NCBI GenBank assembly: GCA_964016885.1 | Contig: OZ024755.1 | Span: forward strand, 42,222,001-42,286,000 | Length of the DNA stretch: 64,000 nt | Reading direction: 5' to 3' | Origin: Eledone cirrhosa | Lineage: Eukaryota | Shown here: in pieces, positions 1 to 64,000 of the stretch | Layout: every line of letters starts with the position of its first letter | Position numbering within the stretch: position 1 is the stretch's first letter | The notes under the pieces: generated by a model | Told to the model about the DNA's origin: nothing | What the model saw: the letters and a program-made list of their open reading frames with translations, nothing else | The model's database searches: none | Position numbers and translations under genes: made by a program

Positions 1-771
1 ATCATTTTATTTCTGACAATCGTTTCTTCCAAACTTTCGTTTGGAATCGTCGGAGCATTAGCAATGTTTGTACATATAATTAACCTCCTATTCAACTGAA
101 CAATCATGTAGATACATGAATATTAATGTTGTCAACAACAGTTTCGTATTTACAGAATGGAATGGATGCGACATATATTACAAGAGAATTGTACAATAAT
201 TAAAATAAAAAACCATAGAGTGGAATACATGCGACAGATATCGCAAAGGGAAAGGTATAATAATTAAAGAGGCATTAAGGAGAACAGTTACTCGTAAAAC
301 CAGGACACCAGCAGTACATATGAAACCGTGTGGAGAGTGTAAATGCGATAGCCATATATAGGAAGGAGACAATCAATGGTATTAGGCATATATAATTACT
401 GTATGGCAAAGGTATCACATAAAAGATAACATAGGTTTACAAGCATATCAAGCAGAGGTATTGGTGTATTAATATTACGAGTGTATGGTGGATGTAATGC
501 GATGATTGTTTCTGTTATGTTCAAATGTGTTGAGAGTATCACTGTTATTGCTATCATTTCCATTACATTGGTTAAGTTCTATTTTAGTGAATGTTTTTAG
601 TCAGTTACAGTTATGGATTGTATATTGGTCCTATTATATATTTATCCTTGGTTTGAGTTGTTCTATAGCGATTCTTTTAACGGTTTTCCTTAGATAGACT
701 ATCCAAGGAAAACTTGAACCGTTAAGGTATATTCTCCTTGGTTATGTCAAAATTTATATAACACACTTCGT

Positions 772-830
772 ATTTTATCTGATAATAGCGTACCAAAATT
801 TTGGTTCCCTTGAAATACATATAATAGAAT
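772..830 (+). ncRNA. Degenerate type-I hammerhead ribozyme (family A; core CTGATAA, G8>A)
   Basis: ATTTTAT-CTGATAA...GAAA-TACATA-TA-ATAGAAT. Followed by the same downstream flank as the intact family A copies at 18247 and 53651. Confidence 0.55.
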
Positions 831-997
831 AAATGTGGTTATATAAATATAGCTTCCATTTATTTAATATCATTGTATGTTATACTCCAGAAAACTTGTC
901 GAGTGCTCTGAATCAGTTATAAACATTTATATTTGTTGAATTACCAAATTGAATATCCCTTCTGCTTATATATATTCACCAGGCTAAAAATTCTAAT

Positions 998-1136
998 TTA
1001 GTCCAGAAATAGCCGTCGAAACGGCTTGAGCTCTGCAGTCGGGGTCATACTTTTTTCTATTTCCCACTCTACTACCCTAAGTAATAAGTACTCTGGTGCG
1101 TTATGGTCCATCTGGTTCCTTACCAGTATTCCTTTG

Positions 1137-1140
<4 letters not shown>
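998..1140. repeat. Short dispersed repeat, second copy at 33971-34168
   Basis: TAGTCCAGAAATAGCCGTCGAAACGGCTTGAGCTC...; the inverted homolog at ~33971-34112 yields the same spurious peptide. Confidence 0.75.
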
Positions 1141-1200
<60 letters not shown>

Positions 1201-1203
<3 letters not shown>

Positions 1204-2492
1204 ACGAATATTTCATGTTATAGATTTTATCATTCAATATTCAAATTGAATATTGTTAAAATAAAATAAACATTGTAATAACGCAATCCTGGTATTATTC
1301 TTTGCATTGAAACCATCATACCAACAATTCCATCTATTTATTTATCCGTTACAACTGGATTATCCGCTACAACTGGTGACCCCGTGAAACAGACACACAA
1401 CCTTCTGATTATTCACTACAAACGAGGTCTCTAGCACACGACGATAAATCTACGGCAGAAATGGCAGTCCGGGTGGTGTTTACATTAAGGATACCACCAT
1501 TCTGGGTGCACGATCCAACACTGCGGTTCGCGCACATCGAAGCGCAGTTCGCATCGAACCGGATCGTTAGCGAGGCATCTCATCTAACACATGTCATTGG
1601 TTCGATGTCTCCGGAGATTATGAATGAGGTTCGAGACCTCATTTTAGCAACATCCGGCTCTGTGTCATATGACACATTTAAAACGACGTTAATTGCCTTG
1701 TGCCTAAAGTAGAAACAGTTAATTAAGCTGGATGTCGGAGTCGCAGCAGAAGCGCTTACACCAGCTCCTCATATCGGAGGAATTAGGAGATAAAAAGCCG
1801 ACGCAACTCCTACGGCGAATGAAGCAGCTCCTGGGAGAACATACACTCCCGGATGAAATTTTCAAGCAACTCTTCCTCCAGCGTTTGCCTTCTGCCGCAC
1901 AAGTTGTCTTAGCGTCCACCACCATTGAAGAACTTGCGAGCTTACAGATAAGATCATGGATGTACCCATCCGCACTCGACTTTAGCGAATGTGACGCCAG
2001 CCGTGCCTTCCACCAATCCTTTCCTTCAGCCCTCCAGTGCCACAGAGATGCCCGATCTACACCAGTTACTGGAACAGCAAGCAACACAGATACAGGCCTT
2101 GATGTAATAAATTCAGGCCTTGTCACTGGGTAACCCTGCCACGCGTCGGTCTAACATTCGAACTCGCCGATTTGGTTGTTGCTCAAGAAGTCCGAGCGCA
2201 TCCCGTGATTCACCAGAAGTGTGTTGGTACCACCAAAAATTCGGAAGACGGGCGCGCAAGTGCAGCCATCCCTGTTCATTTGTGTCGATGTCGAATCAGG
2301 GAAACGACACAGCCAGAAAACTGAATGCGACGGACTTTTCTGGCCCTCATAATCAAAGTCACATGTTTTTCATTCGGGATCGCGTCACAGGCACACGTTT
2401 CCTGGTCGACACCGGTGCTGAAGTCAGCATCATCCCGGTTTCCTGCGTTCCTGGAAAAAGGAAAGAAACACCAGCATGGCTCCATGTGGTAA
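1201..2492 (+). mobile_element. Degenerate Ty3/Gypsy LTR retrotransposon 5' part (probable LTR, PBS, gag, protease start), truncated at a PLE
   Basis: TG...TACA then TGGTGACCCCG PBS-like site at ~1374. Broken ORFs 1461-1712 (PPFW..DP...EAQF), 1732-2133 and 2120-2551, the last with the CWYHQKFG..ARKC..PC knuckle and the FLVDTGAEVS aspartic protease motif. Confidence 0.85.
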
Positions 2493-4480
2493 ATCATTCC
2501 TGTTCTCAAGATATGGAGTCCTTTGTAGAATGGTGTTCCACGATAACTTGAAATCTATTTTTTTCTTTTTATAATTATTTACCGCTTCAGCTAAAGATGT
2601 GGTGTTAGCTAGTTTAGTATTGTTGAAACTACTAGAGTGTGCGTAAAATCTTTTCTTAAATGTGTTTGATGTAGATCCTATATATGTTTTGTTGGAGTCT
2701 GAAGTAGACACAGTGCATTTATATATTACATTATTAATCAAACAGTTTCCATTTAAGGGGCAAATGCTTCTATTTCTGCAATTACAGCCATACGTAAGAT
2801 GGTTATTGGAGGTGCCTATACTATTCTCATTAATCCTTGAACTATTTCTATTGTAATTAATGATAGCAGGAGAATGAAGGTCGCTTTGTGGGTGGTTTGG
2901 TGCTATGGTTGTATTGTGATTTTGTGTTCTGTTGTTTTTGTGTTGGTGATTTGGGTGGTTGTGTTTTCTAGGTTGAAGGATTGTATTATTTGCCTTTTTA
3001 AAAGGTGCAGTATTATTTAAATTATGTTGCGGTGGTGTAGTCATATTATTCTTAAGTTTATAAATGTTGTAGTTGCTTATTTTTTGTTTGAGATTGCTTG
3101 ATGAATTTAACAGTATATTTGTTAAATATTTGGTGGTATCTGTGGTTTGGTGGAAAATATTTATGTAGAATTTCAAAGAATTTTTGGGGGATTTGTCCAA
3201 TAGTTTGCAGGTTGAAGGGTGCGTTGTACCATGTTATGTTTCTTTTGCGGTTTTTAGTTAAGTTCTTATTATCACTTATATTATTGTGTTGTGTTCTAGA
3301 AGAATTCCTATGGTTAGTGTCTTTATTTGTGGAATTTGGTAAATTATCGTGGTTGTATTTGGTGTTATTTTGGGGGGAGATTATGAGATTTTGAGTGCTT
3401 GGTATTCATATGTGGGTTGATAACATTGGTCATAGATCGTGTAGTAATAGTTGTTGTGGTTTTTCGGTTGTTTGGTGTAATAGGAATAACCACTTTAGGT
3501 ATTTGTTTCAATGGTATTTTTTGGTGTTTGTAGTTTTTGTTAGGTTTTATGATTTGGTCCATAGTAGTGTTGTGGATATATGAGATATTTTCTTTATATC
3601 CACTTCTAATTAAGGCCTCGTTGTAGAAGGGTGCATTATTATAAAATATATCTTCATTGGAAGATAATTTAGAAAGTCTAAGAGATATGTTATATACTAA
3701 GTTCTTGAGTATAGAGCCAGGGTGGTTAGATTGTGAATGTACATAATGTAAATTCTGGTTAGGTTTGTGGTAAGGTTGATAAGTATTTGTAGAGAGGTCT
3801 AAGGTAACGTCAAGGAAATTAGCTGCTTTTGAAGTGTTTTGAAAGGTGATGCTAAGGCTGTAATAGTCCTTGAGGAATTTTCTAATTTGTTTTTTGTTCT
3901 TCTCTATATTGGAATTGCTAAGATTGTTAGATAACAATAGACAATCATCCCGATAAAGACCACCTTTGAGGTGGGGAAAAGAGTCATGAATGTTATAGAG
4001 GAGAAATAGTCCAACTAGGTCTGTAACTTGAGCAGAATCCATGGATCCCATCGTAATATCGAATAAGTTGTTATATGTGTTTCTTGTCCAGTATTCTTCT
4101 TGGAAGTTTAGTAAGGTTTTTCTAGCGTGAGTTATGATGTTGATTTCCTCAGTAGATAAATCCGATCTATTTCTGGCAAAGATCAGTGCTTTGTTTAAAA
4201 GAATTGGAGAAATCGAAGAATAGTAAGAATCGATGTCGAATTGAATGAATGAAGCTGAGTTTTTATTCCCAATGCTAGTAAACCATTCAATAACTTGGGA
4301 AGTGTTATCCCATAGTGGATGTGTTAGAAATTTTCTAATTTGCGGAATGATACGATCAATAATCTTTTTGCTGATATTACCGATATCAGATTTTGATGGG
4401 CATATCAGTTTAATAGATGGGTTCAGTCTAATAATAGATGGGCAACCGAAGGAAGACAGGCTGTCTTCCTTCGGTTGCAA
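2493..4480 (-). mobile_element. Penelope-like element (Naiad-like), frameshifted, truncated at both ends
   Basis: ORF 3365-4480: RT with QFDI..YY, MGS.DSAQV.DLVG, GLYRDD, NFLDVTLDL. ORF 2430-3200: CNC..CPL.G.CL plus GIY-YIG (VIY...YIG.T...FK.R...H). Confidence 0.92.
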
Positions 4481-4534
4481 CGTTTTTCGAAATATTAACT
4501 TCTGCGTTCACAGATTGTTTTTTAGTTTCAGAAG

Positions 4535-4690
4535 ATCCCGTTAAGGGTGAAAGCAGCGATTCTTTGCTTAAACTTTAATCTGTTATTTTAATAAATATTT
4601 GCTCTACTGTTCTTATATATTTGATGTATATTTATCCTTATCGAGCCCTCTTGGGATTTATTATACAAATTTATTATTATTACTATACTT
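4535..4690 (+). repeat. Short dispersed repeat; sibling with inverted 5' arm at 13251-13482
   Basis: TTCAGAAGATCCCGTTAAGGGTGAAAGC...GAGCCCTCTT is shared with 13321-13480 and ends in (TA)n. Confidence 0.8.
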
Positions 4691-4704
4691 ATATATATAT
4701 ATAT

Positions 4705-4792
<88 letters not shown>

Positions 4793-4837
4793 TTATATAT
4801 ATATAGAAGTGGTTACACAACAGTTAGTTCACCATAC

Positions 4838-4875
4838 CGAGAACAATTGTTTCACCTTAGCGGATCCTCAGCTCG
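4838..4875 (-). ncRNA. Type-I minimal hammerhead ribozyme (family B)
   Basis: Minus strand: CGAG-CTGAGGA-TCCGCTAAGGT-GAAAC-AATT-GTT^CTCG. Stem I CGAG/CTCG; palindromic stem III. Lies in the left arm of the ~200-bp inverted repeat 4804-5004. Confidence 0.8.
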
Positions 4876-4932
4876 TAATGGACATGGTTATACTGAACAG
4901 TATAACCATGTTCAGTATAACCATGTCCATTA

Positions 4933-4970
4933 CGAGCTGAGGATCCGCTAATGTGAAACAATTATTCTCG
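4933..4970 (+). ncRNA. Hammerhead family B, inverted partner copy (stem II/III mutated)
   Basis: CGAG-CTGAGGA-TCCGCTAATGT-GAAAC-AATT-ATT-CTCG. Confidence 0.6.
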
Positions 4971-5065
4971 GTATGGTGAACTAACTGTTGTGTAACCACT
5001 TCTACCTAACTCGTCCCATGGACTGAGTGCTCTACCACTACGGATATTACCTTCCAGTGTTCTAC

Positions 5066-5140
<75 letters not shown>

Positions 5141-5152
5141 ATTATATATATA

Positions 5153-5225
<73 letters not shown>

Positions 5226-5237
5226 ATTATATATATA

Positions 5238-5282
<45 letters not shown>

Positions 5283-5296
5283 ATACATATATATAT

Positions 5297-5330
<34 letters not shown>

Positions 5331-5342
5331 ATTATATATATA

Positions 5343-5393
<51 letters not shown>

Positions 5394-5400
5394 ATACATA

Positions 5401-5470
<70 letters not shown>

Positions 5471-5472
<2 letters not shown>

Positions 5473-6277
5473 CTCTCTTCTCACATGGCCAGAGTTCGTG
5501 TCAGGTCTGTTTTCTAAAAGCGCTCTTATATTCACCTAGCTTATGCTAAACAGAATAATTTTGAAGCTTGTTTCTTTCCCCTACGGTTAGCTATACTCTG
5601 TGTTGTTCTCCTGTCTCACTCGCTTTACGCGTTTCAATTGTCCTAATAACTTATTTTGGTTATTATTGCACCGACGTGAGGTATATGATTTTTAATGCAA
5701 TGAAATATCGATGATCGTCGGCAAATCACTGATGAGGGACTCATTTTATTACATGTTATCCATGTGCTACCTGCAGTATTTTTCTCTATATTTTATTACA
5801 TATATTTACCCTGCGATTCTGTGTTTTTTTTCTCTCTCTCTCTTACTGCTCCCCCAGTCTCTCTGTTTCCCCCCCTCTGTCATGTCAGTTAACTCTTCCT
5901 CACACTTTCACTCACTCACTGTTTCTCTTCTCTTCATTTCATCCTGTACACCACGAAGGCTATTTTTCTCTCTTCTCACATGGCCAGAGTTCGTGTCAGG
6001 TCTGTTTTCTAAAAGCGCTCTTATATTCACCTAGCTTATGCTAAACAGAATAATTTTGAAGCTTGTTTCTTTCCCCTACGGTTAGCTATACTCTGTGTTG
6101 TACTCCTGTCTCACTCGCTTTACGCGTTTCAATTGTCCTAATAACTTATTTTGGTTATTATTGCACCGACGTGAGGTATATGATTTTTAATGCAATGAAA
6201 TATCGATGATCGTCGGCAAATCACTGATGAGGGACTCATTTTATTACATGTTATCCATGTGCTACCTGCAGTATTTT

Positions 6278-6285
<8 letters not shown>
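5471..6285. repeat. 495-bp tandem repeat, ~1.6 copies, flanked by (TA)n
   Basis: TGGCCAGAG at 5486 and 5981; near-identical copies; non-coding. Confidence 0.9.
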
Positions 6286-6339
<54 letters not shown>

Positions 6340-6349
6340 TTATATATGT

Positions 6350-8700
6350 AGATAAATCTTCCAAAATAAACGATGGTGTCCAATCCGTATGAAGAATTCA
6401 ATGTAATCCAAATATAGAAGATATCATGAAAAGAGAAGATCTATTCAAAAATTAACGATAAAAATCATAGGAAAACAGAGTCAAGATAAATTAATAAAAA
6501 CAATGAAATAAAAACAAAGAACAGGTTCCTTATATTGAAAAATTCATCATTTTACGATCGTTTCTAGGATATATATGTGTGTTGGTATGTATATCATGTT
6601 AAAGATCTATGTAAAAATATTACAAATTATCAGAGGAGATATACATACCTTCACCTATACATGCCATCTTCAGAAATGATGAAGTATGTTTATTGAAAGA
6701 AACAAAGTATTAATATAAAAGGTCTGTTTGGGAACAGGTTTTGAATTGACCAATAGAAAAGGGTTAGAGGTCAAGTTGATAGAATAACAGTAGTAGAACT
6801 TGATGCTAGGAGTGGAGGAATGTAAATTTATGCTTTGAATTAAAAGAAAACAATGGGGAAGAGAAAGATAGGGGTTAAAATGAGGTCAAATCAAGATGTG
6901 AAGGAGTCCCGAAAAATTTGATGTTATTAAAAATGCCGTTAAAAGCGAAGGGAAATAAATTTGTGGGATGAGAGTGTTAATGAGAAATACTAATTCTATT
7001 TAAATTTCAAGGAACCTAGATATATAAAAGGAAATTAAATTAATTGATAGGTATACTTACAGAGTTAAAATTATATTAATTCTTATGAATGTGATAAATA
7101 AAGAAGTAAAAAAATAATATTAAAGATATTAATTATATTTAATAATCCTAGGTATTAAATGTGATAAATAGGGGATGCGGTTAAAGAAGTGGTGAGGTTA
7201 AAGATAACTTTAGGTAAAGTGAGCTGTAAGAGGGAAATAAAATTATGAAATTCTCTGTAGTAAGTTTCGAATTATAGGTTAACTAATCATAATGATTTGT
7301 AAAATATAAGAGTGAGGTATATACTAATTAAGTTTATAATATTTGAAGGTTTTTCTAATTCTATGATTGCATGATATAAATAACTCCTGACGCTTATTTA
7401 ATAGGATATCATTAGATTTCATGATTTCAAATAGTTCTTGGGAGCATAACCTACACTCATATCTGCCATTTTGATAAGGGGTGGCCCTATTGAGCACGTT
7501 CCAGGTCAGGTTGTAATCAATATCCCTCTTTCTATAATTATTAATTGCTTCAACCAAGGATGTTGTATTAGCTAACGCGGCATTTTTAAAATTATGTTTG
7601 TGGGTATTAAATCTTACTTTAAATTGGTTAGATGTAGCTCCTATATAGGATTGAATGGAGTCCTTAGTACTAATTACACATTTATAGACTATGTAATTAA
7701 TAAGACAATTTCCCTTTAATGGACAATTTCTTTTGATTCTACAGTAACAACCATTCGTAAATATTGTATCAGGAGAGTTAATTGTGTTATCTATAGTGGT
7801 ATTAGTGTTACTATTTTCATTAACGTATGGTTTAGAATGGGTTGTAATTAGATTAGTATGGTTAGACAGGTTGTTGGTGGGTGATAGTTTAGGGGATGTG
7901 GAGCTAGTAGAGTTCTGTTTGTTTTGGAGATTATTAGTCAAAATTGGTGTGGACCTATTATAGGTGAAGAAGAAGGTGGTTTGTTTTGGTTTATTTTAGT
8001 ATTATTATGATTGGTTTGATGTGTTGGTGGTATATTTATGGGGGTTTTTTAACACTTATATTCTGTTGTATATTCTTGGTAGTGGAGTAGGAAAATTTGA
8101 CAGTAGATCTATTTAAAATTTGATGGTATTTATGATTTTGTGGGAAGTTTATCTCTACGATAGCATAGAATTTTTTAGGGATATGGTCTTTAATCTGTAG
8201 ATTAAATGGAGCATTATATCAAGTAACTCGTCTATTACGGTTTCGACATTGTTTCTTATATTTATATGATTATCGGGAGGTTTACTGAGAGAGTTACTAT
8301 TAGTGATTCTATTATATATAGGTTTAGTTAGATTAATTGATTTAGGAGTTTTGGTCTGATTACTAGGAATTTTGTTAGTTATGTTGTTGATATATATTAG
8401 AGTATTAGGTTGAATGGTTTTTTGAAAGTCATTATCTTTTATGTGAGAAGCGGTAGAGAAATTAAGTTTGGGGTTGGTGTTTTTTTTAGGTGTAGTTTGA
8501 GTGGCATTTAGGTGTGGGTTTTTCATTTGGTGTTTGTTGGTCATATTAGGTTGTATGTTTGAAATATTATTGGTGCAAGGTATATAGACTAATTTGTTCT
8601 TGTGGCCGCTTCTAGCTAAAGCTTCATTATAAAAGGGCGCGTTTTTATCGAATACATCATGATTTTATGAAAGGTTAAAGATTCTGAGTGAGATATTATA
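6350..8700 (-). mobile_element. 5'-truncated Penelope-like element (Naiad-like): thumb remnant, Asn-rich linker, GIY-YIG, long 3' UTR
   Basis: ORF 7324-7941 with CYC..CPL.G.CL, VY..YIG.T..FK.R..H, C.LC..E, LN.R.E...C.H. An APFYNEALARSG thumb remnant is near 8600-8640. Confidence 0.85.
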
Positions 8701-9479
8701 TAAAAAGTATTGTATATTGATTAATTTTGATATAATATATAAGTATAATTAGCTTAAGCATAATCAAATACAAGAGATATTCAATGGTTTATGGTAATTG
8801 ATTGGTTACCTCAATTGACCTAATATTTGAATTTCTATCTATCGCCCCATATTTACTTTCCAATCACATTCCCTTTCTTTTGTCGTTATTTCTTCTTTCT
8901 TCTTTTTCCTTTTTTTTATATATTTCTTCCTCTATTCTTCCATTTATTTATTTTTATTCATTTAAATATTTATATATGTATTTATTTTTTTTTCTTGCCT
9001 TTCCTCCTCTTTACACCCTCTCTTATATCTCTAATTCGCTCCACGTCCTTTTCTTCTTTAAGTTTATCATATTATTATTTGTGGTATATAAATATTGAGA
9101 TTTGATGAAATAAATCATTGCCAATAAAGGAATTGAACTATCAAGACCGTAGCAGTATGTCATATATCAAATCATATATTTTATCTGACGAGGACGTACT
9201 GAAAAAACAACACAGACTTTCGAAATATAGAGAAAAACCACAGACCCTCCATCTCAACTCTACTTCAGAAAAGCAGAACTGCGAAACAGGCAAAGGAATC
9301 GAATAAATATATATATATTTTTTTAAATAAGTCTCCAGTTGCATTTTCGATTTCATCTTTTTTTCTTTATACTTTCACTCGTGTAGGCACCTCGGTTATT
9401 TTTCATTTTGTAAAAAAACCTCACTTTCTAATATATATATATATATATACTCATATATATATATATATATATATATATA

Positions 9480-12400
9480 CTCTTTTACTCTTTTACCTGT
9501 TTCAGCCATCCGGCTGAGGCCATGCTGGGGCACCGCCCTTGTTGCTACACATTTTATCTCCAGCCTGTATAGGTTGGCCACTGGTGTAGGAGGGAGTTTG
9601 TTGCTGCTGTCCTTAGGTTTCCCTCGTGTCTTGCTGTGGGCTCATCCGGGATCCTGGATAACAAGGTGTCGAGATGTTTCTTAAAGACATCCACCTCCAC
9701 GTCATGCAAGTCTCGCAGATGCCTCGGCAGCCTGTTGAAGAGTTGAGGGCCCTTGAATCCCAGGCTATTGCAATACCTGCTCCTTATTCTAGATGTGGAA
9801 GACGGGACCTTTGGCACCACACAGTGACGTCCTGTTCGACGGTTGGTCTAGCTCCCAATGCCAAAGTTTGGTGCTAGTCCCTCCAGGATTTTCCACATGT
9901 AGATCACTGCGTATCTCTCCCGTCTTCGCTCCAAGGAGTAGAGGTTCAGTTCCTTCAGCCTCTCCCAGTAGCTTGTCTCCCTCATCTTGGCAATCCTCTT
10001 GGTGTAGCTTCGCTGGATTGCCTCAAGCTCTGTGGTTAGTTTGACACTATGGGGTGACCACAGCTGGGAGCAGTAGTCCAGGCGGCTTAGGACAAAAGTC
10101 CTCCACAGTGTCAACATGGTGTCTCGATCTCTTGTAAGGAAAGTCCTCAAGATCCAGCCAGCGAATCGTCTACATGCTGTCGCCACCTTCATGATGTGTG
10201 AAGAAAAAGATGCATCATCGCTCATGTCTATGCCCAGGTCTCGTATCGATTTTGACACGGGGATATCGGTCCCTCCTGGTCCTGTGTAGCTGTGTTCCGC
10301 TATATTTGTGTTTGTGTTTGCAGGTTTGTATTGTAGGGCTTGGAATTTGCCAGCATTAAACTGCATGTTGTTTTCTTCCGCCCATCTGTATATGGCATCC
10401 AGATCCTGCTGTAAGAGGGCAGCGTCAGCCGGGTTTTTGATTGCCTGTGCTACCTTAGTGTCATCAGCATAGCTAGTGAGGGATGTTGTTGCATGCACCA
10501 CAGAGGGCATGTCCGAGAGAGCCACCAAAAACAGTAGTGGTCCCAGGACTGTCCCCTGAGGCACCCCACTTGTTATCGGTGTTTCCCTCGAGAGGGCCCC
10601 ATTTGCTGCGACTGCCTGGCTTCTGTCCCTTAGGAAGCCATGCAGCCACTCACCTACTTTTCCAGTTATGCCGAGACCGTGTAGTTTGTGACATATCATT
10701 CCGTGGTCGACCTTGTCAAAGGCCTTCGCAAAGTCAAGATATATCACGTCTACATGTGAGCTGTCTAGTAGTTGTCTCAGCACCCAGTCGTAGTGATGTA
10801 GCAGCTGTGTAAGGCAGCTTCTTCCTGGGCGGAAGCCATGTTGCGTGCTAGTCAGGCGGTCATTTTCTTCGAGGAAAGTGATTAGTTTCTTTCTGACGAC
10901 TCGCTCCATGACCTTACTGATATGCGACGTCAGGGAGACTGGCCTATAGTTCTTGGCCTCCGCTCTACTACCTCCTTTATGGATTTTATGGATAGGGCAT
11001 ATTGTGCCTTCTTTCAGCTCCCTGGGTAGTACACCGCTAGCCAAGGAGCTTCTGAAGAGCATCTTCAGTGGAGTTGCTAAGGCCCGCTTACATATTTTTA
11101 GGAGAACTGCTGGGAATCCATCAGGTCCAGCAGCCGAGTCTGTTCTAATTTCATCAATGGCGTACACCACATCCTCCTCCGTTATGTCTATGTGGTTGAT
11201 GGTTGCCATTTCTTGATGTAGTGTTGTGGCATCAAAGAACTCCTCTGGCTTCGTTATTTGCATGTGCCTCAGTGGACATGTGAAGACACTTTTGTACTGT
11301 TCGTTCAGTATTTCACATATCTCTTGGGGATTTTCGGTTAATGAACCGTCCGTGTGGAAGAGTGGTCCAATCTTGCAGTGTACTGAGGCAGTTTCTTTTG
11401 CAAATTTAAAGAAGGCCTTAGGGTTTGTTTTAATGTTTTCTATGGCCCTGTTCTCTTTCCTTGCCCTCTCATTCTCATGTGAAAGCTTGAGTGCAATCTC
11501 GGTGTCAAGTAGTGCACGTTTCAAATAGGATTTCCTCTTGTTTTGGTTTTGTTGACTATTCAACTGGTTTGAGAGTTTAGTTCTACGTCTCATAAGGATT
11601 TTCCTATCTCTGGGAATAAGATTTTTGTGTCTGTTTGCCTCTTTCTCCGGGACACACTTTTTGCATATGGTGTGTATCGTTGTCATGAAGTGTTGAAATT
11701 GTGTGTTAGTGTCTTGTGTGGCGATGTTTGCACTCCATGTTTGCTTCCGGATTTCACTCTTAATCTTCTTCCAGTCAGCCCCGTAGAAGTTAAGGCTGGA
11801 TAGCGTCCCGGAGCTTCTTGGTGGTTTTGTCTCTGTTGGTTCTCTTGGACCACATATCATTAGCTCTACCAAGTTATGATCCGAGAGAATTGTTGGTGTC
11901 ACCTTTACATTGTGGATGAGCACTTCGTTGTTTGTAAAACAGAGGTCCAGGACATTTTCGCCTCTTGTTGGGAGGAGTATTGCTTGCTCCATGAACAGCC
12001 TGTGTGTGAGGGCCAGCAGGGATTCCGTCTGTCTCTGTTCTATTGACGTCATTCCAGGGAGGAGGTGGCCCTCAGGCCATTTGACCTTTGGTAGGTTGAA
12101 GTCTCCCAGCAGTAGGATGTTGAGACCCTGGTCCAGTTTGTCAAGGACTTCTTCTATCCTACTTAGGCTATCCTCAAATTTACCCTCAATACTGGGGTCA
12201 TCGGGCGGCCGATATGTGACACATATTACCGTCTGTAGTTGCTTCATATGTATTATCAGTGTGTCACAGACTGAGTTTGAATGTGTCAACAGTACAATGG
12301 GTGTGACATCTTCACGGATATACAGAGCAACCCCCCCATGAGTTCTCTCCTTCCTGTCCGAACGAAATACAGTATATTTCGGTATATGTATTTCTGCATC

Positions 12401-12933
12401 TGCTATACTGCTTGTCAGGTGCGTTTCGGTTAGTGCCATGCATAGTGCTTGATTGCTTATGGCTAAGTCTCCCAGGTAGGAAATTTTACTCATGTTGCTG
12501 AGTTTCACCAGGCCCCTGACATTCAGCAGCAGCACTGATGTGACTTTTGGGGTGCCAGTAATGGCTGTCGGTATGACACCTGGTCTGGTGTCAGCGGCGG
12601 CCACTCTGGGTCCCTTAACTGCGGTGGTCTCGAGTGCTGGTGTGGATGACCCTGGCTCTGGAGACGATGCAGCCAGGTCAGCTGTCCCACAATCTTCTCT
12701 GCCATCGCTAAAAAATTTTTTTATGATCTGCTGCTGCCATCTGTATCTCGTCGGCATGTGCGTGCCTTCTCCTTGTTGGTGCAGCACGCGCGACATCAGC
12801 ATACTTCTGGAGCGGCTTATTTCGGCTTAGGCTGGGGCATGTTGCGCGAGTATGATGGGCATAGTTCGTTTGAGACCTAGGGTGGGCGAATCTGCATCCC
12901 ATCCCTGTCTCTCCATGCCAGCATGTCCCGTTC

Positions 12934-12936
<3 letters not shown>
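9480..12936 (-). mobile_element. CR1-group non-LTR retrotransposon inserted in (TA)n
   Basis: APE-RT ORF plus a 3' end with stem-loop CAGCC-GGAT-GGCTG and a (GTAAAAGA)2 tail. The 5' end has a C-x-H-G...CRFAHP zinc-finger-like ORF1 remnant. Confidence 0.9.
9554..12802 (-). pseudogene. LINE ORF2 (AP endonuclease + reverse transcriptase) with one premature TAG at 9848-9850
   Basis: NVRGL, LTETHL, YRPP, GDFN, SDH (APE); YLDFAKAFD, GVPQG..LGP, YADD (RT). ORF 9554-9820 continues in the same frame with the CR1-type C-terminus (GPQLFN.LP...FKKHLD). Confidence 0.92.
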
Positions 12937-13009
<73 letters not shown>

Positions 13010-13046
13010 GTAAGTATGTATATATATATATATATATACATACTTA

Positions 13047-13114
<68 letters not shown>

Positions 13115-13250
13115 CTCATATATATATATACATATACATATATATATATATATATATATACTCATATATATATTTATAATCATATATATATATGTATATA
13201 TGCATGCTTACTTATATATATATATAAATATATATATATATTAATTAAAA

Positions 13251-13482
13251 TAACAAATTAAAGTTTAAGCAAAACATCGGTGCTTTCACCCTTAACGGGA
13301 TCTTCTGAAACATTCTGAGTTTCAGAAGATCCCGTTAAGGGTGAAAGCACCGATTCTTTGCTTAAACTTTAATCTGTTATTTTAATAGATATTTTCTCTA
13401 CGGTTCTTATATATTTGATATGTATTTATCCTTATCGAGCCCTCTTTGGATTTTAGTCTTCAAATTTATTATTATTACTACT
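13251..13482. repeat. Dispersed repeat with snap-back inversion (sibling of 4535-4690)
   Basis: 13251-13310 is the reverse complement of ~13320-13385. Confidence 0.8.
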
Positions 13483-13602
13483 TATATATACTCATATATA
13501 TATATACTTATATATATATATATATATATATATACTTATATATATATATATATACTTATATATATACTTATATATATATATATATATTTATTTATACATA
13601 CT

Positions 13603-13760
<158 letters not shown>

Positions 13761-13777
13761 TATATATATATAATATA

Positions 13778-14116
13778 AGGCTTGGGCCCCGTGCTATCCG
13801 TCCCATTCAAAAATCTAAATCGCAACTCATAACAACAATACGGCACAATTATTTCACCTCAATCGGCCCTGCTCTCTTCAACATCACACCAGGACACGTC
13901 AAAACAGAAACTGACCACACAAAATTCAAGAAGTCTTTGGACAAATTCCTCCAAGTAATCCCGGACAAACCACCCACACCCGGATATGTCTCCGCAAACA
14001 GTAATTCTCTTCTCGAATGGGCCATGGTGCCCAAATCCTGAATTGAAAGACTTCGCCAGGTGGTGCTATTAAGTTAGACATGGCCTGGGCCAATACTGGC
14101 CAAAACATTTCAAAGT
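13778..14116 (+). mobile_element. 3' fragment of a second CR1-group LINE family
   Basis: Translates RLGPRAIRP...GPALFN..P...[16 protein letters not shown]...ANSNSLLEW. Its 3' motif GGTGC...CATGGCCT-stem-loop is shared with the 9480 element. Confidence 0.85.
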
Positions 14117-14190
14117 TATATATGTATACTTATATATATATACTTATATATATATATATACTTATATATATACTTATATATATATATATA

Positions 14191-14365
<175 letters not shown>

Positions 14366-14372
14366 TTGTGAA

Positions 14373-14586
14373 GGCGTGTGGCTGAGTGGTTAGAGAATTG
14401 GATTCGCAATCGTAAGGTTGTGAGTTCGATTCCTGGACCAGGCGATGCGTTAGGTCCTTGAGCAAGACACTTTATTTCACGTTGCTCCTTCTACCTGGAG
14501 TTGCGACCGATAGATAGTATTAGCAATTGGAAAGACCAACGGAAACATTGTTCCCTCGGTCCGATTTGACGAAAGTCGATCGTTCC
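14373..14586 (+). mobile_element. tRNA-derived SINE with CORE-like block
   Basis: A box TGGCTGAGTGG, B box GTTCGATTCC, CORE-like GTCCTTGAGCAAGACACTT; second copy at 60603. Confidence 0.85.
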
Positions 14587-14602
14587 TATATATATATACT
14601 TG

Positions 14603-14699
<97 letters not shown>

Positions 14700-14738
14700 A
14701 TGTATGTGTGTATCTGGATGTATGTGTATGTATATATA

Positions 14739-14789
<51 letters not shown>

Positions 14790-14858
14790 ATGTGTATATA
14801 TATGTGTGTGTGTGTGTATGTGTGTATGTATATGTATGTGTGTGTGTATGTATGTGTG

Positions 14859-14903
<45 letters not shown>

Positions 14904-15237
14904 GTGGATGAAGGTATGTGTGTATATATAGGTGTAAGTGCACTAAATCCTTTTCTATCACGCTCCACTCTCCTACCCATCACAGGAAGATATATGTGTG
15001 TGTATATTGCTTCCACCCCCTCACTGACCAGCAGCTGGCGATTGCTAAATCTGACCTTTATAAAATAACCCACACCCCAAATAACTTCTCATTCACTACC
15101 AGAAAGGGACACAGCAGTCAACCTGTTGTTGCTACCTAGATGAAAACTGCTATGAAATCCCACAATGAATTTTATACTTGAATTTTCAAGTCTCAAATTT
15201 TAACTCTTCGTATTATTAATTTTTCTTAATATTAATC

Positions 15238-15285
15238 AACATTTGAAAAGATGGCTTTTGCAGACCCATCGAAACCGGTCATTTT
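15238..15285 (+). ncRNA. Type-I hammerhead with U3:A8 core variant (family C)
   Basis: AACAT-TTGAAAA-GATGG..CCATC-GAAA-CCGG-TC^ATTTT. Perfect stem II, palindromic stem III, one stem I mismatch. Confidence 0.65.
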
Positions 15286-15533
15286 TTATACCCTTTATTA
15301 TTTCCTTACCTTATAAAATTATGTTTTTTCACAAAAAAGTATTCTGTCTCTTATATATTCCATGTGCCATTACCAACCTCAATTTTCTCTATAACCTTCG
15401 TTTTGTGTAGAAAATTACACTTTTCATATATATACTTATATATACTTATACTTATATATATATATACTTATATATATACTTATATATGATAAAGAACACA
15501 AGAGCGTCTACAACATCAAAAAAAATGTTATTG

Positions 15534-15578
15534 GCTTACAATGTTTCTTCCTTACGTAACCGTAGGTTTCGTCAGAGC
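15534..15578 (-). ncRNA. Type-I minimal hammerhead (family D) at the end of a PLE-UTR-like fragment (~15488-16180)
   Basis: Minus strand: GCT-CTGACGA-AACCTACG-GTTA-CGTAAGGAA-GAAAC-ATT-GTA^AGC. Confidence 0.7.
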
Positions 15579-16224
15579 TATAAAAGGGGTTTGATTGGTG
15601 TTATGAACTCTACCAACCAAACATTCAAGAACAAAGAGTAAAGAGAGTAAAGAGCAGAAGCAGGGGACAATAAGTCTAATTTTGGTGCGGGAGGGTGGGG
15701 TGTGGGTCCCTGTTTACTAGCTGTGGTCATATTCGTTCCCGGGAGTCGAGTGGTTAGTGGAGCCATAGATGGGGTGGCATCGATAGTAAGGTGCAGAGGG
15801 TGTGCAGAGGCTACACACACACAAAGGGCATATAATATATAACGGAGGAGAAAGTACATGGGGTAATTAGAAATGGAATAAGAATAATAATAATCTATAA
15901 TTAATAATGTATAATAAGGCATGGGGAAGATTACACTATAATAAGATATAAAAGTAAGAATAAGATAAAATATAAAGGAGGATAAAAATGAAAATAAGAA
16001 TAAACATAAAAATATCTATATAAAAAATATATAGAGAATATATAAAAAATATAAGCAAGTATTAGAAAGGGAAAAACACAATGTAAAAAAACAGATTTTG
16101 TTAAATAAAAATATTATAAATATGGGGGGAGAAAACGGGAGAGAGAAATATAATCATATTGTGATTAGTTGAGAGAATATATATACATATACTTATATAT
16201 ATATATATGTATACTTATATATAT

Positions 16225-16320
<96 letters not shown>

Positions 16321-16469
16321 TTATATATATATACTTATATATATATATGTATTTATATATATATATATATATATACTTATATATATATATACTTATATAT
16401 ATATACTTATATATATATACTTATATATGATATTAAATAAATGGAAACTATATTTATAAAACCATATTT

Positions 16470-16533
16470 ATTTCGTTATATATATTTCAGGGATATCATA
16501 TTAACAATATGTTATGCCATCTTCAGACAAAAT
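16470..16533 (-). ncRNA. Type-I hammerhead (family A)
   Basis: ATTTTGT-CTGAAGA-stem II-GAAA-TATATA-TA^ACGAAAT on the minus strand. Confidence 0.8.
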
Positions 16534-16839
16534 ACAATATAAACAGTCTTATAAATAAATAGATACGACATACCTTTCAATCACCTTGCATTTGGTAGGT
16601 TGATTTGGCAGTAAAAAATATTGTGGACAGTTGTAAAAAGAAAGAGATAAAGAGAGAAAGAAAGAGAAACGAAGAAAAAGAAGAAATGCATGTGACTAAA
16701 TAGAGGGATATAGAAAGATAGATAAAGAGAAGAACTTCATGTAAAGAAACAGAGAGGAATATATATAGAGAGAGGAAAAAAGAAAGAGATAGATAGAGAT
16801 AGATAGAGAAATTAGGAAGTTGAGTATCGGTTGATACAT

Positions 16840-16874
<35 letters not shown>

Positions 16875-18246
16875 GCTCTAGTATTAATGTAAAGAGAGAT
16901 GTATGTAGTTAAGAGAGAAAATAGCCGTTATATAGAGAGAAAAAAGAGAAAATGAAAAAGAGAAAATGAAACACAACCAGACATAAACGATGCAGAATTT
17001 AAAACCGCTATGTTTTATCCGTAGAAAATATTAGTTCGTATAGACCAGGCATTATAATGTAAGTACCAGTATTCATGAATGAGACATGTACCTATAATGT
17101 GTGAAAAGTAATGATCTTATGTCTAGTTTTTAAAAATTCATATGTTTATATCATAATTATAAACAAACTCCCAATTCACACGAAAACATACTCATTGTGC
17201 TATAAAAATTCAAGTATACATATATGTGTGTATATATACACATATATATAGAGTCTATATTAATTTTAACAATACTATTCATGTCTTTATTCTACATGAT
17301 TGTCGATCAAGCAGAAATAGAGAACAGATTTCAATATATTAATAAAAATAAAATAAAAATATCAGAGACAAGAAAATAAATAAATAAACAGAAAACTAAA
17401 ACATTTAATATTAAAAATAAAAAATATTACAAAATATTAAAAAATATTAAAAAATAATACAAATAAAACACAGAGATCAGCCTTTCAAAGTTAATTGACA
17501 ATATATTGCCAAGATCATCATAAGCATCAGAGTCGAAACAGATAAAACAAAAATTGTTTACCAAATCCTGTCTAGCAGAAATCATTCCAAAAGTTTAGGA
17601 TACCCATTTGGTCTACATATGTTCTTATAAATTATATAGAAGTTTATCTAGTTTAAAATTTAATTTAATAAGATCATTACTTTTCACACATTATAGATAC
17701 ATGTCTCATTCATGAATACTGGTACTTACATTATAATGCCTGTTTTATACGAACTAATATTTTCTACGAATAAAACATAGCGGTTTTAAATTCTGCATCG
17801 TTTATGTCTGGTTGTGTTTCATTTTCTCTTTTTCATTTTCTCTTTTTTCTCTCTATATAACGGCTATTTTCTCTCTTAACTACATACATCTCTCTTTACA
17901 TTAATACTAGAGCTAAATAAATAAATAAATAAATAAATAAATGTATCAACCGATACTCAACTTCCTAATTTCTCTATCTATCTCTATCTATCTCTTTCTT
18001 TTTTCCTCTCTCTATATATATTCCTCTCTGTTTCTTTACATGAAGTTCTTCTCTTTATCTATCTTTCTATATCCCTCTATTTAGTCACATGCATTTCTTC
18101 TTTTTCTTCGTTTCTCTTTCTTTCTCTCTTTATCTCTTTCTTTTTACAACTGTCCACAATATTTTTTACTGCCAAATCAACCTACCAAATGCAAGGTGAT
18201 TGAAAGGTATGTCGTATCTATTTATTTATAAGACTGTTTATATTGT

Positions 18247-18310
18247 ATTTTGTCTGAAGATGGCATAACATATTGTTAATATGATATCCCTGAAATATAT
18301 ATAACGAAAT
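18247..18310 (+). ncRNA. Type-I hammerhead (family A)
   Basis: ATTTTGT-CTGAAGA-TGG..CCCT-GAAA-TATATA-TA^ACGAAAT. Confidence 0.8.
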
Positions 18311-18570
18311 AAATATGGTTTTATAAATATAGTTTCCATTTATTTAATATCATAAATATACTCCAAATACTTGTTGAGTGCTTTTATATCAGTTATAAAT
18401 ATTTACTCGTTGTTAACCCAACAATTTAAATATAACTTTCCATGTATATACTTATATATATATATATACTTATATATATATATATATACTTATATATATA
18501 TATATACTTATATATATATATACTTATATATATATATATATATATACTTATATATATATATATATATATA

Positions 18571-18625
<55 letters not shown>

Positions 18626-18640
18626 TTATATATATATATA

Positions 18641-18672
<32 letters not shown>

Positions 18673-18991
18673 CTTATATATATATATATACTTATATATA
18701 TATATATACTTATATATATATATATACTTATATATATATATATATACTTATATATATATATATATATACTTATATATATATATATACTTATATATATATT
18801 TATATATATATACTTATATATATACTTATATATATATATACTTATATATATATATATACTTATATATATATATATACTTATATATATATATATATATACT
18901 CATATATATATATATATATATATACTTATATATATATATATATATTTATACGATATTAATAAATGGAAGCTATATTTATAAAACCATATTT

Positions 18992-19054
18992 ATTTCATTA
19001 TACATATTTCAAGGATACCATGTTAAATTATGGTATACCTTCATCAGATAAAAT
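18992..19054 (-). ncRNA. Type-I hammerhead (family A variant)
   Basis: Minus strand: ATTTTAT-CTGATGA-AGGTATACCAT..ATGGTATCCTT-GAAA-TATGTA-TA^ATGAAAT. Confidence 0.8.
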
Positions 19055-19081
19055 ACAATATATACCAGTTTTATAAATAAA

Positions 19082-19192
19082 CATTGACATACCCTTTCAA
19101 AATGCGACCGTTACTTTTGGAAGACATCAGGATAGTCACTATCCTGATGTCTTCCAAAAGTAACGGTCGCATTTTGAAAGGGTACGTCAATG
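19082..19192. repeat. ~110-bp near-perfect palindrome
   Basis: CATTGAC.TACCCTTTCAAAATGCGACC...GGATAGTCACTATCC...GGTCGCATTTTGAAAGGGTACGTCAATG. Confidence 0.9.
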
Positions 19193-19418
19193 TGGTTGCC
19201 TTAACACCGTACGGCATAAATCAGGCTGTCAGTTTCTTTACAAACGGACAAAGCGAGCGTTATAATAAACGTCCGCTAAACTGATACGTACATATATATA
19301 TGTGTACCTGTATGTATATATATATACATGCTACTGTACGTCTGTATACATATATGTATGTACGTATACATACATACTTACATATCTATATACTTATATA
19401 TATATATATTTATATATA

Positions 19419-19607
<189 letters not shown>

Positions 19608-19817
19608 TTATATATATATACTTATATATATATATACTTATATATAGTATTAAGGATACTATTTATGGTTATGTATATACTAAAACCTTTTTATAGTTAT
19701 ATATATTTTAAACCCTAAATAGTGAAAGACAGTAATTTATTACTATCTTATTACCAGTACGATAAATAGCTCAATGTAACAACATCAGTTGTTTTACAGA
19801 GCAGTTATATAGAAATT

Positions 19818-20192
19818 AAAAACGGCTGCTATTTCTGGCGGCACGAGTATAGGACTGCCTAGACGCTGGGATACCATGTGCGTTCAACAACACATTCTCT
19901 CAGTCTTCCTAAGTATTTTGAAGTGAAACATACCAATTTCTGGATACTTGCAGCTGAGCACAGAAATGGAATTTTCACTTATTGTTGCGAAACAGATTTG
20001 AGTTTTGAAATTTAAATTTGTCCAGGTATCACGGCTATTGCCAATATGGGTTTGTTTTTATTTATTTATTATTTTAAATCGAGACAGGCAAACTGTATTA
20101 ATTTAATTAGTATTTTTCAATCTAGCTAACTTGATCATTTGCAGTACAAACACATATATACTTGTATTCGTGTTTATCATATATTAATTTGT
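19818..20192. repeat. Inverted partial copy of the 495-bp repeat at 23992-25028
   Basis: Reverse complement of ~23992-24367. Confidence 0.85.
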
Positions 20193-20254
20193 ATAAGTAT
20201 ATATATATATATAAGTAAATATATATATATATATATAAGTATATATATATATAA

Positions 20255-20327
<73 letters not shown>

Positions 20328-20440
20328 TATATATATATATAAGTATATATATATAAGTATATATATATATGTATATATATATATATAAGTATATATATAT
20401 ATATATAGATTATATATATATAACCATATATATATATATG

Positions 20441-20543
<103 letters not shown>

Positions 20544-20562
20544 TTATATATATATATATATA

Positions 20563-20601
<39 letters not shown>

Positions 20602-20604
20602 TTA

Positions 20605-23464
20605 TAGGGGAGAGTGGAAAGGATGAAAAAGAGGAAGAGATGAGAGTAAAAAGTGGAGGGGGGGGAGTATAATGAGGAAGGAGGAGAGGTGGGTGATAGA
20701 GAGAGAGAGATAGCTTTTATAACTGTGAAAAATATATTGTTTTACATAGAGAGGTTGAAAAACCGTTGGAAGATAATGTATAAATTAAAAGAATTTGAAA
20801 ATTAACGAAGAAAACAATAATGTAAAGTTAAGGTTTGTATATTGAAGGGTTTAATAATATGTGCGATGAAAAGAAATTGTTAATATTTATTAAGAATAAT
20901 ATTTAAGGGTTTAATAATATGTGCGATGGAAAGAAAATGTTAATATGTATTAAGAATAATATTTAAGGGTTTAATAATATGTGCGATGGAAAGAAAATGT
21001 TAATATGTATTAGGAATAATATTTAAGGGTTTAATAATATGTGCGATGGAAAGAAAATGTTATTAAATGCTATTAAATGCTATTAAAAATAGCAAAGGTA
21101 ATGTAAGTAAGGATATATTGTGAAAAAAGTAGATGGGATGAAATAGTTAGATGAGCATGAAAGTGATAAAAAAATAATGAATTGAGGATGAATAATCTAA
21201 CGTCAAAAAAATGTTTATGTTTACGAAGGATTTTTTCAAGGTGATATAAAGTAAGAATATATTGTATTGTGTAATAATTGTTTCTATGTTAGGCACAGTG
21301 AGAAAAGGTACAGATTAGGGGTTAGAAATTAAAAGAAAAAGAAAAGAAAAGGAAAAGGAAGAAAGGGAAGTGATAAATAGGAGTGATATAGAATGAGTAA
21401 CAAGTATTATATAATGTATAATAAATAACTTTGAAATAAGGTAGAAAGATGGGTATATTTTTAAAGAAGTATATATATATGTGCCTTTGAGAAAAGGATT
21501 CTAAATTAATAAAGTATTGGATATTAGCTGTATACTTTATGGTATGTTCTGTAGAATTTATGCAAGCAGAGAGAAAACAAGTCAGAGCGTCTATTTATTA
21601 TAGAATCTAAATTAGATATAATGGTAAATTTTTCATTTAGACAGAGATTGCAAGTCTTGGATAGAGAACTGTTCAAGTATGAAGAAGCAGAAGAAACCTT
21701 TTTCCAAGAGATGTTATATTTAATGTCTTTGTCTTTCAAGGACCATATGAGTTCTGAGAGAGCCGTATTGGTTCTTTTAAGTTGGTATTTAAAAGACGAA
21801 TGATGATTATAAAGACGAGCTTTAAAGGAGGTGGAAGTGGAGCCAAAATAGGTGAAGGAATTGGTGTCAGTTATAACTTTACATTCGTAGATTAAGTTTT
21901 TATCAAGACAATGGTTGTTGAGAGGACATTTATTTTTAACAGGGCAATTGCAATTGCGATTAGAGATATTATTAACGAGTGACCTAGTGTTATCTATAGA
22001 AGGAATTGGATTGGAGAAGTTATTTGCGATAGGAATAATAGTTTCTTGATTTAGAATGGGATTAAGAACATTTAGCGAAGTTGTGTTTGACGTTGTATTG
22101 GGGTTTGCAGAAATTAGCCTAGAGTTTACAATGACGTCGGGAGTACTATTACTATTATTATGATATTCATTGTTGGAAGGAAGAGATTTAGTATTTAGTA
22201 TTTTATTGTTGTGTTTAGAGATAATGTTGGAAATGTTGGAGGATGTCGAATAGGAAAATTTTATAGTGTGTTTGTTAAATATTTTACTATAGATATGTGA
22301 GGGAGGGAAGCATTTATTTAAGGCACTAAAGAATAATTTAGGAATATTATTATTAATAGAGATGGAGAAAGGAGCATTATACCAGATTATGTTTTTGTAT
22401 CTAGGTCTTTTATTAAAGTTATTGGAATGATCATGATTAATTATTCTACTGTAAGATCTTCTAGAATTTGTTTCTTTACTATATTTGATTTTATCAGGAT
22501 AGCCGGCTTTAGAAAGCGCGTTATTTTAGTAATTGGCGTTAGCATCAAAGATGTTTTTATTAGAAGATAGGTTAGATATTCTTTTTCCAATATTACTAAC
22601 TATAGCATTCTTAATATTAGTAGGGTGGTTAGATTTAAAATTAACATAATTTAGGTTCTCATTGTTTTTATGGTAAGGGTAATATAGACCAGTGTCAAGA
22701 TTAAGAGATATATTCAAGAAATTAGCTAGTTTGATGCTGTTATCAAATTCAATTTTTAGGTTATGTTAGTTAAAGAGATTACGTATATTGTTCTTAATAA
22801 TATTAAGGTTAACTATGTTGCAATTTAAGATAGTAAAGAGTCCATCGTCACGATAAATTCCACCGCGAAGTTGAGGAATTTTCCGACTCAAAGAGTTCAA
22901 AATAAAGATACCAATTAAATCTGTCAATTGGGATGAATCGGATGCTCCCATTGTGATGTCGAAGTTGTTAGAGGTATCAGCTCTGGTCCAATATTCATTG
23001 TTGAACTCTAGGATGGTTTTACGTGCAGCGAGAATGATGTGAAGTTTATCTGTGGTGATGTCAGAATATTTAAATGCGAAAGATAGAGCATTGTTGAGAA
23101 GTGAAGGCGAAATAGAAGAATAGTAGCTGGCAATATCAAATTGAACAACTTTTAGTTTGTTTTTATTATTCAATTTGTTGAACCAGCCAATCACTTCAGA
23201 AGTACCAAACCATAAATTTAAGTTCAAAGAAGAACAATTAGAACGAACCTGTGGGTTCTATCCAAGATGGCTTTACTAACAACCCCCAGATCTGATTTAG
23301 AGGGGGCGATTAATCTAACAGGTAGTTCAGTGCGAAAATTGTTTTTGTGATCCTTGAGATTTATCCTCGGAGTTCTTGGGAGGAATGGTTCGGTCTTTTT
23401 TTCGATGCCATTTTGACATAATCTCGGAGGCTTCGAAGTTTATGGATTCTAAATTATCATGGTT

Positions 23465-23467
<3 letters not shown>
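20605..23467 (-). mobile_element. 5'-truncated degenerate Penelope-like element (Naiad-like) with 3' UTR
   Basis: ORF pieces 22766-23227 (QFDI, MGASDSSQL.DL, GIYRDDG), 22526-22717 (PYHK..SNHP) and 21524-21739 (CNLCLNEK..INRRSDL..C.H). Confidence 0.9.
20845..21062. repeat. 60-bp minisatellite, ~3.6 copies, in the PLE 3' UTR
   Basis: AAGGGTTTAATAATATGTGCGATG... recurs every 60 bp. Confidence 0.9.
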
Positions 23468-23534
<67 letters not shown>

Positions 23535-23596
23535 TATATATATATATATATATATATAGATATAAGTATATAAGTATATATATATATATATATACA

Positions 23597-23645
<49 letters not shown>

Positions 23646-23762
23646 TTATATATATATATATATATATGCTTATATATATATATATATATATACTTTTATA
23701 TATATATATATATATATATCATTATATATATATACTTATATATATATATATATACTTATATA

Positions 23763-23824
<62 letters not shown>

Positions 23825-23865
23825 TTATATATATATATACTTATATATATATATATACATATTTA

Positions 23866-23906
<41 letters not shown>

Positions 23907-23991
23907 TTATGTATATATATATATATATATATATACTTATATATATATATACTTATATATATATATATATATATACTTATATATATACTTA

Positions 23992-25028
23992 TACAAATTA
24001 ATATATGATAAACACGAATACAAGTATATATGTGTTTTTATTACAAATGATCAAGTTAGCTGGATTGAAAAGTACTAATTAAATTAATACAGTTTGCCTG
24101 TCTCGATTTAAAATAATAAATAAATAAAAGCAAACCCATATTGGCAATAGCCGTGATACCTGGACAAATTTAAATTTCAAAACTCAAATCTGTTTCGCAA
24201 CAATACGTGAAAATTCCATTTCTGTGCTCAGCTGCAGGTATCCATAAATTAGTATGTTTCACTTCAAAATACTTAGGAAGACTGAGGGAATGTGTTGTTG
24301 AACGCACATAGTGTCCCAGCGTCTAGCCAGTCCTATACTCGTACCGCCAGAAATAGCAGCCGTTTTTATGGGACTAAAAATTTAGCTCAAAACATGGAGC
24401 CCAGAATACTATATATAGAGTTATAAACTCAAACAGTCTTTTACAATTAAATAGCTCAAAGAAAGAGATATTTCCGAGCCGTGAAATACAAATTAATATA
24501 TGATAAACACTAATACAAGTATATAAGTGTTTGTAATGCAAATGACCAAGTTAGCTAGATTGAAAAATACTAATTAATTTAATACAGTTTGCCTGTCTCG
24601 ATTTAAAATAATAAATCAATAAAAACAAACCCATATTGGCAATAGCCGTGATACCTGGACAAATTTAAATTTCAAAACTCAAATCTGTTTCGCAACAATA
24701 AGTGAAAATTCCATTTCTGTGCTCAGCTGCAGGTATCCAGAAATTAGTATGTTTCACTTCAAAATACTTAGGAAGACTGAGAGAATGTGTTGTTGAACGC
24801 ACATGGTGTCCCAGCGTCTAGCCAGTCCTATACTCGTGCCGCCAGAAATAGCAGCCGTTTTTATGGGACTAAAAAATTTAGCTCAACACATGGAGCCGAG
24901 AATACTATATATAGAGTTATAAACTCAAACATGTGTTGAGCTAAATTTTTTAGTCCCATAAAACCGGCTGCTATTTCTGGCGGCACGAGTATAGGACTGG
25001 CTAGACGCTGGGACACCATGTGCGTTCA
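23992..25028. repeat. 495-bp tandem repeat (~1.9 copies) plus terminal snap-back inversion
   Basis: TACAAATTAATATATG at 23992 and 24487; 24931-25028 inverts ~24793-24892. Confidence 0.9.
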
Positions 25029-25050
25029 AACAAGTATATATATAAGTATA

Positions 25051-25130
<80 letters not shown>

Positions 25131-25167
25131 TAGATATATATATATAAGTATATATATATATATATAA

Positions 25168-25204
<37 letters not shown>

Positions 25205-25234
25205 ATGGACTGGGAATCGAACTCACAACCTCAT

Positions 25235-26647
25235 TGTTGTATGGCCTGTTAAATTCGTTTTATTCAATTTACACGTGCTCACACATTTGCATATGAATCA
25301 CGTGACCTGGCCAGTCAGTCAGCGTTGGTATTAAAAACTCGGTCACAGACTGCTACACTTACTTTATGTTATTCTGCTACTGTGAGGAGGGGCGTTTTGG
25401 TTGTTTCGTACAATACACAAATTATTTGATATAACTCGTTGTGATTTCTCTGCGAGTACCGAGAGGAATACAACAGAGTTTATTGGCGTCGACGATAAGA
25501 TTTACCTACATTGCCGATAGGATTTACCTACATTACCGATAGGATTTACCTACATTGCCGATAGGATTTACCTACATTACCGATAGGATTTACCTACATT
25601 GCCGATAGGATTTACCTACATTACCGATAGGGTTTACCTACATTGCCGATAGGATTTATCTACATTGCCGGGAAATTGTTTATTATAAAAACATGGCGGA
25701 ACAACAAACAGCGGAGCTAATAAAGTTGTTTAAAGAACAGATGGAACAACAGAGTTTATTGGCGTCGCAACAAATGCAACAACACAAGAAAGATATGGAC
25801 ACTCTGATAAAACTGTTTGGTGCTCGAGATTGTGAACAACAGAGTTTATTGGCGTCGCCAGTTGCTTCGACACCAACAGCATTCATTCCACCATTTGCTG
25901 CTTTTGATTCAACAACAGAACTATGGCCTGATTACTGTTCAAGATTCTGCACGTTTGTGGCTGCTAACGCTGTACCCGAGCAACTCATGGCACAAGTGTT
26001 CCTGACTAATCAGACGGCTGCTATCTACAAACAACTTGCAAATCTGGCTGCTCAACAAAATCTGCCTAAGGATATCAACAAGTTGACAATGGACGAAATT
26101 GTTGACTTCATGAAAGAACAGTTCGACCCAAAACGTTTCATTGTGAGAGAACGTTTCAAGTTCTGGAGTGACATGCAACGGAAGCCAGGCGAAACTCTCC
26201 AGGAGCTGGCAGCACGTATACGTCAGGATGCAGCTACCTGTGATTTTCCTTCGATCACAAATCCACAAGATGAAGCTCTAAGACAGAGATTTATATGTTC
26301 TGTCAATAATGAAGCTGTGTTGAAGGCTATTTTCAAGATCAAGGATACAGAACTAGATTTCGCCCGTGCTGTCCAAGTTGCCATCGGGACCGAAGACGCA
26401 GCAAAGGTTGCCAAGGAAACTGTTTACGGTTCCAAAACCAAGCAAGTCTACAAGGTCCAGCAGAACAAGAACAAGGGTCCTCGAAAGAACCATCAGCAGT
26501 CTTATTCCACAGACCAGGAGATGTGCTACCGATGTGGAAAGGCCCACAAAGCGACAGACTGCCCCTTCAAAGAAGCCAAATGTCATTTTTGTGACAAAAA
26601 GGGACATTTGCAAGCGGTGTGTAGAAAGAAACAACATCAGCAACGTA
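25235..26647 (+). mobile_element. Ty3/Gypsy (Mag-like) LTR + gag, truncated by a PLE
   Basis: LTR TGTTGTA(25235)...TACAACA(25475); PBS-like TGGCGTCG; gag ORF follows. Confidence 0.85.
25493..25668. repeat. 22-bp minisatellite x8 in the Gypsy leader
   Basis: CGATAGGATTTACCTACATT(G/A)C. Confidence 0.95.
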
Positions 26648-26691
26648 ATTTAACCGCCTTTATTCCTAAATCATGTGTAATGTTGGTGTAA
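25693..26691 (+). CDS. Gypsy Gag with two CCHC zinc knuckles (last ~14 codons come from the adjacent PLE inversion)
   Basis: 332-aa ORF; ERFKF...Q..GE...ELAARIR..A..C.F; CYRCGKAHKATDC and CHFCDKKGHLQAVC. Confidence 0.85.
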   Translation: MAEQQTAELIKLFKEQMEQQSLLASQQMQQHKKDMDTLIKLFGARDCEQQSLLASPVASTPTAFIPPFAAFDSTTELWPDYCSRFCTFVAANAVPEQLMAQVFLTNQTAAIYKQLANLAAQQNLPKDINKLTMDEIVDFMKEQFDPKRFIVRERFKFWSDMQRKPGETLQELAARIRQDAATCDFPSITNPQDEALRQRFICSVNNEAVLKAIFKIKDTELDFARAVQVAIGTEDAAKVAKETVYGSKTKQVYKVQQNKNKGPRKNHQQSYSTDQEMCYRCGKAHKATDCPFKEAKCHFCDKKGHLQAVCRKKQHQQRNLTAFIPKSCVMLV

Positions 26692-28260
26692 AGGCGCCCC
26701 ACCCACCGTCTAAGCAATTTTGTTGACATTATTTTGGAACCACTATGTATTCACATACCCAGTTTCATCCGGGATGATATCGACTTCCTGTCCCATCTTC
26801 CCCAAACCACGGAAACGAATTCACTTCTACTCAGTTTTGATGTGGTAAGCCTTTACACCAACATTACACATGATTTAGGAATAAAGGCGGTTAAATACTG
26901 GGTGGAAAAACATAGAGAAGTGATTCCCATCAGATTCACAGCGCCATTTATATTAGACGCAGTGAAACTTATTCTGGAAAACAACACTTTCTTCTTCAAT
27001 GGAAAGAATTACATCCAAATTAGAGGCACAGCGATGGGAACGAAGTTTGCTCCCGTTTACGCGAACTCTGTAATGAGATACTTAGAACAACAACTCTACC
27101 AAGAAATAGAGGAAAAATATAGTACTGACTTTAGAAAGTACATTGAAAAATCTTGGAAGAGATACCTTGACGACTGTTTCATCATCTGGACAGACTCTCT
27201 AGATACTCTGGATGAGTTCAATATCCTCCTGAATAACCTACATCCATCTCTCCAATTCACAAAAGAGATGAGTAGGACCAAATTACCATTCCTAGATATA
27301 ATTATAATCAAAAACGACACCACCATTACCACGGATATATATTATAAACACACAGACACCCAACAATATCTGAATTTTAAGTCGTGCCATCCACCTCATA
27401 CAAAACGCAACATCCCATACTGCTTAGCCAAAAGAATTTGTACCATTGTAGAAGATACGAATACCAGGTACAAACGCCTAACAGAACTAAGAGAATTTTT
27501 GCTCAAACAAAAATACCCATTTCTACTTATAGAAAATGGCATACAGCTGGCTATAAAAATACCTATACAACAACTTAGGACAACCCAAGGAAGAAGAAAC
27601 CAAGAACTGGTCATACCATTTATAATGACACACAACCCATGTCACCAGAATATCTTCAACACTGCCAAAGCAAACCTACCAAAGTAATGAATTAAAAGGC
27701 TTAATCACAGATCGATCTTTGACTCTTAGTAAAAGACAGCCAAAAAATTTGAAGCAATTACTAACAAAAGCAAAGTTTGACCTTAACAACAAAGACCAAT
27801 CATTCACTGTATCTAAATGCAATGATAGTCGATGCGGCACATGTCAATCCATACACACCGGTCAATATATGAAAACAAAAACTGGAAAAATATTCCCAAA
27901 TGCAAATATGAACTGCAAAAGCAGAAATCTAATTTACTGCATTAAATGCCCGAATTGTGAAGAACTATATGTCGGTCAAACTGGAAATGCACTATCGGAA
28001 CGTTCATGGGTACACCGTCAGCAAATCAGAGACCCAAATGTCCGTCAGATACCCCTAAGTAACCATCTAGCAACATGTGGTCAGGGAATATTTATAATAT
28101 TCCCATTCTACAAATTACACAGCCCAAGTGAAATCAAGAGAAAAATCAAAGAAAAGAATTTTATTGATAAATTCAAACCCAAGCTAAATGAACAATAATA
28201 ACGCTTAGGGGTATTACTTCTACTATGACTATGACTACGACCATGTCGACTACGACGACT

Positions 28261-28308
<48 letters not shown>

Positions 28309-28760
28309 AATAATAAAAGTGATGTTGATGGTGATGATTACTAGAAAATGCTATTTTCATCATTTCTAAAAACAGCAAAATAATTGTTGGTCGTTAGACA
28401 TGCTCAACCAGCCGTGACGCTTAAACCAATCAGCTTTAGCAATTCAGTGCAACTACACACCGATTGGTCGAAATACAGTTTGCAAGATTTAGCATTCTGG
28501 AGCCACTTTTCACTGTATATAAGGTACAAAATTTACCCATCTCATTACAGTTGAAAATTGCAAACTTGACTCTCACCACATATTATGAACCTGAAGATTG
28601 CAAAAGCATGAAAGTACTTGTTCAATTAACACTTAGAATTTAATATTCTATCATACTATTTCATTATAATATCATTATAAATTTAAAGGATTGTAATAAA
28701 ACGAGTAAATCAGACAAAGTTGGAATTCCTCTTATTAATATAATCTTCTATACACAATCA
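26648..28760 (+). mobile_element. 5'-truncated Penelope-like element (Neptune-like) with 5' inversion, frameshifted RT/EN, (CAA)n and terminal hammerhead
   Basis: ORF 26734-27687 (SFDVVSLYTNI, GTAMGT.FAP.YAN, RYLDD, PFLD). ORF 27719-28198 (C...RC..C, IYCI.C..C...YVGQT...R...H). 26648-26695 is the reverse complement of 26849-26896. Confidence 0.92.
28586..28624 (+). ncRNA. Type-I minimal hammerhead (family E), 3' end of the Neptune-like PLE
   Basis: TGAAC-CTGAAGA-TTGC-AAAA-GCAT-GAAA-GTAC-TT^GTTCA. Confidence 0.88.
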
Positions 28761-28769
28761 TACACACCC

Positions 28770-29692
28770 ATTTTGTTTCTGTGTGTGTGTTGTGTGCTCA
28801 GTCTGCGCATGCGCCACATCCGGGTGTCTGTGTGTGTTTATGTTCATTTATTTATTTGTTTATTTACATGTTACTGGTTGGTTGTTTGTTCTATGTGTGT
28901 GTGTGTTTTCATTTTGTCCTTAATTGTAAGTTGTGATGTTGCTGTTCCACTCATATTTTCTATTTAATTTTGGTTGTAATTCTTTTATGTTTATTGCCTC
29001 TGTGCTTTGTCTAAACATTGCGTCTTTTCTGTGTGTAGATTCTATTTTTATTTCTATGTTCTCTAATTTACCCTTGTGTTCTATTTTAGCATGTTGGTAG
29101 AGTACAAATGATTGTTTACTATCTTGAAGGTCTCGCCAGTGTTCATTTATCCGTTCCCCTACACTACGAGCTGTCTCACCTATGTACACTATATTTTTGT
29201 CTCTACATTGTCCTTCAGTACATCTTATGCTATACACTACATTTCTAGTTTTACAGTTAATATGGGGGCTTATTTTACAGGTTATACATTTCTTATCTAT
29301 ACATGAGGGTCTTTGAAAAGGGTATGTCTTGCTAATAAGTGTTTTTACGGAGGTACCTGGTCTTTCTACTATCTTAATATTGAGTTTATGTTTATTTAGG
29401 GCCCTTCTAAATTTGTAAGCTAATTCACCTCTAGGGGTTGTATCGATGAACATTACACTCTGGTATTTATTGCTATCATACCATGAGTTTATTCTATTAG
29501 CCTTGTTCCTAGTTCTTTCTATTATATTCCAAAATTTGCTCCTATACGAGGAGCAGGTCCCATTTATGTCATTATTTACCATTTTTTCCCATTTGGTTCT
29601 GGCTCCTCTATACACTCTGATTTTATCTCTCTGATTGTAGCCAGAGAACTGCATACGGTGGATGAAGTGTTGTATGTGTCTCTCTAGTTCTT
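28770..29692 (-). mobile_element. PLE 3' fragment (thumb end + GIY-YIG); sibling at 54526-55990
   Basis: ORF 28920-29654 with C...C..C, VVYSI.C...YIGETARS..ER..EH, P.LN..EW. Confidence 0.88.
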
Positions 29693-29744
29693 CTATATAT
29701 ATAAATATATATATATATAGATATATAAATATATATATATATAA

Positions 29745-29848
<104 letters not shown>

Positions 29849-29903
29849 GTATATATATATTTATATGTATATATATATATTTATATGTATATATATATAT
29901 ATT

Positions 29904-29954
<51 letters not shown>

Positions 29955-30191
29955 GTAGAAGGATTTAAATGGATGCAGTTCAGTAAAAGGAATTTATTGA
30001 CACGTGTTTCAATAACAGTTATATAACCTGAAAACAGCTGTTATCTGCAAAGTATGCAGACATTCAATATTTCAATGTTGAAACTACAACTGGAACCGTC
30101 GAGCAAACCCTACGTGAGCTGTCCATCTACTGTGTGTATATATTCATATTACAACACTACGTAAAATACTATATATTTATATGTATATATA

Positions 30192-30324
<133 letters not shown>

Positions 30325-30577
30325 TTATTTATATATATATATATTTATATTTAAACAATTAAGTTAAAAATGTACATCCACATATGTATACTGAAATACT
30401 AGTATGCATATGAATACACACACGTGTACATATGTAGATGTACCGAGTTTTTCACTGGACACTTTACTGTGAGTGTTCAGCTATTCTGTATGTAAACACA
30501 CAGACAAACCGGTTTTTAGAGTCATACTGGTTTTCGAGGAAACACATTTCCTCTATTCTCCAGAAAGCCAGACAGGA

Positions 30578-30620
30578 ATATTGGACTAGTTTCGATGTTG
30601 TTACATCTCATCAGCAATAT
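30578..30620 (-). ncRNA. Canonical type-I hammerhead (family F)
   Basis: ATATTG-CTGATGA-GATGT-AACA-ACATC-GAAA-CTAG-TC^CAATAT. Confidence 0.93.
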
Positions 30621-31042
30621 TTACCTATCCTCCGGCCTTTCTAGAGAATCGTAAAAGCACATATCGTTATATGCTTTTTCTATGAAAATTAGTAGTGGGC
30701 AGACTAATTTGCATAGAGCGTGAGTACGTACCGGTTCAGCGGAGACGATAAAAACAAATAACGAAACGAAATTAAATTTCGTTTCGTTTGTAACTCACTT
30801 TTGTATGACTGACGCTTAAACAATTAAGTTAAAAATGTACATCCACATATGTATACTGAAATACTAGTATGCATATGAATACACACACGTGTACATATGT
30901 AGATGTACCGAGTTTTTCACTGGACACTTTACTGTGAGTGTTCAGCTATTCTGTATGTAAACACACAGACAAACCGGTTTTTAGAGTCATACTGGTTTTC
31001 GAGGAAACACATTTCCTCTATTCTCCAGAAAGCCAGACAGGA

Positions 31043-31085
31043 ATATTGGACTAGTTTCGATGTTGTTACATCTCATCAGCAATAT
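31043..31085 (-). ncRNA. Canonical type-I hammerhead (family F)
   Basis: Identical to the 30578 copy. Confidence 0.93.
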
Positions 31086-31371
31086 TTACCTATCCTCCGG
31101 CCTTTCTAGAGAATCGTAAAAGCACATATCGTTATATGCTTTTTCTATGAAAATTAGTAGTGGGCAGACTAATTTGCATAGAGCGTGAGTACGTACCGGT
31201 TCAGCGGAGACGATAAAAACAAATAACGAAACGAAATTAAATTTCGTTTCGTTTGTAACTCACTTTTGTATGACTGACGCTTAAACAATTAAGTTAAAAA
31301 TGTACATCCACATATTCGCATATAACGATATGTGCTTTTACGATTCTCTAGAAAGGCCGGAGGATAGGTAA

Positions 31372-31414
31372 ATATTGCTGATGAGATGTAACAACATCGA
31401 AACTAGTCCAATAT
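31372..31414 (+). ncRNA. Canonical type-I hammerhead (family F)
   Basis: ATATTG-CTGATGA-GATGT-AACA-ACATC-GAAA-CTAG-TC^CAATAT. Confidence 0.93.
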
Positions 31415-31836
31415 TCCTGTCTGGCTTTCTGAAGAATAGAGGAAATGTGTTTCCTCGAACACCAGTATGACTCTAAAAACCGGTTTCTGTGTGTGTTTAC
31501 ATACAGAATAGCTGAACACTCACAGTAAAGTGTCCAGTGAAAAACTCGGTACATCTACATATGTACACGTGTGTGTATTCATATGCATAGTAGTATTTCA
31601 GTATACATATGTGGATGTATATTTTTAACTTAATTGTTTAAGCGTCAGTCATACAAAAGTGAGTTACAAACGAAACGAAATTTAATTTCGTTTCGTTACT
31701 TGTTTTTATCGTCTCCGCTGAACCGGTACGTACTCACGCTCTATGCAAATTAGTCTGCCCACTACTAATTTTCATAGAAAAAGCATATAACGATATGTGC
31801 TTTTACGATTCTCTAGAAAGGCCGGAGGATAGGTAA

Positions 31837-31879
31837 ATATTGCTGATGAGATGTAACAACATCGAAACTAGTCCAATAT
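31837..31879 (+). ncRNA. Canonical type-I hammerhead (family F)
   Basis: Identical motif. Confidence 0.93.
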
Positions 31880-32301
31880 TCCTGTCTGGCTTTCTGGAGA
31901 ATAGAGGAAATGTGTTTCCTCGAAAACCAGTATGACTCTAAAAACCGGTTTGTCTGTGTGTTTACATACAGAATAGCTGAACACTCACAGTAAAGTGTCC
32001 AGTGAAAAACTCGGTACATCTACATATGTACACGTGTGTGTATTCATATGCATACTAGTATTTCAGTATACATATGTGGATGTACATTTTTAACTTAATT
32101 GTTTAAGTGTCAGTCATACAAAAGTGAGTTACAAACGAAACGAAATTTAATTTCGTTTCGTTATTTGTTTTTATCGTCTCCGCTGAACCGGTACGTACTC
32201 ACGCTCTATGCAAATTAGTCTGCCCACTACTAATTTTCATAGAAAAAGCATATAACGATATGTGCTTTTACGATTCTCTAGAAAGGCCGGAGGATAGGTA
32301 A

Positions 32302-32344
32302 ATATTGCTGATGAGATGTAACAACATCGAAACTAGTCCAATAT
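32302..32344 (+). ncRNA. Canonical type-I hammerhead (family F)
   Basis: Identical motif. Confidence 0.93.
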
Positions 32345-32652
32345 TCCTGTCTGGCTTTCTGGAGAATAGAGGAAATGTGTTTCCTCGAAAACCAGTATGA
32401 CTCTAAAAACCGGTTTGTCTGTGTGTTTACATACAGAATAGCTGAACACTCACAGTAAAGTGTCCAGTGAAAAACTCGGTACATCTACATATGTACACGT
32501 GTGTGTATTCATATGCATACTAGTATTTCAGTATACATATGTGGATGTACATTTTTAACTTAATTGTTTAAGCGTCAGTCATACAAAAGTGAGTTACAAA
32601 CGAAACGAAATTTAATTTCGTTTCGTTATTTGTTTTTATATTTATATTTATT

Positions 32653-32789
<137 letters not shown>

Positions 32790-32925
32790 TCACTGGGGAA
32801 CTGGAGTCATATGACTCCAGTTTCCCAGTGAATTAACAACCCAGCAAGGAACTGGGCATATCAGAGTATTGACAATATCATACACCTAAACAACATATGT
32901 ACTTGTCTATACCATACTAATTCAA

Positions 32926-32980
32926 ACTGCCTGAAGAGGTCACAGCCAAAGATGGCTGTCACTGAAATATATATAGCAGT
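32926..32980 (+). ncRNA. Type-I hammerhead (family G) in a ~240-bp insert that starts with a palindrome at 32788-32834
   Basis: ACTGC-CTGAAGA-GGTCACAGCCA-AAGA-TGGCTGTCACT-GAAA-TATATA-TA^GCAGT. Confidence 0.88.
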
Positions 32981-33024
32981 AATAAACGAAGCTAAATTTT
33001 AATCATTTGACTTTTATTTAACTT

Positions 33025-33063
<39 letters not shown>

Positions 33064-33209
33064 ATAAAAACATTTGAGTGCATTAGAGTCAAACACACTC
33101 ATCGTATTAGAGAAATGACAGTACAAGAGATAGCTCAATGTTATCAAACAGAGCCGAAAAAATTATATAAATCAACAAAGAAGCCTTTAATACATTAAAA
33201 ATCTTTAAT

Positions 33210-33252
33210 CGCTGACAATGTTTCCTCCCAGTTATTAGGCCTCTTCAGAGCA
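33210..33252 (-). ncRNA. Type-I minimal hammerhead (family H)
   Basis: Minus strand: TGCT-CTGAAGA-GGCCTAATAACTGGGAG-GAAAC-ATT-GTC^AGCG; weak stem II. Confidence 0.68.
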
Positions 33253-33970
33253 AGGAAAAGATAAAAAATATCAACGGCTAGAACAAGCCAAAATTCAGAA
33301 GAATAGAGAAATAGATAAATAGAAATTTAAATGTTACATTATAAGATATAATATGCAGGTAATATAAAAACAGGATAAGGGGGCAAGATCTAGGATGTGC
33401 CACACTGAATCTCTCTTAGAACTATGATAAAGGTACAAATGCCAGTGGAATACTCAGAGACTTACACGTTATTCTATTGCTCAAACAGCTGGAACACTCA
33501 TCACTGGAACTGATGAAGGTCCAACACACACATACGTACACACACACACAGTCCTAGAATTAAAGACCAGAGACTACATGAATTAAAAAAAGATTTTGAG
33601 TAATAGTGGAAAATCTGAGGGAGGAAGGTTTGATAACGTGAAGTCTAACAGATTAGGATATGAGACAGGAGAGAGGTAAGATGAGATGATGGAAGGATGA
33701 AGGTGAAAGAGTGAGGGATGGAATGGAGGAAGAAGGCGGTATCGGCCTTCGTCTTTCACTTGGATAACATTTATGGCATGGAGAGAGGAGAATGGTATAC
33801 ATGGGCAACTGCTGATATTTGACAACTCCCTTTCCTGGGGTTGGCCTCAAACGGGAATATTCCAGATGTACAACCCGTGGTCATTTGAGACCAAAGGGAG
33901 TCTTTGCCCTATATATATACATATATACACAAATATATATATACATATATACAAATATATATATACATAC

Positions 33971-34168
33971 AACGAAGGAATTGTGGTAAGGAGCCAGATG
34001 GACCATAACGCACTAAAGTACTCAATACTTAGGGTAGTAGAGTGGGTAATAGGAACAAGTATGACCCCGGCGGCAGAGCTCAAGCCGTTTCGACGGCTAT
34101 TTCTGGACTAGTCCAGAATTAGCCGTCGAAACGGCTTGAGCTCTGCCGTCGGGGTCATACTTATTCCT
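33971..34168. repeat. Dispersed repeat with snap-back palindrome centred on GGACTAGTCC (sibling of 998-1140)
   Basis: ~34052-34109 is mirrored by 34110-34168. Confidence 0.8.
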
Positions 34169-34285
34169 ATATATATATATACATATGTATAAATATATAT
34201 ATATACACATATACATACATATAAATGTATATATACATACATATATACACATATACATACATATAAATACATACATATACATACT

Positions 34286-34683
34286 CGTTTTCGAGTACAG
34301 CCACTACTTTATATCCATGTAGGAGAACCCCTACCGATGCGCTGAACGAGTGTGACTTTTTAGTCCAGCCAGCGACTTGAAAACTCTGGTACAAACACTA
34401 CACTTATGACAATTACTGACACATATTGCTGGGCCCATTGTACCCTGTGATGACAAGTGCAGAGACATCTCCAGATATAAAGCAATGCCTGTGCCATGAA
34501 GCTTTTATAGTGAGCAAAGGCACTGCACAAAGCCAGTCCCACTCTCTTAACCAAGATGATATTTACCAAAAAGAAGAACAAGTCAACATCATTGGATACC
34601 ATCAGGGTTGCAGGTGTTATATCAGAGTTTTCCTTCTCCTAGAATTCTGCCTTCACAAAGGCTAAGGGGTCATCTCTCCCGGA
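34286..34683. repeat. ~400-bp dispersed repeat (second copy 60074-60513), possibly a decayed LINE 3' end
   Basis: High identity with the 60074 copy. Only a faint VP.DD..E.SRYK resemblance to restriction-like endonuclease LINE ends. Confidence 0.65.
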
Positions 34684-34694
34684 TTATACATACA

Positions 34695-36372
<1,678 letters not shown>

Positions 36373-36419
36373 CGTAAAAATAAGAAAATTGTAAAATTAA
36401 CTTACTTACTAAAATATCA

Positions 36420-36499
36420 CTTCCAACTAATTAGTTTCTGAAATGGAATAAATATACTTTCCGAAGAAAGCATAGAGAATCATTACGTCGTCAGGGAAA
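36420..36499 (-). ncRNA. Type-I hammerhead with extended stem II (family I)
   Basis: Minus strand: TTTCC-CTGACGA-[49 nt including ATGCTTTC-TTCG-GAAAGTAT]-GAAA-CTAATTAG-TT^GGAAG. Confidence 0.72.
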
Positions 36500-37018
36500 A
36501 CTGTTCTCAGCTAAGTATCCATGCAAGGCGTGGACTCTGGAAACTTATTCAAAAATAATTCAGTGGATTAGTTGGAAGTGATATTTTAGTAAGTAAGTTA
36601 ATTTTATAATTTTCTAATTTTACGTCTCTCATATTATTGTTCTGCAACCCCATGCATTGAACCACAAAGTTACTAAGACAAAACATATATTTGCTAGCAT
36701 TGATATGCATCTGTATGTATATATATGTTACTAGATATTAATTCTTTATAATTATCTCCAAATTATTTGTCGAGCAATATTGGCCAAATCTGCTGCTATG
36801 GTAGCAGGCAGGCCGCTGTCTTATTAGCAAACCACTTTCCACTGATTGACCTCGATGTCACGTGATTGATTCTTTTTGAATTTGCCACCGACGCAGAGGC
36901 AGTGATTTTCTCAATGGCTAGAAATTCAGTCCACGCTTTGCTATTTTCTATCCACTGAATTATTTTTGAATAAGTTTCCAGAGTCCACGCCTTGCCTGGA
37001 TACTTAGCTGAGAATAGT

Positions 37019-37098
37019 CTTCCCTGACGACGTAATGATTCTCCATGCTTTCTTCGGAAAGTATATTTATTCCATTTCAGAAACTAATTAGTTCGAAG
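37019..37098 (+). ncRNA. Hammerhead family I, stem I point mutant
   Basis: CTTCC-CTGACGA...GAAA-CTAATTAG-TT^CGAAG. Confidence 0.62.
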
Positions 37099-37268
37099 TG
37101 ATATTTTAGTAAGTAAGTTAATTTTATAATTTTGTTATTTTACGTCTCTCATATTATTGTTCTGCAACCCCATGCATTAAACCACAAGGTTACTAAGACA
37201 AAACCTATATATTTGCTAGCATTGATATGCATCTGTATGTATATATATGTTACTAGATATTAATTCTT

Positions 37269-37406
<138 letters not shown>

Positions 37407-37412
37407 AATATG

Positions 37413-37472
<60 letters not shown>

Positions 37473-37494
37473 AATATGTATATATATAAATATG

Positions 37495-37568
<74 letters not shown>

Positions 37569-37570
37569 AG

Positions 37571-37689
<119 letters not shown>

Positions 37690-37690
37690 G

Positions 37691-37779
<89 letters not shown>

Positions 37780-37780
37780 G

Positions 37781-37813
<33 letters not shown>

Positions 37814-37814
37814 G

Positions 37815-37863
<49 letters not shown>

Positions 37864-37872
37864 GTATATATG

Positions 37873-37935
<63 letters not shown>

Positions 37936-39684
37936 GTATATATATATGTATATATGTATATGTGTAAGGTGTTCGTGCATTTTTTAAATTATGGACGTAC
38001 GCTGCTAAATCCCATCCATATACTCCTCATAGTAGAGTATGCAACCTGTGCCTTGCCGAATCCCACTCTATTATATTTGCTAAATGCCCTCTACTAAATA
38101 GAAAGTCTGAAATTTTTTCCTCTTGCCCCCACCGAATATTAAGCTCTTTCTTCTACTTTAAACCTGTTAGCTAGCACGTCCTTATTCCTCCAGTTGGGCT
38201 GTCTTGTGTAACTGTCTCTGACTGAGTGTAACTGTCTCCTAATGTTGGTCGTCTATGTATACGAGTCTGTGAATGTATACGTATGCCTGTGGGAGGATAT
38301 TGATCTTGATATTGGGGTGTGCAGGGGAGTGTATGTTAATAAGCACCCCTGTTTGGTACAGTGGATGTAACCCATCCACGCTGGCCTACCCACCATTAGT
38401 GCATTGGTGAACCTATCCTGACGTATATCTTGTTGATCTGTACCTCTGTATGCGCATGAGTTGTGATGTAATGTATTTATGTAAAGCGTGTACTGTGATT
38501 TAGGCTGCACTAGTGGAAATTTAGCCTGTAACTGTGGGCGGACCCGTGCCATCCTGCCGTAAGCAGTGGATACTTGGCGCATATACGTGTTGCCCTCATA
38601 TTCTGTGGTTCAAGATCTACAGGCTGACCTCTGGGAGCTCTTACCCGGGGTCGTAGTCTTTCTAGCACGATCGGCCTTCCATATATTGACTGTCGTTTTT
38701 ATGATCCCGAAAGTAACGTTTTGGCCCCGATGGCCCTCCGTAGTTACTAACGGTCTGTGTACACTCGAATCGGTCAATGGCACGTGCAGACATGAATATC
38801 TCCGTAGGATTTCAACTTTATTTTAATACATCTCATCGTATGTATTTGTTTTGAATATATTACCTGTGGTGGTGGGTCTGGTCTAATGTGGTATTTCGGT
38901 GTTTAATATCGTATTTAATATCGTATTTAATATCGGCTTTGACCCGGGTGTCCTATGCTGTGTGTGTGTGCGTGTGTGTCCGTGTATACATTTATATGTG
39001 TATGGGTGTAGGTGGTTATATGTGTCTGTGTATATTTAAAAAAAAAATATATATATATATGTATACCGTCTCTGCATATGCATGTGGTGTGTATACGTGC
39101 ATATACGTGCTGAACATATTGATGTGTACAATCTTGTGATGTCCCAATGCGGTGACTTAATGGCTCTTGAAGCTATTTTTTTATATATCTTCTGTCTTTT
39201 TATATATATTTTGTATGCGCTACAACTGTGTCTGCTTGCTTTAACCTCACCTCGCTTGCTAATGCATGTGAATTCTTCTACCTCCTTCGATGCACCTCTC
39301 TCTGACCATTTGACTCCTGCCCGTGTGTGAACCGGTTTGTGATTACCCCACCGCTCAACTGTGTGAATGCACACCCATGACTTTCGAGTGAACTTTCGAG
39401 ACTGCCCAACCTGGGACGCCTCCATTGCCTTGCAATGGTCAAGTGATACTGGTGACTGTGACACTTAGTGCCTTCGTGGGCCCCTGATGTTTTCAAGAAA
39501 TATATTTTAAAAAATTGGTCAAGTGATACACATAACTGTGACATTTAGTGCCTTCGTGGGCCCCTGATATATTCAAGAGATATATTCTAAAAAAATATAT
39601 ATCTTATCTCAATTTACTTTATTTCATTTTATTTTATTTCATTTCATGTTATCTAATTTTATTTATTTACTTACTTGACTCCAT

Positions 39685-39720
<36 letters not shown>

Positions 39721-39788
39721 ATTTAAATTTGAATTTTAATTTTAAAATTTTAAAATTTAAATTTTAATTTTATTTATTTATTTAATTT

Positions 39789-39820
<32 letters not shown>

Positions 39821-40401
39821 TTACATTTAATTACATTTAATTATACATTTAATTATATCTTATATTATATTATTTTAATTTAGTCTATGTTATTTGATTT
39901 TAGTTTACCTTATTTTATCTTATTTTACGATTATACTATATTATGTTCTATGTATATAATTTTTAATTTTTAATTTTATATTATTTTATCTCATTCCTTA
40001 CCCTATATTTTATATTTTATATGTAAGTTTGTTATGTATTTCTTTGTATTTCTTTTTATATATATTATAAGTCTGTTTTTCACCTATTTTTTACCTATTT
40101 TTTACCTACTCTTACCTAATCCCATTATCTTATCTACTCTTGTCTGTTCTCTTATCCATGTGTCTACTCTTGTCTGTTCTCTTATCCATGTGTATGCTTG
40201 TATGTAACTATATGTTGACAGCACCCCGCCCAACTGTGACTGATAGCACCCCTTATTTTTATTTTTATTTTTATTTTTATTTTTATTTTTATTTTTACTT
40301 TTATTTTTATTTTTATTCTTATCCTCTATCGTCTATTATTACCTTTCATTCTTCAATGTCTTGGATTTGTTATTGCTTGTATGGTATGTAATTAACCTTT
40401 A

Positions 40402-40447
40402 TGCTCTGATGAGTTCCACTTATAGTGCGGATGAAACAATGTTAGCA
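40402..40447 (+). ncRNA. Type-I minimal hammerhead (family J)
   Basis: TGCT-CTGATGA-GTTCCACT-TAT-AGTGCGGAT-GAAAC-AAT-GTT^AGCA. Confidence 0.85.
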
Positions 40448-40660
40448 AGTAAAGATATGCATATGCTATAAGCGTTCTTTGTTATTTATTTATTATATTA
40501 CGGCTCTGTCCTCAGACATTGAGCTAACCTCATACTGCCTGCTGGATAAGTGGAGTGTTATACACCCCTGATCCTTTCCCTAGCATACTATACGGCTCCC
40601 ACTGGTTGAGCTTAAACTTTGATATACGCGGATTTGCGTCCTTGTATATTATCAGGCAGT

Positions 40661-43153
40661 ATGCTAACAAAGACATACTTACCCATTTCCTTGAAGAATA
40701 TTCCCACCCACCCCTAAAATCTCGTATGAGAAATCATTGATAACTAGCATAAACTCATTCGTAAAACGTGTTCGGTGGCGTGCGTTCCACTTTGATAGGA
40801 GGTATGATAGCCCTGAGGAGAGGCGTAGTTTTAATAATTATGGATTTAAGACCTATAGGAGCCCCCCCGCATAATAGCCTGTTGGATAACTTCGAAAGTG
40901 AGCTATTATCCCTTGTTAGGAATATTAGATATAAAAAATCTAGATGTACCAATAAATTTCAGAGTAAACTAAGTTCAATCGTTAGGGACTTTAGGGATAA
41001 TAAATCCATTCTGGTCCCCTCTGACAAAACTAAAAACTTATATAGTATGGATTATAAAACCTATCGAGGCTTCATTTATAATGAACTACATAGGAACTAC
41101 AAAAAAACAACGCAGAGTAATTTAGATAATATTAATCTGGAGGGGTATAACATAGTGGTAAAATTAGGTCTGGATAAACACACTCAGCCTTATTACCCCA
41201 AGCAGCCTAGATTCACCCTCAAGGACCACAAGGAAGATTTTATTAGCAGACCCTCGGTTAGGCTTATCTGCCCCTCCAAGTCTGACCTGGGGATTATTAG
41301 TAAGGGAATCTTGGATAGCGTTATTCCCCTGGTTAGAGAAAAAACTTTCCTTGAGCTTTGGGGGTAACACTAGTGAGGTCATTACATGGTTCTCTACTGA
41401 TTGTGGTCGTGACTCACTAAAATTCATCCAATTTGATATTGATGCTTATTATACATCTATATCTCCTATTATCCTCAATAAGGCCCTCATCCTAGCCATG
41501 CGGAGGGGGGCAATTACTAGGCCACAGATAGATATTGTTCTCGCTGCACGTAAAACCATTATCATGTTTGAGGATAATCTATGGACGAGAAAAAACACAC
41601 CTGATAATTTTGACATCACTATGGGGTCGAGTGACTCTGCTCAAGTCACCGACTTAGTTGGACTATACCTCCTCAATGAACTGCATAGTAACTTCCCTTT
41701 CCTTAGGGGTGGGTTGTACCGAGATGACGCCCTACTCTCCATAGATACTAGTAAGTATAATATAGAGCGCATTAGGAAAAAGCTGCATAGCTTTTTTAAA
41801 ACTTTTAACCTATCCATTACAATGGATGTAAATGATAGAACTGTGAACTTCCTAGATGTTACACTGGACTTGGATAACCATACGTACACACCGTACCATA
41901 AGCCCAATGAATTGCTGACTTACGTGAATACCAACTCCAACCACCCTAGGTCTGTCATCAGCGGTATACTGAAGGGCGTATCTAACAGAATAAGTTCACT
42001 CTCACATAGTGAGGAGGCGTTTGACTCGCAGGCTGATTACTATAACGACGCCTTAGCTAGATCCGGCTTTAGGGACAAATTGTATTACACCCAGGGAAAT
42101 AATGGTCCTAATAGTAGCTCTACCAGTGTTGTTATAACACATAATATGTCCATTGGTAATCGAGGTGTCGCGAATGGTAGGGTTCTAAATGCCGGTGGAA
42201 TGAAACAGCAGGGCACCATTAGTCTAAGTAATAACAATAGAGGTGTCGTGAACGGGAGGTTTCTAGATGCCGGTGGAATGAACCAGCAGGGCACCATTAG
42301 TCTAAGTAATAGCAATGGTGGGCCTCGCAGCTCCCCGCATAGACTAGGTGAGCATAGGAACCGTAGAAATAATAATGCTAATAATACTGACGGAAATAGA
42401 AAGAATAAAAAGAATAGAAGAAGATTGAATACATACTTCAACCCCCCTTTTAATTCTGAAGTGGCTACAAATATTCCTAGGGCCTTCTTCTCTGTGCTAG
42501 AACGGAACTTCCCTCCTGGTAATAGGTACCACTCTATCCTCAATAAGAATGTTGTTAAACTTTCGTATTCTACAACCCAAAATCTGGCCTCTCATCTGAC
42601 CATTACTAATAATAAGAAAATAAAGGAAGGCCTGGACAACCTAAGCCTAGGGGAAAACACGGTAGTGGATAGAGTGGGCAGTAACACTGGTGGTAATCTT
42701 TCTGAGAATAGCATCACCAGTGGTTGTAACTGTAGAAGGGCTTTAGGCTGCCCCCTGAATGGTTTCTGCCTTGTTAGAAACATAGTTTATGCGTGTGATG
42801 TGGTAACTACGGCGTCCACTATGACCTATATAGGATCAACTTCCACCCCCTTTAAGACCAGGTTTAACTCTCATCAATGCACTTTTAGACATAATAAACT
42901 GAAGAACTCCACCTCCTTGGCAGCGTACGTCCATAATTTAAAAAATGCACGAACACCTTACACACTTACTTGGCGGCAGGTTGCTAAATCCCATCCATAT
43001 ACTCCTCATAGTAGAGTATGCAACCTGTGCCTTGCCGAATCCCACTCTATTATATTTGCTAAATGCCCTCTACTAAATAGAAAGTCTGAAATTTTTTCCT
43101 CTTGCCCCCACCGAATATTAAGCTCTTTCTTCTACTTTAAACCTGTTAGCTAG
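40661..43153 (+). CDS. PLE RT-GIY-YIG polyprotein (~829 aa reconstructed), split by three +1 frameshifts at ~40714, ~40868 and ~41364
   Basis: ATG 40661 MLTKTYLPISLKNIP / PKISYEKSLI..NSFVKRVRWRAFHF..YGFKT..SPP / LLDNFE..SDKTKNLY..TLKDHK..RLICPSKSDLG..LWG / NTSEVITWF..GLYRDD..CNC..CPL..YIGST..CNLC. Confidence 0.9.
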
Positions 43154-44663
43154 CACGTCCTTATTCCTCCAGTTGGGCTGTCTTGTGTAACTGTCTCTGA
43201 CTGAGTGTAACTGTCTCCTAATGTTGGTCGTCTATGTATACGAGTCTGTGAATGTATACGTATGCCTGTGGGAGGATATTGATCTTGATATTGGGGTGTG
43301 CAGGGGAGTGTATGTTAATAAGCACCCCTGTTTGGTACAGTGGATGTAACCCATCCACGCTGGCCTACCCACCATTAGTGCATTGGTGAACCTATCCTGA
43401 CGTATATCTTGTTGATCTGTACCTCTGTATGCGCATGAGTTGTGATGTAATGTATTTATGTAAAGCGTGTACTGTGATTTAGGCTGCACTAGTGGAAATT
43501 TAGCCTGTAACTGTGGGCGGACCCGTGCCATCCTGCCGTAAGCAGTGGATACTTGGCGCATATACGTGTTGCCCTCATATTCTGTGGTTCAAGATCTACA
43601 GGCTGACCTCTGGGAGCTCTTACCCGGGGTCGTAGTCTTTCTAGCACGATCGGCCTTCCATATATTGACTGTCGTTTTTATGATCCCGAAAGTAACGTTT
43701 TGGCCCCGATGGCCCTCCGTAGTTACTAACGGTCTGTGTACACTCGAATCGGTCAATGGCACGTGCAGACATGAATATCTCCGTAGGATTTCAACTTTAT
43801 TTTAATACATCTCATCGTATGTATTTGTTTTGAATATATTACCTGTGGTGGTGGGTCTGGTCTAATGTGGTATTTCGGTGTTTAATATCGTATTTAATAT
43901 CGTATTTAATATCGGCTTTGACCCGGGTGTCCTACGCTGTGTGTGTGTGCGTGTGTGTCCGTGTATACATTTATATGTGTATGGGTGTAGGTGGTTATAT
44001 GTGTCTGTGTATATTTAAAAAAAAAATATATATATATATGTATACCGTCTCTGCATATGCATGTGGTGTGTATACGTGCATATACGTGCTGAACATATTG
44101 ATGTGTACAATCTTGTGATGTCCCAATGCGGTGACTTAATGGCTCTTGAAGCTATTTTTTTATATATCTTCTGTCTTTTTATATATATTTTGTATGCGCT
44201 ACAACTGTGTCTGCTTGCTTTAACCTCACCTCGCTTGCTAATGCATGTGAATTCTTCTACCTCCTTCGATGCACCTCTCTCTGACCATTTGACTCCTGCC
44301 CGTGTGTGAACCGGTTTGTGATTACCCCACCGCTCAACTGTGTGAATGCACACCCATGACTTTCGAGTGAACTTTCGAGACTGCCCAACCTGGGACGCCT
44401 CCATTGCCTTGCAATGGTCAAGTGATACTGGTGACTGTGACACTTAGTGCCTTCGTGGGCCCCTGATGTTTTCAAGAAATATATTTTAAAAAATTGGTCA
44501 AGTGATACACATAACTGTGACATTTAGTGCCTTCGTGGGCCCCTGATATATTCAAGAGATATATTCTAAAAAAATATATATCTTATCTCAATTTACTTTA
44601 TTTCATTTTATTTTATTTCATTTCATGTTATCTAATTTTATTTATTTACTTACTTGACTCCAT

Positions 44664-44699
<36 letters not shown>

Positions 44700-44767
44700 A
44701 TTTAAATTTGAATTTTAATTTTAAAATTTTAAAATTTAAATTTTAATTTTATTTATTTATTTAATTT

Positions 44768-44799
<32 letters not shown>

Positions 44800-45374
44800 T
44801 TACATTTAATTACATTTAATTATACATTTAATTATATCTTATATTATATTATTTTAATTTAGTCTATGTTATTTGATTTTAGTTTACCTTATTTTATCTT
44901 ATTTTACGATTATACTATATTATGTTCTATGTATATAATTTTTAATTTTTAATTTTATATTATTTTATCTCATTCCTTACCCTATATTTTATATTTTATA
45001 TGTAAGTTTGTTATGTATTTCTTTGTATTTCTTTTTATATATATTATAAGTCTGTTTTTCACCTATTTTTTACCTATTTTTTACCTACTCTTACCTAATC
45101 CCATTATCTTATCTACTCTTGTCTGTTCTCTTATCCATGTGTCTACTCTTGTCTGTTCTCTTATCCATGTGTATGCTTGTATGTAACTATATGTTGACAG
45201 CACCCCGCCCAACTGTGACTGATAGCACCCCTTATTTTTATTTTTATTTTTATTTTTATTTTTATTTTTACTTTTATTTTTATTTTTATTCTTATCCTCT
45301 ATCGTCTATTATTACCTTTCATTCTTCAATGTCTTGGATTTGTTATTGCTTGTATGGTATGTAATTAACCTTTA

Positions 45375-45420
45375 TGCTCTGATGAGTTCCACTTATAGTG
45401 CGGATGAAACAATGTTAGCA
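45375..45420 (+). ncRNA. Type-I minimal hammerhead (family J), copy 2
   Basis: Identical to 40402. Confidence 0.85.
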
Positions 45421-45633
45421 AGTAAAGATATGCATATGCTATAAGCGTTCTTTGTTATTTATTTATTATATTACGGCTCTGTCCTCAGACATTGAGCTAA
45501 CCTCATACTGCCTGCTGGATAAGTGGAGTGTTATACACCCCTGATCCTTTCCCTAGCATACTATACGGCTCCCACTGGTTGAGCTTAAACTTTGATATAC
45601 GCGGATTTGCGTCCTTGTATATTATCAGGCAGT

Positions 45634-48126
45634 ATGCTAACAAAGACATACTTACCCATTTCCTTGAAGAATATTCCCACCCACCCCTAAAATCTCGTAT
45701 GAGAAATCATTGATAACTAGCATAAACTCATTCGTAAAACGTGTTCGGTGGCGTGCGTTCCACTTTGATAGGAGGTATGATAGCCCTGAGGAGAGGCGTA
45801 GTTTTAATAATTATGGATTTAAGACCTATAGGAGCCCCCCCGCATAATAGCCTGTTGGATAACTTCGAAAGTGAGCTATTATCCCTTGTTAGGAATATTA
45901 GATATAAAAAATCTAGATGTACCAATAAATTTCAGAGTAAACTAAGTTCAATCGTTAGGGACTTTAGGGATAATAAATCCATTCTGGTCCCCTCTGACAA
46001 AACTAAAAACTTATATAGTATGGATTATAAAACCTATCGAGGCTTCATTTATAATGAACTACATAGGAACTACAAAAAAACAACGCAGAGTAATTTAGAT
46101 AATATTAATCTGGAGGGGTATAACATAGTGGTAAAATTAGGTCTGGATAAACACACTCAGCCTTATTACCCCAAGCAGCCTAGATTCACCCTCAAGGACC
46201 ACAAGGAAGATTTTATTAGCAGACCCTCGGTTAGGCTTATCTGCCCCTCCAAGTCTGACCTGGGGATTATTAGTAAGGGAATCTTGGATAGCGTTATTCC
46301 CCTGGTTAGAGAAAAAACTTTCCTTGAGCTTTGGGGGTAACACTAGTGAGGTCATTACATGGTTCTCTACTGATTGTGGTCGTGACTCACTAAAATTCAT
46401 CCAATTTGATATTGATGCTTATTATACATCTATATCTCCTATTATCCTCAATAAGGCCCTCATCCTAGCCATGCGGAGGGGGGCAATTACTAGGCCACAG
46501 ATAGATATTGTTCTCGCTGCACGTAAAACCATTATCATGTTTGAGGATAATCTATGGACGAGAAAAAACACACCTGATAATTTTGACATCACTATGGGGT
46601 CGAGTGACTCTGCTCAAGTCACCGACTTAGTTGGACTATACCTCCTCAATGAACTGCATAGTAACTTCCCTTTCCTTAGGGGTGGGTTGTACCGAGATGA
46701 CGCCCTACTCTCCATAGATACTAGTAAGTATAATATAGAGCGCATTAGGAAAAAGCTGCATAGCTTTTTTAAAACTTTTAACCTATCCATTACAATGGAT
46801 GTAAATGATAGAACTGTGAACTTCCTAGATGTTACACTGGACTTGGATAACCATACGTACACACCGTACCATAAGCCCAATGAATTGCTGACTTACGTGA
46901 ATACCAACTCCAACCACCCTAGGTCTGTCATCAGCGGTATACTGAAGGGCGTATCTAACAGAATAAGTTCACTCTCACATAGTGAGGAGGCGTTTGACTC
47001 GCAGGCTGATTACTATAACGACGCCTTAGCTAGATCCGGCTTTAGGGACAAATTGTATTACACCCAGGGAAATAATGGTCCTAATAGTAGCTCTACCAGT
47101 GTTGTTATAACACATAATATGTCCATTGGTAATCGAGGTGTCGCGAATGGTAGGGTTCTAAATGCCGGTGGAATGAAACAGCAGGGCACCATTAGTCTAA
47201 GTAATAACAATAGAGGTGTCGTGAACGGGAGGTTTCTAGATGCCGGTGGAATGAACCAGCAGGGCACCATTAGTCTAAGTAATAGCAATGGTGGGCCTCG
47301 CAGCTCCCCGCATAGACTAGGTGAGCATAGGAACCGTAGAAATAATAATGCTAATAATACTGACGGAAATAGAAAGAATAAAAAGAATAGAAGAAGATTG
47401 AATACATACTTCAACCCCCCTTTTAATTCTGAAGTGGCTACAAATATTCCTAGGGCCTTCTTCTCTGTGCTAGAACGGAACTTCCCTCCTGGTAATAGGT
47501 ACCACTCTATCCTCAATAAGAATGTTGTTAAACTTTCGTATTCTACAACCCAAAATCTGGCCTCTCATCTGACCATTACTAATAATAAGAAAATAAAGGA
47601 AGGCCTGGACAACCTAAGCCTAGGGGAAAACACGGTAGTGGATAGAGTGGGCAGTAACACTGGTGGTAATCTTTCTGAGAATAGCATCACCAGTGGTTGT
47701 AACTGTAGAAGGGCTTTAGGCTGCCCCCTGAATGGTTTCTGCCTTGTTAGAAACATAGTTTATGCGTGTGATGTGGTAACTACGGCGTCCACTATGACCT
47801 ATATAGGATCAACTTCCACCCCCTTTAAGACCAGGTTTAACTCTCATCAATGCACTTTTAGACATAATAAACTGAAGAACTCCACCTCCTTGGCAGCGTA
47901 CGTCCATAATTTAAAAAATGCACGAACACCTTACACACTTACTTGGCGGCAGGTTGCTAAATCCCATCCATATACTCCTCATAGTAGAGTATGCAACCTG
48001 TGCCTTGCCGAATCCCACTCTATTATATTTGCTAAATGCCCTCTACTAAATAGAAAGTCTGAAATTTTTTCCTCTTGCCCCCACCGAATATTAAGCTCTT
48101 TCTTCTACTTTAAACCTGTTAGCTAG
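45634..48126 (+). CDS. PLE RT-GIY-YIG polyprotein, copy 2, same three frameshifts
   Basis: ORFs 45741-46340 and 46324-48126 translate identically to copy 1. Confidence 0.9.
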
Positions 48127-49636
48127 CACGTCCTTATTCCTCCAGTTGGGCTGTCTTGTGTAACTGTCTCTGACTGAGTGTAACTGTCTCCTAATGTTGG
48201 TCGTCTATGTATACGAGTCTGTGAATGTATACGTATGCCTGTGGGAGGATATTGATCTTGATATTGGGGTGTGCAGGGGAGTGTATGTTAATAAGCACCC
48301 CTGTTTGGTACAGTGGATGTAACCCATCCACGCTGGCCTACCCACCATTAGTGCATTGGTGAACCTATCCTGACGTATATCTTGTTGATCTGTACCTCTG
48401 TATGCGCATGAGTTGTGATGTAATGTATTTATGTAAAGCGTGTACTGTGATTTAGGCTGCACTAGTGGAAATTTAGCCTGTAACTGTGGGCGGACCCGTG
48501 CCATCCTGCCGTAAGCAGTGGATACTTGGCGCATATACGTGTTGCCCTCATATTCTGTGGTTCAAGATCTACAGGCTGACCTCTGGGAGCTCTTACCCGG
48601 GGTCGTAGTCTTTCTAGCACGATCGGCCTTCCATATATTGACTGTCGTTTTTATGATCCCGAAAGTAACGTTTTGGCCCCGATGGCCCTCCGTAGTTACT
48701 AACGGTCTGTGTACACTCGAATCGGTCAATGGCACGTGCAGACATGAATATCTCCGTAGGATTTCAACTTTATTTTAATACATCTCATCGTATGTATTTG
48801 TTTTGAATATATTACCTGTGGTGGTGGGTCTGGTCTAATGTGGTATTTCGGTGTTTAATATCGTATTTAATATCGTATTTAATATCGGCTTTGACCCGGG
48901 TGTCCTACGCTGTGTGTGTGTGCGTGTGTGTCCGTGTATACATTTATATGTGTATGGGTGTAGGTGGTTATATGTGTCTGTGTATATTTAAAAAAAAAAT
49001 ATATATATATATGTATACCGTCTCTGCATATGCATGTGGTGTGTATACGTGCATATACGTGCTGAACATATTGATGTGTACAATCTTGTGATGTCCCAAT
49101 GCGGTGACTTAATGGCTCTTGAAGCTATTTTTTTATATATCTTCTGTCTTTTTATATATATTTTGTATGCGCTACAACTGTGTCTGCTTGCTTTAACCTC
49201 ACCTCGCTTGCTAATGCATGTGAATTCTTCTACCTCCTTCGATGCACCTCTCTCTGACCATTTGACTCCTGCCCGTGTGTGAACCGGTTTGTGATTACCC
49301 CACCGCTCAACTGTGTGAATGCACACCCATGACTTTCGAGTGAACTTTCGAGACTGCCCAACCTGGGACGCCTCCATTGCCTTGCAATGGTCAAGTGATA
49401 CTGGTGACTGTGACACTTAGTGCCTTCGTGGGCCCCTGATGTTTTCAAGAAATATATTTTAAAAAATTGGTCAAGTGATACACATAACTGTGACATTTAG
49501 TGCCTTCGTGGGCCCCTGATATATTCAAGAGATATATTCTAAAAAAATATATATCTTATCTCAATTTACTTTATTTCATTTTATTTTATTTCATTTCATG
49601 TTATCTAATTTTATTTATTTACTTACTTGACTCCAT

Positions 49637-49672
<36 letters not shown>

Positions 49673-50331
49673 ATTTAAATTTGAATTTTAATTTTAAAAT
49701 TTTAAAATTTAAATTTTAATTTTATTTATTTATTTAATTTTTATTTATTTATTTATTTATTTATTTAATTACATTTAATTACATTTAATTATACATTTAA
49801 TTATATCTTATATTATATTATTTTAATTTAGTCTATGTTATTTGATTTTAGTTTACCTTATTTTATCTTATTTTACGATTATACTATATTATGTTCTATG
49901 TATATAATTTTTAATTTTTAATTTTATATTATTTTATCTCATTCCTTACCCTATATTTTATATTTTATATGTAAGTTTGTTATGTATTTCTTTGTATTTC
50001 TTTTTATATATATTATAAGTCTGTTTTTCACCTATTTTTTACCTATTTTTTACCTACTCTTACCTAATCCCATTATCTTATCTACTCTTGTCTGTTCTCT
50101 TATCCATGTGTCTACTCTTGTCTGTTCTCTTATCCATGTGTATGCTTGTATGTAACTATATGTTGACAGCACCCCGCCCAACTGTGACTGATAGCACCCC
50201 TTATTTTTATTTTTATTTTTATTTTTACTTTTATTTTTATTTTTATTCTTATCCTCTATCGTCTATTATTACCTTTCATTCTTCAATGTCTTGGATTTGT
50301 TATTGCTTGTATGGTATGTAATTAACCTTTA

Positions 50332-50377
50332 TGCTCTGATGAGTTCCACTTATAGTGCGGATGAAACAATGTTAGCA
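50332..50377 (+). ncRNA. Type-I minimal hammerhead (family J), copy 3
   Basis: Identical to 40402. Confidence 0.85.
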
Positions 50378-50422
50378 AGTAAAGATATGCATATGCTATA
50401 AGCGTTCTTTGTTATTTATTTA

Positions 50423-52747
<2,325 letters not shown>

Positions 52748-52879
52748 TGGAAAGTTATATTTAAATTGTTGGGTTAACAACGAGTAAATATTTATAACTG
52801 ATATAAAAGCACTCAACAAGTATTTGGAGTATATTTATGATATTAAATAAATGGAAACTATATTTATAAAACCATATTT

Positions 52880-52943
52880 ATTTCGTTATATATATTTCAG
52901 GGATATCATATTAACAATATGTTATGCCATCTTCAGACAAAAT
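52880..52943 (-). ncRNA. Type-I hammerhead (family A)
   Basis: Same motif as 16470. Confidence 0.8.
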
Positions 52944-53250
52944 ACAATATAAACAGTCTTATAAATAAATAGATACGACATACCTTTTAATCACCTTGCA
53001 TTTGTGAGGTTGATTTGGCAGTAAAAAATATTGTGGACAGTTGTAAAAAGAAAGAGATAAAGAGAGAAAGAAAGAGAAACGAAGAAAAAGAAGAAATGTA
53101 TGTGACTAAATAGAGGGATATAGAAAGATAGATAAAGAGAAGAACTTCATGTAAAGAAACAGAGAGAAATATATATAGAGAGAGGAAAAAAAGAAAGAGA
53201 TAGATAGAGATAGATAGAGAAATCAGGAAGTTGAGTATCGGTTGATACAT

Positions 53251-53281
<31 letters not shown>

Positions 53282-53650
53282 GCTCTAGTATTAATGTAAA
53301 GAGAGATGTATGTAGTTAAGAGAGAAAATAGCCGTTATATAGAGAGAAAAAAGAGAAAATGAAAAAGAGAAAATGAAACATAACCAGACATAAACGATGC
53401 AGAATTTAAAACCGCTATGTTTTATCCGTAGAAAATATTAGTTCGTATAAAACAGGCATTATAATGTAAGTACCAGTATTCTATTTAGTCACATACATTT
53501 CTTCTTTTTCTTCGTTTCTCTTTCTTTCTCTCTTTATCTCTTTCTTTTTACAACTGTCCACAATATTTTTTACTGCCAAATCAACCTCACAAATGCAAGG
53601 TGATTAAAAGGTATGTCGTATCTATTTATTTATAAGACTGTTTATATTGT

Positions 53651-53714
53651 ATTTTGTCTGAAGATGGCATAACATATTGTTAATATGATATCCCTGAAAT
53701 ATATATAACGAAAT
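53651..53714 (+). ncRNA. Type-I hammerhead (family A)
   Basis: Same motif as 18247. Confidence 0.8.
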
Positions 53715-53755
53715 AAATATGGTTTTATAAATATAGTTTCCATTTATTTAATATC

Positions 53756-53818
<63 letters not shown>

Positions 53819-53819
53819 C

Positions 53820-53882
<63 letters not shown>

Positions 53883-53887
53883 CATAC

Positions 53888-53922
<35 letters not shown>

Positions 53923-54013
53923 CATATATATACATATATATATATATATATACATATATATATACATATATATATATATACATACATATATATACATATA
54001 TATATATACATAC

Positions 54014-54044
<31 letters not shown>

Positions 54045-54077
54045 ATATACATACATATATACATATATATATATATA

Positions 54078-54110
<33 letters not shown>

Positions 54111-54116
54111 CATATA

Positions 54117-54283
<167 letters not shown>

Positions 54284-54525
54284 ATATATATATATATATA
54301 TATATTTCGTTTTCTGAATTTGTTTAGCAAGATTCTTTATCTGAAATCGTGTGTTGAAAACCGATATTGTTATACTTTGGGAGGGTCATGTTGCCAATAA
54401 GAAAACACACGCACCAGTTGCTTTCACTTCAATTTAATTTATTATATATTTATAAATTTACAAATTTATAAATTTCTGGTTGGTTTGGATGGTTCCACAA
54501 CCAGATAGTTGTTTATATAATATAT

Positions 54526-55990
54526 AGTCATAGTTCTTTTGTCACACACTCTGTGACCTCTTCAGTGACTGGGGATTTCTTCGTTTCTGTGCCTTTCCTT
54601 TCTTCTATCCTACGCCATTTTGTTTTGTGTGTGGGTTTGCGTGCTCCGTTTGCGCATGCGCCACATCCGGGTGTCTGTGTGTGTTTGTGTTCATTTTTCT
54701 ATTTTTCTATTTATATTTTTTCTATTTGTTTGTTTATTTATTTATTTATTGTTGGTTGGTTGTTTGGTTGTTTTGTTCTATGTGTGTGTGTGTTTTTCAT
54801 TTTGTCTTGTGTGTGTTTTCATTTTGTGTGTGTTTTCAATTGTAAGTTGTTTGTTCTATGTGTGTGTGTGTTTTTCATTTTGTCCTTAATTGTAAGTTGT
54901 GATGTTGCTGTTCCACTCATATTTTTCTATTTAATTTTGGTTTTAATTCTTTTTATGCTTACTGCCCTCTGTAATTTTGCCTAAACATTGCGTCTTTCTT
55001 GTGTGTGGATTCTATTTTTATTTCTATGCTCTCTAATTTTACCCCTGTGTTCTATCTTAGCATGTTGGTAGAGCACAGATGATTCTTTATATTATCTTGG
55101 AGGTCTCGCCCAGTGTTCATTTATTCGTTCCCCTATACTACGAGTTGTCCTCACCTATGTACACTATATTTTTTGTTTCTACATTGTCCTTCAGTACATC
55201 TTATGCTATATACTACATTTCTAGTTTTTACAGTTAATATGGGGGCTTATTTTACAGGTTATACATTTCTTATCTATACATGAGGGTCTTTGGAACGGGT
55301 ATGTCTTGCTAATAAGTGTTTTTACGGAGGTACCAGGTCTTTCTACTATCTTAATATTGAGATTATGTTTCTTTAGGGCCCTTCTAAATTTGTAGGCTAG
55401 TTCGTCTCTAGGGGTTGTATTGATGAACGTTACACTCTGGTATTTATTGCTATCATACCATGAGTTTATTCTATTGGCCTTGTTCTTAGTTCTTTCTATT
55501 CTCTTCCAAAATTTGCTCCTATACAAGGGGCAGGTCCCATTTATATCATTATTTACCATTTTTTTCCCATTTGGTTCTGGCTCCTTTATACACTCTGATT
55601 CTATCTCTCTGATTGTAGCCAGAGAACTGCATACGGTGGATGAAGTGTTGTATGTGTCTCTCTAGTTCTTCGGAGTTGCACATGCGGGACACATTTCTCA
55701 TCACCCGTACCAAATCCGGATAGAGAAAAAACCCTCAATGCCCATATGGTGATGTGGACAAATATAATGCAGCCCAACAAAAGGACTGCCAACAACTTCC
55801 AGGCCTGGAACAATGACGTGCCGGCGTTGTATGGGCTTCGAAAAGACCATAAAACGGGCTGGGACCCTGTCGCGGGACCACCAACACGGCCAGTCTGTGG
55901 GGCTAACATTGCTAGTAACTACAGACTGTCCTACTTCCTCTCCCTGATCATACGCCCCATCATTGAGATGTCCCCAGATGTGTGTGACAG
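54526..55990 (-). mobile_element. Degenerate PLE: minus-strand GIY-YIG/3' UTR with decayed hammerhead (54526-54570) and an inverted plus-strand RT N-terminal piece (~55690-55990)
   Basis: Homologous to 28770-29692. Plus-strand VPALYGLRKDHK..PTRPVCGA. Minus-strand AGTCA-CTGAAGA-GGTCAC..GTGAC-AAAA-GAAC-TA-TGACT. Confidence 0.85.
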
Positions 55991-56329
55991 CACACAGTTG
56001 GGTGTGGATGCATTCATGTATATATGTGTGTGTCCGCATGTATCTGTGTGTTTCTAAATATATTGTTAATAACTCCCTCTGGTCGAGCAATCTTTGAAGT
56101 GTGGGGACAGCTGGAAAGCTTCCATTACTCATACTTCTCGCCTTCTTCACCACCTCTTCTACGGCCTCGATATAAATACCCCCTCCGCCTCCGTGGTATT
56201 TTCTTCGGGGTTATAAGAGGCTTAGCTCTGTTTCTCGACCGTTATATCGCGTGACTATCTCCCCCTCCGCCTTTTGGGATTCTTTCTCACGTCGTGTAGA
56301 CGCGTTCTTGAGACTAGTAAAATGAGGTA

Positions 56330-56419
56330 TCCTCTTCATAAGTCGGCAGACCTCGCAAGGACTCTATATCTTTATGATATATTGTTTTTGTTTATGCCAC
56401 GAAACTACGTAGTCGAGGA
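56330..56419 (+). ncRNA. Hammerhead family K, probably inactive copy (core TTCATAA, G5>C)
   Basis: TCCTC-TTCATAA-GTCGGCA...TGCCAC-GAAA-CTACGTAG-TC^GAGGA. Confidence 0.6.
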
Positions 56420-56924
56420 ATTTAGGAGCAGTTTAGGTATGATACATTTTATTACTAATTATATCTAAATGTTTCTTCTCTCTTCATAATGTATTTTTAA
56501 CTCTGATACTGGTTCAGTCTAGTTCAAATGAATTGGTCTGTCCCAGTCATTCATTGAGCAACATCGGTGAAGTAGGCACCCTTAACTCACAGTTGGGTGT
56601 GGATGCATTCATGTATATATGTGTGTATCCGCATGTATCTGTGTGTTTCTAAATATATTGTTAATAACTCCCTCTGGTCGAGCAATCTTTGAAGTGTGGG
56701 GACAGCTGGAAAGCTTCCATTACTCATACTTCTCGCCTTCTTCACCACCACTTCTACGGCCTCGATATAAATACCCCCTCCGCCTCCGTGGTATTTTCTT
56801 CGGGGTTATAAGAGGCTTAGCTCTGTTTCTCGACCGTTATATCGCGTGACTATCTCCCCCTCCGCCTTTTGGGATTCTTTCTCACGTCGTGTAGACGCGT
56901 TCTTGAGACTAGTAAAATGAGGTA

Positions 56925-57014
56925 TCCTCTTGATAAGTCGGCAGACCTCGCAAGGACTCTATATCTTTATGATATATTGTTTTTGTTTATGCCACGAAAC
57001 TACGTAGTCGAGGA
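56925..57014 (+). ncRNA. Hammerhead family K with U3:A8 core and long stem II
   Basis: TCCTC-TTGATAA-GTCGGCA...TGCCAC-GAAA-CTACGTAG-TC^GAGGA. Confidence 0.78.
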
Positions 57015-57088
57015 ATTTAGGAGCAGTTTAGGTATGATACATTTTATTACTAATTATATCTAAATGTTTCTTCTCTCTTCATAATGTA

Positions 57089-60059
<2,971 letters not shown>

Positions 60060-60073
60060 GGTGGCTGCCAATG

Positions 60074-60513
60074 CGTTTTCGAGTACAGCCACTACTTTAT
60101 ATTCATGTAGGAGAACCCCTACCGATGCGCTGAACGAGTGTGACTTTTAGTCCAGCCAGCGACTTGAAAACTCTGGTACAAACACTACACTTGTGACAAT
60201 TATTGACACATAGTGCTGGGCCCATTGTACCCTGTGATGACAAGTGCAGAGAGATCTCCAGATATAAAGCAATGCTTGTGCCGTGAAGCTTTTATAGTGA
60301 GTAAAGGCACTGCACAAAGCCAGTCCCACTCTCTTAACCAAGATGCTATTTACCAAAAAGAAGAACAAGTCAACATCATTGGATACCATCAGAGTTGCAG
60401 GTGTTATATCAGAGTTTTCCTTCTCCTAGAATTCTGCCTTGACAAAGGCTAAGGGGTCATCTCTTCCGGTGATTTTGGATGGCCATTGACTCTTAAGAGC
60501 TCCTTTGCCCTTT
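60074..60513. repeat. Second copy of the 34286-34683 repeat
   Basis: Aligned by eye; gives the same spurious peptides. Confidence 0.7.
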
Positions 60514-60602
60514 GTATATATATATATATATACATATATATACATACATATATATATATATACATATATATACATATATATATATATATATACATATATG
60601 AA

Positions 60603-60813
60603 GGCGTGTGGCTGAGTGGTTAGAGTATTGGATTCACAATCGTGAGGTTGTGAATTCGATTCCTGAACCAGGAGATGCGTTATGTCCTTGAGCAAGACAC
60701 TTTATTTCACGTTGCTCCTTCTACCTGGAGTTGCGACCGATAGATAGTATTAGCAATTGGAAAGACCAACGGAAACATAGTTTCCTCGGTCCGATTTGAC
60801 GAAAGTCGATCGA
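60603..60813 (+). mobile_element. tRNA-derived CORE-like SINE, copy 2
   Basis: A/B boxes and body match 14373-14586. Confidence 0.85.
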
Positions 60814-60824
60814 CTAGAATAAAA

Positions 60825-64000
<3,176 letters not shown>

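Follow-up and report, generated by a model that had tools for sequence, protein, structure and literature searches.

A head-to-head array of hammerhead retrozyme units between TA repeats, probably a single insertion made by Penelope-like enzymes

The window analysed here, a 64-kb stretch of DNA, consists of eukaryotic repeats; among them are long TA tracts and several frames for Penelope-type reverse transcriptase (RT) and GIY-YIG. It holds an array with a period of 465 bp, which TRF resolves into two blocks: 2.1 copies with 100% matches at 30351-31315 and 2.8 copies with 98% matches at 31318-32639. The first block amounts to 2.08 unit copies on the minus strand and the second to 2.84 on the plus strand, and the two diverge from a 2-nt junction (Table 1; unit position 1 is the base after GUC). 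The 3' ends of both arms face outward into TA tracts, while the 5' ends meet at the 2-nt insert. The array has no unique central region, and the longest open frame in a trimer of the unit is 68 aa, with no RT or GIY-YIG frame. A preliminary description of this DNA had proposed a non-coding 465-bp unit in two minus-strand and three plus-strand copies forming a large inverted repeat, and the TRF blocks, the pairing of the arms and the 68-aa maximum frame agree with it. Its estimates of where the outer ends lie, about 230 and 295 nt past the ribozyme, are refined by the measured values of 233 and 301, the right end being at 32639. It passes over the (TA)n target, the duplication of that target and the similarly built neighbours.

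Table 1. Features of the array and of the inverted insertions around it (positions in the window)
Feature	Position	Strand	Description
Left target-duplication copy (likely)	30317-30350	+	34 nt, interrupted TA repeat; end of TA tract 30170-30350
Left arm	30351-31315	-	965 nt, unit 199 to 233, 2.08 units, all passes identical; 3' end is the short end (233)
Hammerhead 5	30562-30643	-	Cleavage after 30584
Hammerhead 4	31027-31108	-	Cleavage after 31049
5'-to-5' junction	31316-31317		Two bases; match the continuation of neither arm
Right arm	31318-32639	+	1322 nt, unit 375 to 301, 2.84 units; 3' end is the long end (301)
Hammerhead 1	31349-31430	+	Cleavage after 31408
Variant monomer	31409-31873	+	Seven private changes: 31432, 31460, 31487, 31489, 31590, 31620, 31699
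Hammerhead 2	31814-31895	+	Cleavage after 31873; long stem I with bulge, 5-bp helix II, palindromic stub helix III
Full cleavage-to-cleavage monomer	31874-32338	+	465 nt, 36% GC, one CpG-type change at 32108
Hammerhead 3	32279-32360	+	Cleavage after 32338
One-sided tail	32572-32639	+	68 nt, unit 234-301; 13-bp hairpin, U-rich end
Right target-duplication copy (likely)	32640-32677	+	Two TA units longer; start of TA tract 32640-32789
Small inverted insertion in TA tract	4806-5068		One-sided tail of about 66 nt
Small inverted insertion in TA tract	13242-13493		One-sided tail of about 90 nt
Neighbour C	16420-18452		Head-to-head insertion, AT-rich non-coding family; tail of about 90 nt
Inversion with partial tandem, like the retrozyme array	36367-37268		Tail of about 117 nt
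Neighbour E	52749-53755		Head-to-head insertion, same family as 16420-18452; tail of about 90 nt

The inverted arms pair 30351-31315 with 31607-32571 over 965 nt with 3 mismatches and a 291-nt spacer, the longest perfect run in this pairing being 463; in the other register they pair over 789 nt around a 178-nt spacer. As a circle, the monomer is predicted to fold with a minimum free energy of -152.7 kcal/mol (z of -10.9 against 100 shuffles) and with 68% of its bases paired. Of 24 letters common in other copies, 4 break predicted pairs against 8.4 expected (P = 0.012), a value that becomes 0.29 if the three changes scored as compensatory, whose phase is not known, are counted as breaks. Patterns of the pol III A and B boxes are absent from the unit. 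Matches from a sigma-70 promoter scan, which is irrelevant to a eukaryote, were at chance level and were discarded, as were Rfam microRNA and snoRNA matches, which are hairpin matches far below gathering.

All five type I hammerheads are identical over 82 nt (two minus, three plus), with CUGAUGA, GAAA and GUC intact in each. The five perfect hammerheads of the preliminary description are therefore confirmed, but not the uniformity of the array, which has seven changes within 31432-31699 and one at 32108. Its canonical GUC hammerhead in each unit likewise holds for the core but not for helix III, which is a single A-U pair around a palindromic CUAG, a dimer-type motif; because helix III is such a stub, cleavage likely needs two units. 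The Rfam model HH9 matches with an E value of 6e-7 and 34.2 bits, below its gathering score of 52, and no Rfam family matches at gathering anywhere in the 64-kb window, so that the motif is a hammerhead by structure and lies outside curated HH9 membership. The stem I bulge and loop 2 align to HH9 with high posterior; the tertiary contact between loops 1 and 2 is a feature of the Schistosoma structure and is putative here. In folding models of the natural dimer (31790-32385), the double hammerhead under constraint reaches -200.1 kcal/mol. Two single active folds score -190.7, worse by 9.4 kcal/mol, whereas the inactive minimum of -205.5 lies 5.4 kcal/mol lower; for either active helix III, a probability close to zero is predicted.

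On such models, cleavage by this ribozyme is plausible. Accessible text on the axolotl HHR_Amex1 describes the same form of helix III in a ribozyme that cleaves poorly alone and well as a dimer (PMC7229834), and it and the amphibian satellite hammerheads share with our motif the one-pair helix III and the palindromic tetraloop, efficient cleavage needing dimers (PMC7229834; PMC4209133). Motifs with so short a helix III are still termed canonical (PMC4209133, in the part available). The present case differs from HHR_Amex1 in that cleavage is putative and that the host looks invertebrate, a weak hint taken from the Argonauta and Octopus relatives of a Penelope protein in the window. Only one of nine Xenopus dimers cleaved, according to the available text of a recent preprint (bioRxiv 10.64898/2026.07.22.740005), and sequence alone is therefore no proof of activity. 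In helix II, A443U as well as U454A is present in other sequencing runs, and the cleavage-site C at 31408 reads T in 335 of 524 minus-mate reads of run X22, in 137 of 206 of the depth of run X4 and in about 3% of the depth of run X1. The cleavage triplet is GUU in many X22 reads and in one X4 contig, and many copies may, by these letters, cleave weakly.

Transcripts of one arm would likely cleave by way of the double hammerhead, and the monomers could then circularise as those of other retrozymes do; by this analogy, monomer release and circles are plausible. A transcript reading through both arms would likely fold instead into a long hairpin with a duplex of up to 965 bp. Such a hairpin would cover two of the three sense hammerheads, and dsRNA formation and monomer release would therefore compete. 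The neighbouring inverted insertions could also form hairpins, so this property is not special to the locus.

In its sequence, the array shows every feature of non-LTR retrozymes that we checked. Those of metazoans, in the accessible text of two accounts (PMC7229834; bioRxiv 10.64898/2026.07.22.740005), have the same short, low-GC tandem unit with one type I hammerhead and no ORF, and, also like the array, a highly self-paired predicted monomer, a target duplication of more than 4 bp and co-occurrence with Penelope-like elements. Here the unit has 465 bp and 36% GC, all five units have the type I core, and the target duplication is about 34 nt. This unit length is just above the 150-450 bp given in one account (PMC7229834) and inside the 51-972 bp given in the other (bioRxiv 10.64898/2026.07.22.740005), as far as their available text goes. 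Inverted arms, a tail and fixed RT starts are not described for metazoan retrozymes in the accessible text of these two sources.

The first 26 nt of the target motif occur only at 30317 and 32640 on either strand of the 64-kb window, and the two motif copies, in direct orientation, abut both ends of the array. This pair is likely a target duplication, about 34 nt in length. Past the TA tracts, the unique sequence on one side bears no relation to that on the other and is not mirrored (BLAST, no match). Unrelated flanks together with a direct duplication of the motif point to one integration event rather than a fold-back chimera. Long hairpins between TA tracts are difficult to sequence, and the clustered changes could be read errors; the strand-change joint 31315/31318 is also absent from all four runs examined, none of which is apparently the source sample (best word share 0.71). 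However, a fold-back read or an assembly chimera would not leave unique flanks without mirroring, would be expected to invert the flank motif rather than duplicate it directly, and does not fit with neighbours of the same design whose arms are 92-100% identical. We regard such an artefact as very improbable.

The neighbouring insertions were taken from 28 other TA-bounded segments listed in the window; tails were analysed in five, chosen for inverted arms plus an extra stretch (Table 1). Four of the five contain outward-diverging hammerhead-like cores, and the identity between arms is 92-100%. Neighbours C and E, two insertions of one family, share a short and a long end, which are about 90 nt apart and have their sides swapped, and the long end of a further neighbour family, B, is found again at 4685. 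For the neighbours, no clear target duplication could be demonstrated, since such a duplication is indistinguishable from periodic TA interruptions. Relatives of the C and E family lie at 770-975 and 18946-19100. Cores resembling hammerheads are also found at 32931 (plus strand) and 33248 (minus strand), with a 46-nt palindrome at 32788-32833; these, in the region 32778-33400, are likely Penelope remnants. Direct repeats of 446 nt, which have palindromic ends and lie in TA tracts, form a family at 23988-25034 and 19647-20197, and a hammerhead core was not found in it.

Pfam matches to RT and GIY-YIG domains were obtained on three of the nine Penelope-type frames in the window, two of them below the curated cut-off. 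Against the other elements of the window, the unit gave TA-like low-complexity matches only, and no pLTR homology to the autonomous elements, among the matches listed. One Penelope-type element, at 37956-50423, is present in about 2.5 tandem copies with a period of about 4.97 kb and identity of 99% or more, and has RT and C-terminal GIY-YIG-like frames. Each copy has a minimal hammerhead near its 3' end, a 48-nt inverted piece stands at the 5' end, and the coding region is split over two frames identically in both full copies; the named relatives of its protein are from the cephalopods Argonauta and Octopus, at 33-45% identity. Elsewhere, a 992-aa stop-free frame at 9848-12826 on the minus strand has AP endonuclease and RT domains and is a LINE. 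A gag-like frame with a zinc knuckle (25609-26691) is followed directly by Penelope-type RT and GIY-YIG frames (26692-28198), the whole probably being nested fragments, and a 22-bp sequence is repeated eight times in tandem at 25493-25670.

Words of the unit were present in 20 of the 24 run rows returned (17 organisms, 16 studies), three of which hold half of the words or more. No RNA run was among the rows listed, a result with no bearing on expression. Four runs were aligned to 31270-31795: X1 with 1025 contigs, X22 with 3378 reads, X4 with 34 contigs and X5 with one. Runs X6-X20, with small word shares, were excluded as evidence, and summed contig depth was not taken as copy number. Two runs from organisms besides organism A match most of the unit. 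Among the loose ends listed, 11 contigs of X1 pass from the unit into TA repeat at 31709, and this position is unit 301, the same base as the right end of the array; the same end is seen in records 6 and 7 of X1 and in record 15 of X4. The ends of other copies had been put forward in the preliminary description as a check, with one fixed position for all of them as the outcome that would speak against it, and the recurrence of the 301 end comes close to that outcome. The loose ends listed do not include the 233 end. X22 (RAD) read ends at 31632, 31682, 31684, 31751 and 31770 were rejected as insertion ends because they are AATT sites, that is, library cuts, and the ends at 31500 and 31502 are probably library cuts as well. 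The single contig of X5, 495 nt long, makes one full turn of the unit, and its first base, 31710, directly follows the fixed 3' end; since a tandem array or a circle would be expected to give this alike, it is a lead only.

The recurrent end bears on the proposal that RT starts anywhere on a 465-nt circle and rolls, producing randomly permuted multimers. Such a course is that of the published retrozyme model (PMC7761336, in its accessible part), and both arms do exceed one unit and cross intact ribozyme sites. Letters rare in X1 that are common to all passes would also fit one lineage, unless X1 is another species or population. However, random starts do not account for an end at 301 that recurs in 11 contigs among the loose ends listed or for the fixed paired ends of neighbour families, and seven of eight changes in one monomer are unexpected from a single circle with uniform errors. 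We therefore hold random starts to be unlikely, and the circularly permuted ends of the preliminary description are not supported. A circular template with fixed starts is compatible with the Penelope explanation that we favour.

We consider it probable that the head-to-head array between TA-repeat target copies is a non-LTR retrozyme that entered in a single insertion by a Penelope-like RT/GIY-YIG enzyme acting in trans. The observations behind this are the architecture of the array, the target duplication, the identical ribozyme sequences, the recurrent 301 end and the neighbours of the same design; what we infer is which enzyme acted, where the second start lies, how the cDNAs were joined and what form the template had. 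The enzyme would nick both (TA)n strands about 34 nt apart, and each 3' end would prime cDNA at a fixed internal site of the RNA, unit 301 or 233, leaving the one-sided tail of 68 nt, which is likely the stretch between the two RT start sites. Each cDNA would pass two or three uncleaved ribozyme sites, from which it would follow that the template was a circle or an uncut multimer. The two truncated cDNAs would then be joined with two extra bases, giving the inversion. Because the 301 end recurs and neighbours share the design, the unlike ends fit the two-start-site Penelope signature and not random permutation.

Several properties of Penelope-like elements are consistent with this course. Their insertions include partial tandems, an inverted 5'-truncated copy and a one-sided tail, and several clades prefer (TA)n targets (PMC8557442, accessible text). 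In vitro, a Poseidon protein cleaves AT-rich DNA on both strands and extends each of them; its RT has two internal start sites, the tail being the interval between them, and uncleaved RNA is its main substrate (PMC11167929). The available text on EN+ Penelope-like insertions describes, as here, a partial tandem with an inverted 5'-truncated copy at the 5' end, a one-sided tail and a (TA)n or AT-rich target (PMC8557442; PMC11167929). The array differs from them in having no RT/EN frame and in its tail of 68 nt, against 30-40 nt (same sources), and it has a full type I hammerhead with a long stem I where they have a minimal variant. MRC1-type elements of Chlamys likewise code for no protein, are carried along by a Penelope-type enzyme and form multicopy head-to-tail insertions, but they share 3' sequence with an autonomous partner and belong to a clade without canonical hammerheads (PMC8557442, as far as accessible). 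Unlike MRC1, the unit has no partner homology in the window among the matches listed. The array lacks a poly(A) end, its arms are overlapping copies of a repeat unit and its target is (TA)n, which sets it apart from L1 twin priming. In L1 twin priming, both target ends prime cDNA, and a 5' inversion arises inside one target duplication.

The inversion could also have come about if one cDNA had folded back and copied itself to give the left arm. The arms are 99.7% complementary and a short CATAT motif stands on both sides of the junction, which would suit such a snap-back. However, the stretch from which the left arm was supposedly copied has changes at 31620, 31699 and 32108 that are missing from this arm, the alternative register provides only 568 of the 965 nt, the junction is asymmetric (a loop of 291 or 178 nt), and the stop at 233 is left unexplained. 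Snap-back, part of the preliminary mechanism, is on this evidence slightly less probable again than random starts; the retrozyme identity, the Penelope-type RT and the two priming events of that mechanism are retained. Unequal crossover as in a satellite, followed by inversion at the DNA level, is a suggested route for retrozyme tandems (bioRxiv 10.64898/2026.07.22.740005, accessible text) and could account for the one divergent unit. It predicts neither a one-sided tail or a fixed end common to other loci nor a single target duplication around both arms, and we give it as little weight as an assembly artefact.

Returning to insertion by a Penelope-like enzyme, the letters of the array give some indication of its template. 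Letters that X1 has only rarely (0.14% at unit 419 and 0.56% at unit 107) are common to every pass of both arms, which points to one template lineage, provided that X1 is the same species or population. Seven of the eight changes fall in the monomer 31409-31873 that adjoins the junction (P of about 1e-4 for a given monomer); each of these private letters reaches at most 0.9% of the X1 depth, and three break predicted pairs. The cluster could stem from template switching, from a mixed multimer, from local repair or from read error. As the left arm has neither the changes of this monomer nor that at 32108, simple copying of the right arm does not account for it. A more tentative proposal is that the template was a ligated 465-nt circle, on which a Penelope RT dimer beside the 13-bp hairpin made fixed starts at 301 and 233 from both nicks and ran for two to three rounds, with one switch of circle. 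If this were so, insertions of this kind would directly record, in the genome, how Penelope carries out twin-primed rolling reverse transcription on a circular RNA of an animal, and a recognition site would for the first time be defined in an animal retrozyme. If the 17 organisms with unit words were also distant taxa, the circle would spread between hosts as well.

The array reveals no new class, and inversion is routine in this genome; it is likely a known kind of animal retrozyme that was inserted by the enzymes of Penelope retrotransposons. Non-LTR retrozymes have already been argued to be non-autonomous Penelope derivatives (bioRxiv 10.64898/2026.07.22.740005, accessible text), while the available part of a 2020 review states that retrozyme repeats show no motif pointing to a partner (PMC7761336). 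The literature searched, in its accessible parts, contains no description of retrozyme insertions that combine an inversion, a tail and fixed ends. In the sources accessible to us, the mobilising enzyme of animal retrozymes has so far been argued from co-occurrence and pLTR similarity. This locus bears a Penelope insertion fingerprint itself, in its TA target, duplication, inversion, tail and fixed end, and it names two candidate RT start sites that could be tested by a published in vitro assay. The array thus provides support at the level of the insertion for the mobilisation of retrozymes by Penelope elements.

Follow-up and report, generated by a model that had tools for sequence, protein, structure and literature searches.

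Twin hairpins beside the insertion ends of Hydra-clade Penelope-like elements and a 2.5-unit tandem array in Eledone cirrhosa

How a retroelement comes to lie in the genome as two and a half head-to-tail copies of itself is the question raised by a Penelope-like element (PLE) in the window analysed here, 64,000 nt of the Eledone cirrhosa contig OZ024755.1 (positions 42,222,001 to 42,286,000; assembly GCA_964016885.1). The formation of PLE pseudo-LTRs (pLTRs), tandems and the optional 'tail', and the role of the hammerhead ribozyme, have been described as unresolved (PMC8557442; PMC7761336); comparisons with these and other published accounts refer to the parts of each source that were covered. 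The array comprises 2.50 units of about 4.97 kb, all on the + strand. Unit 1 (38003-42981, 4979 bp) runs from the end of the endonuclease (EN) through the 3' UTR, hammerhead, two hairpins and 5' UTR into the ORF as far as mid-EN; unit 2 (42982-47954, 4973 bp) follows, and a partial unit 3 (47955-50428) stops 47-55 nt beyond the third cleavage site. An earlier sequence-only reading had described a young 2.5-mer bounded by three hammerheads, starting inside the endonuclease, ending past the third ribozyme in a microhomology with (TA)n and varying almost solely in microsatellites; we recovered the units, the differences and the hammerhead motifs, and the overlap at the right end is TATATAT. The sole substitution found among the copies is a CpG to TpG transition at 38956, where copy 1 has T and the other two have C. 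The rest is three microsatellite slips: the TTATTT tract, different in all three copies, is 6 bp and then another 12 bp shorter along successive copies, and copy 3 lacks one TTTA. A 2483-bp stretch (40499-42981) is identical to its second occurrence, and the middle copy agrees with copy 3 at the left marker (38956) and with copy 1 at the right marker (the TTTA tract). Taken alone, the array illustrates a known architecture cleanly but holds no surprise.

The element had been labelled Naiad-like, an assignment that we replace: it is a Hydra-clade PLE. Its ORF places a C-terminal GIY-YIG EN behind the reverse transcriptase (RT), with YRDD at 41717 and VYAC/YIG at 42785/42827, although the frame is broken here. 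An RWK-type motif lies near the N-terminus (RWR at 40773; the relatives' consensus is RMRWK), DKG is replaced by DKT at 41023, which is not the DKA of Naiads, and a CxCx5C linker lies at 42725, its cysteines C454, C456 and C462 nearly invariant among 30 sequences. The EN carries only one CxxC (43019) and one CxH (43103), with no cysteine pair within the GIY-YIG core and no CCHH. All of these features are shared with the Hydra clade of Craig et al. (2021; PMC8557442), as are a predicted canonical type I hammerhead with a short stem III near the 3' end, insertion into (TA)n and a partial tandem with an inverted 5' piece. The clade is generally below 3 kb, a descriptive rather than diagnostic figure, whereas the unit here measures 4.97 kb because of its 2.26-kb 3' UTR and an N-rich insert. 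Naiads share the (TA)n preference, the tandem and inverted insertions and the tail, but in the published description (PMC8557442) their EN is N-terminal, they carry a CxC domain, DKA and mostly an IFD, and a canonical hammerhead is lacking; the array element has its EN at the C-terminus, DKT, and one hammerhead per unit. It aligns with its relatives across the RT, a comparison confined to relatives as far as the IFD and the Naiad CxC domain are concerned. In a 24-row tree, drawn with no named Hydra references, the array RT falls in a 100/99 group of 9 together with an Argonauta hians protein and two other elements of the window, at a large distance from the Neptune-like RT that the window also contains.

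Each unit carries a predicted type I hammerhead on the + strand: 40396-40455 (core 40406, GUU cleavage after 40443), 45369-45428 (core 45379, cleavage after 45416) and 50326-50385 (core 50336, cleavage after 50373). The three were detected by a descriptor and folding; a descriptor of the same kind made 1 call in 234 shuffled loci. The first has a CUGAUGA core, a bulged stem II, GAAA and a 3-bp stem III with a 1-nt loop, although stem III does not form in the predicted fold of the monomer. The architecture, including the 1-nt loop, is that of the Hydra HHR table of file S2 in PMC8557442. Rfam reported no hammerhead at the three array positions, and over the whole window returned microsatellite noise and HH9-like matches in a 465-bp retrozyme. 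Minimal hammerheads have been described as cleaving poorly as monomers (PMC4209133), and the Anolis PLE could do without ribozyme cleavage in vitro, while RNA-seq ends at its cleavage site were not found in the data reported (PMC11167929).

The protein that these units would encode is interrupted. The ORF occurs twice (40661-43153 and 45634-48126, both +; about 829 aa if read through), the second copy identical to the first and broken by the same three +1 shifts, at C4 40711 (40711-14), C7 40862 (40862-68) and G5 41360 (41360-64), which split it over four frames; the intact ORF-bearing unit that had been supposed is thus not found in either copy. Read through, it contains RWR, DKT, an RT with YRDD, the N-rich insert, CxCx5C, a GIY-YIG-type EN, CxxC and CxH. 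A structure model of the protein matches RT folds including that of TERT; Pfam and PDB sequence searches with it gave no useful match. The N-rich insert (42104-42463, +; 20% Asn, low-confidence) lies between the thumb and the EN linker and includes a 78-bp duplication. The 3' UTR (43154-45416, +) holds all of the variable microsatellites and extends over 2263 nt, against 111-549 nt in the relatives (median 170, n=28). Relatives encode the complete protein as a single ORF of 700-800 aa. The extra base at 40862 was absent from all of the listed contig depth in the runs X1 (296/296), X2 (310/310) and X4 (6.3/6.3), as was that at 41360 (378/378, 345/345 and 6/6); the rows listed do not include 40711, across which one X4 record has two gaps. 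Programmed +1 frameshifting, suggested by a TAA after each shift, is ruled out by the listed family depth without two of the extra bases and by the single ORFs of the relatives. An old, decayed insertion is also ruled out, as 12 of the 20 codons that differ from the run majority in the best-supported rows are synonymous (P 0.005 at 0.30); in the same rows this excess indicates a sister lineage on which selection acts. Nor is there support for an origin of the shared differences in A-to-I editing of the template, A>G and T>C being about equally frequent among the 40 of 285 rows listed. A search of viral contigs gave none.

Both outer ends of the array adjoin its target, (TA)n, which extends over 37269-37961 on the left and 50413-52748 on the right, and no target-site duplication is readable within these flanks. 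At the left end, 45 nt (37961-38005, -) match 42920-42964 in reverse complement; between this inverted segment and the forward arm about 17 nt are absent, and the two overlap by 3 nt at the joint. We take the geometry of the inversion to be twin-priming-like. The sequence-only reading had passed over this inversion, the three shared frameshifts and the twin hairpin. At the right end, the last match is the equivalent of 40498, and hairpin 1 would begin at 40503: the array stops 5 nt before the would-be start of this hairpin, or up to 13 nt counting the microhomology.

The hairpin, a bulged structure of the form GCUC…UY-GAGC, occurs in two copies behind the ribozyme, both in the array family and in metagenomic relatives. 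Hairpin 1 (40503-40524, +) has a GCUC stem, a 2-nt UU bulge and a 4-bp upper stem and starts 60 nt past the cleavage site; it recurs at 45476-45497 and is missing from the terminal copy. Hairpin 2 (40595-40611, +; again at 45568-45584) lies 152 nt past the cleavage site, with 66 nt between it and the ATG. A sense hammerhead occurs in 47/78 relative loci, and of the 42 relatives whose sequence extends far enough, 32 show the hairpin no more than 250 nt from it, at +37..60 and +102..135; the pattern matched 81 times in sense and 10 times in antisense, where shuffles lead one to expect about 4. Hairpin 2 keeps a fixed range of 31-68 nt upstream of the ATG. Because the loops differ in length, 54 hairpins aligned poorly in MAFFT, and pairs were therefore counted by anchoring on the stems. 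The first upper pair is Watson-Crick in 67/68 distinct hairpins (43 C-G, 24 U-A), with a mean of 36 and a maximum of 51 in 10,000 shuffles and 1-13 of 68 in slid controls; the second pairs in 45/62 and the third in 31/45, with four pair types each, and hairpin 1 alone shows both types of first pair (13 U-A, 9 C-G). The upper stem thus covaries and tolerates G-U, while the lower stem is invariant. Matches to a loose form of the pattern at 2181/2197 of the window lie inside an unrelated insertion and were treated as chance.

The hairpin also predicts where insertions end. Distinct termini in the relatives lie at -3..+5 nt from a hairpin in 11 of 15 cases, an interval picked after inspection of the data; the background is 8% over all positions and 13% where they are AT-rich (P 1.6e-7). 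The four exceptions are L004, L030, L034 and L078, and several ends, L054 and L060 among them, overlap TA barely or not at all. The loci, which are collapsed contigs of short reads, fall into 12 families, 9 of which match; the 15 termini derive from 16 rows, from which L060-versus-L066 was dropped as the mirror of L066, the L062 row being taken as the end of L060. In the array family, contigs give way to (TA)n after 40592, at 3 nt from hairpin 2, and summed contig depth, which is not copy number, drops across both hairpin sites in three runs (at 40482/40531/40629, 18278/7284/177 in X1, 19198/5725/0 in X2 and 651/299/15 in X4). Exact terminal repeats occur in 10/78 relative contigs; one of these, L018, has two full ORFs and encodes an intact protein of 709 aa. 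Judged from sequence, it is likely that the hairpins tell the RT where to start. No twin hairpin is mentioned for the Hydra clade in the covered parts of PMC8557442, whereas the array family has one; no description of the signal was met in the openly available text searched, and the 4 covered of 12 matching places in the PMC8557442 supplement include none within a Hydra tail.

Three further repeats in the window contain the hairpin with no detected ribozyme. They are non-coding, form partial tandems of 1.3-1.9 units and end a few bases before the hairpin; therefore, tandem formation does not require a hammerhead. Rfam found no ribozyme in the 495-bp window repeat. The 465-bp hammerhead repeat (30351-32639) fits the class of animal non-LTR retrozymes, which are non-autonomous PLE derivatives (Li, Clavereau and Pollet, 2026, 10.64898/2026.07.22.740005; PMC7761336). 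The proposal that the array PLE serves as its helper does not survive comparison: the two have neither sequence nor hairpin in common, with no common match above 11 nt (best matches 11 nt, E 0.44) and no hairpin on either strand of the retrozyme, its ends included, with as many as 2 mismatches allowed. Moreover, the ORF is frameshifted, and since the two shifts that were checked are missing from the family majority, the array locus is not a helper.

We propose that the (TA)n-flanked tandem arose in one insertion, by an RT acting in trans that started at a hairpin and re-entered a unit-length RNA template twice, a reading to which we give nearly, but not quite, an even chance. A frameshifted source copy would be transcribed, and the protein of an intact family member would bind hairpin 1 or 2, both downstream of the ribozyme cleavage site. 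Its GIY-YIG domain would nick (TA)n and the RT would begin 1-7 nt 5' of the hairpin, which therefore would remain uncopied; the spacing between the two hairpins could then yield the optional 'tail'. The 5' end of a cleaved monomer would be reached after about 55 nt, and the RT could therefore continue only over ligated ends or by an end-to-end jump. Here it would have circled or jumped about 2.5 times before the 5' end was closed from a second primer, which would also have given rise to the 45-nt inversion. The geometry of the left end, of a type left by RT, and the restriction of differences between copies to a CpG and microsatellites speak for one insertion, as the relative termini and the ribozyme-free repeats that end beside the hairpin speak for the start, together with the internal start of the Anolis RT downstream of its ribozyme (PMC11167929). 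Against one insertion stand the marker order of the middle copy, the one predicted by unequal exchange or a false join, although two markers would give it by chance about 1 time in 3, and the need for a frameshifted source that was both transcribed and mobilized in trans. The dispensable ribozyme cleavage of the Anolis PLE, the tandems of repeats with no detected ribozyme and the four termini away from a hairpin also weigh against the proposal. In X1 and X2, depth (again not copy number) climbs from ~300-400 at the ORF start to ~15,000 in the ribozyme region, which hints weakly that an RT run seldom completes even one unit, so that a 12.4-kb product should be rare.

A unit may instead have been added later. 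On such an account an insertion of 1.5 units (pLTR-ORF-pLTR) gained one more, by unequal exchange in its 2.5-kb repeats or by a second insertion at its own AT-rich junction, which we think rather unlikely. Unequal exchange between LTRs is established, and the ORF-bearing stretches are 100% identical with all three frameshifts in common, the middle repeat is copy-3-like on its left and copy-1-like on its right, and the 5' truncation gradient is steep; the Anolis protein, moreover, can nick its own ORF-pLTR junction (PMC11167929). However, the near-zero point divergence would require the second event within a very short time, the marker order is weak evidence, the TTATTT tract differs in all three copies, and the frameshifts are explained no better (a one-pass origin predicts about 3.7 slips between copies 1 and 3, and 0 were seen; P 0.03). 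The same identity of the ORF-bearing copies and hybrid middle copy could reflect an artefact of assembly or library, by loop unrolling, haplotype mixing or a template switch, that created the additional unit and possibly also the frameshifts. Long (TA)n on both sides, three +1 shifts all in C/G runs, two of them listed as absent from the family majority, and the known trouble that complex PLE insertions cause assemblies (PMC8557442) would fit, but three repeat copies that can be told apart, a CpG transition marking one of them, the biological look of both outer junctions and the 15/18 C/G runs of the ORF that are unbroken make an artefact improbable, as does, weakly, the window's 992-codon LINE ORF with 11 unbroken C/G runs (P 0.13).

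Still less probable, to our minds, is that a single RT pass copied a read-through transcript, left uncleaved, from a source array 2.5 or more units long, with the ribozymes uninvolved. This scenario was proposed for the Anolis PLE, with multi-copy mRNA and unprocessed RNA as the main substrate (PMC11167929), and poor cleavage by monomeric minimal hammerheads (PMC4209133), together with the 1-nt loop of stem III here, would favour it. Yet the parent would have to be equally long and homogeneous, its transcript exceeding 12.4 kb across three ribozymes, and as a linear route cannot lengthen arrays, the question is shifted back one generation. The role given to the hairpin can be doubted independently of the origin of the array. 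It might be a DNA-level endonuclease site, or an element of translation or ribozyme folding, with ends that adjoin it through AT-rich pairing with (TA)n: the lower stem is invariant and so could be a sequence motif, hairpin 2 stands at a fixed distance ahead of the ATG, and the D. virilis Penelope EN required tail DNA to cleave (cited in PMC11167929). Such a role has a low probability, since the upper stem covaries and accepts G-U, the enrichment survives the AT-rich control, several ends have scant TA overlap and non-coding repeats retain the hairpin at their ends.

Returning to re-entry of a unit-length template, the 3' end of the array falls beyond the cleavage site, and plain copying of a linear cleaved monomer is therefore excluded. 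The suggestion of more than two passes round a circular template accordingly fits as far as re-entry is concerned, while a circle is not separated from a jump or a later duplication. RT-PCR across the ribozyme cannot discriminate, because a circle and an uncleaved tandem transcript have an identical junction. The idea of the circle is already published: ribozyme cleavage, ligation and more-than-unit reverse transcription were put forward as a hypothesis by Cervera and de la Pena (2014; PMC4209133), with which the array is compatible without proving it. The Poseidon element of Anolis, PAc, belongs to another clade but has a like tandem organization and AT-rich target; there, the RT starts internally at two sites beyond the ribozyme, which define the tail, and RNA 3' of the start is needed (Frangieh et al., 2024; PMC11167929). 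Tentatively, and as a somewhat unlikely extension, Hydra-clade PLEs may use a ribozyme-cut, re-closed RNA circle of at most 5 kb on which the hairpins are template-boundary signals for a telomerase-related RT, the array being 2.5 turns and the ribozyme-free twin-hairpin repeats true parasites. The start hairpin would then be lost at each insertion, and circularization or end-to-end jumping would restore the signal.

A covarying, clade-wide hairpin that predicts insertion ends provides a concrete cis signal to mutate, and with the loss of this signal from terminal copies the question of circle, jump or multimeric transcript can be put as a well-defined experiment in vitro. A search for the hairpin also gives a sequence test by which non-autonomous repeats can be placed with their helper clade. 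If its role in starting reverse transcription is true, the long-standing puzzle of how these elements build tandems becomes directly testable.

The array consists of units 1 (38003-42981) and 2 (42982-47954) and a partial unit 3 (47955-50428), and the 2.5-unit structure with three hammerheads described in the sequence-only reading was borne out. Type I motifs were located at 40406, 45379 and 50336, and the predicted GUU cleavage sites follow 40443, 45416 and 50373 respectively. An Rfam search of the array called none of the three. The near identity of the copies was likewise confirmed: they differ by a single substitution (C-to-T at a CpG at 38956 in copy 1), by the loss of 6 bp and then 12 bp more from a TTATTT tract, and by one TTTA. 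Long (TA)n tracts border the array on both sides, and 37961-38005 repeats 42920-42964 in reverse complement. This short 5' inversion, which the sequence-only reading missed, lacks ~17 nt, and its geometry resembles twin priming.

The array ORF (ATG 40661, stop 43153) encodes, in order, RWR, DKT, an RT with YRDD, an Asn-rich insert, CxCx5C, a GIY-YIG-type nuclease, CxxC and CxH, and a predicted model of the protein resembles RT folds, telomerase among them. These same protein features are reported for the Hydra clade (PMC8557442 section 11), whose hammerheads (file S2) share the short stem III of the array. The label 'Naiad-like' had to be abandoned because Naiads, in the same paper, carry their nuclease at the N-terminus and have no canonical hammerhead, whereas the array has a C-terminal nuclease and hammerheads. 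Scoring of 7999 candidates gave 418 relatives, and in a 24-row tree, with named Hydra references not among the rows, the array RT clusters with two further elements of the window and one Argonauta protein (100/99). The 3' UTR is 2263 nt, against 111-549 nt in relatives (n=28), making the unit twice the usual size. For PLEs, PMC8557442 describes 'two or more ORFs' in tandem, together with inverted 5' pieces and tails, and of these the array has the tandem and the inverted 5' piece; two other papers draw Anolis loci with three repeats (PMC11167929) and give a circle model for PLE tandems, published in 2014 (PMC4209133). As layout, repeats and circle model are already published, the array belongs to a known clade, as a variant with a long UTR, and is not a new system, nor is it evidence of a circle. 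Among the relatives, metagenome contig L018 (1-5083) holds a tandem of two Hydra-type ORFs, each intact and 709 codons long, the units differing by one substitution; this tandem was possibly unrolled by the assembler.

Three decayed Hydra-type elements lie on the minus strand (2430-4507, 7324-8664 and 21524-23257). Two have a long 3' UTR, one of them with a hammerhead-like motif with a long stem II near 6672 (read by eye), and long UTRs may be a mark of the host's subclade. The PLE at 26692-28600 (plus strand), with RVT_1 and GIY-YIG matches and a hammerhead-like motif at 28591, is presumably Neptune-like by its motifs. An unbroken APE-RT LINE ORF of 992 codons (9848-12826, minus strand) is flanked by TA tracts.

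The array ORF is broken by a +1 shift in each of three C/G runs (40711, 40862 and 41360), and both full copies carry these same shifts, which the sequence-only reading missed. In contigs of one organism's public sequencing runs, the extra base is absent at 40862 and 41360 from all listed depth (three runs, two samples; the listed rows reach these positions and not 40711). Because the contigs lack these bases, the majority of the family is probably intact and, as judged from sequence, programmed +1 frameshifting is ruled out and the locus as assembled is unable to make RT. Most of the codons with listed ORF substitutions relative to the family majority (12 of 20) differ synonymously, so that on codon evidence the array is a member of a sister lineage, and its interpretation as an aged copy was rejected. 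One error-prone RT pass is an unlikely origin of the frameshifts, since 3.7 such slips would be expected between copies 1 and 3 and none was found, leaving a defective source copy or a consensus error as candidate origins. The earlier proposals of a unit-length ORF-bearing RNA, and of a helper for the 465-bp retrozyme (a hammerhead repeat at 30351-32639), find no support at this locus, with both full ORFs frameshifted and no match longer than 11 nt shared between the array unit and the retrozyme. Retrozymes have been proposed as PLE derivatives in a 2026 preprint (10.64898/2026.07.22.740005). The 465-bp repeat is itself a head-to-head array of 2.1 minus and 2.8 plus units with arms ending 233 and 298 nt past cleavage and a 65-nt tail; its innermost plus unit has 8 substitutions against 1-2 in the others. 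After each arm end the unit continues with a CGTC-like word, perhaps the start signal of another PLE clade.

Among 78 metagenomic relatives (drawn from the top 80 of 417 confirmed stretches, with the scan covering 30 of 64 parts), 47 have a sense hammerhead (shuffled control, 1 call in 234). Downstream of cleavage the relatives carry a hairpin, GCUC-(C/U)...(G/A)-UY-GAGC, mostly in two copies at +37..60 and +102..135. It was found in 32 of the 42 loci with enough sequence; five of the other ten reach (TA)n early, and in the remaining five inspection by eye showed degenerate forms. Of 68 distinct hairpins, 67 have a Watson-Crick pair above the 2-nt bulge (43 C-G, 24 U-A), compared with a shuffle maximum of 51 and 1-13 in slid controls, and the second and third upper-stem pairs covary as well, kinship among the sequences inflating these counts. 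Hairpin 1 taken alone shows both pair types. In the array element, hairpins 1 and 2 lie at 40503 and 40595. A literature search for this twin hairpin found no published description.

Insertion ends cluster just upstream of these hairpins. The array ends 5 nt before hairpin 1, its terminal copy being without a hairpin, array-family contigs give way to (TA)n 3 nt short of hairpin 2, and their summed depth drops across both sites. Within -3..+5 nt of a hairpin, a range picked after the data were seen, lie 11 of 15 distinct termini of relatives, against 13% of AT-rich positions (P 1.6e-7); the score by family is 9/12, and the termini off the hairpin are those of contigs L004, L030, L034 and L078. 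In a sister-family 3' fragment (33910-33060, minus strand), which shares 74% identity with the array across the 101 nt surrounding the ribozyme, a hammerhead is followed by hairpin 1 at +60, and the fragment ends in (TA)n near +152. Three of the five non-coding partial tandems in the window, with units of 495, 520 and 595 bp and no ribozyme detected, stop 5-7 nt short of a hairpin or hairpin variant; neither the 465-bp retrozyme nor the repeat at 5487 ends in this way.

The 495-bp repeat (23990-25029, minus strand; 19817-20194, plus strand) has both hairpins and a 5' inversion and runs to ~7 nt short of hairpin 1, where it meets (TA)n; a ribozyme was sought in it and none found, and it is a candidate ribozyme-free client of Hydra-type PLEs. 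The 520-bp (36377-37272) and 595-bp (55993-57088) tandems end 5 and 7 nt before a hairpin variant, hairpin 1 being long-stemmed in the latter. The tandem at 5487-6287 (495-bp period, 99.7% identical) contains the word CTGATGAG, and no hairpin was found at its end. At 44220-44400 and 40335-40470, sequencing run X4, with run X1 as the reference, has far more variant sequence than it has over the ORF (X1/X4 depth ~3-4 against ~25-100, contig depth being a poor measure). This richness drops after ~40470 and may come from an abundant short relative of the array element's 3' end.

In the Anolis PLE, RT starts internally, downstream of the ribozyme, and RNA 3' of the start is required (PMC11167929). 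By analogy, we propose that the protein would bind one hairpin and RT would start just 5' of it, leaving that hairpin uncopied. In a ribozyme-cut linear monomer 60 and 152 nt would separate the hairpins from the 5' end, and RT would therefore have to cross the cleavage junction by a circle, a jump or an uncleaved multimeric RNA. Since arrays cannot grow longer by a purely linear route, there must be re-entry or DNA-level expansion somewhere in the life cycle.

We favour, tentatively and at somewhat under even odds, one insertion with re-entry as the origin of the array. Against it stand a steep 5' truncation gradient (weakly measured by contig depth), a middle copy whose left part is copy-3-like and whose right part is copy-1-like, and nearby tandems without a ribozyme; in vitro, ribozyme cleavage is also dispensable for the Anolis PLE (PMC11167929). 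Later unequal exchange or self-insertion is a distinctly less probable source of the array, an assembly artefact is improbable, and a long uncleaved transcript is slightly more so. The worth of the array lies in the covarying twin hairpin, which predicts both insertion ends and marks likely client repeats.
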